A program made the translations under genes and the position numbers. From assembly GCA_031422675.1 (NCBI GenBank), contig JANPMG010000002.1, positions 4,379 to 68,378 on the forward strand: a stretch of 64,000 bases of DNA. Direction: 5' to 3'. The notes under the pieces are model-generated. The model was not told the origin of the DNA, made no database searches, and saw only the letters and a list, made by a program, of their open reading frames with translations. Within the stretch, counting starts at the first letter, position 1. The number at the start of each line of letters is the position of its first letter. The stretch comes from Acidimicrobiia bacterium. Its GTDB lineage: Bacteria > Actinomycetota > Acidimicrobiia > IMCC26256 > JAENVU01. This document shows positions 1-64,000 of the stretch, one piece after another.

Positions 1-716
1 GTGATCGCCTCGAACACGCCGCCGCCGCCGTCGGCCATGCCGTGGATCAGCTCGCGCAGCTCGACGTCGGTCGCGTAGGTGCCCGGTACCGCGTCACCGC
101 CGATGGAACGGTGGAAGATCGTGCGCGACGTGGAGAACCCGACGGCGCCCGCCGCGATGGACTCGGCGAGGAGCCGTCTCATCGCAGCGATGTCGGAGGC
201 CGACGCGTCTTCGTTCTTGACGCCGCGCTCACGCATGACCTCGAACCGCAACGATCCGTGGGCAACCTGCGCGGCGATGTCCATCGCGTACCGACGCGCG
301 TCGAGGAAGTCCAGGTACTCCGGGAACGTTTCCCACGCGCCCCACGGCACGCCTTCGTTGAGCGCGCTGCCCGGGATGTCCTCCACGCCCTCCATGAGTT
401 CGATCAGCGTCGCCTGCTCGCCCGCCGGGCACGGCGCGAAGCCGACCCCGCAGTTCCCCATCACGAGGGTGGTCACCCCGTTACTGAACGACGGGTCGAG
501 CTGGTCGTCCCACGTGGCCTGACCGTCGTAGTGGGTGTGGACATCGACCCAACCGGGCGTGACGACGGCGCCGTGGGCGTCGATGGTGCGGTCGCCGCTG
601 AGTGATCCGCCGATCGCGGTGATGACGCCGTCGTCGATCCCGACGTCGCCGGAGAATCGATCCGCGCCGGTGCCGTCGACGATCGTGCCGCCCGAGATCA
701 CCAGATCGTGTGCCAT
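1..716 (-). CDS. D-aminoacylase / N-acyl-D-amino-acid deacylase family amidohydrolase (5' part; runs off the left edge)
   Basis: Reverse-strand ATG at 716-714. My translation reads MAHDLVISGGTIVDGTGADRFSGDVGIDDGVITAIGG...AVVTPGWVDVHTHYDGQATWD, with the HxH metal-binding motif, and continues to VPGTYATDVELRELIHGMADGGGGVFEAI. It is missing from the ORF track because there is no stop inside the window. Confidence 0.85.
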   Translation of the reverse strand, partial: MAHDLVISGGTIVDGTGADRFSGDVGIDDGVITAIGGSLSGDRTIDAHGAVVTPGWVDVHTHYDGQATWDDQLDPSFSNGVTTLVMGNCGVGFAPCPAGEQATLIELMEGVEDIPGSALNEGVPWGAWETFPEYLDFLDARRYAMDIAAQVAHGSLRFEVMRERGVKNEDASASDIAAMRRLLAESIAAGAVGFSTSRTIFHRSIGGDAVPGTYATDVELRELIHGMADGGGGVFEAI

Positions 717-730
717 CGCTCGTGCCCCGC

Positions 731-790
731 TTCGTCGTGGTTGTCGTGGTCGTGCTCGTGCTCGTCGTCGTTGTCGTTGTCGTTCTCGCT
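731..790. repeat. Imperfect trinucleotide (GTC-GTN / CTC-GTG) low-complexity tract in a divergent intergenic region
   Basis: ttcgtcgtggttgtcgtggtcgtgctcgtgctcgtcgtcgttgtcgttgtcgttctcgct. It reads as poly-Val/Leu or Ser-rich on the plus strand and as D/N/E/H-rich on the minus strand. Confidence 0.8.
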
Positions 791-939
791 GGAGTGCGGG
801 GCCCATCTTGTCCGGTCGGGGGAGCGCATGCACCCGGCGGCGATACCTCGTCCGGGTGGGGCCCGGTGGCCACGTCGGGTGCCGCGGCCCGGACCCGATA
901 CCCTGCCGAACGCCTCAGACCGCAAAACGGGAGACCACG

Positions 940-2382
940 GTGCAGATCTTCGACACGCTCTTCATCGGCAACCAGCACGTGAAGCCGGAGAGCAAGGACG
1001 TCATCGACGTCGTGTCACCTCACACGGAGCAAGTGATCGGCCAGGTGCCGGACGCGTCGCCCGCGGATATCGACAAGGCCGTCGCGTCGGCCCGGGACGC
1101 GTTCGAGAACGGCCCGTGGCCCCGCATGGCGCCCGAAGAACGCGGTGAGGCCATCGCCCGGTTGGCGACGGCACTCCAGAACCGGGCCGAGCCGATCGCG
1201 GACTTGATCTCGAGTCAGAACGGCTCACCGAAGCAGTGGTCGATCATGGGACAGGTGTTCTCCGCCACCATGGTGCTCGGCGGCTACGCGGAGTACGCCA
1301 AGACGTACCCGTTCGTGCAGGAGCGCACCGGTGCGTTGGGCGGCCGGTTGCAGGTGCGGCGCGCGCCGGTGGGCGTGGCGGCGGGAATCATCCCGTGGAA
1401 CGTTCCGCTGTTCATCATGGCGTTGAAGCTCGGCCCGGCCATGGCTGCGGGAGTCCCGATGGTGATCAAGCCGGCGCCCGAGACTCCGCTCGACTCGTAC
1501 CTCTTCGCCGATGCCGTGATCGAGGCGGGCATCCCCGAAGGTGTCATCAACATCGTCCCGGCCGGTCGGGAGAACGCGGACTACATCCTTCGTCACCCCG
1601 GCATCGACAAGGTGAGCTTCACCGGCAGCACCGCCGTCGGCAAGCACATTGCGTCGGTGTGCGGTGAGCAGCTCAAGCGGGTCACGCTCGAACTCGGTGG
1701 CAAGTCCGCGGCCATCGTGCTCGACGATGTTGCCCTCGATGACGCGCTGCTCGGCGAGATGGTGATGTCCGGCCTCATGAACAACGGTCAGGTCTGTGGT
1801 GCGCAGTCGCGCATCCTGGCGCCGCGCTCGCGCTACGACGAAGTGGTCGACGCCCTGGCCGCGGCCGTCGGCGCCATGACCGTGGGCGACCCGCTCGACG
1901 TGAGCACGCAGATCGGGCCACTCGTTGCGGAACGCCAGCGCACCCGGGTGGAGGGCTACATCGAAGCCGGGAAAGCCGCCGGGGCGCGGGTCGTCGCCGG
2001 TGGTTCCCGGCCCGACCACCCCACGGGTTGGTACGTCGCACCGACGGTCTTCGCCGACGTGGACAACACGATGCAGATCGCCCGCGAGGAGATCTTCGGG
2101 CCGGTGCTGTCGGTGATCCCGTACGACGGTGAGGACGAGGCCGTGCAGATCGCGAACGACAGCGACTACGGCCTCTGTGGGTCGGTGTGGACCAGCGATG
2201 TGGAGCACGGTGCCGAGATCGGGGCGCGGGTGCGCACCGGTGTGGTCGCGGTGAACTCGTCGACGATCCTGGACTTCAACGCACCGTTCGGCGGGTTCAA
2301 GCAGTCCGGAATCGGGCGGGAACTCGGCCCCGAGGGCATCGATCCCTACACCGAACTCCAGACCATCATCCTCCCGGCCTGA
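940..2382 (+). CDS. NAD(P)-dependent aldehyde dehydrogenase
   Basis: The conserved part of ORF 535..2382 starts at GTG 940, after the RBS-like gggag. Key motifs are IIPWNVPL, FTGSTAVGK, ELGGKSA and EEIFGPV, as expected for the ALDH superfamily. Confidence 0.92.
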   Translation: MQIFDTLFIGNQHVKPESKDVIDVVSPHTEQVIGQVPDASPADIDKAVASARDAFENGPWPRMAPEERGEAIARLATALQNRAEPIADLISSQNGSPKQWSIMGQVFSATMVLGGYAEYAKTYPFVQERTGALGGRLQVRRAPVGVAAGIIPWNVPLFIMALKLGPAMAAGVPMVIKPAPETPLDSYLFADAVIEAGIPEGVINIVPAGRENADYILRHPGIDKVSFTGSTAVGKHIASVCGEQLKRVTLELGGKSAAIVLDDVALDDALLGEMVMSGLMNNGQVCGAQSRILAPRSRYDEVVDALAAAVGAMTVGDPLDVSTQIGPLVAERQRTRVEGYIEAGKAAGARVVAGGSRPDHPTGWYVAPTVFADVDNTMQIAREEIFGPVLSVIPYDGEDEAVQIANDSDYGLCGSVWTSDVEHGAEIGARVRTGVVAVNSSTILDFNAPFGGFKQSGIGRELGPEGIDPYTELQTIILPA

Positions 2383-2425
2383 TCCCGGAGGGGTTGCGGG
2401 TCGCGTTCGGACCGACCGATCCACG

Positions 2426-2932
2426 ATGCTCGACGTGGTGTTGGTGGCCCCCCAGATCGCGGCGAACACCGGGAACATCGTGCGACTCTGCGCCAACGTC
2501 GGCGCGGGGCTGCATCTGGTGGGTCCACTCGGATTCGAGGTGGACGATCGTGCGCTGCGCCGAGCCGGTCTGGACTATCACGAACTGGCTGCCACTCGGA
2601 TCTGGGATTCGTGGGACGAATGTCGGTCGGGGATCGGGATCGCGCCGCGCTGGTTCGCGACCACCACCCGGCCGCCGCATCGCCGGTACGACACGGTCAC
2701 CTACGCACCGGGTGACGTCGTCGTGTTCGGATGCGAGGCGACGGGCCTCGGCTCGGACCGGTTGGACGCATTCGCGGACGACCGTCGGCTGCACATCCCG
2801 ATGCGGCCGGACAACCGGAGCCTCAACCTCGCGAACGCGGTGAGCGTCGTGGTCTACGAAGCGTGGCGTCAGCACGGTTTCGACGGCGCGGCGACCGGTA
2901 CGTTCGCCGAGTCCCCGCGGTCTTCGGAGTAG
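2426..2932 (+). CDS. trmL: tRNA (cytidine/uridine-2'-O-)-methyltransferase TrmL (SpoU family)
   Basis: LDVVLVAPQIAANTGNIVRLCANVGAGLHLVGPLGF..DDRALRRAGLDYHE...SLNLANAVSVVVYEAWRQ closely parallels E. coli TrmL along its whole length. Confidence 0.93.
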   Translation: MLDVVLVAPQIAANTGNIVRLCANVGAGLHLVGPLGFEVDDRALRRAGLDYHELAATRIWDSWDECRSGIGIAPRWFATTTRPPHRRYDTVTYAPGDVVVFGCEATGLGSDRLDAFADDRRLHIPMRPDNRSLNLANAVSVVVYEAWRQHGFDGAATGTFAESPRSSE

Positions 2933-3691
2933 CCCGGGAGCCTGCCACTGCAGACCGAGGAAGCCGCCGAGGAACGCCGCCACCGAGATGGCGAGCGCCA
3001 CCAGATCGGCGGTGCCGTCGTCGCTCGGATGCGCAACGACGTGTTTGGCGGCGACGGCGTAGAGCACGATGCCGACGATGATGGGGAAGTGGCCGAACGA
3101 GAACAGGTTGCGCGCGACGCGGCCGCGATTCGCGCTCTCTCGCAGCACAGTTTCGATCACGCCGGGGACGTAGGAGAAGTAGGTCCACCAGAACACGCAG
3201 GCCACCGAGACGGCGGCGATCACGCCGAGTCCGATCGTGGAGTCCAACCGAGTTTCGGACGCCGCAACGCCCACGGCAACGAGCACCTCGCCCAACGAGA
3301 TGATGACGAAGAGCGAGTGCCGTTCCACGAAGTGCACCGGGCCGATGGTCCACTCCGCGTCGCTCGTGCCGCCCCGGCGGCCGGCCCGGATCGCCGACCC
3401 GACGTGAAGACCGGCGACTGCGCACCACACGATGGTCCGCGGTCCGCGACCTCCCGCCGTGCCCACGAGGACGAGAATCGGTGCGGGCATCAGGGATCGC
3501 GACCGCCATCAACCGGTCAACAACAGGCTCCGGGCGAAGCTGGTGGGGCTGGTGTCAGAAGCAAAGACCCCGGCGATCTGGGTGACGGCGAAGACGAAGA
3601 CGAGGTCCAGGAAGAGTTCGAGATTGGACGCGTGACGCTCGGACTGTGGCTCAGTCTGCGGTTCGGGCCGCGCGTCGGGATCGCCGGTCAT
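2933..3691 (-). pseudogene. ltrA: LtrA (low temperature requirement A) family membrane protein, probably decayed: in-frame TGA and shortened
   Basis: Starts at ATG 3691-3689, overlapping the upstream stop as ATGA. The N-terminus SNLELFLDLVFVFAVTQ is the LtrA signature. An in-frame TGA sits at 3511-3509 (LLLTG*WRSRSLMPAP), and the same frame continues with HFVERHSLFVIISLGE...FWWTYF. Only about 60 codons separate the N-terminal motif from FxERH, where several TM helices are expected. The 3' end is undefined: the frame stays open to 2366, antisense to trmL. Confidence 0.55.
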
Positions 3692-4626
3692 CAGCGCGGT
3701 GGTGCGGTGGCGGCGCGTACGACGGCCGCATCCACATCCGCGATGACCGCTCCGGTGGGATCGAGGTCGAAGAACTCCACTCCGTCGGTCACGGTGGGTG
3801 CATCGGCGCCGAACGCCACCGCGATCTTGTTGGCTGCGTTGCGCGCGACGTCGAGGACGATCTCGGTGATCTGCGCCGTATCGAAGTGTTCGTGCACCGC
3901 TCGCACCAGGGCATCGTCGATCGCGCCGGGTTGGGTGACGAGTGCATCGGTGAGTCGGAGCGCAACTCGTTGGCGATCGGTGAACACTTCGTCCGCGGTC
4001 GCATCGTCCGCTGCCGTCCGAATGACCGCGAGGTCGCCGGCCTGGTCGAGTGCCGTCACGCTGATCCGAGACTGGCAGAGCCGGCACTCGTGGGCCCGCG
4101 CGCCGTGGAGTCGGATGAGTTCGGTCAGGAGTGGATCGAGGGTGTTGAGGCGCGCCACGGCGGCCATGAACGACTCGAGTTCGGGCCAGAGGCGCGCGGG
4201 GTCGATCACCGAACCGTTGAGGGTCGGCATCGGCGTTACGAACAACCGGTCCAGGCCGAGCCGGGCGCGCGTGAAGACGTCGTTGACGTAGACCGCCTGG
4301 ACGAAGAGGAACGCGTCGTCGCCCAGTGCCCGGGTCATGGCGGTGCGGTGCTCGCTGGTGATTGCGGCCACGTCCACCACGAACTGCTCCGCGAACGCGA
4401 GGCCCGCCAGTTCCCGGAGACCGGCGGGTGGTTCACCGCGTCCGGTGGTCGACGCGCCGAGCACGGCATCGATCATCCGGATGATCGGGCCGAAGACCTC
4501 GGGGTGAATGGCGGTTCGAGCCGTCGTGAGGATGTCGTCGAACTGGCGGAAGATCTCCGGCGCGATCGCGCGCCACGGTTGGTCGGAGTCGCCGGATGCG
4601 CGCAGGTCGGTCTTCGGATCGGACAC
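3691..4626 (-). CDS. Carboxymuconolactone decarboxylase / AhpD-like family protein
   Basis: The 311-aa ORF has normal composition. It carries an AhpD-like redox motif, HECRLCQS, in the context LIRLHGARAHECRLCQSR, and a second helical CMD-like half. Confidence 0.8.
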   Translation of the reverse strand: MSDPKTDLRASGDSDQPWRAIAPEIFRQFDDILTTARTAIHPEVFGPIIRMIDAVLGASTTGRGEPPAGLRELAGLAFAEQFVVDVAAITSEHRTAMTRALGDDAFLFVQAVYVNDVFTRARLGLDRLFVTPMPTLNGSVIDPARLWPELESFMAAVARLNTLDPLLTELIRLHGARAHECRLCQSRISVTALDQAGDLAVIRTAADDATADEVFTDRQRVALRLTDALVTQPGAIDDALVRAVHEHFDTAQITEIVLDVARNAANKIAVAFGADAPTVTDGVEFFDLDPTGAVIADVDAAVVRAATAPPR

Positions 4627-4733
4627 GGCCGGAGCCTACGAATCGCGGCGATGACCGGCAAGATCGCGGCGCGGGTTCGACGGCGGCGCGGCGCGAACGC
4701 GCACGCAACTCGCCGCTCGTGGTAGAGACAGGC

Positions 4734-5297
4734 GTGGCGAACGACCCCGTGACCGCGCCGGACCTCGACGCACAACTTCAGGCGCTCGTCGGGCAGCCGA
4801 TCGGCACGGGCGGCCCGTCGATCGCACCGGACCCGGTGAACCAGCCGATGATCCGCCATTGGGCGGCGGCGTTCGAGGATGCCAACCCGATCTACACCGA
4901 TCCGGAGACTGCCGCCGCGTCCCGTTTCGGCGAGATCGTGGCGCCGCCGCTGATGCTCCAGACCTGGACCATGGCGAACCCGAAAATCACCGGGATCCGC
5001 GAACGCGGTGGCTCGCCGGTGGAAGGGGAGGGCGCCGAAGTTCTGCGGCTGCTCGACGGCGCTGGGTTCGTCGGCACGCTCGCCACGAACTCCGAGTTCG
5101 AACTCGTGCGCTATCTGCGGCTCGGGGAGCGGGTGTCCGCGACCACGGTGGTGGACTCGATCTCCGCCGAGAAGCGGACTCGGATCGGTCCCGGTCGATT
5201 CCTCACCTGGGTCACCACCTACGTCGACGACGACGGTGCGGTCGTGGGCGTGCAGACGTTCCGCATCCTGAAGTTCAAGCCCGAGGTCCCCGCGTGA
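4734..5297 (+). CDS. MaoC-N-terminal-like hotdog-fold hydratase subunit (ChsH2-N / FAS1-like dehydratase)
   Basis: GTG 4734 is in frame with ORF 4596..5297. IRHWAAAFEDANPIYTDPETAAASRFGEIVAPPLM is the MaoC_dehydrat_N signature. Confidence 0.8.
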   Translation: MANDPVTAPDLDAQLQALVGQPIGTGGPSIAPDPVNQPMIRHWAAAFEDANPIYTDPETAAASRFGEIVAPPLMLQTWTMANPKITGIRERGGSPVEGEGAEVLRLLDGAGFVGTLATNSEFELVRYLRLGERVSATTVVDSISAEKRTRIGPGRFLTWVTTYVDDDGAVVGVQTFRILKFKPEVPA

Positions 5298-5311
5298 GCG
5301 ACCTCGCCGCC

Positions 5312-5361
5312 GACTTTCGTGCACTTTGGGGATTCCTGGCCCCCCAAAGTGCACGAAAGTC
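5312..5361. repeat. REP-like perfect palindrome (20-bp arms, 10-nt loop), copy A
   Basis: gactttcgtgcactttgggg (5312-5331), attcctggcc, then ccccaaagtgcacgaaagtc (5342-5361), followed by gagg. A related copy lies at 30546-30653. Confidence 0.85.
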
Positions 5362-5382
5362 GAGGTGGGTGTCGACGTGAGT

Positions 5383-5814
5383 ATGGGCGAGGCCGCAGAG
5401 CTGCCGGAGCGCCTCGCGCCGTCGATGACGCCCGACACCGCGTTCTTCTGGGACGGTGCGAAGGCGCGTCGGCTCCTCATCCAGCGGTGCCGCGGGTGCG
5501 GCCGGTTCCGCCACCCGCCCCGGCCCATGTGTCCGAACTGCCACGCGCTCGAGTGGGAGGCCGTCGAGGCTTCGGGGCGGGGTTCGGTGTTCAGTTTCGT
5601 GATGCCACGTCATCCGCAGTACCCCTGGTTCGAGCCGGATTACATCGTGGCGCTGGTGGAACTCGAAGAGGGGGTACGCCTGGTGACCAATCTCGTCGAG
5701 GTCGTCCCCGCCGACGTGACCATCGGGATGGCGGTCCAGGTCCGGTTCGACGAGTTCGCCGGCGGGCTCGTGCTCCCGATGTTCACGCCCGTGCGCCCAG
5801 GCGAGACGCCATGA
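5383..5814 (+). CDS. DUF35 OB-fold / zinc-ribbon protein (acyl-CoA-associated)
   Basis: Zinc ribbon CRGCGRFRHPPRPMCPNCH, followed by an OB-fold (GRGSVFSFVM...VALVELEEGVRLVTNL). The stop overlaps the next start as ATGA. Confidence 0.85.
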   Translation: MGEAAELPERLAPSMTPDTAFFWDGAKARRLLIQRCRGCGRFRHPPRPMCPNCHALEWEAVEASGRGSVFSFVMPRHPQYPWFEPDYIVALVELEEGVRLVTNLVEVVPADVTIGMAVQVRFDEFAGGLVLPMFTPVRPGETP

Positions 5815-6245
5815 TCCGTCGGCTCCGCTGGAACGAGATCCGGGTGGGGGACGAGTTGACCCCGCTCGTGATCGACGTGACCGCCACCGTCATCGCCGCG
5901 GGCGCGATCGCCACCCGTGACTTCATGCCCGTGCACCACGACCGGGACTACGCGAACGCGCAGGGTGCGCCCGACATCTTCATGAACATCCTCTCGGACA
6001 CCGCCTACTGCAGCCGATTCCTCACCGACTGGGCGGGTCCGGACGCGCGATTGACGCGGCTGGCGATCCGGCTCGGCGTCCCGGTGTTCCCCGGCCACAC
6101 CCTCACCTACACGGGGACCGTCAGTGCGGTCTCGCGGACCGACGACGAGGGTCTGGTGGACATCGAGTTCGCGGCCATCGACGATCTGGGTGAGCACGTC
6201 AGCGGCACCGCCACTCTGGGCCTCCCGCTCGGCGGCGCGTCGTGA
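5811..6245 (+). CDS. MaoC-like (R)-specific enoyl-CoA hydratase hotdog subunit (ChsH1-like)
   Basis: MIRRLRWNEIRVGDELTPLVIDVT...RDFMPVHHDRDYANAQGAPDIFMN...FPGHTLTYTG matches the MaoC dehydratase pattern. Confidence 0.85.
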   Translation: MIRRLRWNEIRVGDELTPLVIDVTATVIAAGAIATRDFMPVHHDRDYANAQGAPDIFMNILSDTAYCSRFLTDWAGPDARLTRLAIRLGVPVFPGHTLTYTGTVSAVSRTDDEGLVDIEFAAIDDLGEHVSGTATLGLPLGGAS

Positions 6246-6266
6246 GTGCGTCGTGATTTCCGCAAC

Positions 6267-6299
6267 GAGCCAGCCGTGAGCCAGCCGTGAGCCAGACGT
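6267..6299 (+). repeat. 3 x 11-bp tandem repeat immediately upstream of, and overlapping, the ltp-like start codon
   Basis: gagccagccgt gagccagccgt gagccagacgt. The last GTG (6298) is the predicted start. Confidence 0.8.
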
Positions 6300-7464
6300 G
6301 AGTTCATCGCTGCGTGACCGCGCTGCCATCGTGGGGATCGGCCAGACCGAGTTCTCGAAGGAGTCGGGTCGCACCGAACTCCAGCTCGCGTGCGAGTCGG
6401 TGCTCGCGGCGATCACCGACGCCGGACTGACCCCGGCCGATGTCGACGGGCTCGTGACCTTCACCCTCGACACCAGCGAAGAGATGGAGGTCGCGCGCAA
6501 CGTCGGAATCCCGAGCCTGTCGATGTTCGCCCGGATCCCGTACGGCGGTGGCGCATCGGCCGGGACGGTGATGCAGGCGGCGATGGCCGTGGCCACCGGG
6601 GTGGCCGACGTCGTGGTGTGTTACCGGGCGTTCAACGAGCGCTCCGGCATGCGTTTCGGCAACATCGGCGGCGCGATCACGGCGATGCCTCTGTGGCTGT
6701 CCTGGTACGCGCCCTACGGCCTGCTCACACCGGCTTCGTGGGTCGCGCTCCACGCGCAGCGCTACATGCACGAGTTCGGGGCCACCAACGAAGACTTCGG
6801 CCGGATCGCCGTGGTGGATCGGCTGCATGCGGCCACGAACCCGGACGCCTGGTTCTACGACCGGCCGATCACCATCGAAGATCATCAGGCTTCGCGTTGG
6901 ATCATCGAACCGGTGCTCCGGCTGCTCGACTGTTGCCAGGAGACCGACGGCGGAGTGGCGCTCGTGGTCACTTCGGCCGAACGGGCGCGTGACCTGCCGC
7001 ACCCGCCGGCGCTCATCACCGCCGCGGCGCAGGGTGCCACCTTCGACGGCGAAATGATGACGAGCTACTACCGCGACGAGCTCACCGGACTCCCTGAGAT
7101 GGGCGTGGTCGCCGATCGACTCTGGGCGATGTCGGGCCTGACGCCGGCAGACATCAGCACCGCGTTTCTCTACGACCACTTCACGCCGTTCGTCCTCATG
7201 CAGCTCGAGGAGCTCGGCTTTTGCGGTCCCGGTGAGGCGAAGGACTTCGCTACCGTCGAGCGACTCTCCATCGGCGGCTCGTTGCCGATCAACACCAGCG
7301 GCGGTCTTCTCGGTGAGGCGTACATCCACGGGATGAACGGGATCACCGAAGCGGTCCGTCAGCTTCGCGGCACGTCCGCCAATCAGGTGGACCGGGTCGA
7401 GCATGTCCTCGTGACCGCGGGCACCGGCGTGCCCACCAGCGGATTGATCCTCGGCGCACCGTGA
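6298..7464 (+). CDS. Thiolase-like lipid-transfer protein (SCP-x / Ltp2-like retro-aldolase family)
   Basis: AAIVGIGQTEFSKESGRTELQLA...VDGLVTF...CCQETDGGVALVV...NTSGGLLGEAYIHGMNG is a thiolase fold of the Ltp type. Confidence 0.88.
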   Translation: MSSSLRDRAAIVGIGQTEFSKESGRTELQLACESVLAAITDAGLTPADVDGLVTFTLDTSEEMEVARNVGIPSLSMFARIPYGGGASAGTVMQAAMAVATGVADVVVCYRAFNERSGMRFGNIGGAITAMPLWLSWYAPYGLLTPASWVALHAQRYMHEFGATNEDFGRIAVVDRLHAATNPDAWFYDRPITIEDHQASRWIIEPVLRLLDCCQETDGGVALVVTSAERARDLPHPPALITAAAQGATFDGEMMTSYYRDELTGLPEMGVVADRLWAMSGLTPADISTAFLYDHFTPFVLMQLEELGFCGPGEAKDFATVERLSIGGSLPINTSGGLLGEAYIHGMNGITEAVRQLRGTSANQVDRVEHVLVTAGTGVPTSGLILGAP

Positions 7465-7494
7465 TATCGGGGCCCGCCGAGGATCACCGCCGGT

Positions 7495-8868
7495 TCAGTA
7501 CAGGATCGCGCAGCTGCTCATGCGGATCTCGCCGCTGGTGCACTTGTCGGCACCGTCACCGCCACGGATGGAGTCGTCCCCGAGGCCACCGTCGATGATG
7601 TCGATCGCCGCGTCGCCGTACAGGTCGTCGTTCCCTGCTCCGCCGTCGATGGTGTCGGCTCCGCCACCGCCGTAGACGACATCGTTCCCGTCACCACCGC
7701 AGAGGAAGTCGCCCTTCCCGAGGCCCGAGATGATGTCGTTCCCGGCGAGGCCGTGGATCACGTCGATACCCGCCGTGCCGGTGATCGTGTCGTTGCCACC
7801 GGTTCCCACCTTGGTCGGGGTGCGACCCAGGCACGTCGGGACCGTCACCAGGTACGCGCACGAACGCGACGTGACGTTGCCGGCGCGGTCGAATCCGGTC
7901 AGCGTCGCCGATCGCAGACCCGCGATCGACGTATCGGCCGGAGCACCCACGGTGGCGGTGTTCACGCCCGAGAGTGCGTCGGCGACGGTTCCGCTGATGG
8001 TCGCGTTCGGATCGCCGAGGGTGAATGTTGGGCTCGTGTTGCAGGTCACCGTCGGTGCGGTGGCGTCGCGCTTGATCGTCGCGGATCCGGTTCCCGGACC
8101 TCCGAATCCGGCCGAGACGGCGGTGCAGGTCTGGGTGTATCCGGGAGTATCGGATGTCACGGTGACCGGATCGCAGCCGGTGGCGGAGACGATGGCCGAT
8201 TCCGGGTCCACCACGGACCAGCTGATGCCGACGTTGGACCGGTACCAACCGTTGTTGCCGATCGTGCCGGTGACCGTCGGGGTGACGACGGGCGCGGTGT
8301 AGTCGCGCCCGGCAGGTCGCCAGAGGAACACGCCGCGAATGGAGCTGGCAGCGTCGGCGTCCGGACCCAGGCCGATGCTGCCACTCGAGGTCGTACCGGT
8401 GCCGGCCGTGGAGTACCCCGCGCCCGCACCGATCGGCTGACCGGTTCCGGCATCGGTCGACGCCGTCCAGCCGCCGGTCCATTCGCTGTAGAAGTACGTC
8501 AACGATGTGTAGGTCGTCCAACGCATCACACCGAGAAAGCCGGCCGCGCCGAAGAATCCATCGATGCCGTCGACGGAGTCCGCCGTGGCGAGGCCCGGTG
8601 CGTAGGGCAACATGAGGTCTCGGACCTGGGGTGCGGTCGCCCACGTCCAGCCGGTGAGATCGCGGCCGCCGACGCTGCCCGAACACGCAGTGACACCGTC
8701 GGTCGGACAGACGGAGGCCACCTGTGACCAGGAGAGGCCCGTGGTCGTGTACAGCTCGCGCCACTCCCGGCCGTTCTCGGTGGGCGCAGCGCTCGCACTG
8801 GGTACCGCGACGGCACCCAGTGACCCGAGCAGTGCGATGACCCCGATGAGCGCGCGCGATCGCCGCAT
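7495..8868 (-). CDS. Secreted protein with C-terminal RTX-type (hemolysin-type) Ca-binding nonapeptide repeats
   Basis: ATG 8868 follows the RBS gggggA. The signal peptide is MRRSRALIGVIALLGSLGAVAVPSASA. The C-terminus carries GGxGxD repeats (GTGGNDTITG, GLAGNDIISG, GGDGNDVVYGGGGADTIDGGAGNDDLYG...). Confidence 0.85.
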   Translation of the reverse strand: MRRSRALIGVIALLGSLGAVAVPSASAAPTENGREWRELYTTTGLSWSQVASVCPTDGVTACSGSVGGRDLTGWTWATAPQVRDLMLPYAPGLATADSVDGIDGFFGAAGFLGVMRWTTYTSLTYFYSEWTGGWTASTDAGTGQPIGAGAGYSTAGTGTTSSGSIGLGPDADAASSIRGVFLWRPAGRDYTAPVVTPTVTGTIGNNGWYRSNVGISWSVVDPESAIVSATGCDPVTVTSDTPGYTQTCTAVSAGFGGPGTGSATIKRDATAPTVTCNTSPTFTLGDPNATISGTVADALSGVNTATVGAPADTSIAGLRSATLTGFDRAGNVTSRSCAYLVTVPTCLGRTPTKVGTGGNDTITGTAGIDVIHGLAGNDIISGLGKGDFLCGGDGNDVVYGGGGADTIDGGAGNDDLYGDAAIDIIDGGLGDDSIRGGDGADKCTSGEIRMSSCAILY

Positions 8869-8995
8869 AGCAAATCCCCCAATGCCGTTGCGGGCCGACG
8901 GTGGGCCCGGTCCCTTGATTATCGGCCCGCCTGGGTCGATGGACCACTGGACATTGGTCGTAGTACCCGGCTCGAGGTTGGGACGAATACCTTCT

Positions 8996-9013
8996 TTGCC
9001 GGGCACCCGGCAA
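8996..9013 (-). terminator. Possible hairpin terminator after the response regulator
   Basis: ttgccgg-gcac-ccggcaa, a 7-bp stem 19 nt past the stop at 9032. There is no U-tract. Confidence 0.3.
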
Positions 9014-9031
9014 CGAAACGTGGCGGGTCGA

Positions 9032-9670
9032 TCACGTACGGTGGTCACGCGCCCAGAGCGCAGCCTGGGTCCGGTCGGCCACGCCGAGAGCGGTGAAGAT
9101 CGACGTGAGGTGGGCCTTGACTGTGCGCTCCCGGATGCCGAGCCGGGTGGCGATCTGCTTGTTGGCCAGCCCGAGCGCAACGAGGTCGAGCACCTCGGCC
9201 TCGCGGGTCGTGAGCTTGGGAGTCCGGCGGTGCGATCGCTCGGCATCGAGCAGTGCTCGCGCCGCGAGCGGATCCAGCGGTGCCTCTCCGGCATGGGCCG
9301 ATCGGATGGCAGCGATCACCTCTTCCGGGGTGGCGTGCTTGAGTAGGTATCCGCTCGCGCCCGCGTGCAGCGCCGCGAGCACCGTCTTCTGTTCGGCGAA
9401 GGACGTGAGCGCGATGACGTGCACCCGCAGATCGAGCTCGGCGGCGCGGTCGCACACCTGCCGGGTGGCCTCGATGCCGCCGATGCCCGGCATCGAGAGA
9501 TCCATGAGCATGACGTCCGGTCGGTGCAGCTCGAGCAGGTCGACGGCCGCTTCGCCGGTGCCCACTGCGGCGATCAGCTCCATGTCGGCGACGTTGGCCA
9601 CAACCTGTTCGAGGCCACGTCGGACCACCTCGTGATCGTCGACCACCACGATCCGCAGCGGTTCGGTCAT
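9032..9670 (-). CDS. NarL/LuxR-family response regulator
   Basis: Receiver domain (IVVVDDHEVVRRGL...DVMLMDLSMPG) plus a LuxR HTH (LTTREAEVLDLVALGLANKQIATRLGIRERTVKAHL). Confidence 0.93.
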   Translation of the reverse strand: MTEPLRIVVVDDHEVVRRGLEQVVANVADMELIAAVGTGEAAVDLLELHRPDVMLMDLSMPGIGGIEATRQVCDRAAELDLRVHVIALTSFAEQKTVLAALHAGASGYLLKHATPEEVIAAIRSAHAGEAPLDPLAARALLDAERSHRRTPKLTTREAEVLDLVALGLANKQIATRLGIRERTVKAHLTSIFTALGVADRTQAALWARDHRT

Positions 9671-10992
9671 GTATGTGGGACCTCGATGTCAAGAGTGGTG
9701 CCGGTGCCGGGAACGGACGCGAACCTGAATGTACCGCCCGCTTCGGCGACCAGATCGCGAATGCCTCGCAACCCGAAATGGCCGCTCGCCGGTGCGGTCA
9801 GGACCGCTGCGGGATCACAACCGACGCCGTCATCGGTGACCCGGAGCTGAAGCCGGCCGTCGGTGTTCATCAGCGACACCCGAGCGCGGCTCGCTCGGGC
9901 GTGGGTGGTGATGTTCCGGACCGCTTCCTGCGCGGCGCGAAAAATGAGCGCGGCCAAGGTCTTTGGCACCGGCCCGTCGAGTCCGAGGACCTCGATTGAA
10001 GCATCGACCCCGCCGGTGCGCAGCCGCGCCACGAGATCGGTCAGCGCGGCGACGAGTCCCTCCTCGAAGAGGTTCGGTGGGTAGATCTCCACGAGCAGCG
10101 ATCGGAGGGCCTGCACGCTATCTCGGAGTTCGTGCTCGGTGCGCGACAACAGCTGCTCGACATCGCCGTCGATGCCGGGCCGGCGCGCGATCCCCCCGAG
10201 CGTGAACGCCGCGCCGGCGAGACCCTGCACCACCCCGTCGTGGAGATCGGCGGCCACTCGGCGCCGCTCCACCGTTGCCGCCTCGAGCGCCTGATGCAGT
10301 ACCCGTTCGCTCTCACGTTGCCGGCGCTGCAGCCGCCGGGCGAGCGACCACGCCAATGGAATCTGAACGAGCTGGAGCACGATGAGCGCACCGATCGTCC
10401 ACGGTGCCGAGTTGCGCCAGAAGCGCGAGCCGGCCGACGAGACGGTGTCGTAGGCGAAGTACGCCTCGAACAAGAGCCGCGCCCCGGGAAACGGACGGAG
10501 CGGCGTGTAGACCTCGAGCAACTTTCGGTCTCGGCGCTCGAACTGGTTCTCCGGGCTGGAGAGATCGCTGACGCCGGCGACCACCCGGCGCTCCGATCGG
10601 ACGACATCGATCTCCTCGCCATCGAGCTCGAACTGCCGGCCGATCAGCCGGTCTTCGTCGGAGTACACGATCGTGCCGTCGGCGGACCAGATCTTGATCC
10701 GGACGACCGATCGGTCGAGCACCGAACGCCTCACGACGTCGTCGAGCCGACGGCGCGCAGTGGGGTCGCCGAGTAGGAGCGCCGGTGTGACGTATGCGGC
10801 GACCACCTGGGCGCGCAAGAGAGTGGTGGCACGCGCGGCATCGATGGCGGACCGTTGACCGGCGTTCCGGCTCGCGAACTGGGTGGCCACACCCACCACG
10901 ATCATTGCGATGAGTCCAGCGATGCTGAACTGCACGACCGAGCGCAGAACGAGGCCGTCTCCACGGGGACGCGAGGCGGCGGCGGTGTTCAC
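9667..10992 (-). CDS. Sensor histidine kinase (HisKA_3 / NarX-DesK type)
   Basis: Contains a TM helix, an H-box (RRRVAADLHDGVVQGL) and an ATPase domain (RVTDDGVGCD...GLRGIRDLVAEAGGTF). ATGA overlap with the regulator. Confidence 0.9.
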   Translation of the reverse strand: MNTAAASRPRGDGLVLRSVVQFSIAGLIAMIVVGVATQFASRNAGQRSAIDAARATTLLRAQVVAAYVTPALLLGDPTARRRLDDVVRRSVLDRSVVRIKIWSADGTIVYSDEDRLIGRQFELDGEEIDVVRSERRVVAGVSDLSSPENQFERRDRKLLEVYTPLRPFPGARLLFEAYFAYDTVSSAGSRFWRNSAPWTIGALIVLQLVQIPLAWSLARRLQRRQRESERVLHQALEAATVERRRVAADLHDGVVQGLAGAAFTLGGIARRPGIDGDVEQLLSRTEHELRDSVQALRSLLVEIYPPNLFEEGLVAALTDLVARLRTGGVDASIEVLGLDGPVPKTLAALIFRAAQEAVRNITTHARASRARVSLMNTDGRLQLRVTDDGVGCDPAAVLTAPASGHFGLRGIRDLVAEAGGTFRFASVPGTGTTLDIEVPHT

Positions 10993-11015
10993 CGGCGGAG
11001 GCTACCGACCGTCCT

Positions 11016-12257
11016 TCACCCGGTGGTGACGGGGAGGGCGCTGAGCTGGCGGGTCACGAAGCTGGGGCGCCACTGCGGCGTTGGGTCCGCCGAGCGGAGG
11101 TGAGGGAACCGGCGCAGGACCGCGGGGATCACCACCTGCGCTTCGAGGCGCCCGAGCGCGGCCCCCACACAGAAGTGCAGGCCCTTTCCGAATGCGACAT
11201 GACGGCTGTTGTTGCGGTGCAGGTCGAAATGATCGGGATCGGTGAAGACCTCCGGATCGCGATTGGCGGAGCCGAGGAGCAGCCGCACCATGGTGCCGGG
11301 TTCGAGGGTGACGCCGTGGCACTCGACCCGTTCGTGGGGCCACCGCCCACCACCGGACGCCACCTGGAGGGGTCCCATGAACCGCAGGGTCTCCTCGACG
11401 ACCGCCGGCGCCGCGTTCGGGTTGTCGCGCACTTCGGCGGCGACGTCGGCGCGTTCCAGCAGCAGGTGGAGTGCCGTCGATATCAGGCTCATCGTGGTCT
11501 CGTGACCGGCGATGAGCAGCAGGATGATCAACGCCATGAGTTCGTCGCTGGTCAGCTGCTGCCCGTCCGCCTCCGCCGCGATGAGGGCGGAAATGAGATC
11601 GTCGCCGGGGTCGCGGCGGCGCCGCTCCACCAGGGCGCCGGCGTATTCGAGGAACGCGTCGGCCGCTCGGCCCGCAGCCGGGAGCGCCTCGACGTCGATG
11701 GGGATGTCGTCGAAGGCGGTGAGGTCGAGGGTCCAGTCCCGCAGCTGGTCGCGGTCGGTGTCGGGGACGGCGAGGAGTTCGGTGATGGCCATGATCGGGA
11801 ACGGTTCGGCGATCTCGTGCACGACGTCGAAGCTCGGTGCGGTCGCCAGTTGATCCAGGAGCGCGTCGATCATGTGGGTGAGGCGGGGGCGCAAGGCTTC
11901 GACGCGGCGAGGTGTGAACGCTTGTGAGACCAGGGCCCGGATCCGGGTGTGCTGTGGCGGGTCGACGAACAGCAAGAGGTTCTCGGAGAGCATCCGAACC
12001 GAAGGTGGGGCGACCGTGGCGAACGCATCGCGCCACGCCGGCGGGGTCGCAACGCCGAATCGGTCGTCGCGCAGGAGCGCATCCACATCGGCGTGGCGCG
12101 AGATCACGTATCCCACGTCCGGGTGATGGTGGACGGGCGCCTGTATCCGGAGCGCTCGATACCAGGGGATCGGGTCGTGGCGGAACGCAGGGTCGCGCGG
12201 ATTCCAGTCCCTCGGATCCAGGTTCGTGTGCGGGCCGGTGCTCTCCGATCGGGGCAC
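11016..12257 (-). CDS. Cytochrome P450
   Basis: C-terminal part of ORF 11016..14180. GTG 12257 overlaps the upstream TAG. Motifs are AGHETT, EETLR and the heme loop FGKGLHFCVGAALGRLE. Confidence 0.92.
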   Translation of the reverse strand: MPRSESTGPHTNLDPRDWNPRDPAFRHDPIPWYRALRIQAPVHHHPDVGYVISRHADVDALLRDDRFGVATPPAWRDAFATVAPPSVRMLSENLLLFVDPPQHTRIRALVSQAFTPRRVEALRPRLTHMIDALLDQLATAPSFDVVHEIAEPFPIMAITELLAVPDTDRDQLRDWTLDLTAFDDIPIDVEALPAAGRAADAFLEYAGALVERRRRDPGDDLISALIAAEADGQQLTSDELMALIILLLIAGHETTMSLISTALHLLLERADVAAEVRDNPNAAPAVVEETLRFMGPLQVASGGGRWPHERVECHGVTLEPGTMVRLLLGSANRDPEVFTDPDHFDLHRNNSRHVAFGKGLHFCVGAALGRLEAQVVIPAVLRRFPHLRSADPTPQWRPSFVTRQLSALPVTTG

Positions 12258-12889
12258 TACGACGTCATGCCGCCGAGGCCGACGAGACCGCGCGCGAGTT
12301 CGATCTCGCCCATGTGGCGGAGGCCGTGCTGATAGAGCCAACACTCGAAGCCGTCGAGCACGGTGATTCCCTCGGGCCCGGCGCACCGGGCGCTGTAGGT
12401 GGAGGCCACCTGCGGCGGGTAGGGCGGTGCAATGAGAACGCGAGAGAGGTCGTTCGGATCCATGGTGGCGAGATGACCCTCGGTCCGGTCGAACACTGCT
12501 CGCTGGTACTCCTTGAACGCCTCGTAATCGCCGATCCGCTGGTGAATCATCTCCTCCACACTGCGGTGCTTCCCGTGGTCGTCGATCGTCATCGCGACGC
12601 GCGCTTGCCACTCGTCGTTCCAGATCGGCGGAATACCGGTGATCATCATGAAGGACGCGTCCTGCATGTTCGTGTAGTGGAACAACGAGAACGCGATCGG
12701 GAGCACGCCGTCGCGCTCGAAATGGTTCACGTGGTCGAGGTCCATGCTCTCGACGGCTTGGTAGTACAGCGAGTGCATCGTCGCCATCCGGCGCTGCAAC
12801 GAGTCGAGCAGGACATCGCCGATCACAGGGCTCATGAGATCCTCCACCACGCCAATATCGCCGTTCGTGATGCGCACGGTAGGGCGCAT
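12257..12889 (-). CDS. DinB-like helical-bundle protein (function unknown)
   Basis: The 210-aa ORF has protein-like, low-Arg composition. LDHVNHFERDGVLPIAFSLFHYTNMQD and a C-terminal WLYQHGLRHMGEI resemble DinB_2-type His-rich bundles. It is translationally coupled to the P450. Confidence 0.55.
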   Translation of the reverse strand: MRPTVRITNGDIGVVEDLMSPVIGDVLLDSLQRRMATMHSLYYQAVESMDLDHVNHFERDGVLPIAFSLFHYTNMQDASFMMITGIPPIWNDEWQARVAMTIDDHGKHRSVEEMIHQRIGDYEAFKEYQRAVFDRTEGHLATMDPNDLSRVLIAPPYPPQVASTYSARCAGPEGITVLDGFECWLYQHGLRHMGEIELARGLVGLGGMTS

Positions 12890-12983
12890 CGACCGCTGCC
12901 GTCATCCTCGACTCCGGTAGGGCAGACTCACCCAGCAGTCCCCTGGCGAACGGAGCACTCTCATGGTTGGCGGCGCACTCAAG

Positions 12984-14279
<1,296 letters not shown>

Positions 14280-14281
14280 TC

Positions 14282-14638
14282 ATGCAGCCGCTCGACATCC
14301 ATCACGTGTCCATCAACGTCGCCGATGTCCCGGCCGCGGTCAGCTTCTATACCGACGTGCTCGGGGCTTCGCTCCGAGATGATCGCCCCGACTTCGGTTT
14401 CGGGGGTGCCTGGCTGGACTTCGGCGGCCGCCAGCTGCACCTCATCGAAGCTCCGGTGCCGGCCAACCACGGGCAGCACTTCGCGGTCCGGGTGGAGGAT
14501 CTTCCGGCCACGGTCGAGGAACTCCGCGGGCGCGGCTTCGACATCACCGACGCGACCCCGGTCGGATCCGGGCTGCAAGCGTTCATGACCGATCCGTCGG
14601 GCAACGCGATCGAGCTTCACCAGGTCGATGTCCGGTAG
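14282..14638 (+). CDS. VOC / glyoxalase-family protein
   Basis: IHHVSINVADVPAAVSFYTDVLG...HFAVRVEDL...FMTDPSGNAIEL. Confidence 0.85.
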   Translation: MQPLDIHHVSINVADVPAAVSFYTDVLGASLRDDRPDFGFGGAWLDFGGRQLHLIEAPVPANHGQHFAVRVEDLPATVEELRGRGFDITDATPVGSGLQAFMTDPSGNAIELHQVDVR

Positions 14639-17600
14639 CGATACCAACGTGGCGCCTGACCCCAATCAGCGGATCACGCCGTACCTGCCGCGGTTGGTGA
14701 TCGATTGGATCCGCGACGAACCCGCAGTGCTGGCGCGTCGCCTTGACGGCACGATCGTGTTCATCGACGTGTCCGGGTTCACCAAACTCTCCGAACGCCT
14801 GGCGCGCGCCGGAAACGTCGGTGCCGAAGAGCTCGCCGAGACGATCGGCTCCACCTTTTCCGAACTCCTCACGGTCGCCTACGCGAACGGTGGCGGTCTC
14901 GTGAAGTTCGGCGGCGACGCGCTGTTCCTCTTCTTCTCCGGTGAGCATCACGCCAGCCGAGCTTGCGCGTCGGCGATCGGCATGCGCGCGACGCTCCGAG
15001 ATCAGGGCACGCTGACCGTGCTCGGTCAGCACGTTCGGCTGCGCATGTCCATCGGAGTGCACACGGCCGGCTTCGAGTTCTTTCTCGTCGGGAACAGCCA
15101 TCGCGAACTGGTGGCCGCCGGTCCCGGCATCAGCGCGGTCGCCGAACTCGAAGGTGCAGCCGAGGCCGGCGAGATCCTGATCAGCCCCGAGACCGCCGGC
15201 CTGATCGCGCGGTCGCTGGTGGGAAACGCGAAGGGGCCGGGATTGCTCCTGCGGCGGGCGCCGCGCGGGAAGCTGGTCACCGCCGTTGATTTCACGCCGC
15301 TCGAACTGGACGGGGGGATCGACCTCGCCACCTGTGTCCCCGCCGGATTGCGGTCGTCGATCGTCGGCGCGAGTCAACGCGAGCACCGGCGGGTGGCGGT
15401 CGCGTTCATCCACTTCGACGGCACGGACGAACTCATCCGCGATTCGGCGCTCGATGAGGTTGCGGACCGCATCCGACAGTTGGTGACGACGATCCAGGAG
15501 GCAGCCGACCGGAACGGCGTCACGTTCCTCGCCACCGATGTCGACCGAGACGGCGGCAAGATCATCCTGACCGCCGGCGCGCCCTCGGGCTCGGGTGACG
15601 ACGAACGACGCATGTTGCTGGCGCTGCGTGAGATCGTCGAGGCACCGCTGACGATCCCCGTACGGATCGGTGTCAATCGAGGGTTCGTCTTCGCGGGCGA
15701 CGTCGGCCCGGCCTACCGCCGCACCTACACGGTGATGGGCGACACCGTGAACCTGGCGGCCCGACTCATGGCCCACGCGTCGCCCGGTGAGATCCTCGCC
15801 ACGAGAGAGATCCTCGATCGTTCGCCCACCGCGTTCGCGCTCGATCCGGTCGAGCCCTTCTTCGTCAAGGGGAAGACCGAACCGGTCGAGGCCTGGCGGG
15901 TCGGGCCGGTACTCGGTGCGAAACCCGACGTCGAGAAGCTCGTCTTGGCGTTCACCGGCCGCGAAGCGGAACTCACGGCGTTGACGGCCGCGCGCGATTC
16001 GGCCCGGGACGGGATCGGTCGGGTGGTCGAGATCGTGGGTGCGGCCGGGATGGGGAAGTCTCGCCTCGTCGACGAGATCCGGGCTCGGTGTGAGGGGATG
16101 ATCGCGTCTTCGACCCGGTGCGAGCTCTACGAAGCCACCACTCCGTACTTCCCGCTGCGCGCCATCCTGCGGTCGCTCCTCGGCTTGGACCCGAATCGTC
16201 GCACCGATGCTGATGCCGAGCGGCTCGGTGACGCGATCGGAGCGGTGGCCGCCGAACTGGTGCCCTGGGCGCCGCTGCTCGCGATCGTCGCCGACGTACC
16301 GATGGCGGGTACGCCCGAGACCGATCGGCTGGAGGAGAAGTTCCGCGCCGCGCGCCTCGAGGCGGTGGTGCGGGAGGTCTTCACCGCGCTGCTCCCGACC
16401 CCGACCGTCCTCGTGATCGAGGACGCACAGTGGATCGACGAATCGTCGGCCCGGCTGCTTCGATCGCTGCTCGCGGACGTGAGCGAGCGGCCCTGGCTGG
16501 CGGTGATCACGCGCCGCGAGGACGCGCTGCGAACCGCGTTCGTGCCGCCGGGCGGCGTGGTGATGCACCTCGGTCCGTTGGCCCGGGAGGACGTCACGAA
16601 CCTCTTGCGTGATGCCACCCAAGATGTGCGGATCTCGGACGATCAAATCGAAGCGTTGGCGGAACGGTCCACCGGGAACCCGCTGTTCGTGCAGGAGCTC
16701 GTGGCGGCCGCCGGTTCGACGATGGCGATATCGGGCATTCCCGAGTCGGTCGAGGCACTCGTGGGCGCGAGCATCGACCGGTTGCTTCCCCAGGACCGAG
16801 ACCTGCTCCGCCGGCTCGCAGTGCTCGGGCGGTCGTTCCCGGAACACCTCGTCTCGGCCGTGTTGGAGACCTCGACGGTCGACTCGTCGGCGTGGAGTCG
16901 AGTGGAAGAGTTCCTGGTGCGCGATTCGTCCGGGCGATTGAGTTTCGAACACGCCCTGGTGCGCGACTCGGCCTACGAAGGTCTCGCGTATCGAGCGCGC
17001 AAGGATCTGCACTCGCGCGTCGGCGATGCGCTTCGTGACCGCGCCGGCACCGAGGGCGACGACCCGGTCGAGCTGCTGTCGTTGCATTTTCTCCGGGCGG
17101 AGCGATACGCGGAGGCGTTCGGATATTCGCGCGCGGCTGCCGAAGCGGCGCGTGAGATCTTCGCGGACCGAGAAGCCGCGGAACTGTACGAGCGCGCCCT
17201 GGAAGCGGCCCGCCATCTGCCGGACGTCACCAGCCGCGACCACGCCGGGCTCCGTGAACTCCTCGGCGATGTCCGTCACCGCAGCGGCGCGTTCGCCGAT
17301 GCCTTGACCGCATACCGGGATGCACGCCGATTTGTGCGCGGCGACCCCATTATCGAAGCCCGCCTCCAGCTCAAGGTGGCGTGGATCCGGGGATGGCTCG
17401 ATCGGTATTCGGAGGCGCTCCGAGCCATCACTCGCGGTCTCCGAGTGCTCGATGGCGTCGAAGGTCACGACGCCGCATGTCAACGGACAGCGATGCTCGC
17501 GTGGTACGCGCAGTTCTGCGAGGAGGGCGGAAAACATCGCCGCGCGATCGCGTGGGCTGAGAAAGCCATCGAGGCGGCGGAGGCGGCGCCGGATCGGAGT

Positions 17601-18527
17601 GGGCTCGCCCACGCGCTGAAGATCATGGGCTGGGCGCAGATGGAACTCGGCGAGCTCGAGACCGCGTCCACGCTGCGCCGGTCCCTTGCCCTGTACGAGA
17701 CGCTCGACGACCTTCCCGGCCAGGCCAGCGTTCTCAACATGCTGGGTGGGTTCGCCTACTGGCGCGGTGAGTGGGACGAAGCGCTGCTCCGCTACGAACG
17801 TGCGCGCGAGCTTTCCTCCCGCACCGGCAACACGGTTCTGGGCGCGTTCTGCGCAACGAACATCGGGGAGATCGCACTCGACCGGGGCGAACTCGAGCTC
17901 GCCGGTGCGCTATTCCGCGATGCGGCGAGGGTGTGGCGAGTGGCAGGCGACCGGCCCGGCTCGGCGTTCGTGAAGTTGCTCCTCGGTCGCACCGCCGCCG
18001 GCGCGGGTCGCTACGACGAGGCGCTCGAACTCCTGACCGAGGCCCAACACGAGTCGATGGAGGTCGGCGCGCAGGTAGATGCGCTGGAAGCGGCCGCGCG
18101 TATCGCCGAGTGCCACCTGGCGGCTGGGCGCCCGGCGGACGCGCTGCGCGTGGTGGACGAGACGATGGCCCAGGCTCAGGCGCTGGGCGGGGTCGCCGCG
18201 CAGACGCCGATGCTCGAGCGGACGCGCGGCCTCGCCCTCGTGGGGCTGCGCCGGATCGACGAGGCTCGCGCCGCCCTCGACATGAGTCTCGGTTCGGCGC
18301 GTTCCCGGCACGCGGCGTTCGAGATCGCGCTTTCGATGCTGGCGCTAGTCCGAGTGATCGAAGACCCGGCCGAGCGGGCGCGGGCCCAGGACGAGAGCGC
18401 CGCCATCCTCGCTCAGTTGGGGGTCTGGGTGATTCCCGAGATCTTCAATGCGTGGCCGCCGGCCGCGAAGCCAGCCACCGAGCCAGCCACCGGGAATGCC
18501 GCGCCACAGTCCGACGAGCGCGGCTGA
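14628..18527 (+). CDS. Large signalling protein: two class III nucleotidyl cyclase domains + P-loop STAND/AAA ATPase + TPR-like C-terminal repeats
   Basis: Cyclase 1 is IVFIDVSGFTKLSE...GGLVKFGGDALFLFF. Cyclase 2 is VAVAFIHFDGTDEL...YTVMGDTVNLAARLM...FFVKGKTEPVEAW. The Walker A is IVGAAGMGKSRLV. A long helical repeat region (LALYETLDD..., AGRYDEALELL) follows. Confidence 0.88.
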   Translation: MSGSDTNVAPDPNQRITPYLPRLVIDWIRDEPAVLARRLDGTIVFIDVSGFTKLSERLARAGNVGAEELAETIGSTFSELLTVAYANGGGLVKFGGDALFLFFSGEHHASRACASAIGMRATLRDQGTLTVLGQHVRLRMSIGVHTAGFEFFLVGNSHRELVAAGPGISAVAELEGAAEAGEILISPETAGLIARSLVGNAKGPGLLLRRAPRGKLVTAVDFTPLELDGGIDLATCVPAGLRSSIVGASQREHRRVAVAFIHFDGTDELIRDSALDEVADRIRQLVTTIQEAADRNGVTFLATDVDRDGGKIILTAGAPSGSGDDERRMLLALREIVEAPLTIPVRIGVNRGFVFAGDVGPAYRRTYTVMGDTVNLAARLMAHASPGEILATREILDRSPTAFALDPVEPFFVKGKTEPVEAWRVGPVLGAKPDVEKLVLAFTGREAELTALTAARDSARDGIGRVVEIVGAAGMGKSRLVDEIRARCEGMIASSTRCELYEATTPYFPLRAILRSLLGLDPNRRTDADAERLGDAIGAVAAELVPWAPLLAIVADVPMAGTPETDRLEEKFRAARLEAVVREVFTALLPTPTVLVIEDAQWIDESSARLLRSLLADVSERPWLAVITRREDALRTAFVPPGGVVMHLGPLAREDVTNLLRDATQDVRISDDQIEALAERSTGNPLFVQELVAAAGSTMAISGIPESVEALVGASIDRLLPQDRDLLRRLAVLGRSFPEHLVSAVLETSTVDSSAWSRVEEFLVRDSSGRLSFEHALVRDSAYEGLAYRARKDLHSRVGDALRDRAGTEGDDPVELLSLHFLRAERYAEAFGYSRAAAEAAREIFADREAAELYERALEAARHLPDVTSRDHAGLRELLGDVRHRSGAFADALTAYRDARRFVRGDPIIEARLQLKVAWIRGWLDRYSEALRAITRGLRVLDGVEGHDAACQRTAMLAWYAQFCEEGGKHRRAIAWAEKAIEAAEAAPDRSGLAHALKIMGWAQMELGELETASTLRRSLALYETLDDLPGQASVLNMLGGFAYWRGEWDEALLRYERARELSSRTGNTVLGAFCATNIGEIALDRGELELAGALFRDAARVWRVAGDRPGSAFVKLLLGRTAAGAGRYDEALELLTEAQHESMEVGAQVDALEAAARIAECHLAAGRPADALRVVDETMAQAQALGGVAAQTPMLERTRGLALVGLRRIDEARAALDMSLGSARSRHAAFEIALSMLALVRVIEDPAERARAQDESAAILAQLGVWVIPEIFNAWPPAAKPATEPATGNAAPQSDERG

Positions 18528-18567
18528 GCGAAGGCGCTCCCGTGCCGCGCGGGTTGGCGCGGTTCGA

Positions 18568-20328
18568 TCAGCGGAACTTCGGGTCGTCGAGTCCGAAGAC
18601 CTGCCACGTGGTCACCAGGTTGGCGGTCGCGTTTGGCCTTGTGCTCTCGGACGCGATGCACCACGTCTCGCCGGCCGGGATCGTCGCGCTCGTGACGAGC
18701 CCGCCGCCGTCGAACTGAGGATCGACGCACCACTGCACCGGCTGGAACACGTTGCCGCCGCTCGGGTCATAGGTGAGCAACAGGGTGAAGGTGCCGGGTC
18801 CGCCGGCGATCGGTGCCGGGTCGGGTTCGAGGGTCACGAAGCCGCGGTAGGTGACCGACGCAGCGCCGGCGGGCTGGAACAACACCGTCCCGTCGGCCGC
18901 GGAGGCGTCGAGGACGTACCGCTTGCAGTTGAAGGCATCATCGAGCCGAGTGAAGGACCCGCTGATCCCGCCGTCGGTGTCGGTCACCGTGTCGTTGCTA
19001 CAGATCACGGGGAACACGGTGAGGGTCACCGTTGCGACGTTGGACTTGGCGGTCCCGTCGGACGCTTGGTAGGTGAAAGAAGCGGGCCCGGTGTAGCCGG
19101 GCGCGGGGGAGCTCGGCGGCGTGAAGGTCACGGTGCCGTTCGGGTTGGCGACCACGGTCGATCCCGCGGGGCTCACGTTGGCGAAATCGCCGGGCACGAG
19201 CGTGTCACCGTCGAGGTCGCTGTCGTTGCCGAGCACCGGGATCGAGACGCTGCTGTTCTGGTTCACCTCGGCGCTGTCATTCCCGGCGCTCGGAGCATCG
19301 TTGCCCGGGGTGACGGTGACGGCGACGTTCGCGTTGGTGCTCGCGGTGCCGTCGGACGCGGCGTAGGTGAACGAGTCCAGCCCGTTGTAGTTGGTGAACG
19401 GGGTGTAGGTGAAGTCGCCGGTGGACGTGAACGACAGGGAACCGTTGGTGGGTCCGACGATCAGCGCTGCACTGAGGGGGTTGCCGTCCGGATCAGAGTC
19501 GTTGCCAAGGACGTTGCCCGATACCGCGGTGTCTTCGGGGGTTGTGACGGTGTCGGCGGTCGGGGTGGGCGCGGCATTCGACAAGTAGAAGAGCGAGTCG
19601 AAGTTCGTGTTGTTCCCGAAGTCGTTGCTGCCCTCGAGGGCGACGGTTCCCCCCGAAACGGTGGTGAGGGTCACGGTGTCGAAGTTGAATCCGGGTTGAA
19701 CCGTCCACTGGCAGTTGTCGTTCTGACCGCTGTTCGGTCCCGAGCTGTTGGGCGCTGCGCACGCGTCGGTGGTATCACCGGGACTCGAACTGGCGAAGTA
19801 CGGCGCCGAGGTGTCGTAGCCCGCTTCGCTCGATTCGGCGGAGCTGATACTCGTGCCGGTCTGGAGTTGGTAGACGGCGCTCGTTGTGCTGTTCGACAGG
19901 GTCAGTTTCGCGATGGCGTTGCCCGTCAGCTCGAGGTCGAGGCGGACACCGCTGAAGCTGCGAGTGGCGATCCCGGTTCCCGGCTTCAGGCGCAGGCTCT
20001 CGGTGCCGTCGACCTGGGCACACGGGGTGCCGTTGCCGCTGCTGGACGATCCCTTGACTCCCAACGAGTCGGGTCCGAGACCGGGCGCCGACTGGCTCCC
20101 GGTCGAGGTGAGCCGCATCACCGGTTCGGCCGAGTTGACCTTGCAGGAGTTGGAAGCAGTGGTGAGGTTCTGGGTGGTGCTGCCGTACTGGAAGAAGCGC
20201 CCGTCGCTGCCGAGGTGGAGCCGCACCACACTGGGGGCGGCGCTTCCCGCGGTGGCCACTGCGACGCCGGCCGCGCCAGCGACCACCACCATCGTGATCG
20301 CGAGTCGAAGACTGCGGTTTCGAAACAT
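18568..20328 (-). CDS. Secreted protein with cadherin-like / VCBS-type Ig repeats
   Basis: Signal peptide MFRNRSLRLAITMVVVAGAAGVAVATAGSA. There are two repeats of the type TPEDTAVSGNVLGNDSDPDGNPL...FTYTP..GLDSFTYAASDG and VNQNSSVSIPVLGNDSDLDGDTL...FTYQASDG. Confidence 0.85.
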   Translation of the reverse strand: MFRNRSLRLAITMVVVAGAAGVAVATAGSAAPSVVRLHLGSDGRFFQYGSTTQNLTTASNSCKVNSAEPVMRLTSTGSQSAPGLGPDSLGVKGSSSSGNGTPCAQVDGTESLRLKPGTGIATRSFSGVRLDLELTGNAIAKLTLSNSTTSAVYQLQTGTSISSAESSEAGYDTSAPYFASSSPGDTTDACAAPNSSGPNSGQNDNCQWTVQPGFNFDTVTLTTVSGGTVALEGSNDFGNNTNFDSLFYLSNAAPTPTADTVTTPEDTAVSGNVLGNDSDPDGNPLSAALIVGPTNGSLSFTSTGDFTYTPFTNYNGLDSFTYAASDGTASTNANVAVTVTPGNDAPSAGNDSAEVNQNSSVSIPVLGNDSDLDGDTLVPGDFANVSPAGSTVVANPNGTVTFTPPSSPAPGYTGPASFTYQASDGTAKSNVATVTLTVFPVICSNDTVTDTDGGISGSFTRLDDAFNCKRYVLDASAADGTVLFQPAGAASVTYRGFVTLEPDPAPIAGGPGTFTLLLTYDPSGGNVFQPVQWCVDPQFDGGGLVTSATIPAGETWCIASESTRPNATANLVTTWQVFGLDDPKFR

Positions 20329-20406
20329 GTTCTGCCTCCCATGGCCCGGTCGCGAGCGGAACCTAGGGCCTGGGAGCAGAATCGGTCAAATACGACCAGA
20401 CGCGAC

Positions 20407-20433
20407 GAAGCCGCCGGGAGAACCGGCGGCTTC
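20407..20433 (-). terminator. Hairpin terminator downstream of cspA
   Basis: gaagccgccgg-gagaa-ccggcggcttc, an 11-bp perfect stem 19 nt after the csp stop. Confidence 0.6.
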
Positions 20434-20451
20434 GACGAGAGTTACGGGGTT

Positions 20452-20652
20452 TCAGATGACGCGGACGTTCTGCGCTTCCTCACCCTTGCGACCGGGAGCA
20501 GTGTCGAACTCGACGCGCTGGCCATCTTCGAGGGTCTTGTACCCATCGGCCTGGATCGCCGAGAAGTGAACGAACACATCCTCACCCGAGTCACGCGAGA
20601 TGAAGCCAAAACCCTTTTCGGCGTTGAAGAACTTTACGGTGCCTTGCTGCAC
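20452..20652 (-). CDS. cspA: Cold-shock protein (CspA family)
   Basis: GTG start. The sequence is [66 protein letters not shown], with RNP1/RNP2 motifs. Confidence 0.95.
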
Positions 20653-20774
20653 AGATTTCTCGTTTCTTTGTTCGCGATCGACCAAGGGATTTTGATCGAC
20701 TCGCGACGAACACCCTAGGGCGTGAACGAGCCCCGGCCGGCATGGGAGGCGAAAAAGGTTGGCACCGAGTGCGA

Positions 20775-21566
20775 TCAGGCGTTGATCTCGCCGCCGCGCC
20801 CGTGTTTCCAGTAACCGCGGATCGTGCAGTTCGAACGAGGAATCCCGACCTCGTCGAAACAGAACCGACGGATCCGCTGCATCGCCGAGGCTTCGCCGGC
20901 CGCCCAGACCCGACTCTGGACGGCGGGTGGGGCGGACCGCAGCGCGCGCACGAGCATCTCGCCGGGGGACGCGTCGGCGGGGAGATCGAGCCAGGTGGCG
21001 ACGGCGGTCGAGCGCGTCGTGATCGTCATCCGCGCGTCGGGGTGCGCAATCTCGATGAAAATCGATGCGTGAGCGTGCGCCGGCAGTGCGGGTATGACTT
21101 GCATGATCGCGGGGATGGCGGACTCGTCCCCGGCGATCACGAAACTCGTTGCCGTGTGGTCCGCCGTGTAACCGCGTCCCGGTCCCGAGATCGCGCCCGG
21201 CGCGCCCGGCCGCACGGTGGCCGCCCACTCCGACGCGATGCCGTGGCCGTGGATCACGACGTCGAGATCCAGTTCGAGCCGCTCGGGATCGAACGCACGG
21301 GGGGTGAAGGTCCGGATGACGGGCTTGGTGTCGTCGGGGAGGAGGAACTCGTTTCCGCGCCAGGTGGGAATGACGAGCTCGGACGTGCCGGGTGCCGGTA
21401 GCAACAGCCGCACACTGGCAGCCGGCTCATCGGCCGTGAATCCCGCGAGCGCGGCGCCGCGGAGCGTCACGCGCCGGAGACGGGGCGTGACCGGCTCGAC
21501 CCGTTCCACCTCGACCGCTCGGAACTTCGGTGGTGCGCGGCGGACGCGCAGAACGGCGGGAGTCAC
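20775..21566 (-). CDS. Siderophore-interacting protein family FAD-binding reductase
   Basis: GTG 21566 overlaps the upstream TGA as [25 protein letters not shown]...RTFTPR...GPGRGY...[12 protein letters not shown]...VWAAGEAS...RGYWKHG is typical of the SIP family. Confidence 0.85.
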
Positions 21567-22141
21567 GCGTTCGGGTTTGCCTCGGCGAGCGCCTCGAACT
21601 GGGCTCGGACCGTGGCGGCGTCGGGTCGGTAGAACAGCCGGGTGGTGCCGTCGGGTCTGATGAACACCCATGCGGGTTGGCCGCGCACGCCGAACTTCTT
21701 CCAGACCGTGAGATCGAAGTCCGCGCCGTTGGGGAAGTCCAGCGCGTACTTCTTCACGTAGTCGAGCATCGGTCCCTGATCATCACGACCGGCGATGCCG
21801 ACGACTGCGAGCCGATCTCGGTACTGGCGCGCCAACTGCGCGACACCGGGTGCCTCCCGGTTACAGACCGTTCACCAAGGTGCCCAGAACCACAGGGCCA
21901 GGGACTTGCCGGCGTAATCGGCGCCGCGGACCGACGGCCCGGTGACGCCGGGGAGGGTGAAGTCGAGCGCCGCCGGGACCGCCGGTGCCTCGGGAGCCGA
22001 GGTGGGTGCCGAGGTGGGGCCGGAAGCGGGTGCGGAGGACGAGGTCGACGTCCGGGCCGGCTCGCTCTGATCGGTGCCGGCGCTCGACCCGCATGCGGCC
22101 ACCACGAGCGAGGCGGCGACGAGGGTCACGAGACTGCGCAT
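21563..22141 (-). CDS. TlpA/DsbE(Mpt53)-like thioredoxin-fold lipoprotein with an in-frame TGA at the first redox Cys (candidate selenoprotein, or nonsense-mutated pseudogene)
   Basis: ORFs 21872..22468 and 21563..21835 are in the same frame and are separated only by TGA 21874-21872. The joined sequence is MRSLVTLVAASLVVAACGSS (lipobox)...GKSLALWFWAPW[TGA]TVCNREAPGVAQLARQYRDRLAVVGIAGRDD...GVRGQPAWVFIRPDG. This parallels the VLWFWTPWCPFCNAEAP region of Mpt53/DsbE-type proteins. Confidence 0.6.
21845..21861 (-). other. Candidate bacterial SECIS-like hairpin downstream of the in-frame UGA
   Basis: On the minus strand: UGA, acggucugua (10 nt), then ACCGGG-aggca-CCCGGU, a 6-bp stem with a G-containing 5-nt loop starting 16 nt after the UGA. 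Confidence 0.3.
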
Positions 22142-22353
22142 GACGCGAAGTGTAGAGACGATCACCGCGAGCGGGCGCGGTATCGCGCGTACGACGACGC
22201 GGCTGAGGCCAGGTTGTTGTTCATCACCGGCATCGTGCTGATGCTCCTCTGTGTACTTGCGTGTACGGCACCGGTCATCGGAGGACTGTTGGCCGGGTCC
22301 TTCCTGGATCAAGTGGTGTGACCTCTTCGTGTTCGCGGATCCGTCTCGACGGC

Positions 22354-22390
22354 TGGGATGGACGTCACGCCGAGCGTGACGCGAATCCCA
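22354..22390 (+). repeat. 37-nt hairpin-forming direct repeat, copy 1
   Basis: tgggatggacgtcacgccgagcgtgacgcgaatccca, with nested inverted repeats tgggat/atccca and gtcacg/cgtgac. Confidence 0.85.
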
Positions 22391-22514
22391 CACGCGGTTC
22401 GGAAGGGGGGACATTGCCGCGCGCCTGGGGGTAGCTGAAGCCAGTCCTCTGCGCAAAAGGCTCGCCACGGCTGCAGCCTCGTCCGTGCTGGCGTGTCGAT
22501 GCTCGTATTCCGAG

Positions 22515-22553
22515 ATTCCTGTTGGCTAGGACACGTGTATAGCTAACAGGAAT
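22515..22553. promoter_or_regulatory. AT-richer, roughly 39-bp near-perfect palindrome (possible operator or RNA hairpin)
   Basis: attcctgttggctagg-acacgtgt-atagctaacaggaat. The arms match except for one mismatch and one indel, and the core ACACGTGT is itself palindromic. Confidence 0.4.
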
Positions 22554-22572
22554 TCCCGAAAACGGGTGCGCC

Positions 22573-22602
22573 GTTGTGACGCGACCGCGGACGCGTCACA
22601 AC
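22573..22602. promoter_or_regulatory. Perfect 11-bp inverted repeat (hairpin or operator)
   Basis: gttgtgacgcg-accgcgga-cgcgtcacaac. It shares the GTGAC/GTCAC half-site with the 37-nt repeats. Confidence 0.4.
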
Positions 22603-22705
22603 GATCCGCACTCGCCGGCTCGACGTCCGGGGAAGCAGTCCGGGCCCACCGATTCTCGGGTGTGGGTACCGCGGCCCGGGTGTTCGGTGGACCGGTCTCG
22701 GCGAT

Positions 22706-22742
22706 TGGGATGGACGTCACGCCGAGCGTGACACGGATCCCA
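22706..22742 (+). repeat. 37-nt hairpin-forming direct repeat, copy 2
   Basis: tgggatggacgtcacgccgagcgtgacacggatccca. It matches copy 1 at 35 of 37 positions and starts 352 bp downstream of it. Confidence 0.85.
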
Positions 22743-22886
22743 CTCACTCCGTGATGCATCGCAGTGCGCCCGCGAAGCGCGCTCCGAGGTCCACGCGGCG
22801 ATCTGAACACGCTCGAGAACCTCAAGCGCGTGCTCGAAGCCACACCACGGCAGGGCTGACGACCGGCTTCGAGGCGCCGAGGTCCG

Positions 22887-23279
22887 TCAACGCTCGACAC
22901 CAGTTGCGGTCCGCAGCATCGTCACGATCCTGGCGAGATCGAGACGCGTCGCCGCCACGCGCATGACGAGTTCGTAGACGTCGTCGTTCCGGATCGCGGT
23001 GGCTCGAACGCCGTTGAGTTCGAGGAACACTGCGGTGGCCAACCATCCCAGTCGCTTGTTGCCGTCGACGAGGGCGTGATTGTTGACGATCGAGTCGAGC
23101 AGCGCGGCGGCCTTCGTCCAGAGGTCGGGATAGGCGTCGGTGCCGAACGCGGTGGCCTGCGGTCGGGCGGTCGCCGAGCCGAGCAGACCGAGGTCGCGAA
23201 TCGGAGGTGGATCGCCGAGCAGGAGCCCGGCCAACTCGACGACGTCGTCGAGTTCGAGGTACTCGATCGGGCGGGTCAC
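22887..23279 (-). CDS. doc: Doc (death-on-curing) / Fic-family toxin
   Basis: Fic/Doc motif HALVDGNKRLGW, in a 130-aa protein immediately after a small RHH-like gene with a 4-nt overlap. Confidence 0.88.
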   Translation of the reverse strand: MTRPIEYLELDDVVELAGLLLGDPPPIRDLGLLGSATARPQATAFGTDAYPDLWTKAAALLDSIVNNHALVDGNKRLGWLATAVFLELNGVRATAIRNDDVYELVMRVAATRLDLARIVTMLRTATGVER

Positions 23280-23479
23280 TGCCCCAGTCGGTCGAGCGCA
23301 TCGGCGTGCGCACGCGTGACGCGACGGGCGGCGGCGGACACGCGGTCGCGGTGCCGGCCAGCGGCGACGTACGCGCGCACCGCTTGGCGAGCCGCGTCCT
23401 GGAGCGAGATGCCTTCGGCGTCGGCGCGCTCGCGCAGGGCGGATTGCTCGTCGTCGGTCAAGCGCAACGTCATCGCCAT
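23276..23479 (-). CDS. Ribbon-helix-helix (CopG/Phd-like) antitoxin
   Basis: 67 aa, MAMTLRLTDDEQSALRERADAEGISLQDAARQAVRAYV. It has the beta-strand plus two helices of an RHH fold and overlaps doc. Confidence 0.75.
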   Translation of the reverse strand: MAMTLRLTDDEQSALRERADAEGISLQDAARQAVRAYVAAGRHRDRVSAAARRVTRAHADALDRLGQ

Positions 23480-23488
23480 CCGGCTATC

Positions 23489-23515
23489 GTATCAGTCTGG
23501 TATCAGTCTGATACC
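23489..23515. promoter_or_regulatory. Probable toxin-antitoxin operator: direct repeat plus palindrome just upstream of the antitoxin start
   Basis: The direct repeat gtatcagtct occurs twice (23489-23498 and 23500-23509). The palindrome ggtatcag-t-ctgatacc (23499-23515) is perfect, with 8-bp arms. The site lies 10-36 bp upstream of ATG 23479 and overlaps the stop codon of the PuuD-like gene. Confidence 0.5.
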
Positions 23516-24315
23516 AACTGCTCGAACAGCGCGAGGTGATCGGGGCGGTGGCGGAGGAACTCGGGATGCCACTGGATTCCGAGGACGTTGGCGGCGCCGT
23601 CGATCTCGATCGCCTCTACGTGCCCGTGCTCGTTCGTGGCGACCGCGCGCACCCCGGCGCCGAGCGCGTCGATGACCTGGTGGTGGAGCGTGTTCACGCC
23701 GAGCGTCCCGGTGCCGACGATCCGAGCGAGGCGCGAGGCCGGGTCGATCGTGACGGTGTGCGCGTCGAGGTTGTACTGGTCCAGGCGCATGTGATCCTCC
23801 ACGTGCTGGTGCAGCGTGCCGCCGAGCGCGACGTTCATGACCTGGATGCCGCGACATACCGCCAGCGTCGGCGTGTTGCGGCGGACGACGGCGCGCGCGA
23901 CCGCAATGTCGGCCGCATCCCGTACCGGATCGATCGGTCCGAGCTGGGGATGCGGATCCTGGCCGTATCCCGCCGGGTCGAGATCACGGCCGCCGGTGAT
24001 CACCACCGCGTCGACCGCGTCCAGGAGCGCGTCGACTTCGTTCGGATCAACGACGGGCACGATCATCGGCACTCCGCCCGCGCGCTGTACCGCCTTGACG
24101 TACGCCGTCGCCGCCATGAAGTGATCCACGGCGACTCCCTCGTCACCGTCCACCGCGTCGAGGTGCGCGACGATCCCCACGACCCTCAGTCCTCTTGGCC
24201 CTGCGGGCGTCACGATGGCGTCGCTCGCTGGCCGGGCAAACTTCGAACCGCTCCCTGCTCCGCTCGCTTCGCTGCCGGACGGGCCACGCTCCGCTGGCTC
24301 ATCGGCTGTGGTCAC
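23503..24315 (-). CDS. Gamma-glutamyl-gamma-aminobutyrate hydrolase family (PuuD-like, peptidase C26, class I amidotransferase)
   Basis: VVITGGRDLDP..YG, LAVCRGIQVMNVALGGTL (nucleophile Cys) and GIQWHPE. The start is uncertain: GTG 24315 gives a low-complexity N-terminal extension. Confidence 0.85.
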   Translation of the reverse strand: MTTADEPAERGPSGSEASGAGSGSKFARPASDAIVTPAGPRGLRVVGIVAHLDAVDGDEGVAVDHFMAATAYVKAVQRAGGVPMIVPVVDPNEVDALLDAVDAVVITGGRDLDPAGYGQDPHPQLGPIDPVRDAADIAVARAVVRRNTPTLAVCRGIQVMNVALGGTLHQHVEDHMRLDQYNLDAHTVTIDPASRLARIVGTGTLGVNTLHHQVIDALGAGVRAVATNEHGHVEAIEIDGAANVLGIQWHPEFLRHRPDHLALFEQLVSD

Positions 24316-24374
24316 CTTCCGGTTTCGCTTCGCTCTTGTTCCCCATCATCGACCCGGTGCCGGTCATGGGGCGC

Positions 24375-25748
24375 TCACGCGAGCTCGAAGTAGCGGTCGA
24401 GTTCCCAGGTGGTCACGGAATCGGCCATCGGGTCGCCGCCGGTGGTGTGGAACATGAGCCACTCCCAGCGGCGGGTGTTGATCCAGTAGCGGACGAACGC
24501 GGGGCCGAGCACCGACGCGAGGCCGGCGTCGGTCTCGAGCGCGTCCGCGGCCGCGGTGATCGAGCCGGGCAGATGGGGCCAGCCCTCGGGCGGAAGGCCC
24601 CACCCGGTGACGGCGATCGGGGGTGGAAGCTCGGCGGCGGCCTCGAGTCCGGCGATCCCGGCGGCCAGGGTGGACGCGAGGACCAGATACGGGTTGGCGT
24701 CACCACCGGCGATCCGGTTCTCGATGCGGGCCGCCTTCGGTTCGATCGAGAGCACGCGCAGCGCGGCCGACTTGTTGTCCTCACCCCATGATGCAACCGT
24801 CGGCGCCGCTGCGAACCCGACCATGCGCCGGTACGAGTTGATGGTGGGACAGAGGAAGGACGTGGTGGCCGCGGCGCTCGCCATCAGACCGCCGAGCCAC
24901 CGGCTCGTGGTGGCGCTCATCGCTCCGTCGGGCGCGTAGAAGACCGGCTCGCCCTCGCAAGTGAGCGAGTGATGAACGTGCAGTCCGTTGCCGTACTCGG
25001 CCGACGGTTTGGCCATGAACGTGACTGCGTGTCCCTGCTCCATGGCGACTTCACGCATCACTTGTTTCGCGCGGACGACGTAGTCGCAGGCGGTCACGGG
25101 ATCCGCGGGGTCGAGATTGATCTCGAACTGGGCCGGTGCGGCTTCGTCGTGCCAGCCCTCGACCGGGATACCGAGCGCCTCCAGGCGGGCGAGGACAACG
25201 TCGAGGTACACCAGCTGTTGGCGGGAGTTGTGCTGGAGGTAGCCGATCGGAACGTCGGTCGACATCGGTATGAGCCCTTGGAAGTGGCGGCGGCGCGCGG
25301 CGGGCAGCGGGTCGGTGAAGAGCATGGCTTCGATCTCGAAGGCGGCCTTGGCCGCGAATCCGTGCTCGGCCAGCTTCGCGAGCACGCGCTTCAGGACGCC
25401 GCGCGGACAGCTCGGGATCGCGTCACCCGCGGCGTCGACGAAATCGCAGATCACGTTCGCGGTCCGTGGACGATCGGGCGCCACGACGAGCGTCGCGAGA
25501 TCGGGCTGCTGGTAGATGTCGCCGAGCGCGTCGGCGCGCCAATCGTCCCACCACGCGAGGTAGGGGGTGCCGCCGAGGTCGTATCCGAGGACGAGTTCGG
25601 TGATCGCATTCCCACGGGGCAGACACTTGGTGAACTTCGGCCGACCGATGTGCTTGCCGATGACGAGGCCGTCGAGCGAGATGCCCTCAGTCTTCACCCA
25701 CCGGATGTCGTGGGCTTCGAGCCATCCGGGTACCGCGCCGCGCTCCAT
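24375..25748 (-). CDS. Glutamine synthetase-family ligase (GlnA3 / PuuA-like gamma-glutamyl-amine synthetase)
   Basis: GWHDEAAPAQFEINL, TFMAKP...GNGLHVHHSL, NSYRRMV and KSAALRV...RIENRIAGGDANPYL. Confidence 0.9.
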   Translation of the reverse strand: MERGAVPGWLEAHDIRWVKTEGISLDGLVIGKHIGRPKFTKCLPRGNAITELVLGYDLGGTPYLAWWDDWRADALGDIYQQPDLATLVVAPDRPRTANVICDFVDAAGDAIPSCPRGVLKRVLAKLAEHGFAAKAAFEIEAMLFTDPLPAARRRHFQGLIPMSTDVPIGYLQHNSRQQLVYLDVVLARLEALGIPVEGWHDEAAPAQFEINLDPADPVTACDYVVRAKQVMREVAMEQGHAVTFMAKPSAEYGNGLHVHHSLTCEGEPVFYAPDGAMSATTSRWLGGLMASAAATTSFLCPTINSYRRMVGFAAAPTVASWGEDNKSAALRVLSIEPKAARIENRIAGGDANPYLVLASTLAAGIAGLEAAAELPPPIAVTGWGLPPEGWPHLPGSITAAADALETDAGLASVLGPAFVRYWINTRRWEWLMFHTTGGDPMADSVTTWELDRYFELA

Positions 25749-25749
25749 G

Positions 25750-26430
25750 TCAGCGGCCCATCATGAACGCGAGTGATCGTCCCGTGAGCTGCGCGGTGTG
25801 GGCGAGCGACCCGACTCCGAAGAGGTGGCCGGCCAGGAGTTCTTTGCCGAACACGGTTCCGCCGGTGAACAACGCGCGGAGGCGATGGGCCGTGCCGTGG
25901 ATCTCGTACTCGGCCGGTGTGGTGCCGAAGCTGCGTTCGGTCCGTTCGTCGAGACAGACGATCCGCAGGCCCGCCGGCGACCCGGGATGGGGGGCGATCG
26001 CGGCCCAGAACCGTGCCGCCTCTTCCGGCCACGCACCGACCGGCGGCTCCAAGACTTTCGCCGCGGTGAGGGCGAGTCGCAGATGGGTCGCAGCTCCGCT
26101 CACTTTGGGTTTCGGGGCATCTTCCTCGCTCATGCGGTTGACGTCGGTGGCGATCGTCACGTGCGTGTCGGGGGCAACACCTCGTTCCACCAGAACGCGT
26201 CCGCGTTGGAACCGGATGGTCGCCGCCTGGGGATCGACGGTCGACGTGAGCGCGACGTTGCCCTTCGCCTTGGCCATCATCGCGGCCAGCCTCGGGGTCT
26301 CCTCGGCCCGCCGGAGCGTGGTGGCCACGATCAGGACGATCGGCGTGGGGTCGGCTTCGGTCTCCACGATCGACGGGCCGGCCGCGGCGGGCACCGGCAC
26401 GATCTCGGAATCCATGCCTGTACCTACCAC
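25750..26430 (-). CDS. Hypothetical protein, possibly a tandem SCP2-like domain
   Basis: The 226-aa ORF has normal composition and sits between coupled neighbours, with its stop 1 nt before the GS-like start. The SCP2-like pattern is weak (ATIRFQRGRVLVERGVAPDTHVTIATDVNRM; EYEIHGTAHRLRALFTGG). An alternative start is ATG 26415. Confidence 0.55.
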   Translation of the reverse strand: MVGTGMDSEIVPVPAAAGPSIVETEADPTPIVLIVATTLRRAEETPRLAAMMAKAKGNVALTSTVDPQAATIRFQRGRVLVERGVAPDTHVTIATDVNRMSEEDAPKPKVSGAATHLRLALTAAKVLEPPVGAWPEEAARFWAAIAPHPGSPAGLRIVCLDERTERSFGTTPAEYEIHGTAHRLRALFTGGTVFGKELLAGHLFGVGSLAHTAQLTGRSLAFMMGR

Positions 26431-26457
26431 GCGCTCGAGCGGGTCGGCACGTGCCCT

Positions 26458-28146
26458 TCAGTTGGGCGACGTGGCGGGTTCGAGTCGGTGGACGCCGCGG
26501 GGCACGAACGAGAGGCCGTCGGATTCACCCAGGAGATCGGCGGCGAGAGCCACGACGGCCATGAACATCTCGGTGCCCCGCAGACCGGGTTGATCTCGCC
26601 CGATCTGCCACGGAAATCCTTCCCCGTCGACCCAATTGGCGCAGACGCCCTCGAGCGCCGCGGCGATCGCAGTTCGGATCTCGGCCCGGCGGTAGTCGGT
26701 CTGGCGCCCCAGCAGCCAGACCGGGTGCACGACGTCCAACAGGTTGCACGCGTTGCGCGCCTCGGTGGCAAACCAGGCGTAGTCCCGTGCGTGGGCGAGC
26801 ACGGTGTCGATCGCGGCTTCGGGACGGGGGACGTCCACCCCGAACTGCCCGTATGTGCCTCTCGTCAGGCGGTAGAACCCGTTGACCGCCATGAGCCAGC
26901 GGTAGTCGTACTCGCCGACGGGTTCGAGGTACTCGCCCCACATGCCGCTGCGCCGGTCCTGGTGGGTCAGCAGCCAGGCCCAGAGAGTGGACGCGGTGTT
27001 GCTCGAGCCGTGATGCGCGCGATTCAGATACAGGCCGGTGCCGAAGCCGTCGATCCACGAACCACTCGGCCACGCGAAGTAGTCGAAGTTCAGACCGTCG
27101 AGCAGGGCTTCGAGTTCACCGGCGGAACACTCCTCGATGATGTGGACGGGATGCGCCGGTCCCGCGCCGAGGACTTCGAGCGCATACCCGCACGACAGGA
27201 GCCCGTACATGTCCCACTCGTCGTGCGACGGCGTGAGGGTCATCGGGTGGTCCGGCAGCCGCGGATCGCGAAAGAGTCCGGAGCGTGGGTCTTGGGTCGC
27301 TTGGATGCGCTCGACGAGTTCGGCGCGATCGGCGTGGGGTGGCAACGCGCCGAACATGCCCGCGATCTCGACGGCGTCGTTGAGCGGACGCGGGTCGAGC
27401 AGATCGGCGCCGGGGAACTCGACGAACTCGACGCGATCCGACTGAAGGACGCGGCATCGTTCGAGGACGGCCGGCCATTGGTCGGCGACGGTGGCGTCGA
27501 ACGCGGCGAGGGCGGTACGCCCGACTTTCGTGGGTCGGCGGTCACGCCGATCCCGGATCTTCCGAGCCGGAACTCCGGCCATCACGCTGAAGGGTTCGAC
27601 GTCGCGAGTCACCACCGCACCTGCGGCGATCACACTGTGCGCGCCGACGGTGACGCCGTCGACGATCACCGCGTTCGCACCGATCCACACGTCGTCTTCC
27701 ACGACCACACCGACCGACGTGATTCCTTGGTCCATGATCGGGATGTCGGGGTCGTCGAAGCGGTGGTTCTCGCCGACCAGGACCACGTAGGCCGCGATGC
27801 GGACCCGGGACCCGATGGTCACCCTGCCGATCGTGACGACGCCCGGATTGAGGCCGGTGAGTTCGCCGATCGTCAACTCGCCGCGGATCTTGCAACCACT
27901 CGCGATCGTGCTGCGTGCGCCGAGCGTGAAGGTGTCGGCGATCACGTTGGCGCCGAGCGCAACGAAACTGTTCGGATCCACGTGATATCCGGCGCGTGCG
28001 GTCAGCTCGGCGTGCGCGGCGATGCGCTCGGGCGAGGGGTCCCGGGCGTACTCCAACCACCAGGGTTCGTCCTCGATGCGTTGGGCCGGGAGTTCGGTCC
28101 ACCGATCCGGTGCTGACCCGCTCTCGGCGTGGTCGTCACGCGTCAT
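26458..28146 (-). CDS. Left-handed beta-helix (hexapeptide) acyltransferase fused to a roughly 350-aa C-terminal domain of unknown function
   Basis: The N-terminal half has hexapeptide repeats (IGSRVRIAAYVVLVGENH..., VVVEDDVWIGANAVIVDGVTVGAHSVIAAGAVVTRDVEPFSVMAGVPAR). The C-terminal half is W/Y-rich and helical (DPRSGLF..., DRRSGMWGEY..., NGFYRLTRG), reminiscent of alpha/alpha-toroid repeats. Confidence 0.8.
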   Translation of the reverse strand: MTRDDHAESGSAPDRWTELPAQRIEDEPWWLEYARDPSPERIAAHAELTARAGYHVDPNSFVALGANVIADTFTLGARSTIASGCKIRGELTIGELTGLNPGVVTIGRVTIGSRVRIAAYVVLVGENHRFDDPDIPIMDQGITSVGVVVEDDVWIGANAVIVDGVTVGAHSVIAAGAVVTRDVEPFSVMAGVPARKIRDRRDRRPTKVGRTALAAFDATVADQWPAVLERCRVLQSDRVEFVEFPGADLLDPRPLNDAVEIAGMFGALPPHADRAELVERIQATQDPRSGLFRDPRLPDHPMTLTPSHDEWDMYGLLSCGYALEVLGAGPAHPVHIIEECSAGELEALLDGLNFDYFAWPSGSWIDGFGTGLYLNRAHHGSSNTASTLWAWLLTHQDRRSGMWGEYLEPVGEYDYRWLMAVNGFYRLTRGTYGQFGVDVPRPEAAIDTVLAHARDYAWFATEARNACNLLDVVHPVWLLGRQTDYRRAEIRTAIAAALEGVCANWVDGEGFPWQIGRDQPGLRGTEMFMAVVALAADLLGESDGLSFVPRGVHRLEPATSPN

Positions 28147-29554
28147 CAGCGGATCCTCGCGCCAACTTCTTCACCCGGGTGAGCTCCACCCGATCGTCGT
28201 GCTCCTTGTAGAAGGGGTCCAGCGGGAAACAGCCCGACACCAGACCGTGTCTCGGCGCGGTGGTGCAATCCGAGAAGGTCCGGCAGATCTGCGCGCGGTG
28301 GAGTTCTCGGCCGGACAGGACATCGGCCGGGAGTTCGGGATAGGAGAGCACCATCCGCCCGAGCCCCACCATCGTCGCATCGCCGCGTTCGATCGCCGCC
28401 TGGGCCACATTCGGGAGCCAGTCCTGGAGGTAGGAGTAGCCGGACCCGACCACTGTGAGATCCGGGTGGCGCCGGGTGATCTCGGCGGTCACCGCGAGTT
28501 GGCGGGCCACGCCGACAAGCGGATCCTCGGGCGGTCGGTAACCGTCCGACGGCGGGAAGTACGCCGGCCGTTGCACGTGAGGGTTGTAGTACGGACTGCC
28601 GGCCGTGATGCTGACGAGTCCGATGCCCAGGTTGCGAACGAGCTCGAGGAAGGCGTGCGTCTCGGTGAGGTCGATGCCGAGACCGGTTCCGTCGCCGCCG
28701 AACGCGTACGGGTAGCGGTTCTCGGTGGTCGGTTCGGGTACGCCGATTCCGTCGACCCCGGGCGAGAACGGCATGAGATCGAAGGCGGAGAGCCGGACCG
28801 CGATCGCCAGGTGCGGCGCGCGCACTCGGATCCCGTCGACGACGGTGCGTAAGAACTGGGTGCGGGCGTGGAGGTCACCTCCGTACCGGCCGGGACGATC
28901 GTGGGCGGAGAGCAACTCGTGCAACAGGTAGCCGTGACAGTGCTTGATGTCGACGAAGTCGAAGCCGGCATCCTGGGCGAGAACTGCGGCATCGACGTAG
29001 TCCTGCGTGAGGTCGTCGAGCTCGGCGTCCGAGAGCAGCTGAGATTCGGTGGCGGCGACGCGCGGGTCGAGCAACGGATGGGAGTACGCAATGCGCGGTC
29101 GGGGTTCGCCATTCGGCCGGGACCAGCGCCCGGAATGGGTGAGCTGGAGACCGGCAACCTGGTGGGGTGCGAGGAGCGCGCGCAGCGCCGCAAACTCGTG
29201 CACGGTGGTGGCGTCGAGCAGGAGTTGGCGTGGATTCGCGCGCCCGTCGGCGCGCACTGCGGTGGCCTCACACCAGGCGAGACCGGCCCCGCTCGCACCG
29301 ATGCGTTGCCAGCGGCGGCGGACCAGATCCGTCGGCCGGCCTTCGGTGGTGCCGTCCCACCCTTCCATCGGCAGGATCGCGAACCGGTTCGGCGCGGTGA
29401 GGGTGCCGACGTGTCCGTCGCGAATCGTCACCGGGTCGGCGAGCGGCCCGGGGGCGCGGGCGTGATCGGACACGGCGATGTCCAACCCGAGGTCGGCGAC
29501 GTGCGCGCGGAACTCGGCGGCGGTGCGGAGTCGCTTGACCTGGGTGTACCTCAT
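28136..29554 (-). CDS. NADH:flavin oxidoreductase (Old Yellow Enzyme family)
   Basis: NRFAILPMEGWD, LQLTHSGR, GFDFVDIKHCHGYLLHELLS and AVRLSAF...GLVSITAG are hallmarks of the OYE TIM barrel. Confidence 0.85.
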   Translation of the reverse strand: MRYTQVKRLRTAAEFRAHVADLGLDIAVSDHARAPGPLADPVTIRDGHVGTLTAPNRFAILPMEGWDGTTEGRPTDLVRRRWQRIGASGAGLAWCEATAVRADGRANPRQLLLDATTVHEFAALRALLAPHQVAGLQLTHSGRWSRPNGEPRPRIAYSHPLLDPRVAATESQLLSDAELDDLTQDYVDAAVLAQDAGFDFVDIKHCHGYLLHELLSAHDRPGRYGGDLHARTQFLRTVVDGIRVRAPHLAIAVRLSAFDLMPFSPGVDGIGVPEPTTENRYPYAFGGDGTGLGIDLTETHAFLELVRNLGIGLVSITAGSPYYNPHVQRPAYFPPSDGYRPPEDPLVGVARQLAVTAEITRRHPDLTVVGSGYSYLQDWLPNVAQAAIERGDATMVGLGRMVLSYPELPADVLSGRELHRAQICRTFSDCTTAPRHGLVSGCFPLDPFYKEHDDRVELTRVKKLARGSADDA

Positions 29555-30525
29555 GTGAACTCGTGCAACCGGCCGAGGATGGCGGCCAACACGGCGCGGT
29601 CGGACTCGGGTCGGCGGGCCACGCCGGGGGGAGTGCCGTCGGTCCCAGCCCAGCCGCGGAGTTCGAAGAACATCGCCGCGTCATGCCGGTACGCCGGCAC
29701 CGGATCGCGAAAGGCGAACGCACCGAGGTATTGGAGGAGATCGTTGAGTTCGTAGAAGCGCGGATCCCCGAGTTGCCACATCCGATCGCGCATGGCGAAC
29801 GCCTCGGGCGCAAAGGTCGAGAGGCCGAGGAGATAGTCGGAGCCGTACATGACCATGTCGATCGCGAGATCGTTGCCGGTGAAGACCGTGAACTCGGGTC
29901 GCAACTCGTCGCGGATCTGCAACCGGTCCCATTCGAGTTGTCGGCTGAGCGAGCTGTGCTTCGCGCCCAGGCACTGTGGAATCTGGACGAGTTCACGGTA
30001 CGCGTCGAGCGAGACGATCCGACCGTACGGCACGAACATCGGGCCGAGCTCGAACCCGATGAACCGATCGAGATGGGTGGCCAGGGCTCGGTGGGCTTCG
30101 ACCCAGCCGTCGTCGCTGAGTTCGTTGAGTCCGTGCGACGGAAAGATGACCGGGGTGCCGCCGCGGGTGGCGATTGCATCGGCGGCGCGGCGGTACGCGT
30201 CGAGATCGAAGGTTTCTCCGCCTGCATCGGCCACGTACGCGCCGGCGACGAACGCCCCGCCGGTGACAGCGGCGGCGAGGTCGAGTACGCGGTCCTGGTC
30301 TCGGGTTGCGAGCAGCTGGACGTAACCGGTGTCCATGTTGACGGCGGGCGTGAGCCCGGCGGCGTGGGTGCGCTCGATGTGGGCCTCGACCCCCGGCCAG
30401 TCGATGGTGTCCTCCGCGGTGAACGGTACGAGCACGGCCGACACCCCGGTGACTGTTCGCCGCGGCCGCACACGCGTGCTGATGTCGAGATCGGCGCCGT
30501 CGGTCACGCGCCGATCCTCGCGCAC
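29551..30525 (-). CDS. Dihydrodipicolinate synthase / N-acetylneuraminate lyase family (DapA-like) class I aldolase
   Basis: GTG 30525 follows a GGAGG RBS. VSAVLVPFTAEDTIDWPGVEAHIER..., a Schiff-base Lys in the context CLGAKHSS. ATGA overlap with the OYE gene. Confidence 0.75.
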   Translation of the reverse strand: MREDRRVTDGADLDISTRVRPRRTVTGVSAVLVPFTAEDTIDWPGVEAHIERTHAAGLTPAVNMDTGYVQLLATRDQDRVLDLAAAVTGGAFVAGAYVADAGGETFDLDAYRRAADAIATRGGTPVIFPSHGLNELSDDGWVEAHRALATHLDRFIGFELGPMFVPYGRIVSLDAYRELVQIPQCLGAKHSSLSRQLEWDRLQIRDELRPEFTVFTGNDLAIDMVMYGSDYLLGLSTFAPEAFAMRDRMWQLGDPRFYELNDLLQYLGAFAFRDPVPAYRHDAAMFFELRGWAGTDGTPPGVARRPESDRAVLAAILGRLHEFT

Positions 30526-30545
30526 GCTGGCTCCGCCTCCTTCCC

Positions 30546-30653
30546 GATCTTCGTGCACTTTGGGGACCCTCGCCTCCGAAAAGTGCACGAAAGTCGAGGA
30601 TCCGGGCGAGGATCAGAGCGCAGCGCACGAAAGTCGAGGATCCGGGCGAGGAC
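30546..30653. repeat. REP-like element, copy B: imperfect palindrome plus a 40-bp tandem duplication
   Basis: The arms are gatcttcgtgcactttgggg (30546-30565) and ccgaaaagtgcacgaaagtc (30576-30595), with 16 of 20 positions pairing. g[t/c]gcacgaaagtcgaggatccgggcgagga then occurs twice (30583-30612 and 30623-30652). It shares gtgcacgaaagtcgagg with copy A. Confidence 0.85.
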
Positions 30654-30672
30654 AGCCCTGCTGCGGCGGCGA

Positions 30673-32241
30673 CTACACCGGGGCTTCGACGTCCAGACGG
30701 GGGGTGTGGGCGGGGGGCTGATGGTCCCAGAGGTCGGCGACGAGATCGGATTGGAGTGCGGCGACGGCCGGGTCGTTCCAGCGGTTGTGGTGCTGGAACG
30801 GGTCGGTGCCGAGCTCGTACAACTCGCCTTCGGTGCCGTCGTGGACGAACCCCGGCCGGTAGGCGGTGCAGACCCATCCGTCGCGGGTGATGGTGCGGAG
30901 GTGGACCGCCACCCCCCAGAGCTCGCTGTCCCACTCGGTGAGCACCCGTTCCTTGCCCCGGGCCGCGGCGTCAGCGTCGTCGACGGGCAGCGTCGTCGCC
31001 TGCAAGTAGTCGGGCGCGTCCACGCCGGCGATCGCGCAGAACGTGGGCGCGAGTTCCACCAACCCGACCGGCGTCGTGACCACCGCGGCCGGCACGTTCG
31101 CGGCCGGCGCGGGACGCCAGATCAGCGGGAGTCGCATCAACGAGTCGGTGTGGTACGGGCCCTTGAACAGAAGCCCGAAGTCGCCCTGGAGCTCGCCGTG
31201 ATCCGTGGTGAACACGATGTCGACGTCGTCGGTCCAGCCGCGTGCGTCGATCGCAGCCAGCACGCGGCCGAGAGCTTCGTCGATGAGTTCGCATTCGACT
31301 GCGTTGCGCGCGTTGACCTCGCGCACCTGGTCCGCAGTCATCGCGGCCGGCACCCAGTGCTTCGGTGCTTCGTAGTTCGAGACGAGCTCGCCGTCGTACC
31401 ACATGCGCCAGTGGCGCGGTTTGTCGTCGAGAATCCGCTCGCGCTCGGCTGCGGTGGTTGGGTAACCCGCGGGGAGTGGCGTGTCGTGCCAGTCGATGCG
31501 GTGCATCTCGGACTCGGGTGGATCCCACGGGTGGTGCGGATCTGGGAAGCTCATCCAGCAGAACCAGTCGTCCGCGGTGTCGAGGCCGTCGAGCCACGCG
31601 ATCGTGCGATCGGCCACCCAGTCGGTGTGATACCAGTCGCGCGGAATCGGGTTGGCTTTCACTTGGGGCGCGTCGGTGTCTCCGCCGCCGAGCGCGCTCA
31701 CGTTCCAGCCGGCGTCGATCGCGGCGTAGAACATCCCGACCGCTTCGGGATGGTGGGTGCCGAGCCACTGTGCGTAGTGCAACATTCCGGCTGCGCCGTG
31801 CGTGGCGAACTCGAGGTGGTCGAAGCCGCGGTGGGGGCCGACGGTGCCGTCCGCCCACGGCCGTGGCGCGGTCTCCTCGCCGGACCGGGCGAGCAGGTTC
31901 TCGGTGAAGCGGCCGAACGCGTCCATGAAAGGTTCGAAGTGCGCCTTGCCGATGAGGGCGGTTCGATATCCGGCGCGGTGCAGATCGGCCGCCACCGACG
32001 GCGCGTCCACCGGCAGCGGGACACCGTTCATCCACACGCCGTGGGTACTCGGGTACTGACCCGTGAGCATCGTGGACCGGCTCGGCATGCACACCACGGA
32101 CTGCGGGATCGCTCGTTCGTAGCGGATGCCACTGGCGGCGAGGGCGTCGACGACGGGAGTGCGCGCCAGCGTTCCACCGTTGCACCCCAGCGTGTCGTAC
32201 CGCTGCTGGTCGGTCGTGACGAACAAGATCTTCCGGCCCAT
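30673..32241 (-). CDS. Sulfatase (formylglycine-dependent arylsulfatase family)
   Basis: ILFVTTDQQRYD...SVVCMPSRSTMLTGQYPSTHG, with the CxPxR formylglycine motif. Confidence 0.92.
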   Translation of the reverse strand: MGRKILFVTTDQQRYDTLGCNGGTLARTPVVDALAASGIRYERAIPQSVVCMPSRSTMLTGQYPSTHGVWMNGVPLPVDAPSVAADLHRAGYRTALIGKAHFEPFMDAFGRFTENLLARSGEETAPRPWADGTVGPHRGFDHLEFATHGAAGMLHYAQWLGTHHPEAVGMFYAAIDAGWNVSALGGGDTDAPQVKANPIPRDWYHTDWVADRTIAWLDGLDTADDWFCWMSFPDPHHPWDPPESEMHRIDWHDTPLPAGYPTTAAERERILDDKPRHWRMWYDGELVSNYEAPKHWVPAAMTADQVREVNARNAVECELIDEALGRVLAAIDARGWTDDVDIVFTTDHGELQGDFGLLFKGPYHTDSLMRLPLIWRPAPAANVPAAVVTTPVGLVELAPTFCAIAGVDAPDYLQATTLPVDDADAAARGKERVLTEWDSELWGVAVHLRTITRDGWVCTAYRPGFVHDGTEGELYELGTDPFQHHNRWNDPAVAALQSDLVADLWDHQPPAHTPRLDVEAPV

Positions 32242-32327
32242 TGCCCACTTTCCTTCCGCTCATGGCGCCTGCGGCGCCGTGCCGCTCGGGCCACGCCTCG
32301 CCGCGTCGTCCGAGCGTGTTCTGGGGT

Positions 32328-32750
32328 TCAGCGGCGAGTCTCTTGTTCTCGGACTTGTACTTGTACTTGTTCGAGCTGTCGTTTGAGTTCTTTCAGTGCG
32401 TTGCCGGTGGCACCGCCGATCATCAACGCCAACGCGGCCGGTTCGCAGTCGGTGGAGTAGGCCACGAGGCTGGTGCCGTCACCGACGTCGAACACGTCGA
32501 TGGTGCCGAGGTGATCCTGAATGAATCCGGGCGCCAACCGGTATTGGAACCGACGTTGGATCGCGTCGTTGGTGACGATCTCCTCGGCCATCGGGAGTCC
32601 GGACACGGTGGTGATCGTCCGCGTGGTGCCGTCGACCTCGGCGCTCACCATCCCGGGAAACCAATCGGCGATCGTGGCCGGGTCGCCGATGACCGCGTAG
32701 ACGTCGTCGGGCGATCGATGGATGATGGCCTGGCGCCGTACCGATGCCAT
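32328..32750 (-). CDS. SRPBCC (START / polyketide cyclase-like) ligand-binding protein
   Basis: 140 aa. RRQAIIHRSPDDVYAVIGDPATIADWFPGM...RFQYRL..., typical of the SRPBCC family. Confidence 0.75.
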   Translation of the reverse strand: MASVRRQAIIHRSPDDVYAVIGDPATIADWFPGMVSAEVDGTTRTITTVSGLPMAEEIVTNDAIQRRFQYRLAPGFIQDHLGTIDVFDVGDGTSLVAYSTDCEPAALALMIGGATGNALKELKRQLEQVQVQVREQETRR

Positions 32751-32754
32751 GCGG

Positions 32755-35043
32755 CTACTGCCGGCTCATGGTGGCGCGCTCGATCGACGCGGCGTTGGCG
32801 GCTTCGTCGGCCGGGCGTTCGGACACGAGTTGGATGTCCACGCGGTCGAGTCGACCTTCGAACGGGAATGCGTCGGTATAGCGCTCGCTCACGGGTGAGC
32901 CGTGGTCGAAGCCGACGCTGGGGCCGAGGCTCGAGATGATGCGCATCGCGAACGGGATCTCGACGGTGCCACATTCCTCACCGTCGATCACCAGCGTCGC
33001 CCGGCCCGCCTCGCGGCCGACGCGACGGAAGCGAACGCCGATGACCGACGCGCCCTCGGGCACCGCCCGCTCCGACTCGACGATGGTGTGACTTCCGAAG
33101 CAGTTGTAATCGAACACGAGTCGATCCTTCTGGACGAACAGACTCGCGCCCGAGTTGCCGTTACCGGTCGCGTACAGGACGCCGCCCTCGCCCTTCCTCC
33201 GTTCGACGGCGGCATCGAGATCCCAGTTCCGACCGCCGATCCCGGCACCGACCTGCGCGGGCATCGGGGCCAGGGGTGGCCGGTAGGTGTAGTGCCGGCT
33301 CTCGGGATGGGGCGACCGGTCCCGGAAGCGCGCACCGAAGAGCTCGACCGTCCGATCGTCGAGCGGCAACACGCCGTGCGCCTCGGCCTCGGTCCACCAG
33401 AGCTCGACGAGTTCGGCGAGCTGGTCGGGCATCGTCGCGGCAAGGTCGTTGCACTCCGACCGATCCTGCGCGAGGTGGTAGAGCTCCCACTGATCGTCGT
33501 CGAACGGCGTGCCCGACTGATGGCGGGTGACGGCCTTCCATCCGTCGGAGTAGATGGCGCGATGGCCCATCATCTCGAAGTACTGCACCCCTTTGGCGGC
33601 GGGCGCGTCCGGTGCGGCGAAGGTGGAGAGCATCGATGTTCCGGTGATCGGCATCTGGTCGTGGCCGCGATAGGTGGTGGGCGCCTCGATCCCGAGCGCC
33701 TCGTAGATCGTGGGCACGATGTCGTTCACGTGATGGAACTGATCGCGCAGGTTCGTGGCCCCACCCACGCCCGATGAACCGCTGGGAATGCGATCGGGCC
33801 AATGCATCACGAGCGGGACGTGCACCCCGCCTTCGTGGGTGTTCTGCTTGTACCACTTGAACGGCGTGTTCCCCGCTTGGGACCAACCCCAGGGGTAGTT
33901 CGTGTGACTGTTCGGACCGCCGATGTCGTCGATGCGATCGATGGCTTCGTCGGGGGTCTCGAGAATGAAGTTGAAGAACTTCCACTCGTGCAATACGCCG
34001 AACGGGCCGCCTTCTTGTGACGCGCCGTTGTCGGACAGCAGCACGATCATTGTGTTGTCGAGTTCGTCGAGATGGGTGAGGGCATCGACGAGCCGGCCGA
34101 TCTGCGCGTCGGTGTGGTCCAGGAATCCAGCGAACGCTTCTTGCAGGCGCGCCGCGAGCTTGCGGTGATTCTCGGGCATGTCGTCCCACGCGTCGACGCC
34201 GGGATTGCGCGGCGCGAGCTGCGTGTCGGCGGGGAGCAGACCGCGCTCGATCTGGTTGGCGTGCCACTCGGCGCGAGTCACGTCCCAACCGGCGTCGAAC
34301 GCGCCGCGGTACTTCTCGAGGTATTCGGCGGGCGCTTGGTGGGGCGCGTGAGTGGCGCCGAACGCGAGGTAGAGGAAGAACGGCCGATCGGGCCGGATCG
34401 ACTTCGTGTCGTGCACGAACTCGATCGCGTGGTCGACGAGATCCTCGCTCAGGTGATACCCGTCGGCCGCGGACTTCGGTGGATCGACATGGTGGTTGTC
34501 GTAGACGAGTTCGGGATGGAACTGGTCGGTCTCGCCGTCGAGGAAACCGTAGAACCGGTCGAAACCTCGCCGGCACGGCCACTGGTCGTGCGGGCCGGCG
34601 GCGGACGCGTTCTCCATCTGGCTGAGGTGCCACTTGCCGACGGCGAAGGTGGTGTAGCCCTCGTCCCGCAGCACTTCCGCCGCGGTGGTGGCGTGGTTCG
34701 AGATGTGACCGCGCATGTTGGGGAAACCGGTGTTGAAGTTGCTCACCGAACGCATCCCGACTTCGTGGTGATTGCGGCCGGTCAGGAGCGCGGCCCGGGT
34801 GGGTGAGCACAACGGGGTGACGTGGAAGTTCGTGTACTGGAGTCCGTTGGCCGCGAGCCGGTCGATGTTCGGGGTCTCGATGGTCGAGCCGTAACACCCG
34901 AAATGGGAGAAGCCGAGGTCGTCCAACAGGATGACGACGACGTTGGGCGCCGTCTCGCCCGGGTGCGGAGCGTCGGGCCACCAGGGTGTCGATTCCGCCA
35001 GCGTCCGGCCGATGGTGCCCTGGAAGTTCTCGGAGTCGGTCAT
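32755..35043 (-). CDS. Large arylsulfatase (formylglycine-dependent)
   Basis: ATG 35043. NVVVILLDDLGFSHFGCYG...TPLCSPTRAALLTGRNHH (CxPxR), GKWHLS and LLSDNGAS. Confidence 0.92.
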   Translation of the reverse strand: MTDSENFQGTIGRTLAESTPWWPDAPHPGETAPNVVVILLDDLGFSHFGCYGSTIETPNIDRLAANGLQYTNFHVTPLCSPTRAALLTGRNHHEVGMRSVSNFNTGFPNMRGHISNHATTAAEVLRDEGYTTFAVGKWHLSQMENASAAGPHDQWPCRRGFDRFYGFLDGETDQFHPELVYDNHHVDPPKSAADGYHLSEDLVDHAIEFVHDTKSIRPDRPFFLYLAFGATHAPHQAPAEYLEKYRGAFDAGWDVTRAEWHANQIERGLLPADTQLAPRNPGVDAWDDMPENHRKLAARLQEAFAGFLDHTDAQIGRLVDALTHLDELDNTMIVLLSDNGASQEGGPFGVLHEWKFFNFILETPDEAIDRIDDIGGPNSHTNYPWGWSQAGNTPFKWYKQNTHEGGVHVPLVMHWPDRIPSGSSGVGGATNLRDQFHHVNDIVPTIYEALGIEAPTTYRGHDQMPITGTSMLSTFAAPDAPAAKGVQYFEMMGHRAIYSDGWKAVTRHQSGTPFDDDQWELYHLAQDRSECNDLAATMPDQLAELVELWWTEAEAHGVLPLDDRTVELFGARFRDRSPHPESRHYTYRPPLAPMPAQVGAGIGGRNWDLDAAVERRKGEGGVLYATGNGNSGASLFVQKDRLVFDYNCFGSHTIVESERAVPEGASVIGVRFRRVGREAGRATLVIDGEECGTVEIPFAMRIISSLGPSVGFDHGSPVSERYTDAFPFEGRLDRVDIQLVSERPADEAANAASIERATMSRQ

Positions 35044-35299
35044 GCGGTGCCCCCCGTGCCTCGGATCTGCGCACCCTATGTATTGACACTCCAACTGTCA
35101 AAAGTTCGATGTGCAATGTTTGGCGACCATGACTGGTACTCAGAGTCCACCCACGCCCGGGCCGCAGCGCGGCGGAGACGAGCAGCTCGGGAGGGAACCC
35201 GCGAGTTTTCCGACTCCCGTGGACGGCGACCGGACGAGCAGAAATCTGGGTCACGCGGAACACATTCGGGGGGCAGATCAGCGGGGGTTGGCGGGGGAG

Positions 35300-36640
35300 A
35301 TGCCACGCCCGGTGAAGGTCACGATGCTCGGCGCGGGGAGCATGTTTACGCCCGAGTTGGCGAAGGATCTGTTCCTCATCCCGGGCAACGTCGGCGGCAC
35401 CGTGGCGCTCGTGGATATCGACGAGGGTCGGCTCTCCACCATGGCGAAGTTGGTGGAACTTCTGGCCGAAGAGTTGGGGGTGGCCGACCGTTGGACGGTG
35501 GTGGCCACCGTCGACCGGCTCGCCGTACTGGCCGGGACGGATTACCTCGTCAACTGCATCGAGGTGTCCGGGGTGGACTGCGTGGGGTTCGACTCCGACA
35601 TTCCCGCGTCGTACGGCGTGGACCAGTGCATCGGCGACACCATCGGCCCGGGTGGTGTGTTCAAGGCGCTGCGCACCATCCCCGTGTGGCTCGAGGTGTT
35701 GGCCGATGTCGAACGGCTCTGCCCCCGCGCGTTGGTTCTGAACTACACGAACCCGATGAGCATGATGTGTCTCGCGGCCGCTCGGACGTCGCCGGTGACG
35801 GTGCTCGGCCTGTGTCATTCCGTGCAGGCGACGAGCCGGGTGCTGGCCGCGCGCGCCGGGATTCGGTGGTCTCAGCTCACGTGGGAATGCGCGGGGATCA
35901 ACCATCTGAGCTGGTTCACGCGGTTGGAACACGACGGAGTGGATCTCTACCCGCAGTTGATGGCGCGGGCCCGGCGTGACCTGGCGGGCGACCCCACGGA
36001 AGAGTGGGACGCGGGCGATCTGGTGCGCAAGGACATGATGATCCATTTCGGGGCGTTCATCACCGAGAGCAGTGGCCACCTGTCCGAGTATCTGCCGTAC
36101 TACCGGACCCGATCCGAGATCCAGCAGCGGTACTGCGGCGCGGAGTACGACGGTGAGTCGTTCTTCTACGCCACCAACTGGCCGCAATGGCGGGTCAACG
36201 CAGACGCGGCGCGAGACCGGATGCTCGCCGGTGAAGAACCGGTGATCGCGAAACGTTCGTGGGAGTACGCGACCTGGATCATCGAGGCGCGCGAGAAGAA
36301 TGTCCCGTACAGCATCAACGCGAATGTCCCCAATCGCGGCGGGTTGATCGACAACCTCGCGCACGACGGCATCGTGGAGGTCGCCACCATGATCGACCGC
36401 ACCGGCGCGCGACCCACCCGGTACGGAGCGCTGCCGGTGCAGATGGCCGCGATCTGCGCATCGAACATGCCCACCTACGACCTGGCCGCGCGCGCAGCCG
36501 TGGAGCGGTCGAAGGACGCCGCGATCCTCGCGGTGACCTTGGACCCGTTGACGTCCGCCGTGTGCAGCCCGGCCGAGATCCGCGCCATGGTCCTCGAACT
36601 CTTCGACGCCGAAGCCGCGTACCTGGCCGGCTACTCCTGA
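35300..36640 (+). CDS. Glycoside hydrolase family 4 (NAD+/Mn2+-dependent alpha-glucosidase/galactosidase type)
   Basis: ATG 35300 follows gggggaga. VKVTMLGAGSMFTP (Rossmann fold), NYTNPM, GLCHSV and INHLSWF. Confidence 0.9.
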   Translation: MPRPVKVTMLGAGSMFTPELAKDLFLIPGNVGGTVALVDIDEGRLSTMAKLVELLAEELGVADRWTVVATVDRLAVLAGTDYLVNCIEVSGVDCVGFDSDIPASYGVDQCIGDTIGPGGVFKALRTIPVWLEVLADVERLCPRALVLNYTNPMSMMCLAAARTSPVTVLGLCHSVQATSRVLAARAGIRWSQLTWECAGINHLSWFTRLEHDGVDLYPQLMARARRDLAGDPTEEWDAGDLVRKDMMIHFGAFITESSGHLSEYLPYYRTRSEIQQRYCGAEYDGESFFYATNWPQWRVNADAARDRMLAGEEPVIAKRSWEYATWIIEAREKNVPYSINANVPNRGGLIDNLAHDGIVEVATMIDRTGARPTRYGALPVQMAAICASNMPTYDLAARAAVERSKDAAILAVTLDPLTSAVCSPAEIRAMVLELFDAEAAYLAGYS

Positions 36641-37673
36641 TGCCGGCCTCCGTGTCCGAATCGACTCCAACCCGTCGATCCCGGCCCCGTGTCCGCGCGC
36701 TCGCGGTCTCGGCCGTGACGGTGCTCGCCGACGCACCGGCCACGCCGATCCGTGACCAGGGCATTGATGGAGCTCCGCGTGCAGGACGTCGGGCGCCGTC
36801 CGGTGCCGCTCGGCCTCTACTCGCGAGACGGATGGAGTCACCCGGGGCCGCTCGTGTTCTACACGTTGGCGATTCCGTACCAGATCTTCGGGAGTTCCAC
36901 CTCGGCGATGGTCGTCGGTGCGCCGTGACGCGGCGGTCCTGCGCCTCGCGGCGGTGGTCGCCGGCGTGATGATGCTCGGCGTCGTTTCGGTCGCCCGGAC
37001 AATCGGTGTGATGTACGAGTACCGCCTCCTCTGGACCTGGGTCGTGGGCGCGCTGGCGATGGCGGTCGTCGGTTGGGTCGCGTGGAATGAGCTCCGGCGC
37101 CGCTGGCCGCAGAGTGATTCCTGGATCAGCGTCCTCGCCCTCGTTGCGGTCGCCGCGCTCGGCGTGGCCCAGGTCGTCGCGGTGAGCAACCAACCGACGT
37201 CGGACTGGGACTCTCGTCGCGGCGCGCGGTGGTGCGTCAGTTGATCCCCACGTTGGCGCGCGACGGCGCCGGTCAGGTTGTGCTGGGCGCAGACCACCGA
37301 CGGCGAGTGGTACCTCCAGGGGCTGCTGCTCGACCTCCGAAAGCGTGGGTTCGACGCGCGCGTACGCGGTATTGGCGCCGGCCTGTATCCCGACCATCTC
37401 GTGGTCGACTCAGGGCCGGTACGTGAACGGCTCGTGGTGTTGGCGGCGTCCGATATCAACAAGCTGGGCTTCGCTCGCGCCCGGCGCGTGATCGCCTACG
37501 GCGGTCCGTTGCCCTTGCGTCGCCAGATCGAGATGCTGCGGGCGCGCGATGTGAAGGCGCAGCGGCTCCTCGACCGGTTCGCGGCCGGCGCGATCACCCG
37601 GCCGGAGCTCGAACGGCGGGCCGAGCGCTTGGCGATCACGACCCCCGCCGCGGTCGCGATCGTGCGGGCGTGA
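36640..37673 (+). pseudogene. Decayed membrane-protein gene (multiple frameshifts and an in-frame stop)
   Basis: Protein-like segments lie in at least three frames. The first runs from ATG 36640, overlapping the GH4 stop. The second, MELRVQDVGRRPVPLGLYSRDGWSHPGPLVFYTLAIPYQIFGSSTSAMVVGA, ends at about 36928. A TM-rich segment covers 36918..37244. VRQLIPTLARDGAGQVVLGA is in another frame. The last segment, 37278..37673, shares the frame of 36918 but follows TGA 37242. Confidence 0.45.
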
Positions 37674-37720
37674 CCGCACCGGATGCAGCTGAATGAACGG
37701 TGCTGCCGATCATGCGCCGG

Positions 37721-38946
37721 TCAGTACGACTTCGGCAGGCCGAGCGATTGCTGCGCGACGAAGTTCAGCACCATCTCGGCGCTGACCGGCGCGATCCGGA
37801 GCAGTCGCACCATCCCCCAGAGATCGGCGAGCCCGTACTCGGTCGCCAGTCCGTTGCCCCCGTGGGTCTGGATCGCGGCATCGAGCGCGTGCAGCCCGGC
37901 CTCGGCCGCCGCGTACTTGGCCATGTTCGCGGCCTCCGCCCCCGCCTCATGGGTCCTGCGCCCGGTGCTCTCGGGGCCGGTGCCGGTCATCTCTAGCCGG
38001 TCCCGGTGCGGCGTGCGGCGGTGTTCTGGTCGTGGAGCCAGGCCGCCTTGAGGGTCATGAGCCGGGCGAGTTCGAGTTCGATCTTTGCGGCCGCGAGCGG
38101 ATGCGCGATGCCTTGGTGGCGGCCGATCGGCGTCCCCCATACCTCGCGTTCGTTCGCGTACGCCGCCGCCTTCTCGAGCGCGTAGCGGCCGATGCCCGTG
38201 CAGATTGCAGCACCCATGATGCGTTCGGGGTTCAAACCGACGAACACCTGGCGAAGCCCTTCACCCTCGGCGCCGAGCAGCCGATCGGCGGGTACCTCCA
38301 CGTTGTCGAAGAACAGGGTGAACTGCTTCTCCGGACTCCTGATCTCCATCGGGATCAGGGTCCGCTCGAGCCCGGGCGAGTCGGTGTCGACGACGAAGAG
38401 CGACAACCGAGCCCGGCCCGAGCCGGGATTGGTGCCCGTGCGGGTGACGACCACCATCGCGTCGGCCTCGTCCACGCCGGAGATGTAGGTCTTCGAGCCG
38501 TTGAGCCGGTAGACGTCTCCGTCCCGAGTGGCGGTGGTGGCGATGTTGTGGCTGTTCGAACCCGCGTCCGGTTCGGTGATCGCGAACACCATCTTCTTGC
38601 CGGCCGCCATCGGTCGTAGCCACGCGTCTTTCTGTTCGCCGGTCCCGAAGGTGGCGATGAGTTCGCCACAGATGGCCGGCGAAACGAGGATCAGCAGCAG
38701 CGGGCACCCCTGTGCCGCAAGCTCCTCACAGACGATGGCGAGTTCGACCATGCCACCCCCGCCGCCGTCGTACTCCTCGGGCAAGGCGACGCCGAGGAAA
38801 CCGAGCTCGCCGATGGCGTCCCAGAGTTCGGTGGTGCGGCCGTCGGTCCGAGACTTCGCCGCGAAGTACTCATGCCCGTACCGCGCGGCGATGTCGCGCA
38901 CCGCGGCGCGCAACATCTCATGTTCGGAACTCTCGGCGAAGTCCAT
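37721..38946 (-). pseudogene. Acyl-CoA dehydrogenase split by a stop and frame change near codon 317
   Basis: The N-terminal and middle domains (37993..38946; FAITEPDAGSN, GSKTYISG) end at TAG 37995-37993. The C-terminal helical domain (AEAANMAKYAAAEAG...QTHGGNGLATEYGLADLW...SAEMVLNFVAQ) continues in another frame, with ATG 37990 only 2 nt after the stop. TGTG is encoded on both sides of the junction. Confidence 0.6.
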
Positions 38947-39047
38947 CGGTATCCTCGGTGCGAACGGCGGATGCGCGTGATGCGACCGACGAGAAGATAC
39001 GACGTGCCCGCACCCCAGACGGGCCCGCTGCCTGTGGAGGAAGCGAC

Positions 39048-39839
39048 GTGCCGGTTGACCTCATGATGCTCGTGAAGGATCTCGAGACCGAGACGGCCGA
39101 ACTGGATCGAGTGCTCGCGGGCCTCGACGCGCACGGATGGGAGCTGCCGACCCCGGCCCCCGGGTGGCGGATCCAGGAGCAGATCGCCCACTTGGCCTAC
39201 TTCGACGAAGCGGCCACGACCGCGGCCACCGATCCTGATCAGTTCCAGCGTGAGCTGATCGAGGCGCTCGAGGATCCCGACGGCATCACCGAGCGCATCA
39301 GCCGGCGAGCGCGGGCGATGTCACCCGCCGAGGTGGCGGCGTGGTTCGCAAGCGCGCGCGCCGCGATGATCGAGACGTTTCTCGCGCTCGACGCTTCGAC
39401 ACGGGTGCCTTGGTACGGGCCGCCGATGAGTGTTGCGTCGTCGCTTACCGCCCGGATCATGGAGACCTGGGCGCACGGTCAGGACATCTTCGACGCGCGG
39501 GGCGAATCGCATCCGCCCACCGGCGCGCTGCGTCACGTCGCCCATATCGGCGTGTCGACGTTCGGCAACTCGTACGTGACCCGAGGGCTCGATGTTCCCG
39601 ACACGCGGGTGTTCGTGGATCTCCGGGGTCCCGACGGTTCGGTGTGGACCTGGGGCGACCCGACCGCCGACGAACGGGTCTGGGGCCGGGCGGAGGACTT
39701 CGCCCTGGTGGTTACGCAACGGCGTCACGTCGACGACACCGAACTCGAGACTCAGGGATCGGTGGCCGCGGAGTGGATGACGATCGCGCAGGCGTTCGCC
39801 GGACCACCCGGCGCCGGTCGCGCGTCGTCGAGCAGTTGA
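39048..39839 (+). CDS. DinB/MDMPI-like (mycothiol maleylpyruvate isomerase N-terminal domain, TIGR03084-like) protein
   Basis: GTG 39048 follows the RBS ggagga. WRIQEQIAHLAYFDE...TARIMETWAHGQDI... Confidence 0.7.
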   Translation: MPVDLMMLVKDLETETAELDRVLAGLDAHGWELPTPAPGWRIQEQIAHLAYFDEAATTAATDPDQFQRELIEALEDPDGITERISRRARAMSPAEVAAWFASARAAMIETFLALDASTRVPWYGPPMSVASSLTARIMETWAHGQDIFDARGESHPPTGALRHVAHIGVSTFGNSYVTRGLDVPDTRVFVDLRGPDGSVWTWGDPTADERVWGRAEDFALVVTQRRHVDDTELETQGSVAAEWMTIAQAFAGPPGAGRASSSS

Positions 39840-39852
39840 GGACGGCGCGGCG

Positions 39853-41145
39853 TCACGCGACGGGTTCGACCGAGAGCCGGCTGACCGTCGGGAACGCGCA
39901 GTAGTAGAGATCGCGCCCGAAACCGGGAGCAAGGAACACCACGCTCTGGAGCGGACTCCCGGTCTCGGCCCGAGCGCGCTCCTCGCCAGTCTCGATGTCG
40001 AGCACCACGATGTGATCCATCATCCGATCACCGTCGTGGTCGGCGGTGACGATCTCACCGGTGTCCGGATAGAGCAGTGGGTGGCACGCATGGTTCTGCT
40101 CACGTTGCCAACGCGGCGTGCACGTGCCATCGGGCTCGATGTCGAACGCAGCCAGGATTCCGTTCCCGCTGTCGTACCCGACGGCGATCGCGCGGCTGAC
40201 GTCGATCGCAGGTGGGTTGGCCACGATGCCGCGAGGGAGTCCACAGATCTCGGTGAGCGTGACCGTCGCGGTGGCGAGGTCGACGCGCACCAGGTGGAGG
40301 GGTGCGTCCGAGACGCCTCGCCCGCGAAACGTGCCGGCGTACCCCTCGCTTCCCGCACCGTTGTCGAGGAACCACGCCGCGTCGTCCGTGAGCACGGCGT
40401 CCCAGCCGTAGGTCTGGCCCGGAACTATTCGGTACCGAGGCCGGAACGTGTCGTCGAGCGTGAGGTGCGTTCCGTTCCAGCGGGCGCGCCAGAGGTGCGT
40501 GTCACCCACCACGTAGATGGTGTCGCCGTCGGCGGACAGCCGCGCAATCGAACGCTCGGGGATCGTGACGCGACCTCCGATCGCGAGGGTTTCCGGGTTG
40601 ATCACGAGGAGTTCGCAGGAGTCGTCGCCCGTCATCTCGACGCCGGCCGGCAGCACGCCGCCGAAATCCTTCAGGGCCAGCGCGCCGTCGGGCAGGATCA
40701 CGAAGCTGTTGTACGGCCGATCACGCGGGAGTTCGGTCGAGCCCGTCACCGCGAGGTCGGCGCCGAGCCGGTGCAGGTGACGCCCGAAGGCAACGTAGAG
40801 CGAGCCGTTCGCGTGCGCCGCGATCCCGCCCGGCCAGGTCTTGCCGCCCGGCAGGTCGATCGAGCGCGCAATGAGTTCGAGCGAGACCGGATCGATCTGT
40901 TCCACCCAGGCCACGGCATCGTTCCCTCCCGTATGACAGAGGAGGTACACCTCGCCCGGGTCGCGCAGCACCACCATCGTGGCCACGACGGCATCGCGCG
41001 CCGTGACGGACAGGTACTCCGCCGGGGTGATCGCGAGCCCGTCACCCGAGCGGGGGATCGCAGTCCGGCGCGGCCCGCCGTCCTCGCCCGGCCATCGATT
41101 CGGCCAGTAACCCGGCGATAAATCCGGCGAGGAACCGCTCGCCAT
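39853..41145 (-). CDS. Hypothetical beta-propeller-like protein
   Basis: About 430 aa from ATG 41145, with beta-rich repeats (VYLLCHTGGND, GSLYVAFGRHLHRLG, DTIYVVGDTHLWRARW, GILAAFDIEPDG). No catalytic motif recognised. Confidence 0.65.
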   Translation of the reverse strand: MASGSSPDLSPGYWPNRWPGEDGGPRRTAIPRSGDGLAITPAEYLSVTARDAVVATMVVLRDPGEVYLLCHTGGNDAVAWVEQIDPVSLELIARSIDLPGGKTWPGGIAAHANGSLYVAFGRHLHRLGADLAVTGSTELPRDRPYNSFVILPDGALALKDFGGVLPAGVEMTGDDSCELLVINPETLAIGGRVTIPERSIARLSADGDTIYVVGDTHLWRARWNGTHLTLDDTFRPRYRIVPGQTYGWDAVLTDDAAWFLDNGAGSEGYAGTFRGRGVSDAPLHLVRVDLATATVTLTEICGLPRGIVANPPAIDVSRAIAVGYDSGNGILAAFDIEPDGTCTPRWQREQNHACHPLLYPDTGEIVTADHDGDRMMDHIVVLDIETGEERARAETGSPLQSVVFLAPGFGRDLYYCAFPTVSRLSVEPVA

Positions 41146-41266
41146 GTCCGAAATATTCACGGACCGATCCTCGCAGAAGAGGGGCGGCGCGGAAGAACGT
41201 TGGAGATCGTTGACCCCGGAGAGGCCCCGTGGTTGACTCATCCGGCGGGCGGGAAAGGACGATCGG

Positions 41267-42148
41267 ATGATGTGGTTCCGCGCGCCGCGCCGGGTGCGAC
41301 CGATGTACGGATCGGCGCGTTTCCTGGTGACGTCCTCGTTGCTCGCGGCGGTCGTCGCCATCCCGCCCGCGACGTTCCGGACTTTTCCGAACCCCTGGTC
41401 CGGTGGCGTCGGCGGCCGAGGAGTGCTGACCCCGGACGACGACGATTCCTACCGCTACACGAGTTCGAGCGGAACCATGGATGCGGCTGCGCTGCCCTCG
41501 AACCGGTCCGCGAACTTGCGCGCGGTGTTCTGGCCATCGCACGCAGTCGCCGCGCGCGACCAGCAGAGCTGTGCCACGTGGGCGTCCGAATCGACGTGGC
41601 GAGCCCAACAGGGCGCGGCGCTGCGAGTCGATGTCGAGCGCAGCGGCGCCATCCACGCGATCACCGTCACCAAGAACGTCTGGTACGGCGCAACGTGGAT
41701 CTTCAACGTTCATGTGTGGAACTCGGCGACGGTGCCCGCGCTCCGACAGGTCGGTGTCTTCAACCTTGAACGGGTCTTTCGCGGCCGCGACGGTCTCGGT
41801 GTCCCACTGCCGTGGAGACTCTGTGCCCGCGTGGTGGGCGATGTTCTCGATTTCAAGGTATGGCGGCTCCCCGGATCGGAGCCCGCGTGGGGTGATGCCA
41901 CTCACGGCGGACGGGTGTCGGTTCCGATGGATGCGCCGCGTTCGGGGTTCACCGGCTGGTACATCGGCCACCTCCCGGCCGGAGGGAGCGCGTCCTTCAC
42001 CGGGCTCGGGACCTGGTCCTTGCCGAGCGGCGCCTCGAGTTCGAGACTCGCGTCCGCGTTGGCGGCGCGCCAGTCCCGGGCAATTTTTGGATCGGTTTCG
42101 GCGCCGGGGTCGAGCATCGTGATCCGACAGCCGACCGGCGTGGGCTGA
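41267..42148 (+). CDS. Secreted hypothetical protein
   Basis: Signal-like N-terminus (MYGSARFLVTSSLLAAVVAIPPA; an alternative start is ATG 41303). The Trp-rich body includes ITVTKNVWYGATWIFNVHVWNS. No family recognised. Confidence 0.6.
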   Translation: MMWFRAPRRVRPMYGSARFLVTSSLLAAVVAIPPATFRTFPNPWSGGVGGRGVLTPDDDDSYRYTSSSGTMDAAALPSNRSANLRAVFWPSHAVAARDQQSCATWASESTWRAQQGAALRVDVERSGAIHAITVTKNVWYGATWIFNVHVWNSATVPALRQVGVFNLERVFRGRDGLGVPLPWRLCARVVGDVLDFKVWRLPGSEPAWGDATHGGRVSVPMDAPRSGFTGWYIGHLPAGGSASFTGLGTWSLPSGASSSRLASALAARQSRAIFGSVSAPGSSIVIRQPTGVG

Positions 42149-42175
42149 ACGGAACATCCAGGACCCGACGGTCGC

Positions 42176-43246
42176 ATGGAGCCCTCCTGGCGCGGCCCGG
42201 AGAATGCGAGACTCCCTGCCATGACTGCCGACATTGACATCGTGCGTCGCCGGCTGCGCGAGGCCGGGGCATCCGAGGCAGACCTCGAAGTGGCGACCAC
42301 CCTGGAGCAGATGTACCGCCTCGCCGGTGATCTGGGCAACCGCCCGCTCGGTGAGCAGCTCAGCGTGCGCGAGCTCGCCACTCGCGCCGACGTCGACGTC
42401 GACGTGGTCCAGCGGTTTCTGCGCGCGGCCGGTTTGGCCGCCGACGACCTCGACGTCCGAGTGTGGTATTCCTCGGACGCCGAATGGATTCGGGCTGCCA
42501 ATGCTGCTCGCCGCGCGTTCGGCGACGAGGCGATTTCGGTCATCCTTCGCCGTTCCGGGGCGGCAATGTCGCAGGTCTCGACCGCGGCGTCCTCGGTGTT
42601 CCGCGTCAACCTCGTCGATGCGGAGACGCTGGACCCCATGACGATTGTGGAACGGAATCTTGCGACCCGACCGTTGATCGACGCGTTGGTCCTGACGCTC
42701 TCACAGCTCTACCGCTACCACTCGCGTCTTTCGTTCCGGGACGACACCGTCGCGGCCGGAACGTTCGGTGAACTGCGCACGATGACCGTGGGGTTCGTCG
42801 ATCTCGCATCGTCGACGGAACTCGGTGCTCGGTTGAGCGCCGCGGATCTGGCGCGTTCGATCAACGACTTCAACCGCGCCGCGTTCGACGCGTCCACTCG
42901 GCATGGCGCGCGTCTCGTCAAGACGATCGGGGACGAAGTGATGCTGAGCGCGCTCGACCCGAACGCGGTGTGTCGCGCCGCGCTGGCCCTCGTGACGTTC
43001 AGTCATGAACACCCGACGTTCACCAACGCGCGTGGTGGGATCGCGCACGGTGACGTCTTGGACCAAGACGGAGACTGTTACGGACCGGTCGTCAACCGGG
43101 CGGCGCGGTTCGCGGCGTCAGCCCCGGATGGCAGTGTCATGATCGACGCCGCGGCGAGGCTGCTCGCGCCGGATCTCACGGCGACCGCCTGGCCCGCGAT
43201 CGAACATCGGGGGATCGGCGTCGTGGAGTGGTTCGCCGTCGCGTAG
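42176..43246 (+). CDS. Class III adenylate/guanylate cyclase with an N-terminal helical (HTH-like) region
   Basis: Cyclase core MTVGFVDLASSTELG...LVKTIGDEVML...YGPVVNRAARFA. The N-terminus has LSVRELATRADVDVDVVQRFLRAAGL. An alternative start is ATG 42221. Confidence 0.85.
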   Translation: MEPSWRGPENARLPAMTADIDIVRRRLREAGASEADLEVATTLEQMYRLAGDLGNRPLGEQLSVRELATRADVDVDVVQRFLRAAGLAADDLDVRVWYSSDAEWIRAANAARRAFGDEAISVILRRSGAAMSQVSTAASSVFRVNLVDAETLDPMTIVERNLATRPLIDALVLTLSQLYRYHSRLSFRDDTVAAGTFGELRTMTVGFVDLASSTELGARLSAADLARSINDFNRAAFDASTRHGARLVKTIGDEVMLSALDPNAVCRAALALVTFSHEHPTFTNARGGIAHGDVLDQDGDCYGPVVNRAARFAASAPDGSVMIDAAARLLAPDLTATAWPAIEHRGIGVVEWFAVA

Positions 43247-43267
43247 AACGCCGAGCCATACGTTGCG

Positions 43268-44341
43268 TCAAAGACGTAGTTGCGCACCGCCGGTGATGAG
43301 CGGCAAATCGAGCGGACTCACCGGTCCCGACGGCGCGTCGCACACTGCGGGAATGGCATTCACGATGCGGTTGGCCGCGCTGGCGTTCCCGCCGCCGGCC
43401 GCACCGGGTTCGCCCGGTTCCGTGCCGTGCACGGTGACGGTCAAGTTGGGATGTCCGCTCAGTACGACCCGGTGTTCGCCGCCGGGCGAACTCGACGTCG
43501 GCCAGTCGGGCGCACAGTCGTCGTCGATGCGCGTGACGTGTTCCACCACGAGCGGCGCGCGATCACCGACCATGGCGCGCACCTCGAACCGGAACGCACC
43601 TTGCGTGCCGGCATCGAAGGTACCCATTCCCGGAACGTCGATCGTGCGCGCCAACGGACGACGGTCGACGTGGGTGGTCACCGCGTCCAGTTCCAGGTGG
43701 AGGAAGTCGGCGAGGACCCGCAGCATCGGGGCCCACACCATCTGGAGTGAGAAGTCGAGCAACATCAGCGGCGTCTCGTCCATCGGGCCGCCGAAGCCGA
43801 TCACCTCTCGGACGACGGCAGGCTGGTCGTAGAGCGCGTAGTTGAAGAGTTCTTGGACCCGGATCTCGGTGATCCCCGCACCGACCCCGCTCACGAGGAC
43901 CGGCAGGATGTCCAGTGCCCAACCGGGGTCGATGCCCGACACGAACACGGATGCATTCCCACGCGCGCACGCCGGCTCGACGACGTCGAGCAACTCGCGA
44001 GGCGCGCTCGCCGGGTGCAACAAGGGATAGAAGGACGTCGACACCACGTTGACGCCCGCCTCGAGACACTGCAACAGATCCGCGTAGGCCGCGTCGGGTC
44101 GAGTGTCGGCGGTCGCGGTGTAGACCACCGCGTCGACGTCGGCGGCGAGAGCAGCCTGCGTGTCGTCGGTGGCCACGACACCGAGCGGCGCGATTCCCGC
44201 GAGTTCGCCGGCATCGCGTCCCACCTTCTCGGGGGAGGACACCACAGCGCCCACCAACTCGAGGTCCCGATGCGCCGCAACCGCGCGGATCGCCGGCCGG
44301 CCCACGTTGCCGGTGCCCCACACCACGACTCGGCGGTTCAC
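43268..44341 (-). CDS. NAD(P)-binding DapB-N-domain-like oxidoreductase (dihydrodipicolinate reductase / diaminopentanoate dehydrogenase-like)
   Basis: GTG 44341 overlaps the upstream TGA as GTGA. RVVVWGTGNVGRPAIRAV (Rossmann fold)...NVVSTSF...SGIDPGWA. Confidence 0.75.
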   Translation of the reverse strand: MNRRVVVWGTGNVGRPAIRAVAAHRDLELVGAVVSSPEKVGRDAGELAGIAPLGVVATDDTQAALAADVDAVVYTATADTRPDAAYADLLQCLEAGVNVVSTSFYPLLHPASAPRELLDVVEPACARGNASVFVSGIDPGWALDILPVLVSGVGAGITEIRVQELFNYALYDQPAVVREVIGFGGPMDETPLMLLDFSLQMVWAPMLRVLADFLHLELDAVTTHVDRRPLARTIDVPGMGTFDAGTQGAFRFEVRAMVGDRAPLVVEHVTRIDDDCAPDWPTSSSPGGEHRVVLSGHPNLTVTVHGTEPGEPGAAGGGNASAANRIVNAIPAVCDAPSGPVSPLDLPLITGGAQLRL

Positions 44342-44943
44342 GGTGTCAAGCTCTGCGTTGGGGCTCCCGCCGGGGTGCGCGGCCGCGCGTCCGCGGCCTG
44401 CACGGCGCGAATCACGTCGTCGCCGATGGGGAGTGGCGCACAGCCGTGGGTCTTCTCGCAGACGAGGTCGAACTTGCCCTGCGCCGCGGCGTGGCACGCG
44501 AAACAGTTGCCGCCGAACCGGTTGACCACTTCTTCGCCGCCGCGGGTGTCGATCCTGGTTCCGGTGGAATCGGTGGTGAGGAAGAAGAACTCCCAGTCCT
44601 TGGTCTTCGGGTTGAACCCGGGCCGCCGCTTGACCATCGCCTCTTGCGGGACGAGTTGGATCACACTGCCGACGGGATATTTCCCGCCGGTGGTCGAGTT
44701 GGCGACGGCGAGGGTCGCCTTCAGGTTGCCGAGTGGGTTGGAGACGAAGAACCCGCGGACGGGGGTCATGTCCTTGAGGTTCACGAAGTCGGCGGCCGAC
44801 ATGTTGATGTCTTCGATCGGCTCGGGTGTTTCCACCCGGGGTGCGGTCTTGGGTGCGTCCGAGCCGCACCCGCCGATGACCAAAAAGATCGCGAAACAGA
44901 GCGCGGCGAGCGACAGCCAGGCGGGGCGAAGTGCGGAACGCAT
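44338..44943 (-). CDS. Lipoprotein with a cytochrome P460-like domain and a CxxCH heme-binding motif
   Basis: ATG 44943 follows GGAGGA. The lipobox is LVIGGCGS. YPVGSVIQLVPQE...KDWEFFFL...GGNCFACHAAA. Confidence 0.7.
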   Translation of the reverse strand: MRSALRPAWLSLAALCFAIFLVIGGCGSDAPKTAPRVETPEPIEDINMSAADFVNLKDMTPVRGFFVSNPLGNLKATLAVANSTTGGKYPVGSVIQLVPQEAMVKRRPGFNPKTKDWEFFFLTTDSTGTRIDTRGGEEVVNRFGGNCFACHAAAQGKFDLVCEKTHGCAPLPIGDDVIRAVQAADARPRTPAGAPTQSLTP

Positions 44944-45118
44944 GAAGTCCTCCGAGGTTCCGCCACCGGTGGGGGCGGGCCGCGGAGCGTATCGGCGGGC
45001 CCGTGTCGGCACGGTGTCCGACGCGATTGGGTGATATTTGCTCCCCTGCCCCCCTGCACGTAGGTTGTCGCTTACGGGACGGTTTGTAAGTTTCGGTGGT
45101 GAGTGGCGGGAGGAACCC

Positions 45119-47686
45119 ATGAGTTCGAAGTTCTTGACGACCGGTTTCGAGCAGCCGGTCCGGCGAATGTCGGCCTTGGTCGGGGTTCTGGCGGTGGCGC
45201 TGATGCTGCCGGCATCCGCGCAGGCTGCGGACTGGTCGAACGCACGGGGCGACGCCGGGAACACGGGAAGCTCCGCGGAGACGCTCACGCTCCCCCTGAC
45301 CGAACGGTGGCACTCGAGTGCGCCGGACGTCGAGGAGAACGGGGCGGTGGTCTCCAACGGCATCGTCTACATGTCGAGTGAAGACGGCCAGCTGTACGCG
45401 TTCGATCCCGCGGGCGCCCCGGTGACCGGGTTCCCGGTCGTGACGAGCCCGAACTACGGCGCGCCGGCCGTCGACGCGGTGAACGCGAAGGTCTACGTCC
45501 TGGCGAGCAACACGCTCTTTGCGTTCAACCTCAACGGGACGCCGGCGTGGACGGCGGACGTTGGTTCGACGGGCTCCAACTACAACGTGGGTCCGATCGT
45601 CGACGGCGGTTTCGTGTACCTCAAGGCCAACGACACCCTGAAGAAGTACAACTCGGCCGGAGGGTTGCAGTGGTCGGTGCCCAGCGCCGGCAACAGCACC
45701 CAGCCCGCCATCATGGGTGCCGACGTCTACGTGAACACGAACGCAGGCGAGATCAGAAAGTACGACAAGACCACGGGCGTGGAAGTCACGACGGCCGGCT
45801 TCCCGGTGGCCACGGCCGCGAGCGAGGCCGGCATTGCGGTGGTGGACGGACGGATCTACCACAAGGCCGACCAGCTCTACGCGTACAACGCGAGCACGGG
45901 CGCCCTCGCGTGGTCGGCACCCGCCGGCGGCGACAGTACCTACTACGACTCACCCGCGGTTTCGAACGGCGTCGTGTACGTCTACGGCTGGGACAGCAAG
46001 CTGTACGCATTCGACGCGGCAACTGGCGCAACGAAGGCCGGGTTCCCGACTGCAGATCTGGCAACCCCCTCCGACCGCAACTACGGCTCACCCACGGTGG
46101 CCGGAGATCTGGTCTTCGTCGGCGCCGGTACGACCCAGAAGCTGAAAGTGCTCGGGGCCGCCGGGACCGCGAACGCAGGGACGGTGCTCGAGGAGCACCT
46201 GACCTTCTCGGATGATCCGCAGGGCTTCGACGTGACGTCGCCGGTTGTTTCGGGCGGCATCGTGTACGTGATGCTCGACGGTGGTGGGCTGTACGCGTTC
46301 CTTCCGTCGGACGCGCCGTGGACCGGCGGAGGCGTCACCATCAACGCCGGGGCCGCCTGCACCGAATCTTCGGCGGTGACCCTGGCGATCGACGTCGGGT
46401 CGAACCCCGACGTCGCTCAGATGCGAATCTCCGAAGACCCGCTCTTTGCCTCGGCAACGTTCGAGCCCGTCGCATCGTCCAAGGCGTTCACTCTCTCGGT
46501 CGGGTTCGGGACCAAGACCGTCTACGTTCAGTTCCAGGACGGGTCCGAACAGCTCTCGAACGTCTTCAACGACCAGATCCAGTTCGCGGCGAGCTGTGCA
46601 CCGACCCTCACGGTGGCGAAGGCGGGTTCTGGTTCGGGCTTGGTGGCGAGCACCCCGGCCGGTATTTCGTGTGGGGCCACGTGCTCGGCCGAGTTCGCTG
46701 ATGGTGCGAGCGTGGGTCTGACGCCGACGCCGGACGAGGGTTCGACGTTTGCGGGTTGGTCGGGTGCGTGTACCGGGACCGGTGCGTGCACGGTGACCAT
46801 GAGTGGTGACCAGTCGGTGACCGCCACGTTCACCGCAACCGGTGAAACCGGGGTGAGCATCGTCAGCTCGTCGCAACCGGAGACGATCACGTCCGGCAGC
46901 GCCGGGCTGGCCCGTTTCGAGATCACCAACGCCGGCCCGGACGCGCTCGAAGGGGCCTACGCCATCGTCACCGTTCCTGCGGGAATCATGCCGGTATCGG
47001 CGACGAGTTCACAGGGTGGGTGCACGGGATTCAGTGGCCAGCAAGCCATCTGTCTCATCGGGACGATCCCGGCCGGGTCGACCGTCACCCTCGACGTCGT
47101 GGGTCAGACGCCGCCGGGCTTCCCGCCGACGAGTTCGCTCGGCATCGGCGTCAGCCTCGCCGGATCCGGGATCGATCCGATCCAACAGACCGGCGGACCG
47201 GCCGTCACCGCGGCCACGGGCAATGAAGCCGCCGGCTTCGTACCGCCGGGTGGAACGATCTCCACGGGTACCGAGGCGACGCCGGAGAACAACACGATTG
47301 CGGGGTTCCGGCTCCCGAACTCCGGCGCGGGCGCGCCGATCGTGCTCCGGGCCGAGACCGAAGGCGCCGCGACGTTCTGCGGTGGACGCGCGTGTCGGGG
47401 CAAGATCATGTTCCTGTCGCCGTTCGCGGGGTACGACGACCCGCACCATGCTCCGCTGCTCACGATCACGTGGGACAAGACCGTCGCCGGCAAGGGGACG
47501 AAATCCAAGCTGTACGTGCAGAAAGAGCCGGGTGGTCCGGTGACGCGCGTCGAGCGGTGTGTGAAAGCGAGTCCCGCCGTCGCCGTCCCGTCGCCGTGCA
47601 TCCATGAAAGGGTCAAGATCCGGGGCGGAGACATCCGGTTCAAGATCCTCATCCTCTCGATGGATCCGCGGTTCGCTCGCCGCTGA
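45119..47686 (+). CDS. Secreted PQQ-like beta-propeller protein with InlB-B-repeat-like and DUF11-like C-terminal domains
   Basis: ATG 45119 follows gggagga. The signal peptide ends in ...LPASAQA. Repeated GxxYxxS.DGxLYAFD blades, a Cys-rich GWSGACTGTGACTVTM segment, and FEITNAGPDALEGAY...GSTVTLDV. Confidence 0.85.
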   Translation: MSSKFLTTGFEQPVRRMSALVGVLAVALMLPASAQAADWSNARGDAGNTGSSAETLTLPLTERWHSSAPDVEENGAVVSNGIVYMSSEDGQLYAFDPAGAPVTGFPVVTSPNYGAPAVDAVNAKVYVLASNTLFAFNLNGTPAWTADVGSTGSNYNVGPIVDGGFVYLKANDTLKKYNSAGGLQWSVPSAGNSTQPAIMGADVYVNTNAGEIRKYDKTTGVEVTTAGFPVATAASEAGIAVVDGRIYHKADQLYAYNASTGALAWSAPAGGDSTYYDSPAVSNGVVYVYGWDSKLYAFDAATGATKAGFPTADLATPSDRNYGSPTVAGDLVFVGAGTTQKLKVLGAAGTANAGTVLEEHLTFSDDPQGFDVTSPVVSGGIVYVMLDGGGLYAFLPSDAPWTGGGVTINAGAACTESSAVTLAIDVGSNPDVAQMRISEDPLFASATFEPVASSKAFTLSVGFGTKTVYVQFQDGSEQLSNVFNDQIQFAASCAPTLTVAKAGSGSGLVASTPAGISCGATCSAEFADGASVGLTPTPDEGSTFAGWSGACTGTGACTVTMSGDQSVTATFTATGETGVSIVSSSQPETITSGSAGLARFEITNAGPDALEGAYAIVTVPAGIMPVSATSSQGGCTGFSGQQAICLIGTIPAGSTVTLDVVGQTPPGFPPTSSLGIGVSLAGSGIDPIQQTGGPAVTAATGNEAAGFVPPGGTISTGTEATPENNTIAGFRLPNSGAGAPIVLRAETEGAATFCGGRACRGKIMFLSPFAGYDDPHHAPLLTITWDKTVAGKGTKSKLYVQKEPGGPVTRVERCVKASPAVAVPSPCIHERVKIRGGDIRFKILILSMDPRFARR

Positions 47687-47713
47687 TCCGCAGTCGCTTC
47701 TACGCTTCAGGGC

Positions 47714-48001
47714 ATGTGCAGAAACATCACCGAACTCAGAGGCCTGGAACCTCCCGCGACCCGGGACGAGATCGAGGCTGCGGCGCGTCAGTTCGTCCGC
47801 AAGATCAGCGGTGTGACCAAGCCCACCGGTGATGTCGCGGCGGCGATGGAAGCTGCCGCGTTGAAGATCGCGCACGTCAGCGAGCATCTCCTGGCCGACT
47901 TGCCGGCCCGTCGCCAACCGCCGAAGCACGACCCGCCGCTGCGCCGCCCCGAGGTACGGAAGCGACTCGGACTGCCGGAGTTCGACGCCCGGCCGGCCTG
48001 A
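47714..48001 (+). CDS. DUF2277 domain protein
   Basis: MCRNITELRGLEPPATRDEIEAAARQFVRKISG matches the conserved DUF2277 N-terminus. Confidence 0.75.
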   Translation: MCRNITELRGLEPPATRDEIEAAARQFVRKISGVTKPTGDVAAAMEAAALKIAHVSEHLLADLPARRQPPKHDPPLRRPEVRKRLGLPEFDARPA

Positions 48002-48028
48002 GTCGCGAGCCCGATCGGTACGCAACGG

Positions 48029-48535
48029 ATGCCGGTCGTGCCGATGTTCTCAACCGCGCCCCTGCACCCGACGAGCGAGTGGCGGGCCTGGGCGAACTCG
48101 GTGTTCGACGCGGAATGGGGTGGTGTCGTCGCGCGCGGCGGCGAACTCGTGGATCCGAACAGCCTGGACGGTGTGGTCGCACTCCGGGACGGCGTGCCGG
48201 TGGGGGTGGTGACGTACCGCCCGACCGTCGCGACGTGGGAGGTCGTGACCCTGAACGCGATCGAACGACGTCGTGGGATCGGCCGGGCGCTCGTGAGCGC
48301 GGTGGTCGAGCGCGCGACGCGCGCGGGCGCCGAGTCGATCGGGCTCGTCACTACCAACGACAACCTCGACGCCATCGCGTTCTACGAGGCGATGGGCTTC
48401 GAGCGGGTCAGGACCGACACCGGCGCGGTCGACGCCGCGCGGCGGGAGCTCAAGCCCTCGATACCGATGTACGCCGCCAACGGGATCCCGATCCGGGACG
48501 AGTTGGAGTACCGCCGCTCGCTTCGCGCCCCGTGA
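48029..48535 (+). CDS. GNAT family N-acetyltransferase
   Basis: Acetyl-CoA motif A (RRRGIGRALVSAVVERA), followed by AIAFYEAMGFE. Confidence 0.85.
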   Translation: MPVVPMFSTAPLHPTSEWRAWANSVFDAEWGGVVARGGELVDPNSLDGVVALRDGVPVGVVTYRPTVATWEVVTLNAIERRRGIGRALVSAVVERATRAGAESIGLVTTNDNLDAIAFYEAMGFERVRTDTGAVDAARRELKPSIPMYAANGIPIRDELEYRRSLRAP

Positions 48536-48589
48536 CGGTCGGCTCGTGAACCATCGGCGGCCGTTCGGGGTGTGACCCGACGCCGCGGT

Positions 48590-50017
48590 TCAGCGGTGGC
48601 GGGTCAACGCCAGCGTCGCCGCGTGGTGGCCGCCCATGCCGTGGACTCCGCCACCGGGAGGAGTCGACGAAGAACAGAGGTACACGCCGTCGAGTGACGT
48701 GGCCCAGGGGTGGAGCGACACGACCGGCCGGGTGAAGATCTGGCGGAGGTCACCGGCACCACCGTTGATGTCGCCGCCGACGTAGTTGGGGTTGTGCGTC
48801 TCCATCGCCACGGTGTTCATCACGTGCCGCGCGAGTACGACGTCGCGGAATCCCGGTGCGAACCGCTCGATCTGGCTCTCCATGGCCTCGGTGCGGTCCA
48901 GCGTTGATCCGTTCGGCACGTGGCAATAGGCCCACGCCACGTGTTTGCCGGCCGGCGCCCGACTCGGATCCATCACCGTCGGCTGCACCAGGAGGGTGAA
49001 CGGCTGCTCGGGATGACCGCCGGTCGCAACTACGTCCTCGGATGCGGTGATCTCGTCAAGCGTGCCGCCGACGTGCACCGTGCCACTCGTTCGGGCGCCG
49101 GGGTTGGTCCACGGGATCGGGCCGTCGAGTGCCCAGTCGATCTTGAACACACCGGGTCCGTACCGGTACCGCGTGAGGGCGCGTCGCGCGTGACCGGTGA
49201 CGCGGTCGCCGGCCATGGCGAGGAACTGGCGCGGCGTGACGTCGAGCAGCGTGATGGGCGCGGGGGGAAGATCGGCGAGATCGGCGACGAGGTGATCCAC
49301 GACGATCTCGCCGCCACCGCGGACGAGAATCGCGCCGAGGGCATCGGCGAGTCGCTGGCTGCCCCCGCGCGCGACCGGCCAACCGTTCGCGTGGGCGAGC
49401 AGGTTGAGGAACAACCCGTAACCCGCAGTCCCGAGGTGGTCCAAGGGTTGGATCGCGTGCGCGGCGGATCCGGCGAGCAGGGCCCGGGGCTCGTCCTCGC
49501 GGAAGTGAGCACGCGCCAGGCCGCGAGCGCTCCGGATCGCGTGACGACCGAACGCCGCGGCGCGGAACGGAGCCCGGGGAAACCGCAGTGGTGAGAGCAG
49601 GGTTGCGACGAGGGTCTCCCGGTGTGCGACGAGTGGTCCCATCAGCGCTCGGTACCGCCGCCCGTCGTCGGGACCGAACGCGGCGGTGGTCGCGCTGATG
49701 TCGCGGTGGAGTAGCGCGGCGCGGCCGCCGTCGAGCGGATGGGCGATGGCGATCTCGGGCGTGCACCACTCGACGCCGTGCGCTTCGAGCGCGAGGTCGG
49801 CAAATGCGGGCGACGCGACTCCGAGCGCCTGCACCGTCGAGCAGATGTCGTGGACGAAGCCGGGCCGGGTGAGTTCGGCCGAACGCATCCCCCCGCCGAT
49901 GACCGATGCTGCTTCGAGGAGCAGCACCCTCCGACCGGCCCGGGCCAGGGTGATCGCACCCACGAGACCATTCGGCCCGGCCCCCACCACGACCGCGTCG
50001 TACTCGCTGGTGCTCAT
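48590..50017 (-). CDS. FAD-dependent oxidoreductase (phytoene desaturase/CrtI-like family)
   Basis: ATG 50017. YDAVVVGAGPNGLVGAITLARAGRRVLLLEA (GxGxxG), with the C-terminal LCSSSTPPGGGVHGMGG. Confidence 0.85.
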   Translation of the reverse strand: MSTSEYDAVVVGAGPNGLVGAITLARAGRRVLLLEAASVIGGGMRSAELTRPGFVHDICSTVQALGVASPAFADLALEAHGVEWCTPEIAIAHPLDGGRAALLHRDISATTAAFGPDDGRRYRALMGPLVAHRETLVATLLSPLRFPRAPFRAAAFGRHAIRSARGLARAHFREDEPRALLAGSAAHAIQPLDHLGTAGYGLFLNLLAHANGWPVARGGSQRLADALGAILVRGGGEIVVDHLVADLADLPPAPITLLDVTPRQFLAMAGDRVTGHARRALTRYRYGPGVFKIDWALDGPIPWTNPGARTSGTVHVGGTLDEITASEDVVATGGHPEQPFTLLVQPTVMDPSRAPAGKHVAWAYCHVPNGSTLDRTEAMESQIERFAPGFRDVVLARHVMNTVAMETHNPNYVGGDINGGAGDLRQIFTRPVVSLHPWATSLDGVYLCSSSTPPGGGVHGMGGHHAATLALTRHR

Positions 50018-50179
50018 GTGGATCTCCGATCCGACCGAGATTGCTGACGTTCCATTCTCGATCTCCATCGTGCGCGAGACGAGTGCGTCCCCATGAACGT
50101 CGACGGTGATGCTGACACCCTCGACTCACGATCATCGGAAAGCGCCGCGATCAGCCGTACCGCGTTCTAACCTCAGCTC

Positions 50180-50842
50180 GTGGCATTTCGGGTCGTCGTG
50201 GCCGAGGACAACTACCTCGTGCGGGAAGGCGTGGTGCGCCTCCTCGATGCGCAGCCGGAGATCGAAGTGGTCGGCGCGTACGAGGACTTCGACACGTTGC
50301 TCGCCGGCGTCGCCGCGGTGCAACCCGATGTCGTGATCACCGACATCCGGATGCCGCCCACCGGGACCGACGAGGGGGTCCGCGCCGCGAATGTACTCCG
50401 AGAGGAGTATCCCGGCATCGGGGTCGTGGTCCTCAGCCAGTACGTGGAACCGGCGTATGCCCTCGCGCTCCTGGAGTCCGGCTCGGATCGTCGTGCCTAC
50501 CTCTTGAAGGAACGGGTCTCGGACGTCGATCTGCTCATCCGCGCCATCGAGGCGGTGGCCGACGGCGGTTCGGTCATCGATCCTCAGGTGATCGACGCCC
50601 TGGTGGCCGCCCGATCTCGCCACCGATCGCCGCTCGATTTCCTCACGCCCCGTGAGGGCGAAGTCCTCACCGAGATGGCACTCGGTCGGAACAATGCCGG
50701 CATCGCCGGCGCACTTGGACTCTCGGAACGCGCAGTCGAGAAGCACATCAACGCGCTGTTCTCGAAGCTCGGCGTCTCGGAAGAGCCTGATGTCCACCGC
50801 CGCGTGAAAGCGGTGTTGCTGTGCCTTTCGGAGCAATCGTGA
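50180..50842 (+). CDS. NarL/LuxR-family response regulator
   Basis: GTG start. VVVAEDNYLVREGV...VVITDIRMPP and the LuxR HTH LTPREGEVLTEMALGRNNAGIAGALGLSERAVEKHI. Confidence 0.92.
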   Translation: MAFRVVVAEDNYLVREGVVRLLDAQPEIEVVGAYEDFDTLLAGVAAVQPDVVITDIRMPPTGTDEGVRAANVLREEYPGIGVVVLSQYVEPAYALALLESGSDRRAYLLKERVSDVDLLIRAIEAVADGGSVIDPQVIDALVAARSRHRSPLDFLTPREGEVLTEMALGRNNAGIAGALGLSERAVEKHINALFSKLGVSEEPDVHRRVKAVLLCLSEQS

Positions 50843-50960
50843 GCGGCGGCACGCCCCGCAGTCGGCTCACCAGGTCGGCGGCGTCGGGGGTACTGGCACC
50901 CCCGACCCGGGCCACACGGGCACGGTTCCCCCGGTGACCGACTCACGCGACGATGACGCC

Positions 50961-51335
50961 ATGACGGCGGTTCCCGTGCTCATTGTCGACGACCAAGTGC
51001 CGTTCCGACGCGCCGCACGGATGGTCGTCGCGGTCACGCCCGGCTTCGAGGTGGTCGGCGAGGCGACGTCGGGCGAGGAAGCGGTGGAGCAGTTCGAGAT
51101 GCTGGAACCCGGGCTCGTCCTCATGGACATCAACCTGCCCGGGATCAGCGGCATCGAAGCCACGCGTCGGATCACCGAGTCGCATCCGGACGCAGTGGTC
51201 GTCCTGCTGTCGACCTATCGGGCCGATGATCTCCCGGCCGACGCCGCGACCTGCGGCGCCGCGGGCTACGTGAACAAGGAACAGTTCGAATCGGCCGTGG
51301 TCGTCGACCTTTGGGCGCAACGCAACCGCCCCTGA
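50961..51335 (+). CDS. Stand-alone receiver-domain (CheY-like) response regulator
   Basis: MTAVPVLIVDDQVPFRR...LVLMDINLPGISG...VVVLLSTY...GYVNK. No output domain. An alternative start is GTG 50934. Confidence 0.88.
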   Translation: MTAVPVLIVDDQVPFRRAARMVVAVTPGFEVVGEATSGEEAVEQFEMLEPGLVLMDINLPGISGIEATRRITESHPDAVVVLLSTYRADDLPADAATCGAAGYVNKEQFESAVVVDLWAQRNRP

Positions 51336-51357
51336 GGGGGCCGGGTGCGTCGCTGGT

Positions 51358-53511
51358 TCAGGCTTCCGGCAACGGGACGCGTCCACTGACCGTGGTGCCG
51401 CGACCGGGCGCGGATTCCACCTCGACCGAGCCGCCGAACGCACCGACCCGGTCGGCCATGTTGACGAAGCCGTGTCCGTGGGCGCCACCACCGGTCGAAT
51501 CGAACCCGGCGCCGGTGTCGCGCACGGCGAACAGCAACGCGCCCTGGTCCTCGCGGAGCGAAACCGTGATGTGGGCTTCGGCACCGGCGTACTTGCTCGC
51601 GTTCTGAAGCGCTTCGAGGCAACAGAAGTAGATCGCAGCCTCAACCGGTTGGGAGTAGCGGTCGACTCCCTCGGCCTCGACGCGGGTGGGGAGCGGGACC
51701 CGATCGCCGGCGGCCCGCAACGCATCGGGCAGACCGCGGTCCATGAGCAGCGGGGGATAGATGCCGTGCGCAAGATTGCGCAGTTCCTGCACCGCGTCCT
51801 GGAGGTCGCCGGCGATCTGGTCGAGCATCTCCTTGGTTGCGTCCGGATCCGAGTCGGCGAGTTGACGGGCCAGCCGGGTGCTGACCGCGAGTGCAACGAG
51901 ATGTTGCTGGGCGCCGTCGTGGAGATCCCGCTCGATGCGTCTCCGCTCGCGGTCGGTCGCCTCGACGATGCGGGCTCGGGAACGGCGGAGTTCGTCGGCT
52001 TGGCGTCGGACCTCGTCGAGCGAGTCCTGAAGGGCCGAGTCCAGTTTCAAGTTGTGAAGCGCGAGCCCGACCTGGCGGGCGAGCTCGGTGAGGGCACGAT
52101 CGTCCTCGTCGTCGAAGCCGGCCGCGCCGAGCGCGCGGGTCACCATGATCACGCCGAGGAGCTCGCCCGAGTTGGTCACGGGCGCGATCCGAATCGGAGG
52201 TTCGTCACCGTCGGGGAACGGCTCGAGGAACCTCGGCATCCACACCCGGATCCACGCCGGCCCGGACACCCCCGCGTGCGCGATAACGCCGAGTTCCTCG
52301 GGGCCGATCGGGAGCTGGGCGTGACCGCGGTCGGGGACCGATACCGATCGTTCCAACTGACCGCCGTTGCGGGTCCAGACTTCGGCCAGGTCGAGTCCCA
52401 TCGTCTTCTTCAGTGATTCGGCGAGTTGGAGAAGGAGTTCGTCGAGCGGGAGGGCGCGGGTGAGCCGGCTCCCGAAGGTCCGGATCACCTCGTCGGGAGC
52501 GTGCTGCTCGCCGTAGACCCGTCGATTCGCGTAGTCGCGGAGCCGTTCCCGCGCGGGGACCCACAGGAGCGCGGCGGTGGCGGCTCCGGCGATCGAGAGT
52601 CCGAGCACGCTGCGCTCGCCGGCGTCGAGCGAACGGCCGAGTACGGCGATCACTCCGAGGGTCACCACCCCGACAACCGCGGCGAGACCGCCAATGGTGA
52701 TGGTGCTCACGAGCAGCCGGTCGATGCGCACCGCGAGGGTTCGGTAGGCGCCGAGCGCGAGGGAGATCGGTACGAGAATCGTTGAAGCCACCGCCACCGC
52801 GAGGAGCGCTCTTGGCCAATGGACGACCGCATCGAGCAGCACCGCACCGGCGCTGATACCCGCGGCCGCGATGGTCGCCCAGGCCGGCCACTGCAACCGG
52901 GCGCGCTCAGCTTGGGTGCGCGCGCGTTGGCACCGACCCACGTAACCGACCACGCCGATGACCAACGCCGAAGCGGCGAGTCCGACGATTCCGGCCCACC
53001 GAAGATGGGGCCGGTCGACGAAGAGCCATCCGGCGACGACCGCGCCGACGAGATAGCCCGCCGCGGTCCAGGTTCGCCGGATTCGACTGTCGAGCCGGCC
53101 GTCGGGCAGTCCGAGGACGAGGTGAAGGCCGAGTGGCGCCAAAGCCGTGATCCCGATCACGCGTGCCAGCGCCACCGCCTCGTTGGATGGATGACGAGCA
53201 AACTCGGCGGCACCGAGCATGGCCAGGGCGATAGCGCCACCGACGAGCGTGAGGAGTCCCGCAAGGGGTTCGCCGGGCCGTTCGAAGCTCACCAGGAGGG
53301 CGGCGCCACACCAGGTGAGCGCGACCGCGAGTAATACGCCGCGCCCGGGTCCGAGGCGGGCATCGGTCGCGTCGAACGTGGCGACGATCGCGGCCGCGAT
53401 CGCCAAGACTGCGCCGAGCCGGACGAGCGTGGTTCTCCCGGTCGCGGAGTTCGAGGCCGGCGCCGGGTCTCGGAAGCTGGTGAGGTCGAGCGGCGTGTCG
53501 ATGCGGCTCAC
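51358..53511 (-). CDS. Polytopic membrane sensor histidine kinase (about 10 TM + GAF-like + HisKA_3 + HATPase)
   Basis: About 330 aa of TM helices, then a GAF-like segment (LDLAEVW...ELLGVIMVTR), the H-box RRRIERDLHDGAQQHL, and the ATPase region ALQNASKYAG...DTGAGFD...GHGFVNMADR. Confidence 0.9.
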   Translation of the reverse strand: MSRIDTPLDLTSFRDPAPASNSATGRTTLVRLGAVLAIAAAIVATFDATDARLGPGRGVLLAVALTWCGAALLVSFERPGEPLAGLLTLVGGAIALAMLGAAEFARHPSNEAVALARVIGITALAPLGLHLVLGLPDGRLDSRIRRTWTAAGYLVGAVVAGWLFVDRPHLRWAGIVGLAASALVIGVVGYVGRCQRARTQAERARLQWPAWATIAAAGISAGAVLLDAVVHWPRALLAVAVASTILVPISLALGAYRTLAVRIDRLLVSTITIGGLAAVVGVVTLGVIAVLGRSLDAGERSVLGLSIAGAATAALLWVPARERLRDYANRRVYGEQHAPDEVIRTFGSRLTRALPLDELLLQLAESLKKTMGLDLAEVWTRNGGQLERSVSVPDRGHAQLPIGPEELGVIAHAGVSGPAWIRVWMPRFLEPFPDGDEPPIRIAPVTNSGELLGVIMVTRALGAAGFDDEDDRALTELARQVGLALHNLKLDSALQDSLDEVRRQADELRRSRARIVEATDRERRRIERDLHDGAQQHLVALAVSTRLARQLADSDPDATKEMLDQIAGDLQDAVQELRNLAHGIYPPLLMDRGLPDALRAAGDRVPLPTRVEAEGVDRYSQPVEAAIYFCCLEALQNASKYAGAEAHITVSLREDQGALLFAVRDTGAGFDSTGGGAHGHGFVNMADRVGAFGGSVEVESAPGRGTTVSGRVPLPEA

Positions 53512-53553
53512 GGGTGCGCGTCTCCGAGCCGCACTGGGGTCGAAGATTCCACG

Positions 53554-54270
53554 TCAGACCGAGGCGGGATCGCGCGTGGAATCGCGGATCTCGGTGTCGG
53601 TCTCGATGCGACCATCGCGCATGAACACGATCCGATCCCCCGCTTCGGCCACATCCCGGTCATGGGTCACGAGCAGGATGGTCTGGCCGTTGGCATGGAG
53701 TCGACGGAACAGTTCGAGCACCTCGTGCCCACCCTCGGAGTCGAGCGCGCCGGTCGGCTCGTCGGCGAGGAGCAGCGTCGGTTCGTTGGCGAGGGCGCGC
53801 GCGATGGCGAGCCGCTGTCGTTGCCCGCCGGAGAGGACCCCGGGCGCGTCCTTCGCCTTCTCGGCGAGGCCGAGCAGGTCGAGGAGATCCCGAGCCCGGG
53901 TCTCGGCTTGTTTGCGGGGCGCACCGGCGATGACCGCCGGGAGCGTGACGTTCTCGAGCGCGGTCATCCCCTCCAGGAGATTGAAGAACTGGAACACGAT
54001 CCCGATATGGCGGCGACGCATGATCGCGAGTTCGTCCTCGGTCTGGCCGATGAGGGACTCCCCGGCCACTTCGAGCGTGCCGTCGGTGGCGGCGTCGAGT
54101 CCGGCGACCAAGTTCAACAAGGTCGATTTCCCACACCCCGACGGCCCCATGACGGACACGAAGTCGCCGCGGTGCATCTCGAAATCGACGCCGCGCAGCG
54201 CCCGCACCGGGGCACCTTCGGACTCGAAGTTCTTGCGCAGTCCCTGGGTCCGTACGACGACGTCAGTCAC
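53554..54270 (-). CDS. ABC transporter ATP-binding protein (MacB/LolD/FtsE-like), with no adjacent permease gene
   Basis: Walker A GPSGCGKST, Q-loop, signature LSGGQRQR, Walker B LLLADEPT and H-loop VTHD. Confidence 0.92.
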   Translation of the reverse strand: MTDVVVRTQGLRKNFESEGAPVRALRGVDFEMHRGDFVSVMGPSGCGKSTLLNLVAGLDAATDGTLEVAGESLIGQTEDELAIMRRRHIGIVFQFFNLLEGMTALENVTLPAVIAGAPRKQAETRARDLLDLLGLAEKAKDAPGVLSGGQRQRLAIARALANEPTLLLADEPTGALDSEGGHEVLELFRRLHANGQTILLVTHDRDVAEAGDRIVFMRDGRIETDTEIRDSTRDPASV

Positions 54271-54325
54271 GAAAATGCCCTTCTGGTTCGGCGGTTTGGT
54301 TCGGCGGTGCGGTCTGTGGTTCGAG

Positions 54326-55633
54326 TCATGGTCCGAGTCCTTCGATGCGGAACGCGCGGACGGGGGTCTGGCGACCCTTCACGAGCTGCTCGCCGAGGTC
54401 GTCATGCGCCGGCACGGTCTCGAGCGCGTCGAGGGTCGACTTCGCGACGACAACACAGCCGGCCGGTCGAGCCAGATCCTGGAGTCGTTGCGCCAAGTTC
54501 ACCGTGTCGCCGACGAGCGTGTACTCGAGGTGCTCTTCGGATCCGAGCATCGCCGCGGCGACGAGACCGGTGGAGATTCCGATTCCGAGTCCGAACGGTG
54601 CGAGGCCGCGCTGCGCCCAGTCGCCATCGAGTTCGACCTGGGCGCGGATCATGGCGAGCGCAGCGTCGAGACCGCGCTGCGCGTGGCTCGGTTGAGGAAC
54701 GGGCGCACCGAAACATGCCATCACCGCGTCCCCGACGAACTGCATGACCGTGCCGTCACGGTCGAGGATCGCCCGGTTCATCGCGGCGCGATGTTCGTTG
54801 AGCTGGCCGGCGAGCGCGCTCGGGTCCGCCTGCTCGGCAATGGCCGAGTAACCGCGTACGTCCGACATCAACACCGTGACCGTCAACTCCTCGGTCTCGC
54901 CGATCCGGCCGCCCCCGGCGCGAACTTTCGCGGCGACGCCGGTCGGCAACGATCGACTCAGTGTCTCGCCCTGCTCTTCGCGATCGACGATCGCTTGGTG
55001 GAGGAGACGGAGCCGGCGCAACGCGCTGGATCCCCCTGTCCTGGCTTCCTCCGAGAGCTTGACGAACATCGCTTCCACCGCAGTTGCGATCGCGGCCGGC
55101 GTCGTGCGCTCCATTGCCGCGATGGCCTTGATCGGCTTGCCCTCGGCGACGAGTTGGAGCAGCCGATCCTGCTCTGCGCTGAGGCCGCTGTCCTGCGCGA
55201 CAGGCGAGACGATCGCGGCGACGATCTTGGGGTCGAGCAGCGATCCGCCCGCCGCGACTTCGCGCACACTCCGCGCGAGCTGGTCGCCCTCCGCGATGCT
55301 GTCCTTCAGAAGGTAGGCGTAGCCCGCGGCACCGTCGGACAGCAACGCCACCGCGTACTCGGGGTCGTCGTACTGGGACAGGACCACCACCCCCATGCCG
55401 GGGTGGCGGCGGCGCAGCTCCTTGGCCGCATCGATGCCCTCCTGCTGGAACGTCGGTGGCATCCGAATGTCGGTGACCAGGACCTGGGGCGCGGCGTCGG
55501 TTGCACCGGTCATCAGCGTTTCGTAGTCGCCGGCGACGCCGACGATCTCGATGTCGGATTCCATGGTCAGGAGCGCCCGCACGCCCTCCCGGACGATGAC
55601 GTTGTCGTCGGCGAGGAACACACGGATCGGCAC
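54326..55633 (-). CDS. Response regulator receiver + LuxR-like HTH + class III adenylate/guanylate cyclase fusion
   Basis: REC: IRVFLADDNVIVREGV...VLVTDIRMPP. HTH-like: LSAEQDRLLQLVAEGKPIKAIAA. Cyclase: VTVLMSDVRGYSA...MQFVGDAVMACFG...YTLVGDTVNLAQRL...VKGRQTPVRAF. I prefer the GTG 55633 start; the alternative, ATG 55789, adds 52 disordered residues. Confidence 0.85.
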   Translation of the reverse strand: MPIRVFLADDNVIVREGVRALLTMESDIEIVGVAGDYETLMTGATDAAPQVLVTDIRMPPTFQQEGIDAAKELRRRHPGMGVVVLSQYDDPEYAVALLSDGAAGYAYLLKDSIAEGDQLARSVREVAAGGSLLDPKIVAAIVSPVAQDSGLSAEQDRLLQLVAEGKPIKAIAAMERTTPAAIATAVEAMFVKLSEEARTGGSSALRRLRLLHQAIVDREEQGETLSRSLPTGVAAKVRAGGGRIGETEELTVTVLMSDVRGYSAIAEQADPSALAGQLNEHRAAMNRAILDRDGTVMQFVGDAVMACFGAPVPQPSHAQRGLDAALAMIRAQVELDGDWAQRGLAPFGLGIGISTGLVAAAMLGSEEHLEYTLVGDTVNLAQRLQDLARPAGCVVVAKSTLDALETVPAHDDLGEQLVKGRQTPVRAFRIEGLGP

Positions 55634-55787
55634 CCGATCAGCATTCCTGCTCGGCGCGGCCGGAGCAAGGTGGTTCGTGCCCGCATCCGTGGTGGGGCTA
55701 TCACCCCCACGATGTTGGGGCTTGCGCCCTCGATCGCGGGCCGGCTCGGCCGTACCGTGAGCTTCGCCGGCCCTGGAGGGAGACGAC

Positions 55788-56786
55788 ATGCGTATCGAGA
55801 GTTCGGTCACATCCGTTTCGTGGATCCCGTCCGAAGCCGTGAGCGGCTTGAACAGGGGAGCCTTCGAATCTGGGTTCACGCACTACGACAACCCCCCGCC
55901 GGAGCGGATCGCGAACCTCGCTGCGCTCGGTGACGCGGACGGGTTCCGGTTCGCCAACCGGCTCGCGGCGTGGATCGACGTCGACGCCGATGGCCGGATC
56001 GCGGACGCGGGTTACGCCGGTGGGGGTGTGATGGGGGCGACCACGATTCGTCTCGGTCCGAAAGCCGCGACGTTCGAAGCGGTTGCCCTCGATGATCTCC
56101 AGACTGATGTGGTCCGCCTCGGACACGCGGTGCGCTTCGTGCAGACGACGGGCGGCAGAACCGCGCTCCCGGCGCCGCGTCGCGTCAACCGGCCACCCTT
56201 CGTGCAGTTCCGGGCGCCGACGGTGTGGACCACGCTCGCGCTCACGATCCGCACCGACGGAACGACCGAACACGAGGTGGTGGGCGCGAGCAAGTTCCCG
56301 CGCCACTGGATCTATGACGCGCGCCTCGAGCTGGTGGAGAAGATCGGACTCGCGGACTTCAAGGGGTGGTACCGCAACTCGTTCGGGCGCAAGACGCCGT
56401 GGGGGAATGAGAACTCGCCGGCGCTGGTGACGGCGGTCGAGACGGCACTCGAGCGACGCCTCTCCACCACGATCATGCGCGGTGGCACGAAGCCCGACGT
56501 GCGGACGGTGAAGGCCGGTGCGACGCTGGTCAGACAGGGTGACCCCGGGGACGAGTTGTTCCTCGTCCTCGACGGCGTGCTGCGGGTCGATGTGGACGGT
56601 GTGGCCATCGGCGAACTCGGCCCGGGTGCGGTGCTCGGCGAGCGGGCCGTGCTCGAAGGGGGTACCCGAACCTCCACCTTGACCGCGGCGACGAAGTGTC
56701 GGATCGCGGCGGTGCCGGCGGATCTCCTGGACCGTGAGGCTCTCGAAGCCCTGCGCACCGGCCACCGCCGCGAGGCGAAGGATTGA
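55788..56786 (+). CDS. Protein with an N-terminal domain of about 235 aa (unknown function) and a C-terminal cyclic-nucleotide-binding (CAP/CNB) domain
   Basis: The C-terminus, VKAGATLVRQGDPGDELFLVLDGVLRVDVDG..IGELGPGAVLGERAVLEGGTRTSTLTAATKCRIAAV, matches the cNMP-binding beta-barrel with a phosphate-binding cassette. The N-terminal part has no motif I recognise. Confidence 0.8.
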   Translation: MRIESSVTSVSWIPSEAVSGLNRGAFESGFTHYDNPPPERIANLAALGDADGFRFANRLAAWIDVDADGRIADAGYAGGGVMGATTIRLGPKAATFEAVALDDLQTDVVRLGHAVRFVQTTGGRTALPAPRRVNRPPFVQFRAPTVWTTLALTIRTDGTTEHEVVGASKFPRHWIYDARLELVEKIGLADFKGWYRNSFGRKTPWGNENSPALVTAVETALERRLSTTIMRGGTKPDVRTVKAGATLVRQGDPGDELFLVLDGVLRVDVDGVAIGELGPGAVLGERAVLEGGTRTSTLTAATKCRIAAVPADLLDREALEALRTGHRREAKD

Positions 56787-56949
56787 CTCGACTCACTGAT
56801 CTCGACGAACCGTATGAATCGGATGAAACCCGATGAAAAGCTCTCCCCATAAATGGGGATATCGGCCTATCTAGTGCGTACAGCCCGAGACAGTTGGAAC
56901 CCGACAAACGTACTATCGACTCCTTCTTCGGGCGATAGGGAGTTTGTCA

Positions 56950-59900
56950 GTGGTTGGTACAGCACGTCGTCTCTTCGCGGCCTTCGCCGGTGCGACCGTC
57001 GTTCTCTCCGGGCTGGCGGGACTCGGACTGGCGGGACTCGGGCCGGTCGGAGTCGGGCCGGCCGGCGCGGCGCCGACCGCCGGGATTCCGTCATTGTCGC
57101 TGAATCGCGCGTACACCACGGCACCGTTCGCCGGTACTGCAACCGCCGCGTCGGGGCAGGAGGGTTCCGCCTTCGTCCCGGCCGACAACGCGGTGTGGTT
57201 GGCGGACCCCACTAAGGCGTACGAAGTGGACGCCACCACCGACGCGTTGCGGCGGGTCATCCCGACCGCGAACTTCACCAACGCGCTCCCGGTCGGGGGG
57301 GTCGGTGCACCCGCCGGCGCCAGCCGCAGTGATTCCTTCGCCGCGGTGGCGTACGACCCGAGCGCGGACGCGCTCTATGTGTTCTCGCGCAACTGTTGCA
57401 CCGCGCTCGGCCTGGACCCGACGGTGTTCCGCCTCCTGCGGGACGGCGGCGGCGCGTTCCAGGTCGAGTCGTATCAAGCCCTGCCCGCGGGTATCGACCC
57501 GAAGGGTGCCGGCTACCGCGCCGGCGTCGGCCTGTACTTCGGCAAGGGCGCCAAGATCCGGACGTACGACTACGCGACGAACGGCCTCGGCGCCGACATC
57601 ACCATCCCCGGCATCGATGCCGCCGTCGGCGGTATGGCGTTCTCGCCGGACGGCAACGACCTGTACCTCACCACGTTCGTGGCTGCGGTCAGTCCCAACC
57701 CGGCGAGCATCAAGCTCGTGCGAATCAACACCGCCACGTGGACGGTCGTGCCGAACTGGAATCTCGACCTGACGTCGTTCGGTGTCCTCGACCCCCGGGC
57801 GGTCGAGCTGGTGGGTGACCAGATCTACGTCTCCGACGGCGGTGCTCGTCCGGCCGGCGATCCGTTGCGGCGGGCCGTCTTCGTGTTCGACGTGTTGGAC
57901 CTGAGCGTCCAACCGACCGCATCCTTCAGCGCCACCCCGGTCGCGGGTCAGTTCCCGCTTCCGGTGCAGTTCAGCGACACGAGTCAGGGCGGTCCCACGA
58001 GTTGGGCATGGGACTTCGGCGACGGCGCCACGTCGAACCTCACGAACCCGACCCACACCTACGCCGTCGCCGGGAGCTACACGGTCACCTTGACTGTCAC
58101 GAACTCGAAGGGCACCGACACCTCGACCCGGACGGATCTCGTCACGGTCCAGGATCAGCTCCCGATCGCGGGCTTCACCGCCACCCCGACCACCGGCCAG
58201 TACCCGCTGGCGGTCGACTTCACCGACACGAGCGTCAAGCACCCGATCTCCTGGGCGTGGGACTTCGGCGACGGTTCGACGTCGACGGCGCAGAACCCGT
58301 CACACACCTACGCCAATCCCGGCAACTACGCCGTGTCGTTGACCGTCACCAACGGCACGGGCTCGAACACGCGCGTGCGCTCGGACTTCATCCACGCCGT
58401 CGCCGGTACCACCACGTTGACGCCCGTCGCGGACTCCTACGTGCGCTCGGACCAGGCCAACGCGAACTTCGGGACCCAGACCACGCTCCAGGCCCAGTTG
58501 AACTCAGCGTCGTACCAGCCGTTCGTCCGATTCGATGTTGGTTCACTTCCGCAGCAGCCCACCAGCGCGACGCTGCGATTGTTCGTCACCGACTCGGGTA
58601 CGACGACCGGGGTCCTGCGCCAGACCACCGCGACCTGGGGTGAGGCGGCCCTCACGTGGAACAACAAGCCGTCCACGACCGGGCCACAGATCGGGACCGC
58701 CGCGGTTCCGACTGCGGGGTCGTGGGTCGAACTCGACGTGAGTTCGGTGGTCACGACCGCGGGCGCGTACGGCTTCGTGCTGACGAACAACAGCTCGGAC
58801 CCGGTCGCCTATTCGAGCCGTCAGGGCGCAAATCCGCCCCAGCTGCGACTCACGTTCGCCACCGCGCCGACGACCAACCTCCCGAACCCGCCGAATGTCG
58901 GGCTGCGCCTCAACCGCGCGTTCACCACGTCGCCGTTCCGCGGCACCGCGACGTCGGCCCGTGACGAAGAAGGTTCGGCCTACGTCCCGTCCGACAACGC
59001 GCTGTGGCTCATGGACGACAACGCCGGTCGCATGTACGAGACCGATGCCACCACCGGTGATCTGCGCCGCGTGATCCCGACCGCCGACTTCACGAATGCC
59101 TTGCCGGTTGGCGGCGGTGCCGCAGCGGGACCGACGCGTACCGACGACCTCGAGTCGTTGTCCTATGACCCGACCACCGACACGCTCTACGTTGCAAGCG
59201 GCAACTGTTGCGGGGTCGCGCCGTTCAACCCCACGATCTTCGAACTGACTCGTGACGGCGCCGGCCGATTCCAGGTCAAAGACTTCAACGCGCTGCCCGA
59301 AGGCACTGATCCCACCGGCTCGGCGTGGCGCGCCGGTCCCGGCGGCGGGATCCACTTCGTCAAAGGTCAGAACATCACCCCGTACGACTTCGCCACCAAC
59401 ACGGTCGGGACCCCGATTCAGGTCCTGGGTGTGGATGTCGGGCTCGTGGGTGCAACGTTCACCCCCGACGGGCAAGATCTGCTGGTCACCAGTCACCTGA
59501 ACAAGCTCTACCGGGTGGACCCCTCCACGTGGAGCGTCGTCCCCGGCTGGTCCTTCGACCTGACGCCGTACGGCATCGTCGATCCGCGCGCGGTCGAGGT
59601 CGTCGGTGACCAGTTGTTCATCTCCGATGGGTACGACTCCCGCCCGGTGGGCGACCCACTCCGCTACGCGATCTTCGTGCTGGACATCGTCGACGGCTCG
59701 GACGCGCCGGTGGCTGGATTCACCGCGTCGCCCACCTCAGGCATTGCGCCCCACGTAACCACCTTCACCGATCGCAGCACCGGGGTCCCGACCGTGTGGC
59801 TGTGGAACTTCGGCGACGGCACTTCCTCCGTGGAGCAGAACCCGGCGCACTCCTACCGCGACGCGGGCACCTACAGCGTCACGCTGACGGTGACGAACTC

Positions 59901-62220
59901 CAAGGGCACCGCGACCACCACCCAGACGGACCTGGTGACGGTCGCCGTCAACCCGCCGCTCCTCAACGCGAAGTTCACCGGCACGCCGACCTCGGGGGTG
60001 GCCCCGCTGGCGGTCCAGTTCACCGATGCCAGCGTCGGCGGAGTCACCGCCTGGGCGTGGGACTTCGGTGACGGATCCACGGAGACGGTTCAGAATCCCA
60101 CGCACGTGTACGCCGCCAACGGCACGTACACGGTGAAGCTCACGGTCACGTCGGCGAGCGGCACGAACACCCGTATCCGTTCGAACTACGTGAACGTGGC
60201 CGCGGCACCCGTGACCCTCGCCGCCGCCGCCGATAGCTACGTGCGATCGAACGCGACCGGGTCGAACTTCGGTACCGAAGCCTCCGTCCAAGGTCAGAAC
60301 ACCGGTGGCCGGAACGCGGTCGTCTACCAGCCGTACTTCCGGTTCTCGGTAGGAAGCCTGCCCGCCGCGCCGACGAGTGCGAAGGTCCGCCTGTTCGTCA
60401 CCAACGCGAGCGCAACGAGCGGTCAGCTCTTCCGGACCGCCTCGGCCACCTGGTCCGAGACCGGGATCACGTGGAACAACCGGCCCGGAACCACGGGCGT
60501 GTCGCTCGGCGCAAGCCGCAACGCGCCGCTCGGCCAATGGGTCGAGTTCGACGTGAGTTCCACCGTCACCGGGCCCGGCCAGTACAGCTTCACGCTGACC
60601 AACTCGAGCAACGACCTGGTGGCGTACTCGAGTTGGCAGGGCGCGAATGCACCCCAGCTCGTGCTGAGTTTCCCGGCCCCGACGACGAGTGGGGGACTTC
60701 CCGCGCTCGCCACGCCGAGTCTGGCGTTGAGCCGCACGTTCACCGCCGCACCGTTCTCGAACACGAGCGTGCTCGCGCACGACCTCGAGGGTTCGGCCTA
60801 CGTTCCGGCCGACGACGCACTCTGGCTCTCGGACGACAACTGGGACCGCGCCTACGAAGTGGACGCGACCACGAGCATCCTGCGCCGCACGCTCGCCCGA
60901 TCGGACTTCTCCGAGGCGCTGCCGGTCGGTGGCGTGGGCGAGCCGGCCGGTCTCAGCCGGACCGACGATCTCGAGTCCATAGCGTATGACCCCGTCGGCG
61001 ATGTGCTGTACCAGTTCTCCGGGAACTGCTGTGGCGCGGGTCCGATGGATCCGACCGCGTTCCGCCTACTGCGCGACATCGACGGCAACTTCCAGGTGGA
61101 GTCGTACCAACCGTTGCCCGAGGGGACCGACCCGACCGGCGCGGGATGGCGTCCCGGAAGTGGCCTGTTCTTCACCCACGGCGGCGGTGTCGCCGACTAC
61201 GACTACGCGTCCAACACCGTCGGCGCCACCAACCTCGTGACGGGCGTCAACGGCGGCATGGCCGGCGTGACCTTCACGCCCGACGGCACACAGATGATCG
61301 TCGTCACCACGACCGATCGGTTGCAGGTGATCGACGTCGCGACGTGGACCGTGATGCCGGGGCTCGACTTCGATCTCGCGCCCCACGGAGTGGTCGACCC
61401 TCGGGCCGTGGAACTCGTGGACGGCCAACTCTTCGTCTCCGATGGCGACGACCTCCGCTCGCCCGAGGATCCGCTGGAGTACGCCGTCTTCGTCTTCGAC
61501 CTGGCCGAGGCCCCACCCTCGCCGGAGTTCACCGCCACGCCCACCTCCGGTGCCGCACCGCTGACGGTGCAGTTCACGGACGCGACCATCGGTGTCGCGA
61601 CCGGTCGGATCTGGGACTTCGGTGACGGCACGAGGTCGATCGCGACGAACCCGTCGCACGTGTACACGTCGGTCGGTCAGTACACCGTGTCACTGGTGGC
61701 GGCGAACGCGAACGGTTCGAACACCGTGACCAAGCCGAATCTGATCAGGACGACGTTCGCTCCAGTGACCACGACTGCGGTGGCGGACAGTTACGTGCGC
61801 TCGGACCGGTCCAGCTCGAACTTCGGCACGGCCACCACGATGCAGGGCTACCGGAAGGGCGGCACCACGTACGAGCCGTACTTCCGGTTCTCGGTCGGCG
61901 CGTTGCCTGCAGCACCGGTCACGGCCAAGGTCCGGCTCTTCGTGACGGACTCGAGCAATGTGACGGGTTCGCTCTATCGGTCGGCGAACACTACGTGGAC
62001 CGAGACCGGAATCACGTGGAACACGCGACCCGGCACGATTGGCGCAGCGCTGAGCGCGAGCAAGAACGCGCCACTCGGCCAGTGGGTGGAGTTCGACGTG
62101 ACGACGACGGCCACCGCCGCCGGTGAATACAGCTTCACCCTCACCGGTGCCGGCACCAACCGGGTGGCGTTCTCGAGCCGCCAGGGTGCCAACGGGCCGC
62201 AGCTCGTCCTCGGTTTCTGA
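56950..62220 (+). CDS. Giant secreted protein: 3 x [beta-rich module + PKD domain(s) + DNRLRE-like carbohydrate-binding-type domain]
   Basis: GTG 56950 follows the RBS agggag; the ORF track starts at TTG 56944. The N-terminus is signal-like. PKD signatures (WDFGDG..S....P.H.Y...G.Y.V.L.V.N) occur 5 times. DSYVRS...NFG...Y.P.FRF.V.SLP......A.LRLFVT........TW.E..ITWN..P domains occur 3 times. Confidence 0.9.
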   Translation: MVGTARRLFAAFAGATVVLSGLAGLGLAGLGPVGVGPAGAAPTAGIPSLSLNRAYTTAPFAGTATAASGQEGSAFVPADNAVWLADPTKAYEVDATTDALRRVIPTANFTNALPVGGVGAPAGASRSDSFAAVAYDPSADALYVFSRNCCTALGLDPTVFRLLRDGGGAFQVESYQALPAGIDPKGAGYRAGVGLYFGKGAKIRTYDYATNGLGADITIPGIDAAVGGMAFSPDGNDLYLTTFVAAVSPNPASIKLVRINTATWTVVPNWNLDLTSFGVLDPRAVELVGDQIYVSDGGARPAGDPLRRAVFVFDVLDLSVQPTASFSATPVAGQFPLPVQFSDTSQGGPTSWAWDFGDGATSNLTNPTHTYAVAGSYTVTLTVTNSKGTDTSTRTDLVTVQDQLPIAGFTATPTTGQYPLAVDFTDTSVKHPISWAWDFGDGSTSTAQNPSHTYANPGNYAVSLTVTNGTGSNTRVRSDFIHAVAGTTTLTPVADSYVRSDQANANFGTQTTLQAQLNSASYQPFVRFDVGSLPQQPTSATLRLFVTDSGTTTGVLRQTTATWGEAALTWNNKPSTTGPQIGTAAVPTAGSWVELDVSSVVTTAGAYGFVLTNNSSDPVAYSSRQGANPPQLRLTFATAPTTNLPNPPNVGLRLNRAFTTSPFRGTATSARDEEGSAYVPSDNALWLMDDNAGRMYETDATTGDLRRVIPTADFTNALPVGGGAAAGPTRTDDLESLSYDPTTDTLYVASGNCCGVAPFNPTIFELTRDGAGRFQVKDFNALPEGTDPTGSAWRAGPGGGIHFVKGQNITPYDFATNTVGTPIQVLGVDVGLVGATFTPDGQDLLVTSHLNKLYRVDPSTWSVVPGWSFDLTPYGIVDPRAVEVVGDQLFISDGYDSRPVGDPLRYAIFVLDIVDGSDAPVAGFTASPTSGIAPHVTTFTDRSTGVPTVWLWNFGDGTSSVEQNPAHSYRDAGTYSVTLTVTNSKGTATTTQTDLVTVAVNPPLLNAKFTGTPTSGVAPLAVQFTDASVGGVTAWAWDFGDGSTETVQNPTHVYAANGTYTVKLTVTSASGTNTRIRSNYVNVAAAPVTLAAAADSYVRSNATGSNFGTEASVQGQNTGGRNAVVYQPYFRFSVGSLPAAPTSAKVRLFVTNASATSGQLFRTASATWSETGITWNNRPGTTGVSLGASRNAPLGQWVEFDVSSTVTGPGQYSFTLTNSSNDLVAYSSWQGANAPQLVLSFPAPTTSGGLPALATPSLALSRTFTAAPFSNTSVLAHDLEGSAYVPADDALWLSDDNWDRAYEVDATTSILRRTLARSDFSEALPVGGVGEPAGLSRTDDLESIAYDPVGDVLYQFSGNCCGAGPMDPTAFRLLRDIDGNFQVESYQPLPEGTDPTGAGWRPGSGLFFTHGGGVADYDYASNTVGATNLVTGVNGGMAGVTFTPDGTQMIVVTTTDRLQVIDVATWTVMPGLDFDLAPHGVVDPRAVELVDGQLFVSDGDDLRSPEDPLEYAVFVFDLAEAPPSPEFTATPTSGAAPLTVQFTDATIGVATGRIWDFGDGTRSIATNPSHVYTSVGQYTVSLVAANANGSNTVTKPNLIRTTFAPVTTTAVADSYVRSDRSSSNFGTATTMQGYRKGGTTYEPYFRFSVGALPAAPVTAKVRLFVTDSSNVTGSLYRSANTTWTETGITWNTRPGTIGAALSASKNAPLGQWVEFDVTTTATAAGEYSFTLTGAGTNRVAFSSRQGANGPQLVLGF
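57100..62217 (+). repeat. Three tandem intragenic modules (about 1809, 1818 and 1491 nt)
   Basis: The modules start at LNRAYTTAPF (57100), LNRAFTTSPF (58909) and LSRTFTAAPF (60727). By eye they are about 50% identical at the protein level. The third lacks one PKD domain. Confidence 0.85.
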
Positions 62221-62238
62221 GTCCGTCTCGCGCGCGCG

Positions 62239-62272
62239 GTCGGGAGCCGGTCCTTCGGGACCGGCTCCCGAC
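62239..62272 (+). terminator. Strong hairpin terminator after the giant gene
   Basis: gtcgggagccggtcc-ttcg-ggaccggctcccgac, a 15-bp perfect stem with a UUCG tetraloop, 19 nt after the stop. Confidence 0.7.
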
Positions 62273-62280
62273 TCGCACTC

Positions 62281-62886
62281 ATGGCGCTCGCCGATACGAT
62301 CGTTGCCGTGGCGCGCGCAACCTTCCCCATCACCGGTGATGCCGAGGCCGATCAGCTGCTCGTGGATGATCCACTCGCGCTGTTGATCGGCATGCTCCTC
62401 GATCAACAAGTGCCGATGGAATGGGCGTTCCGGGGTCCCGCGCGATTGAAGGAACGACTCGGTGCCCTCGATGCCGGCGCGATCAGTGCCATGGCGCCCG
62501 AGGAGATCGACGCCGTCTTTCGCGAGAAGCCGGCCCTCCACCGGTTTCCCTCGGCGATGGCCAAGCGTACGCACGCGCTCTGTGCCCACATCGTCGCCGA
62601 GTACCACGGGAAGCCGGCCAAGATCTGGCAGCGCACCAAGGACCCCGAGGTCGTTTTCGAGCGCATCCGCGCTCTGCCGGGCTACGGCGACGAGAAGGCG
62701 AAGATCTTCCTGGCCATCCTGGGCAAACGCCTCGGAGTGGCGCCGGCGGGCTGGGAACGCTGCGCCGGGCCCTTCGGTGATGCCTCGCCCCGTTCGGTTG
62801 CCGACATCGATTCGGCGGAGGCCTTCGCCCGAGTGCGGGCCTGGAAGAAGGAACAGAAGGCCAAAGGAAAATCGAAGGCCCAGTAG
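62281..62886 (+). CDS. HhH-GPD-type base-excision DNA repair family protein
   Basis: DPLALLIGMLLDQQVPMEWAF.GP..L..RLG...ALHRFP..MAKR...LPGYGDEKAKIFLAILGKRLG, with a Lys-rich tail. Confidence 0.75.
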   Translation: MALADTIVAVARATFPITGDAEADQLLVDDPLALLIGMLLDQQVPMEWAFRGPARLKERLGALDAGAISAMAPEEIDAVFREKPALHRFPSAMAKRTHALCAHIVAEYHGKPAKIWQRTKDPEVVFERIRALPGYGDEKAKIFLAILGKRLGVAPAGWERCAGPFGDASPRSVADIDSAEAFARVRAWKKEQKAKGKSKAQ

Positions 62887-62987
62887 GAAGGCGGTGGTTC
62901 CCGGAGATTCGGCCCCGCCCCGACTGCACACCGCGTGCAAACTTCGTTTAGGATGACGGGTCTTCTCGAATCTTTGGGGGTTCCCTC

Positions 62988-63899
62988 GTGCGTGTTTCTC
63001 GTTTCCTCGGCGTCGCGGCCATCGGTACCGCGCTGATGGTCGTTGCCGCCGGATGTGGCAGCAGCTCGAACAAGAGTGCCGACAAGAAGGCCGAAACGCC
63101 GGCGGCCAAAGCGGACGACCACAAGATGGCGGACGACCATGGGATGTCCGCGCAAGAGATGAAGTGCATGGACAGCCAGTTCGCCAAGGACAACCCGGCC
63201 AAGTGCGAAGGCGCCGCGGTCGAGAAGCGGCCCTACACGCTGGCGAATCCGATCCGCTACACCGCCGACGGACTGGTCGACCCCGAAAGCGTGGACCTCT
63301 CGGGCGTTGCGGGGGTGGGCCCGACTCAGCAGAAGGCGGCCGAGGAACTGTTGATCTCGACGGCCAAGACACTCCCGAAGTGGGCCGACATCGAGACGGC
63401 CAAGGCCGCCGGGTTCCAGTCGATCGGCGACGGACCCACCGGTGAGGAGCACCTCCTCCGTTGGGATTGGGTGGAGGACGAGATCATCTTCGACCCGAAC
63501 CAGCCGGAGTCGCTCGTCTACAAGGTGGACCGCGCCACCAACACCAAGACGCTCGAAGCCGCGATGTATATCCTCCCGCAGAAGTACACGTTGGACACTC
63601 CGCCGGCCGATCTGGACAGCCCGCTCGTGCAGTTCCACTACCACGACAACCTCTGCTTCTCCCCGGCCACACCCACCCAGGGCCCGCAAGTTCGGGGCCT
63701 GACCAACGCCGCCGGTGAATGCGGCAAGTCCTTCAACGGTGAGCAGTTGACCAAGTTCAACCCCAACATCCAGGTGCACGTCTGGATTCGCAAGAACGAT
63801 TGCGGTCCGTTCGCGTCGCTGCTCAACGTGGGTGCCGGTCAGATCAAGGACGGCACCGAGCGTTCCTGCGTCAAGGATCACTCCGAACTCGGTCTCTAA
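62988..63899 (+). CDS. Lipoprotein of unknown function
   Basis: GTG start. Signal and lipobox MRVSRFLGVAAIGTALMVVAAGCGSS. The 303-aa body has normal composition and several Cys residues. Confidence 0.7.
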   Translation: MRVSRFLGVAAIGTALMVVAAGCGSSSNKSADKKAETPAAKADDHKMADDHGMSAQEMKCMDSQFAKDNPAKCEGAAVEKRPYTLANPIRYTADGLVDPESVDLSGVAGVGPTQQKAAEELLISTAKTLPKWADIETAKAAGFQSIGDGPTGEEHLLRWDWVEDEIIFDPNQPESLVYKVDRATNTKTLEAAMYILPQKYTLDTPPADLDSPLVQFHYHDNLCFSPATPTQGPQVRGLTNAAGECGKSFNGEQLTKFNPNIQVHVWIRKNDCGPFASLLNVGAGQIKDGTERSCVKDHSELGL

Positions 63900-63940
63900 C
63901 GCAGCCAAGCCATCGGTCCGGTGAAGCCGGACGGCCCGAG

Positions 63941-64000
63941 ATGATCGAGTTCACGAAGGCGCAGGCGCGACGGATCGCGCTCGGTGCCCAGGGCTTCGGT
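63941..64000 (+). CDS. Start of a possible YcaQ/AlkZ-like (DUF1006, winged-helix) protein; runs off the right edge
   Basis: MIEFTKAQARRIALGAQGFG resembles the conserved N-terminus (..AR...L..QGL) of YcaQ-family proteins. Only 20 codons are visible. Confidence 0.4.
   Translation, partial: MIEFTKAQARRIALGAQGFG

Follow-up and report, generated by a model that had tools for sequence, protein, structure and literature searches.

A predicted cyclic nucleotide signalling module of Acidimicrobiia-type Actinomycetota that pairs a class III cyclase with a receptor carrying a novel N-terminal domain

Introduction

What does a bacterial cyclic nucleotide (cNMP) receptor control if its second domain belongs neither to a transcription factor nor to a known effector? 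The question is raised by a gene pair in a 64,000-nucleotide stretch of an Acidimicrobiia genome (hereafter, the window), in which a class III cyclase is encoded next to a protein with a C-terminal cNMP-binding (CNB) domain and an N-terminal domain of about 235 aa. An initial annotation likened this pair to the Pycsar systems of antiphage defence. Most of what is known of cAMP and cGMP in bacteria comes from CRP-type regulators and a small number of mycobacterial enzymes, and a literature search on cNMP signalling in Acidimicrobiia returned nothing relevant. Here, we describe the pair, its relatives and its surroundings, which probably represent a chromosomal, vertically inherited cNMP signalling module of Acidimicrobiia-type Actinomycetota that leads from a kinase to a receptor.

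Gene layout of the pair

Both reading frames called in the initial annotation lie where it placed them, and all the peptide strings that it quoted are present in the receptor translation. The locus is organized as follows:

55788..56786, plus strand: receptor gene, novel N-terminal domain and C-terminal cNMP-binding domain (332 aa; open reading frame, Pfam, homologues)
54326..55633, minus strand: cyclase gene (435 aa from GTG 55633; Pfam, NCBIfam, orthologue conservation)
55634..55787, no strand: divergent intergenic spacer of 154 bp (sequence; revised cyclase start)

The cyclase frame is open to position 55879 (54326..55879, minus strand, 517 aa), but the true start is probably GTG 55633: conservation among 52 orthologues begins at residue 85 of the open reading frame, and AGGAA is located 10 nt upstream of this codon. 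With this start and a 435-aa product, the two genes do not overlap and diverge across the 154-bp spacer, so that the divergent arrangement stands but the cyclase start moves. Both promoters presumably lie within the spacer; scans of it for a sigma-70 consensus, a terminator or an operator-like repeat yielded nothing above chance. The receptor gene is preceded by a Shine-Dalgarno sequence, GGAGGGAG, at 55775-55782, before ATG 55788, and all receptor homologues start with MR[IV]ESSVTS.SWIPSEA. The GC content is like that of the rest of the window.

A receiver-bearing cyclase with a non-canonical specificity residue

The cyclase consists of three parts:

55319..55621, minus strand: receiver domain (PF00072; motifs and conservation)
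55040..55192, minus strand: LuxR/GerE-like helix-turn-helix remnant, LSAEQDRLLQLVAEGKPIKAIA...TTPAAIATAVEAMFVKL (NCBIfam NarL/MadR-type models)
54365..54883, minus strand: class III cyclase catalytic domain (PF00211; alignments; 52 orthologues)

The receiver domain noted in the initial annotation is clearly recognizable (Response_reg PF00072 at aa 87-187 of the open reading frame, E 6.5e-16, 58.9 bits) and retains the conserved motifs, namely, the acidic pocket LADDN, the phospho-acceptor TDIRMPP, the Ser in VVLSQY and the Lys in YLLKD. The N-terminal half of the cyclase is 42% identical over 202 aa to a NarL-type regulator encoded nearby, and NarL/MadR-type NCBIfam models align through aa 85-280. 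The helix-turn-helix remnant is probably degenerate, judging from its sequence: Pfam GerE gives no match in the linker at E<=0.01, the segment expected to form the recognition helix, TTPAAIATAVEAMF, lacks the basic or polar contacts usual there, and conservation across the three parts is lowest in the NarL-like linker (59% median identity).

The catalytic domain matches Guanylate_cyc (PF00211) at aa 333-505 (E 7e-22, 78.3 bits vs a gathering threshold of 21.9), and its best sequence matches, with E-values of 1e-23 to 1e-26, are CyaB of Pseudomonas aeruginosa (3r5g), CyaC of Spirulina (1wc0) and Cya2 of Synechocystis (2w01). The metal-binding D340 and D384 as well as Asn461 and Arg465, the transition-state pair (numbering of the open reading frame), are invariant in the 52 orthologues and align with the catalytic residues of CyaB and CyaC. 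These two class IIIb adenylyl cyclases share with the window cyclase the metal Asp pair, the Asn, the Arg and also a Thr at the second of the specificity positions, where the orthologues carry Thr or Ser (Thr/Ser454). In contrast, at the purine-specifying position, CyaB and CyaC have Lys and the guanylyl cyclase Cya2 has Glu, whereas the window cyclase has Gln380, invariant in the 52 orthologues. Neither the canonical Lys-Asp/Thr pair (adenine) nor the Glu-Cys/Gly pair (guanine) is present. The predicted product is most likely cAMP, perhaps with relaxed specificity given the invariant Gln at the base-specifying position in place of Lys or Glu. Rv0386 of Mycobacterium tuberculosis, with a Gln-Asn pair, is reportedly an adenylyl cyclase with a guanylyl side activity. 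The invariant Gln makes the cyclase of the window a useful case for the study of substrate selection.

A CNB receptor with an uncatalogued N-terminal domain

The divergently encoded protein has two domains:

55788..56492, plus strand: N-terminal domain, beta-rich, soluble (aa 1-235; AF2 model, conservation)
56493..56783, plus strand: cNMP-binding domain (aa 236-332; PF00027, Foldseek, alignment to PKG cassettes)

The CNB domain (PF00027 at aa 239-315, E 5.6e-18, 65.1 bits vs a gathering threshold of 27.5) is intact, with a Gly-Glu...Arg-Thr cassette. The phosphate-binding cassette, LGERAVLEGGTRTS, aligns with FGERALLYDEPRSA of PKG and includes E285, R294 and T295, of which R294 is invariant and the other two are at least 90% conserved among the homologues; the nucleotide-contacting Glu and Arg that the initial annotation had singled out are thus in place. 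The C-terminal GHRRE is conserved as well. A Foldseek search with the full-length model returned 595 PDB matches at E<=1e-3, the best 50 of which are CNB domains; the CNB domains of CRP, PKA, PKG and HCN match at E ~1e-7.

The N-terminal domain, by contrast with the CNB domain, apparently belongs to no catalogued domain family, as the initial annotation had surmised. The domain (233-235 aa) has no Pfam match even at E<=10, nothing recurs in it when 38 diverse family members are compared with Pfam models, no meaningful match is given by NCBIfam or PADLOC models, and sequence searches of the PDB (phmmer and profile) find nothing beyond chance level. The match to a housekeeping family that had been considered as a risk was not found in these searches either. 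The domain is, as proposed, neither a transmembrane (TM) nor a TIR effector: no TM segment is present in the receptor, whose Kyte-Doolittle hydropathy (19-residue mean) peaks at 1.53, inside the beta-strands of the CNB domain, and the matches of the PADLOC TIR-effector and PycTIR models are confined to aa 235-314, in the CNB domain. Three other readings of the N-terminal domain were rejected. An RHS-like reading is based on a YDxxGxL hairpin resembling YD/RHS and a weak RHS_repeat match (E 0.014) in one of the 38 members, which we attribute to chance. An internal duplication is contradicted by the comparison of residues 1-112 with 113-212 in hhalign (probability 0.2%). Nucleic-acid binding was considered given the basic pI of the domain in the window protein (9.4), but the domain is acidic in the majority of the family (median pI 5.6), which makes DNA binding unlikely.

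The full-length receptor model (pLDDT 69.5) gave only CNB matches in fold searches, so the N-terminal domain was re-modelled alone, with a more diverse alignment. The resulting AF2 model is confident (pLDDT 87.8, pTM 0.83) and predicts a soluble, beta-rich fold. In the structural comparison that the initial annotation had proposed, this model has a single significant PDB match, 3c5p (Foldseek probability 1.00, E 1.4e-4), with TM-scores of 0.44 by query and 0.52 by target; a shared fold would call for a TM-score >= 0.5 along most of each chain, so that these values are borderline. The alignment spans ~207 columns and nearly the whole 193-aa 3c5p chain, with an rmsd of 9.2 A and 15% identity. 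This protein, BAS0735 of Bacillus anthracis, whose fold may resemble that of the model, is an uncharacterised structural-genomics protein that, unlike the receptor, stands alone without a CNB domain, and shows no sequence-level match to the N-terminal domain; a literature search for BAS0735/3C5P found unrelated papers only. Among the viral structures of BFVD, no fold match was detected at E<=1e-3.

Ten residues are invariant in the 38 diverse members (W12, P14, R54, G122, W147, G158, P171, H173, P204 and W205), and the conserved polar and aromatic positions include R54, N57, Q119, T120, R124, D157, R172, H173 and several Trp. This pattern suggests a pocket, either catalytic or for small molecules, and not just a scaffold; to call the domain an enzyme or a binder on such a pattern is guesswork.

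Conservation of the pair

At 50% identity, the receptor family, with no fewer than 7,876 proteins, falls into 1,250 clusters; nearly all members are of ~330 aa and have the same architecture, and the gene is present in at least 480 species genomes. These proteins come from widespread, mostly uncultured Actinomycetota of soil and water. Identity among the 80 species-level loci that we examined is 57-78%; in 51 syntenic species, the median identities of the N-terminal domain, the CNB domain and the cyclase are 62%, 61% and 64%, respectively. A tblastn search for the receptor domain in 72,556 plasmids and 50,697 phages gave no match. The pair thus appears to be chromosomal and vertically inherited.

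In 53 of the 80 loci, a cyclase domain is encoded no more than 1.5 kb from the receptor gene, compared with ~4% expected, and in 63, the distance is within 10 kb. Given the background cyclase density in the same loci (0.011 per kb), the binomial tail is 1.6e-54, a value that overstates independence because the loci are related. Moreover, three unrelated cyclase architectures, REC-HTH, CHASE2-like membrane and FHA, occur next to the receptor. The latter two are found in other lineages, directly upstream of the receptor gene on the same strand, and carry Ala or Ser where the REC-type cyclase has Gln. The adjacency is not due to chance, and the two proteins appear to form a functional pair, as the initial annotation had proposed.

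The survey of co-occurrence that it also called for gave a divided answer, in that the dedicated pair holds only for the clade of the window receptor. Distant members, in separate sub-clades, have housekeeping surroundings (ruvABC, acyl-CoA metabolism, ftsH) and no cyclase nearby. In a metagenome sample, which was aimed at the divergent sub-clade but consists mostly of intermediate members (41-48% identity) and served only as a second sample for adjacency, a cyclase was nearby in 9 of 42 loci; an ECF sigma/anti-sigma gene was upstream in ~12 of 63 loci, and no strong alternative partner of the receptor emerged.

Neighbouring genes and the proposed pathway

On the cyclase side, the pair adjoins a cluster of regulatory and transport genes:

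53554..54270, minus strand: MacB/LolD/FtsE-type ABC ATPase (Pfam, NCBIfam)
51358..53511, minus strand: membrane histidine kinase, GAF + HisKA_3 + HATPase_c (Pfam)
50934..51335, plus strand: single-domain receiver protein, conserved cluster member (Pfam, synteny)
50180..50842, plus strand: NarL-type response regulator, REC + GerE (Pfam; paralogue of the cyclase N-terminal half)
48590..50068, minus strand: CrtI/CrtO-like FAD oxidoreductase (NCBIfam phytoene-desaturase family matches, far below the cut-off)

In the related loci, the ABC ATPase is encoded within 10 kb in 45 of 80 cases (median identity 75%) and the GAF/HisKA_3 kinase in 44. Judging from co-location, this membrane kinase is a candidate phosphodonor that would phosphorylate the receiver of the cyclase. 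Phosphorylation would then promote assembly of the catalytic dimer and, in view of the intact catalytic residues, the synthesis of a 3',5'-cyclic nucleotide, for which comparative genomics points to the 332-aa protein as the dedicated receptor. If the receptor behaves like other CNB proteins, the bound nucleotide would shift the connecting helix (~aa 214-234) and the C-terminal lid (GHRRE), and this shift might, more speculatively, switch the activity of the N-terminal domain. With the cyclase driven by a two-component system, the module would be a fully wired, testable pathway that includes signal, kinase, cyclase, nucleotide and receptor.

Alternative explanations

In about half of the related genomes, the receptor gene is followed on the same strand by genes for an MBL-fold hydrolase (gap of 0-64 nt) and the FAD oxidoreductase. 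All three are encoded within 10 kb in 27 of the 80 loci (18 with a REC-type cyclase, 6 with another type and 3 with no cyclase detected), receptor and MBL are occasionally fused in gene calls (P0255, P0262), and the linkage of the FAD oxidoreductase, present in 39 of 80 loci, to the receptor gene holds with each type of cyclase. The MBL protein resembles RNase Z only weakly and partially, as it does a phosphodiesterase model for cyclic nucleotides (39 bits vs a cut-off of 400); within the favoured signalling module, it could be a phosphodiesterase that ends the signal, or else a pathway partner. Alternatively, the N-terminal domain might be a cNMP-regulated enzyme or ligand binder in a metabolic or redox step shared with the CrtI-like oxidoreductase and with the MBL protein, which would be a pathway enzyme and no phosphodiesterase. 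This scenario, which we consider unlikely, overlaps with the signalling module and does not exclude it. However, no substrate can be proposed, and the MBL gene is directly downstream of the receptor gene in only 5 of 50 metagenome loci. In the window, there is no MBL homologue anywhere, the oxidoreductase is encoded 5.7 kb from the receptor gene on the opposite strand, and neither gene follows that of the receptor.

Less probable still is a reading in which the receptor serves either the MacB-type ABC transporter or the kinase as a regulatory subunit that responds to cNMP; the N-terminal domain would then mediate protein-protein docking and not catalysis. Modules for envelope-stress detoxification are classically laid out as a HisKA_3 kinase, a NarL regulator and FtsX/ABC proteins, and the conserved cluster includes, besides the frequent ATPase, an FtsX-type permease (~830 aa; 41 of the 80 related loci). 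CNB proteins linked to ABC exporters exist, too (TIGR03896, which matches the CNB part at E 1e-5). But where the cyclase is of the CHASE2-like or FHA type, the ABC and kinase genes of the cluster are not near the receptor gene, whereas the cyclase and, often, the MBL and FAD oxidoreductase genes are retained. Furthermore, no FtsX permease was found near the ATPase in the window, and the dense invariant polar loop residues of the N-terminal domain would suit a pocket better than a docking surface.

There is also a bolder proposal, to which we assign little credence: the N-terminal domain would be a cNMP-switched enzyme of an undescribed fold family, and the partner cyclases, with the invariant Gln or, in the CHASE2-like and FHA types of other lineages, Ala or Ser, would make a non-canonical nucleotide for everyday, non-defence signalling across an actinobacterial class. 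To our knowledge, pyrimidine cNMP signalling is so far confined to phage defence; if the proposal were true, non-canonical-nucleotide signalling would constitute its housekeeping counterpart.

Very improbable is abortive infection of the Pycsar kind, in which the cyclase would sense a phage and a cyclic, possibly pyrimidine, nucleotide would activate a toxic N-terminal domain. The layout is formally similar, as a class III-type cyclase is encoded beside a CNB fusion protein whose second domain is uncatalogued; the PADLOC PycC and PycTIR models match the cyclase and the CNB domain, respectively; and neither of the canonical purine-specifying residues, Lys or Glu, is present in the cyclase. The Gly-Glu/Arg cassette used by the CNB domain of PycTIR (PMC11224242) is also kept in the receptor. 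These PADLOC matches, however, are limited to generic cyclase and CNB domains. In PycTIR, the CNB domain is N-terminal to TIR (PMC11224242), and Pycsar effectors carry TIR or TM domains, whereas the receptor has neither and its CNB domain is C-terminal. No receiver domains have been described in Pycsar cyclases (PMC11224242), unlike the window cyclase with its receiver and NarL-like segment, and the specificity residues differ from F100, R142 and Q144 of EaPycC (PMC11224242). Finally, Pycsar is sporadic, whereas the window pair is conserved at 57-78% identity in a family found in hundreds of species genomes, has syntenic two-component and ABC genes, is absent from the plasmid, phage and BFVD collections searched and has distant relatives among housekeeping genes. 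The analogy drawn in the initial annotation is therefore not supported, in view of family size, synteny, mobility, effector type and domain order, and the pair is best left out of any count of defence systems. That the receptor answers a general cAMP pool and adjoins the cyclase by accident is scarcely credible: other cyclases exist in the genome (for example, at 14628..18527 in the window) and distant family members lack an adjacent one, but the frequency of close adjacency and the recruitment of three unrelated architectures to the same position contradict this view.

Relation to known cNMP receptors

The signalling module that we favour has its novelty in an output-domain variant of bacterial cNMP signalling. 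A close parallel is Pat (Rv0998/MSMEG_5458), the mycobacterial CNB-GNAT acetyltransferase, likewise a soluble, single-polypeptide actinobacterial cNMP receptor, in which the CNB domain controls an attached domain that does not bind DNA. A match to the NCBIfam model of Pat is seen in the CNB domain of the receptor (E 2.3e-5), but the GNAT output domain of Pat is C-terminal to the CNB domain, whereas that of the receptor is unrelated and N-terminal. Naming this domain and its activity would annotate thousands of hypothetical proteins currently labelled 'cyclic nucleotide-binding domain-containing' and could reveal a new kind of cNMP-controlled activity. CRP and GlxR share the CNB fold and the cassette (E ~1e-7 in Foldseek for M. 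tuberculosis CRP and for GlxR) but have a C-terminal helix-turn-helix, which the receptor lacks.

Organization of the receptor-cyclase locus

Translation of the locus confirms the pair that the initial annotation had described, a class III cyclase and a CNB-domain protein encoded by divergent ORFs. The G+C content of the window is about 68% throughout, and the region of the two genes does not deviate in composition.

55788..56786, plus strand: receptor gene, ORF of 332 aa
54326..55879, minus strand: cyclase ORF, with Pfam matches to a receiver (ORF residues 87-187) and a class III cyclase (333-505)
55040..55192, minus strand: LuxR/GerE-like helix-turn-helix within the cyclase protein
53554..54270, minus strand: MacB/LolD-type ABC ATPase of the neighbouring gene cluster

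A strong Shine-Dalgarno sequence, GGAGGGAG, lies 5 nt 5' of the receptor ATG. NarL/MadR-type response-regulator models from NCBIfam cover cyclase ORF residues 85-280, so that the cyclase protein combines an entire NarL-like regulator with a cyclase. Over 202 residues it shares 42% identity with a NarL-type regulator (50180..50842) whose gene lies 5 kb away. In an alignment of 52 orthologues, conservation begins only at ORF residue 85, and a GTG at 55633 with AGGAA upstream, probably the true start, yields a 435-aa cyclase. With this start, a 154-bp spacer lies between the receptor and cyclase genes, which are thus free of overlap.

An uncatalogued domain fused to an intact CNB domain

The N-terminal ~235 aa of the receptor, for which no known family had been recognized at the outset, are truly uncatalogued and belong to a very large protein family. 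Residues 1-235 have zero Pfam matches even at E<=10, no NCBIfam or PADLOC match, and no counterpart among PDB sequences by phmmer or profile search; no recurrent Pfam match appeared when 38 members, down to 39% identity, were scanned singly. Modelling of the whole receptor on 30 close full-length homologues gave a poor result (pLDDT 69.5), with fold matches only to CNB domains (CRP, GlxR, PKA, PKG, HCN, MloK1). The N-domain by itself, modelled on 38 diverse sequences, gave a confident model (pLDDT 87.8, pTM 0.83) that consists of about fourteen beta-strands, a few short helices and a long terminal helix running into the CNB domain. Its single significant PDB match in Foldseek is 3c5p, BAS0735 of Bacillus anthracis (E 1.4e-4, probability 1.00, TM 0.44/0.52, 15% identity). 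BAS0735 is an uncharacterised structural-genomics protein, and a literature search found no paper that mentions it. The remaining PDB matches were at chance level, and the viral structure library BFVD contained no match.

Across the 38 diverse members, W12, P14, R54, G122, W147, G158, P171, H173, P204 and W205 are invariant, and conservation reaches at least 90% at seventeen further positions, many occupied by polar residues (D34, N57, Q119, T120, R124, D157, S168, R172). This pattern suggests a ligand-binding or catalytic pocket. The N-domain is acidic in most family members, which argues against nucleic-acid binding. An internal duplication of the domain was considered and rejected upon comparison.

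The cNMP-binding domain (residues 239-315, E 5.6e-18) is the sole Pfam match in the receptor. Its phosphate-binding cassette, the contact residues of which were an initial concern, is intact: LGERAVLEGGTRTS pairs residue by residue with FGERALLYDEPRSA of PKG, R294 is invariant among homologues, with conservation of 90% or more at E285 and T295. A C-terminal GHRRE motif, retained in close and distant clades, is a candidate lid or base contact.

At least 7,876 proteins, among 8,000 scored candidates of a word-indexed search, match the receptor at E<=1e-3, and exhaustive searching at the level of 50%-identity representatives yielded 1,250 clusters. The best 120 proteins are 65-100% identical and ~330 aa long, nearly all with a CNB domain, and a 39%-identical member used as the query again retrieved proteins of ~316-330 aa with CNB; longer representatives are tandem-CNB variants or apparent read-throughs into an adjoining MBL gene. 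Given this constant architecture, the N-domain is essentially always fused to a CNB domain. In one family protein (P0136, 472 aa), the N-domain is followed by two tandem CNB domains.

Receptor relatives are encoded in at least 480 species-representative genomes. All 80 genomes inspected are MAGs, labelled mostly Acidimicrobiia, Microthrixaceae or Ilumatobacteraceae. Several loci from MAGs labelled Bifidobacteriaceae, Dormiibacterota, Saccharimonadales or Acidiferrales (L007, L022, L037, L044, L055, L060, L063, L064, L076) carry the same cluster, with ~60-68% identity to the Acidimicrobiia-type gene, and most are syntenic too, which points to mis-binning of contigs or mislabelled taxonomy more than to wide transfer.

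Coupling of the receptor to cyclases

When the 80 species-level loci were translated in six frames and searched with the proteins of the window, 53 had a cyclase catalytic domain no more than 1.5 kb from the receptor gene, and 63 had one within 10 kb; in one additional locus, the contig ends inside the REC part. Beyond 3 kb from the receptor, the same loci have a background of 0.011 cyclase domains per kb. The expectation is then ~4% for each locus and the binomial tail 1.6e-54, a value that overstates independence because the loci are related. The partner is a divergent REC-HTH-cyclase in most lineages, a ~600-aa membrane cyclase with a CHASE2-like N-terminal region in MAGs labelled Solirubrobacterales, and, in two other loci, an FHA-cyclase on the same strand that ends 4-7 nt 5' of the receptor gene. 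The occurrence of three cyclase architectures in one position is strong evidence of functional coupling, which, judged from gene order, is real for the clade of the window. CHASE2-like or FHA cyclases lie directly upstream on the same strand in L013, L026, L052, L067, L070 and L082, and in L017 and L020.

Across 51 syntenic species, receptor and REC-cyclase are about equally conserved (identity of 62% for the N-domain, 61% for CNB and 64% for the REC-cyclase), and the shared cluster includes the ABC ATPase (75%), a GAF/HisKA_3 kinase, a NarL regulator and a single-domain receiver. In a divergent sub-clade (~316 aa, 40-45% identical), no cyclase is close by, and the neighbours are housekeeping genes (ruvABC, acyl-CoA metabolism, ftsH). 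Among 80 soil-metagenome contigs, the 42 loci with at least 2 kb upstream include only 9 with a cyclase within 1.5 kb, and no strong alternative partner was detected. Hence, of the co-occurrence raised initially, the link to CNB holds family-wide and that to cyclases only in the clade of the window: the family as a whole would be a general cNMP receptor, with dedicated pairing limited to that clade. In ~12 of 63 metagenome loci (L108, L166 and about ten others), whose receptor genes lack a neighbouring cyclase, the gene just upstream on the same strand encodes an ECF sigma factor fused to a zinc-finger anti-sigma-like tail.

Predicted product and regulation of the cyclase

The two metal-binding Asp residues and the Asn and Arg of class III enzymes are invariant in the 52 orthologues, so the cyclase domain should be active as a homodimer. 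The base-specifying positions were assigned from alignments to solved cyclase structures. The first is Gln, invariant in 52/52 orthologues, compared with Lys in adenylyl cyclases (CyaB, CyaC) and Glu in a guanylyl cyclase (Cya2); the second is Thr/Ser, as in CyaB and CyaC. In the CHASE2-like and FHA partners, the Lys position of adenylyl cyclases, read by eye, is occupied by Ala and Ser. Mycobacterium tuberculosis Rv0386, with a Gln-Asn pair, is reportedly an adenylyl cyclase with guanylyl side activity; by this precedent, the likeliest product is cAMP, made with relaxed specificity, although sequence alone is not decisive. The specificity residues differ from those reported for EaPycC, a cytidylate cyclase.

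The LuxR-like segment has no Pfam GerE match, and its recognition helix reads TTPAAIATAVEAMF, missing the usual basic or polar residues. The segment looks degenerate and may have lost DNA binding.

A model of the pathway and its alternatives

The pair extends a known scheme, bacterial cyclic-nucleotide signalling, with a new output domain; it does not constitute a novel type of system. The membrane GAF/HisKA_3 kinase would sense a signal and act on the receiver of the cyclase, a step proposed because of co-location and of paralogy with the NarL regulator of the cluster. Phosphorylation would yield an active cyclase dimer, with the LuxR-like segment perhaps serving as a linker or dimerisation element. 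The nucleotide would then bind the CNB domain of the divergently encoded receptor, as synteny (for the pairing) and the intact cassette (for binding) suggest. More speculatively, the inter-domain helix and C-terminal lid might pass the change to the N-domain, where the pocket-like conserved residues might perform the output. The receptor family merits biochemical follow-up.

A possible though rather unlikely alternative, which overlaps this signalling model, is that the receptor shares one pathway with MBL-fold and FAD-oxidoreductase proteins. An MBL-fold (Lactamase_B_2) gene follows the receptor 3' on the same strand, with a gap of 0-64 nt, in ~34 of the 80 species loci (within 7 kb in 38), a CrtI/CrtO-like FAD oxidoreductase comes after it in ~20, and all three genes lie within 10 kb in 27, across all cyclase types. 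The window has no MBL gene, and its CrtI/CrtO-like oxidoreductase (48590..50068) is on the strand opposite to the receptor, an arrangement shared with L006, which is among the two closest species loci (76% identity). The MBL protein resembles RNase Z only weakly and in part, as it does the NCBIfam model 'cyclic nucleotide-degrading phosphodiesterase' (39 bits, cut-off 400); under the main signalling model, it is possibly a signal-terminating phosphodiesterase.

It is less probable still that the receptor is a regulatory subunit of a MacB-type transporter or of the kinase, which would keep the same frame with another output. A permease ORF of ~830 aa adjoins the ABC ATPase in 41 of the 80 related loci; tblastn detected no FtsX-type permease gene beside the ATPase of the window.

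Very improbable is a defence role like that of Pycsar, in which a cyclase is combined with a CNB-TIR or CNB-TM effector and CNB is N-terminal in PycTIR (PMC11224242): here CNB is C-terminal, the second domain is, as initially noted, neither TIR nor TM (a hydropathy scan found no membrane-spanning segment in the receptor), the cyclase is wired to a two-component system, PADLOC matches are confined to generic cyclase and CNB domains, and the N-domain was not found in 72,556 plasmids, 50,697 phages or the viral structure set. The analogy drawn at first also fails on chromosomal synteny. Defence systems are typically sporadic in occurrence, whereas hundreds of species carry conserved receptor and cyclase genes in syntenic positions.

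Other features of the neighbourhood

The same-strand order of receptor, MBL-fold hydrolase and CrtI-like FAD oxidoreductase recurs whichever cyclase type precedes (L013, L018, L032, L035, L039, L040, L042, L050, L052, L061, L067, L071, L074, L078 and others). In the window, the cluster kinase has a long multi-helix N-terminal region in place of the FtsX-type permease. Directly 3' of the receptor gene, a 1,758-aa ORF (56944..62220, plus strand) contains three large repeats, each with PKD domains and a CBM96 carbohydrate-binding module; a fragmented equivalent is also found after the receptor gene in the related locus L003. A tblastn search with the kinase and regulators of the cluster revealed a second pair of a HisKA_3-type kinase and a NarL-type regulator at 9074..10314 (minus strand). 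A second class III cyclase gene (14628..18527, plus strand) encodes a 1,299-aa ORF with Guanylate_cyc (aa 331-418 matched), AAA_16 and TPR repeats, an Rv0386/STAND-like architecture; the genome thus carries several cyclases.

Follow-up and report, generated by a model that had tools for sequence, protein, structure and literature searches.

The gene under study occupies positions 56950..62220 on the + strand of the window, that is, of the whole stretch of 64,000 nucleotides from an Acidimicrobiia bacterium that was analyzed, and, according to the ORF list and its translation, it encodes 1756 amino acids plus stop. The uninterrupted + strand reading frame extends from 56944 to 62220. The start codon is likely GTG at 56950; a Shine-Dalgarno-like AGGGAG, recognized by eye, lies 7 nt upstream of it (56937..56942, +), and the orthologue P0029 (78% identical) starts at the equivalent residue. 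It is with this start that the length of 1756 residues given in the preliminary description is obtained. The secretion proposed there is likewise reflected in the translation, from which a signal peptide of ~40 amino acids is read (56950..57069, +), with a Gly/Ala-rich hydrophobic core, a probable A-G-A cleavage site, and the sequence TARRLFAAF, which was compared by eye with the S/T-R-R-x-F-L-K pattern of twin-arginine (Tat) signal peptides. The RRxF motif recurs in the orthologues P0029, P0001, and L003, while the twin arginine is not present in the signal peptide of every single-head relative. Neither a cell-wall anchor, an SLH domain, a sortase signal, nor a C-terminal transmembrane segment was found in the translated 1756-amino acid protein, the C-terminus of which is formed by the third CBM96/DNRLRE domain without any anchor motif. 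The only cysteines of the whole protein are six, contributed by three CC pairs. Upstream of the gene, no sigma-70-type promoter was found, and the search for a leader RNA or riboswitch in Rfam gave only a sub-threshold Mg-II match within the upstream coding region.

The protein is built of three tandem units, each of which consists of a β-rich module of ~270 amino acids (termed head), followed by PKD domains (2, 2, and 1 across the units) and a CBM96/DNRLRE domain, all encoded on the + strand. Head 1 (57088..57909), delimited by module alignment and compared residue by residue with the family and the orthologues, is divergent and lacks four of the five residues of an acidic pentad described below; it precedes two PKD domains at 57922..58149 (Pfam PF18911, E 6e-23) and 58171..58386 (PF18911, E 9e-21) and the first CBM96/DNRLRE domain at 58408..58854 (PF24517, E 4e-35, profile positions 2-163 of 164; NCBIfam NF033679). 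Head 2 (58897..59703) is followed by PKD domains at 59704..59943 (PF18911, E 1e-19) and 59956..60195 (PF18911, E 2e-21) and by the second CBM96/DNRLRE domain at 60208..60669 (PF24517, E 4e-31). Head 3, placed by module alignment and the residue table of the family at 60715..61518, is joined to the sole PKD domain of its unit (61516..61734; PF00801 and PF18911, E about 2e-14) and to the third CBM96/DNRLRE domain (61765..62211; PF24517, E 1e-30). The unit starts proposed earlier (57100, 58909, and 60727) hold, with module edges set here 12 nt earlier. In computed alignments the units are pairwise 50-58% identical at the protein level, in good agreement with the approximately 50% that had been estimated by eye; the β-rich modules share 52-55% identity (E-values 1e-96 to 1e-103), and inter-unit DNA identity is 64-70%. 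The sequence NCC occurs at amino acids 150, 754, and 1361, and PVGG, DPRAVE, and DSYVRS are likewise present in all three copies. No further propeller copy was found elsewhere in the window.

Of the accessory domains, the five PKD domains exceed the Pfam cut-off of 27 bits (PF18911/PF00801) with individual scores of 53-81 and hence belong to this family, and the three CBM96 domains (PF24517) reach 107-122 bits each, the cut-off being 26 (E about 1e-30 to 4e-35). NF033679, the NCBIfam model for DNRLRE, matches three stretches of the protein with 194 bits against a cut-off of 34. With these full-length matches to PF24517 and NF033679 above curated cut-offs in all three units, the domains previously described as DNRLRE-like are confirmed in their identity. 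CBM96 binds alginate; its founding member, TM6-N4 of the Defluviitalea alginate lyase Dp0100, possesses a basic groove with the ligand residues Lys27 and Arg36, and DNRLRE domains are found in alginate, hyaluronate, and pectate lyases as well as in disaggregatase (PMC9971899). In the window protein, each CBM96 domain is paired with its own propeller. Methanosarcina disaggregatase resembles it in containing three copies of the DNRLRE domain within a single protein, as described for NF033679, but there all three stand together at the C-terminus, after one catalytic domain.

The β-rich modules of the window were not matched by any Pfam or NCBIfam model. Structure prediction and Foldseek comparison of one module, which had been proposed in the preliminary description, were carried out on head 2 and yielded a propeller, consistent with the fold guessed there. 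In the AlphaFold model (pLDDT 94.6, pTM 0.92), the DSSP string comprises ~20 strands, which can be arranged into five blades of four strands each, with the N-terminal strand closing the ring; by this count, which is read off the secondary-structure string, the module appears to be a five-bladed β-propeller. The nearest solved structures reach a TM of at most 0.60, the best matches being the Ca-dependent SGL-type lactonases DrSOD (9M58/9M59), LRE, and SMP30 (E 5e-10 to 7e-9). The SGL-type hydrolases (SMP30/gluconolactonase/LRE, DFPase, DrSOD) differ in having six blades instead of the apparent five, with TM values of 0.5-0.6 and identities of 11-21%, and Pfam SGL (PF08450) is matched marginally by 5 of 20 family members (best E 0.009). 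Membership of the SGL/SMP30 lactonases, which would require six blades and Glu/Asn/Asn/Asp Ca2+ ligands in the central tunnel, was rejected on the five blades of the DSSP string, the TM values, and the marginal Pfam matches. Where their central channel opens, SGL-type propellers bear a site that is acidic and of metal type (PMC12362111), which is counted as a likeness to the predicted acidic site of the module. The best matches overall are phage tail/baseplate-type proteins from BFVD (A0A6J5SCA5, a "baseplate wedge subunit", A0A6J5NPF0, A0A0F7LB88, and A0A3G2YRG7), with an rmsd of 3.7-4.0 Å and a TMq of 0.66-0.69, the latter suggesting the same blade number. They differ from the module in that identity is 10-14%, the structures are predicted ones, and the propeller forms part of virion proteins. 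Phage baseplate and tail-type proteins typically recognize or degrade surface glycans.

At the sequence level, the more specific part of the earlier guess, a phytase-like or SdiA-regulated/YjiK-like propeller, finds a weak family resemblance among relatives, in that PF13449 gives sub-threshold matches in 14 of 20 of them (best E 6e-6), precomputed annotations likewise rating such matches as faint, and the distant family member P0061, as the sole one, passes PF06977 with 54 bits. The window modules themselves reach neither model: PF13449 gave no match at E<=1 for the full protein or for module 2 alone, so that the protein is not assigned to this family. Homology to YjiK is not demonstrable; hhalign of the family profiles with E. 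coli K-12 YjiK gave a probability of 17-18% over 78 and 35 aligned columns, by which the propeller is partly covered, and hmmsearch of the family profile against PDB 3QQZ gave E = 0.34, on which grounds membership of the SdiA-regulated/YjiK family (PF06977) was rejected. The likeness to PF13449 and PF06977 (PDB 3QQZ) consists in a common fold class and in the resemblance seen in relatives, and to our knowledge neither family has an established function. A match to a well-characterized enzyme family, named in the preliminary description as evidence that would speak against its reading, was not found for the window modules. When the PDB was searched by sequence with three profiles, designed WD40 repeats, the top matches of the three-module profile, were rejected as an artefact of a single "FSPDGQ" blade motif matched repeatedly, and the broader profiles returned 1L0Q plus insignificant matches only. 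Apart from the blade-motif artefacts, this surface-layer protein of Methanosarcina mazei is the sole solved chain with a significant sequence match (E 4e-11 and 1e-10) and the closest solved structure by sequence. It shares with the window protein a propeller directly followed by PKD in an exported prokaryotic protein; however, the match spans just blades 3-4 of the module, and 1L0Q is devoid of CBM96 and of the acidic pentad. Its propeller has seven blades, made of the repeated YVTN motif.

All three window modules are full-length members of a propeller family that comprises 1303 cluster representatives at E<=1e-3 (177 at E<=1e-30) and occurs mostly in soil Actinomycetota. In nearly all representatives, a signal peptide is directly followed by a single N-terminal propeller and by PKD/CBM tails; among 57 longer members, PKD was found in 38, CBM96 in 14, and CBM4_9 in 6, while another known catalytic domain is present in almost none. 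An arrangement with the propeller behind the signal peptide, CBM tails, and hardly any other catalytic domain is that of a protein whose head serves in catalysis or recognition. The source databases hold no name, or "hypothetical protein", for ten family representatives, and in the literature on PF13449, SdiA-regulated/YjiK, CBM96, and DNRLRE, nothing was found on the function of the propeller. The family is unnamed and has no characterized member, with neither a Pfam/NCBIfam model nor a solved structure. The full acidic pentad D23, E25, D41, D84, and E86 (DEDDE) is present in 90 of 100 diverse family domains, and W37, Y90, R119, Y163, N168, D229, R231, D244, and G245 are each conserved in at least 91% of the same set. 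In the gene, the pentad codons of head 2 are located at 58963-65 (D23), 58969-71 (E25), 59017-19 (D41), 59146-48 (D84), and 59152-54 (E86), and its CC pair is encoded at 59206-59211 (+). The preliminary description had considered several motifs invariant; all of those quoted there are indeed present in the three copies, but in the wider family PVGG and DATT are lineage-specific, and the CC pair occurs in about 74% of the members and is, since about a quarter lack it, not essential. The blades are not sequence repeats; different blades contribute the conserved polar residues, which make up one asymmetric, mostly acidic set. Judged from the DSSP topology, the conserved residues would be found in B-C loops and, within blades 1, 2, and 5, where the inner strands have their N-terminal end, a face that would correspond to the one on which propeller enzymes bear their active site.

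The three heads are not equivalent in this respect. Heads 2 and 3 have all five pentad residues. Head 3 equals the family consensus at all 35 conserved positions examined except position 54 (S for G) and is the sole fully canonical head, head 2 departing from the consensus by R116E and Q131N. Head 1 has G23, P41, S84, and A86 in place of D, D, D, and E and thus retains one of the five pentad residues; the only family representatives in which three or more pentad residues are missing are first heads of three-headed proteins. As four of the near-invariant acidic residues are lost from head 1, and two substitutions are found in head 2, the earlier suggestion of three functional sites is not supported in the sense of three equivalent ones. 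At the same time, head 1 is strongly conserved: it shares 86% identity with P0029 and 76% with L003, whereas heads 2 and 3 share 60-61% with L003. Judged from this sequence pattern, head 1 is probably a non-catalytic or re-specialized binding head.

At least five further genomes or contigs from metagenomes contain the same three-unit gene, with identities of 55-84%, and for modules 1 and 3 the clustering follows position, not genome. This argues for the old, maintained triplication that had been proposed and against an assembly artefact. Assemblers can in principle collapse or expand repeated units, and the orthologues L002 and L091 are split by frameshifts, which probably stem from errors made in sequencing or assembling the MFD-series MAGs. 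That the gene itself would be a product of mis-assembly or a decaying pseudogene of repeats is nevertheless extremely improbable, given a DNA identity between units that is too low to mislead an assembler, a frame that is intact across 5.3 kb, and intact three-unit orthologues of 1744 (P0029), 1769 (L003), and 1604 amino acids (P0030).

Upstream of the gene are located a gene for a cNMP-binding protein (55788-56786, +) and a divergent gene for a receiver-adenylate/guanylate cyclase (54326-55879, -). While the gene does follow a cNMP locus in the window, as had been pointed out, the link is not conserved; the kinase/cyclase/cNMP cassette is present at L002 and L003 but absent at L091, and none of the genes flanking the window gene has a homologue at locus L007. 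A functional link with the cNMP locus is, therefore, unsupported. Starting 18 nt past the stop codon, a GC-rich hairpin with a 16-bp stem and a UUCG loop is found (62238..62273, +); the 70-nt stretch 62221-62290 containing it folds with -47.8 kcal/mol (z = -5.7), and the ATG of the next gene is at 62281. A strong hairpin of different sequence occupies the same position in the orthologous loci L001, L002, and L091. The preliminary description saw here a very strong terminator. The strength of the hairpin stands, but it has no U-tract, and the element may be either a terminator or an mRNA-stabilizing structure. Gene neighbourhoods of the family are mostly uninformative on function. The 11 annotated ones are heterogeneous; in two independent contexts, family members adjoin polysaccharide-synthesis genes (Wzy_C, UDP-glucose dehydrogenase, Bac_transf, epimerase). 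In a soil metagenome scan, in which neighbours were determined by clustering of all GC3-rich ORFs, the recurrent neighbours at 80 soil loci of a standalone clade were the housekeeping genes pdxS, pdxT, yebC, htpX, and lemA, each at ~10-17 loci, besides a GT4 gene; the propeller gene is apparently monocistronic there.

Concerning function, the reading given preference here, at somewhat less than even confidence, is that of an exported, non-anchored, three-headed protein targeting an extracellular polysaccharide by way of CBM96 docking and acidic propeller sites. The three CBM96 modules would attach the protein with avidity to a polymer, most likely an exopolysaccharide or cell-envelope glycan that is acidic and contains uronate. 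Each propeller would, according to the model, offer one site at the opening of its central channel, composed of the acidic pentad and the conserved Arg, Tyr, and Asn residues, with the vicinal Cys-Cys loop near the predicted site in most members. This site would most likely bind Ca2+ and cleave or modify the polymer, be it as hydrolase, lyase, or esterase. While heads 2 and 3 have retained the predicted site, head 1, having lost it, would probably serve in non-catalytic or re-specialized binding.

More specifically, the propeller could be the catalytic domain of an unrecognized family of extracellular enzymes (polysaccharide lyases, hydrolases, or esterases) with a Ca-binding pentad beside a vicinal-disulfide loop, in which case the three-headed proteins would contain two active heads and one "pseudo-enzyme" head that was recruited for binding after duplication. 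This is put forward tentatively. Against the preferred reading counts the lack of a sequence match between the window modules and any enzyme family; also, three copies of one catalytic domain per chain are unusual in enzymes and commoner in adhesins. Of comparable, limited likelihood is a role without cleavage, as an adhesin, a matrix-binding protein, or an S-layer-like surface protein, with propellers that bind a ligand, a PKD stalk, and CBM96 domains that tether the protein either to a glycan of the cell itself or to the surface of a substrate. Such a role is favoured by 1L0Q, a surface-layer YVTN propeller with PKD, as the closest solved sequence match, by the abundance, in the family tails, of Ig-like, cadherin-like, RTX, and FG-GAP domains, as is typical for surface proteins, and by the tandem repetition of identical units typical of adhesins; moreover, the high conservation of head 1 implies that at least one head works without the acidic site. 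On the other hand, none of the four anchoring elements sought was found in this protein. Also, lectin propellers repeat one site per blade, whereas here 90% of a highly diverse family with non-repetitive blades retain a single asymmetric, mostly acidic set, a pattern more typical of catalytic or metal sites.

An extracellular "phytase-like" phosphoesterase, scavenging organic phosphate from teichoic-acid-like glycopolymers, phosphoglycans, or eDNA, is unlikely. It would be in line with the weak matches of relatives to PF13449, the model for "esterase-like activity of phytase", and with the P-limitation-induced PF13449 protein of Nodularia, which is annotated as atypical alkaline phosphatase and adjoins a metallophosphoesterase that is induced likewise (PMC9846622). 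Within the propeller family, a Metallophos gene overlaps the member at L081, a Metallophos-PKD gene is near the member at L085, and a Phosphodiest gene is about 5.7 kb from a third member. Against this stand the sub-threshold nature of the PF13449 resemblance and its absence from the window's own modules, the window being free of any Pho-type context as well; no biochemistry was found in the literature behind the name of the PF13449 family, and CBM96 and CBM4_9 as partner domains speak for glycans.

With their secreted modular proteins, uncultured soil Actinomycetota represent a large reservoir of unknown carbohydrate-active functions. For one of their propeller families, a signature is now defined, consisting of the acidic pentad, the Arg/Tyr/Asn set, and the vicinal Cys pair, and the three-headed protein offers a natural experiment, with two canonical heads and one degenerate head on a single chain. 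While nothing known is overturned, the family is a useful target for both annotation and biochemistry. If the heads are catalytic, they would seed a new enzyme family and provide an example of a pseudo-enzyme arising from internal duplication; if they bind only, the protein would represent a new type of multivalent glycan adhesin.

On the forward strand of the window, a single uninterrupted ORF extends from 56944 to 62220, as read from the ORF listing and its translation. A Shine-Dalgarno-like AGGGAG is located 7 nt before the GTG codon at 56950, and P0029, an orthologous protein with 78% identity, starts at the equivalent residue; the product is thus taken to have 1756 amino acids, which is the length given in the preliminary description. 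The 163-nt leader region yielded neither a riboswitch nor a sigma-70-type promoter. The N-terminus is a putative signal peptide of about 40 residues (56950-57069, forward strand) with the twin-arginine stretch TARRLFAAF, a Gly/Ala-rich core and an A-G-A site; its RRxF motif is conserved in the N-termini of the window protein, P0029, the protein P0001 and the product of the orthologous locus L003. Given the length of the signal peptide and the conserved motif, the protein may be a Tat substrate, and would be an unusually large one. At the C-terminus, neither a sortase signal nor a membrane anchor is found; the last domain is the end of the protein.

The protein is composed of three tandem units with 50-58% pairwise identity (BLASTP). 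Their N-terminal beta-rich modules of about 270 amino acids are 52-55% identical to one another (pairwise BLASTP, E 1e-96 to 1e-103), with a DNA identity of only 64-70%; since the repeats differ to this extent in DNA, their collapse or expansion by mis-assembly, a concern raised in the preliminary description, is rejected. The only six cysteines form three adjacent pairs, at the equivalent position in each module. Five PKD domains, split 2+2+1 over the units, and three CBM96/DNRLRE domains are recognized by Pfam and NCBIfam in the order previously described, and all of the quoted motifs are present. The feature at 56950-62220 is genuine, and its earlier three-unit description is accurate.

The beta-rich module itself is matched by no Pfam or NCBIfam model. 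A word-indexed search retrieved only 28 relatives, and when 1.84 billion cluster representatives were searched exhaustively with a profile, 1303 were retrieved at E<=1e-3, of which 177 reached E<=1e-30. Nearly all of them carry the module once, directly after the signal peptide and followed by variable tails; standalone members of about 300 amino acids are common. Among 57 longer members, PKD domains are found in 38, CBM96 in 14 and CBM4_9 in six; domains of the Ig-like, cadherin-like, RTX or FG-GAP type occur in the remainder, with almost no other catalytic domain among them. Ten family representatives were looked up in the source databases, and none is informatively named there.

Structure prediction of the module by AlphaFold2 with the family alignment gave a model of very high confidence (pLDDT 94.6, pTM 0.92) with about 20 strands, which the DSSP string arranges in five four-stranded blades (residues 24-60, 85-132, 141-177, 183-221 and 230-265), the fifth being closed by the N-terminal strand 2-9. 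The module is accordingly modeled as a five-bladed propeller, with the blade count read from that string. The Foldseek comparison that had been proposed supports a propeller, but against the PDB it returned generic propellers only (TM 0.45-0.60), the best being six-bladed Ca-dependent SGL-type enzymes, namely, the DrSOD propeller 9M58/9M59 (PMC12362111), luciferin-regenerating enzyme and SMP30. Predicted viral structures superpose better (TM 0.66-0.69, rmsd 3.7-4.0 Å); these are the phage proteins A0A6J5SCA5, A0A6J5NPF0, A0A0F7LB88 and A0A3G2YRG7 of BFVD, one of which is annotated as baseplate wedge subunit while the others are unnamed. From the models, a glycan-recognition fold may be common to tail proteins of phages and the bacterial exoproteins described here. 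By sequence, the sole significant relative of solved structure is 1L0Q, a Methanosarcina surface-layer protein (YVTN propeller plus PKD), with a match spanning two blades of the module. The initial guess, a propeller of the phytase-like or YjiK-like type, holds in spirit, as PF13449 is weakly matched by 14 of 20 relatives and PF06977 is passed by one distant family member, but homology to E. coli YjiK is not demonstrable (hhalign probability 17-18%; 3QQZ, E = 0.34, not significant), for which reason the module is treated as an unnamed family inside the broad propeller clan.

In an alignment of 100 full-length domains, taken from representatives with less than 50% identity to one another, the most conserved polar residues are the acidic pentad D23, E25, D41, D84 and E86 (93-97% each), which is complete (DEDDE) in 90 domains. 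High conservation is also seen for W37, Y90, D91, D95, R119, Y163, N168, D229, R231, D244 and G245, and the Cys-Cys pair occurs in about 74%. In the model, D23/E25, D84/E86 and D229/R231 would sit where the innermost strands of blades 1, 2 and 5 begin, and strand topology would place D41, the Cys-Cys pair and D244/G245 in B-C loops; blades 1 and 2 are connected by a long conserved loop (61-84, DSSP topology). All these residues and the loop would lie on the face that bears the active site in propeller enzymes.

The three heads of the window protein, that is, the propeller modules opening its units, are unequal in this respect. Heads 2 and 3 have kept the pentad, head 2 carrying R116E and Q131N, while head 1 has G23, E25, P41, S84 and A86, with identical losses in its orthologues; across the whole family sample, at least three pentad residues are missing only in first heads of three-headed proteins. 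The three functional sites postulated previously are thus only partly borne out, with two canonical sites and one divergent head. Compared with P0029, heads 1, 2 and 3 are 86%, 87% and 81% identical; compared with the L003 protein, head 1 is 76% and heads 2 and 3 are 60-61% identical. By these values, head 1 is conserved between orthologues as well as or better than the other two. The simplest reading is that one head was freed from the ancestral constraint after internal duplication and would have acquired another role, one still under selection.

Among genomes scanned at one per species, syntenic orthologues were found in Acidimicrobiia MAGs. The whole neighbourhood is common to the window, L002 and L003 (48-79% protein identity); L001 is a partial orthologous locus and L007 a more distant Actinomycetota copy. 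Intact three-unit ORFs are found in L003 (1769 amino acids), P0029 (1744) and P0030, the L007 protein (1604). In two MFD-series MAGs (L002, 9915-10705; L091, 5731-10990) frameshifts divide the gene into two or three ORFs; as close relatives are intact, these are probably sequencing or assembly errors and not pseudogenes. In a neighbour-joining tree of the propellers, modules 1 and 3 of different genomes group by position (bootstrap 100 and 85), which places the triplication before the divergence of these lineages and, with the intact orthologues, bears out its description as old and maintained; module 2 of the window stands apart from that of L003 and L001, which falls in the module-1 clade. 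In L009 (7827-16437), three individual genes stand in tandem (products of 767, 959 and 998 amino acids), each opening with one propeller, and these propellers form one cluster (bootstrap 100). The head has therefore been multiplied more than once, once by fusion and once, independently, as a gene array. In P0030 (L007, 7983-12797), unit 1 is devoid of CBM96; its first head lacks the Cys-Cys pair besides most of the pentad and is thus further degenerated.

After the stop codon, a hairpin with a UUCG loop on a perfect stem of 16 bp is present (62238-62273, forward strand); folding of the surrounding 70 nt gave -47.8 kcal/mol (z = -5.7). The very strong terminator proposed before is correct as to the hairpin, but a U-tract is absent. 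Strong hairpins of different sequence occur at the equivalent place in L001, L002 and L091, which argues for a function. The HhH-GPD glycosylase gene (62281-62886, forward strand) begins just 8 nt beyond the 3' end of the hairpin (both within 62238-62283), and the gene order is kept in L001, L002, L003 and L091; on these grounds, the hairpin may attenuate or stabilise the transcript instead of terminating it fully. Upstream, a compact signalling cassette (50180-56786) comprises a LuxR-type response regulator (50180-50842, forward), a GAF-HisKA_3 histidine kinase (51358-53511, reverse), a receiver-adenylate/guanylate cyclase (54326-55879, reverse) and a cNMP-binding protein (55788-56786, forward). 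The ORFs of the last two lie on opposite strands, with an overlap of about 90 nt between their annotated 5' ends. L002 and L003 have kept the cassette. The cNMP locus does adjoin the gene, as had been noted, but a conserved association is rejected, because L091 is without the cassette, an FAD oxidoreductase and a PhyH gene preceding the orthologue, and no homologue of any window flanking gene was found in L007.

Elsewhere, single-head family members are surrounded by polysaccharide-synthesis genes in two independent contexts. In L082 (6675-12036), Wzy_C is directly upstream, a GINT1_N/GH43-like gene is downstream, and UDP-glucose dehydrogenase and a Bac_transf fragment follow within about 5 kb; the related L083 has in common with it only the Bac_transf fragment and the GINT1_N/GH43-like gene. 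The other context, L085 (959-10059), includes UDP-glucose dehydrogenase and an NDP-sugar epimerase/dehydratase. Other inspected contexts are unrelated. Around the standalone clade of about 300 amino acids, sampled at 80 loci from soil metagenomes (L094-L173), housekeeping genes recur as neighbours, each at 10-17 loci. The propeller gene is transcribed away from pdxS at 17 loci and towards an htpX-like protease gene at 16; pdxT, yebC, lemA and a GT4 are close by, and the propeller gene looks monocistronic.

As to function, CBM96 was founded on an alginate-binding module, and DNRLRE domains are present in lyases of alginate, hyaluronate and pectate as well as in disaggregatase (PMC9971899), which by analogy points to acidic polysaccharides as target; the CBM4_9 tails of sister proteins point to a glycan, too. 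With roughly even chances, the window protein would be a secreted multivalent protein docked by its three CBM96 modules on acidic extracellular polysaccharide; heads 2 and 3 would then act on this polymer through their pentad sites, with an activity that is probably Ca-dependent and of the hydrolase or lyase-like kind. The chief alternative is an adhesin or surface protein that only binds, for which 1L0Q is a precedent. A phytase-like phosphoesterase is the weaker rival; it draws on the PF13449 resemblance and on Metallophos neighbours of family members in L081 and L085, which recall a P-starvation-induced pair in Nodularia (PMC9846622).

The divergence among the three heads is open to test. 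Overall, we infer that the window protein is a variant of the familiar modular, secreted, glycan-targeting type, with heads from an uncharacterised propeller family that has a sharp signature.
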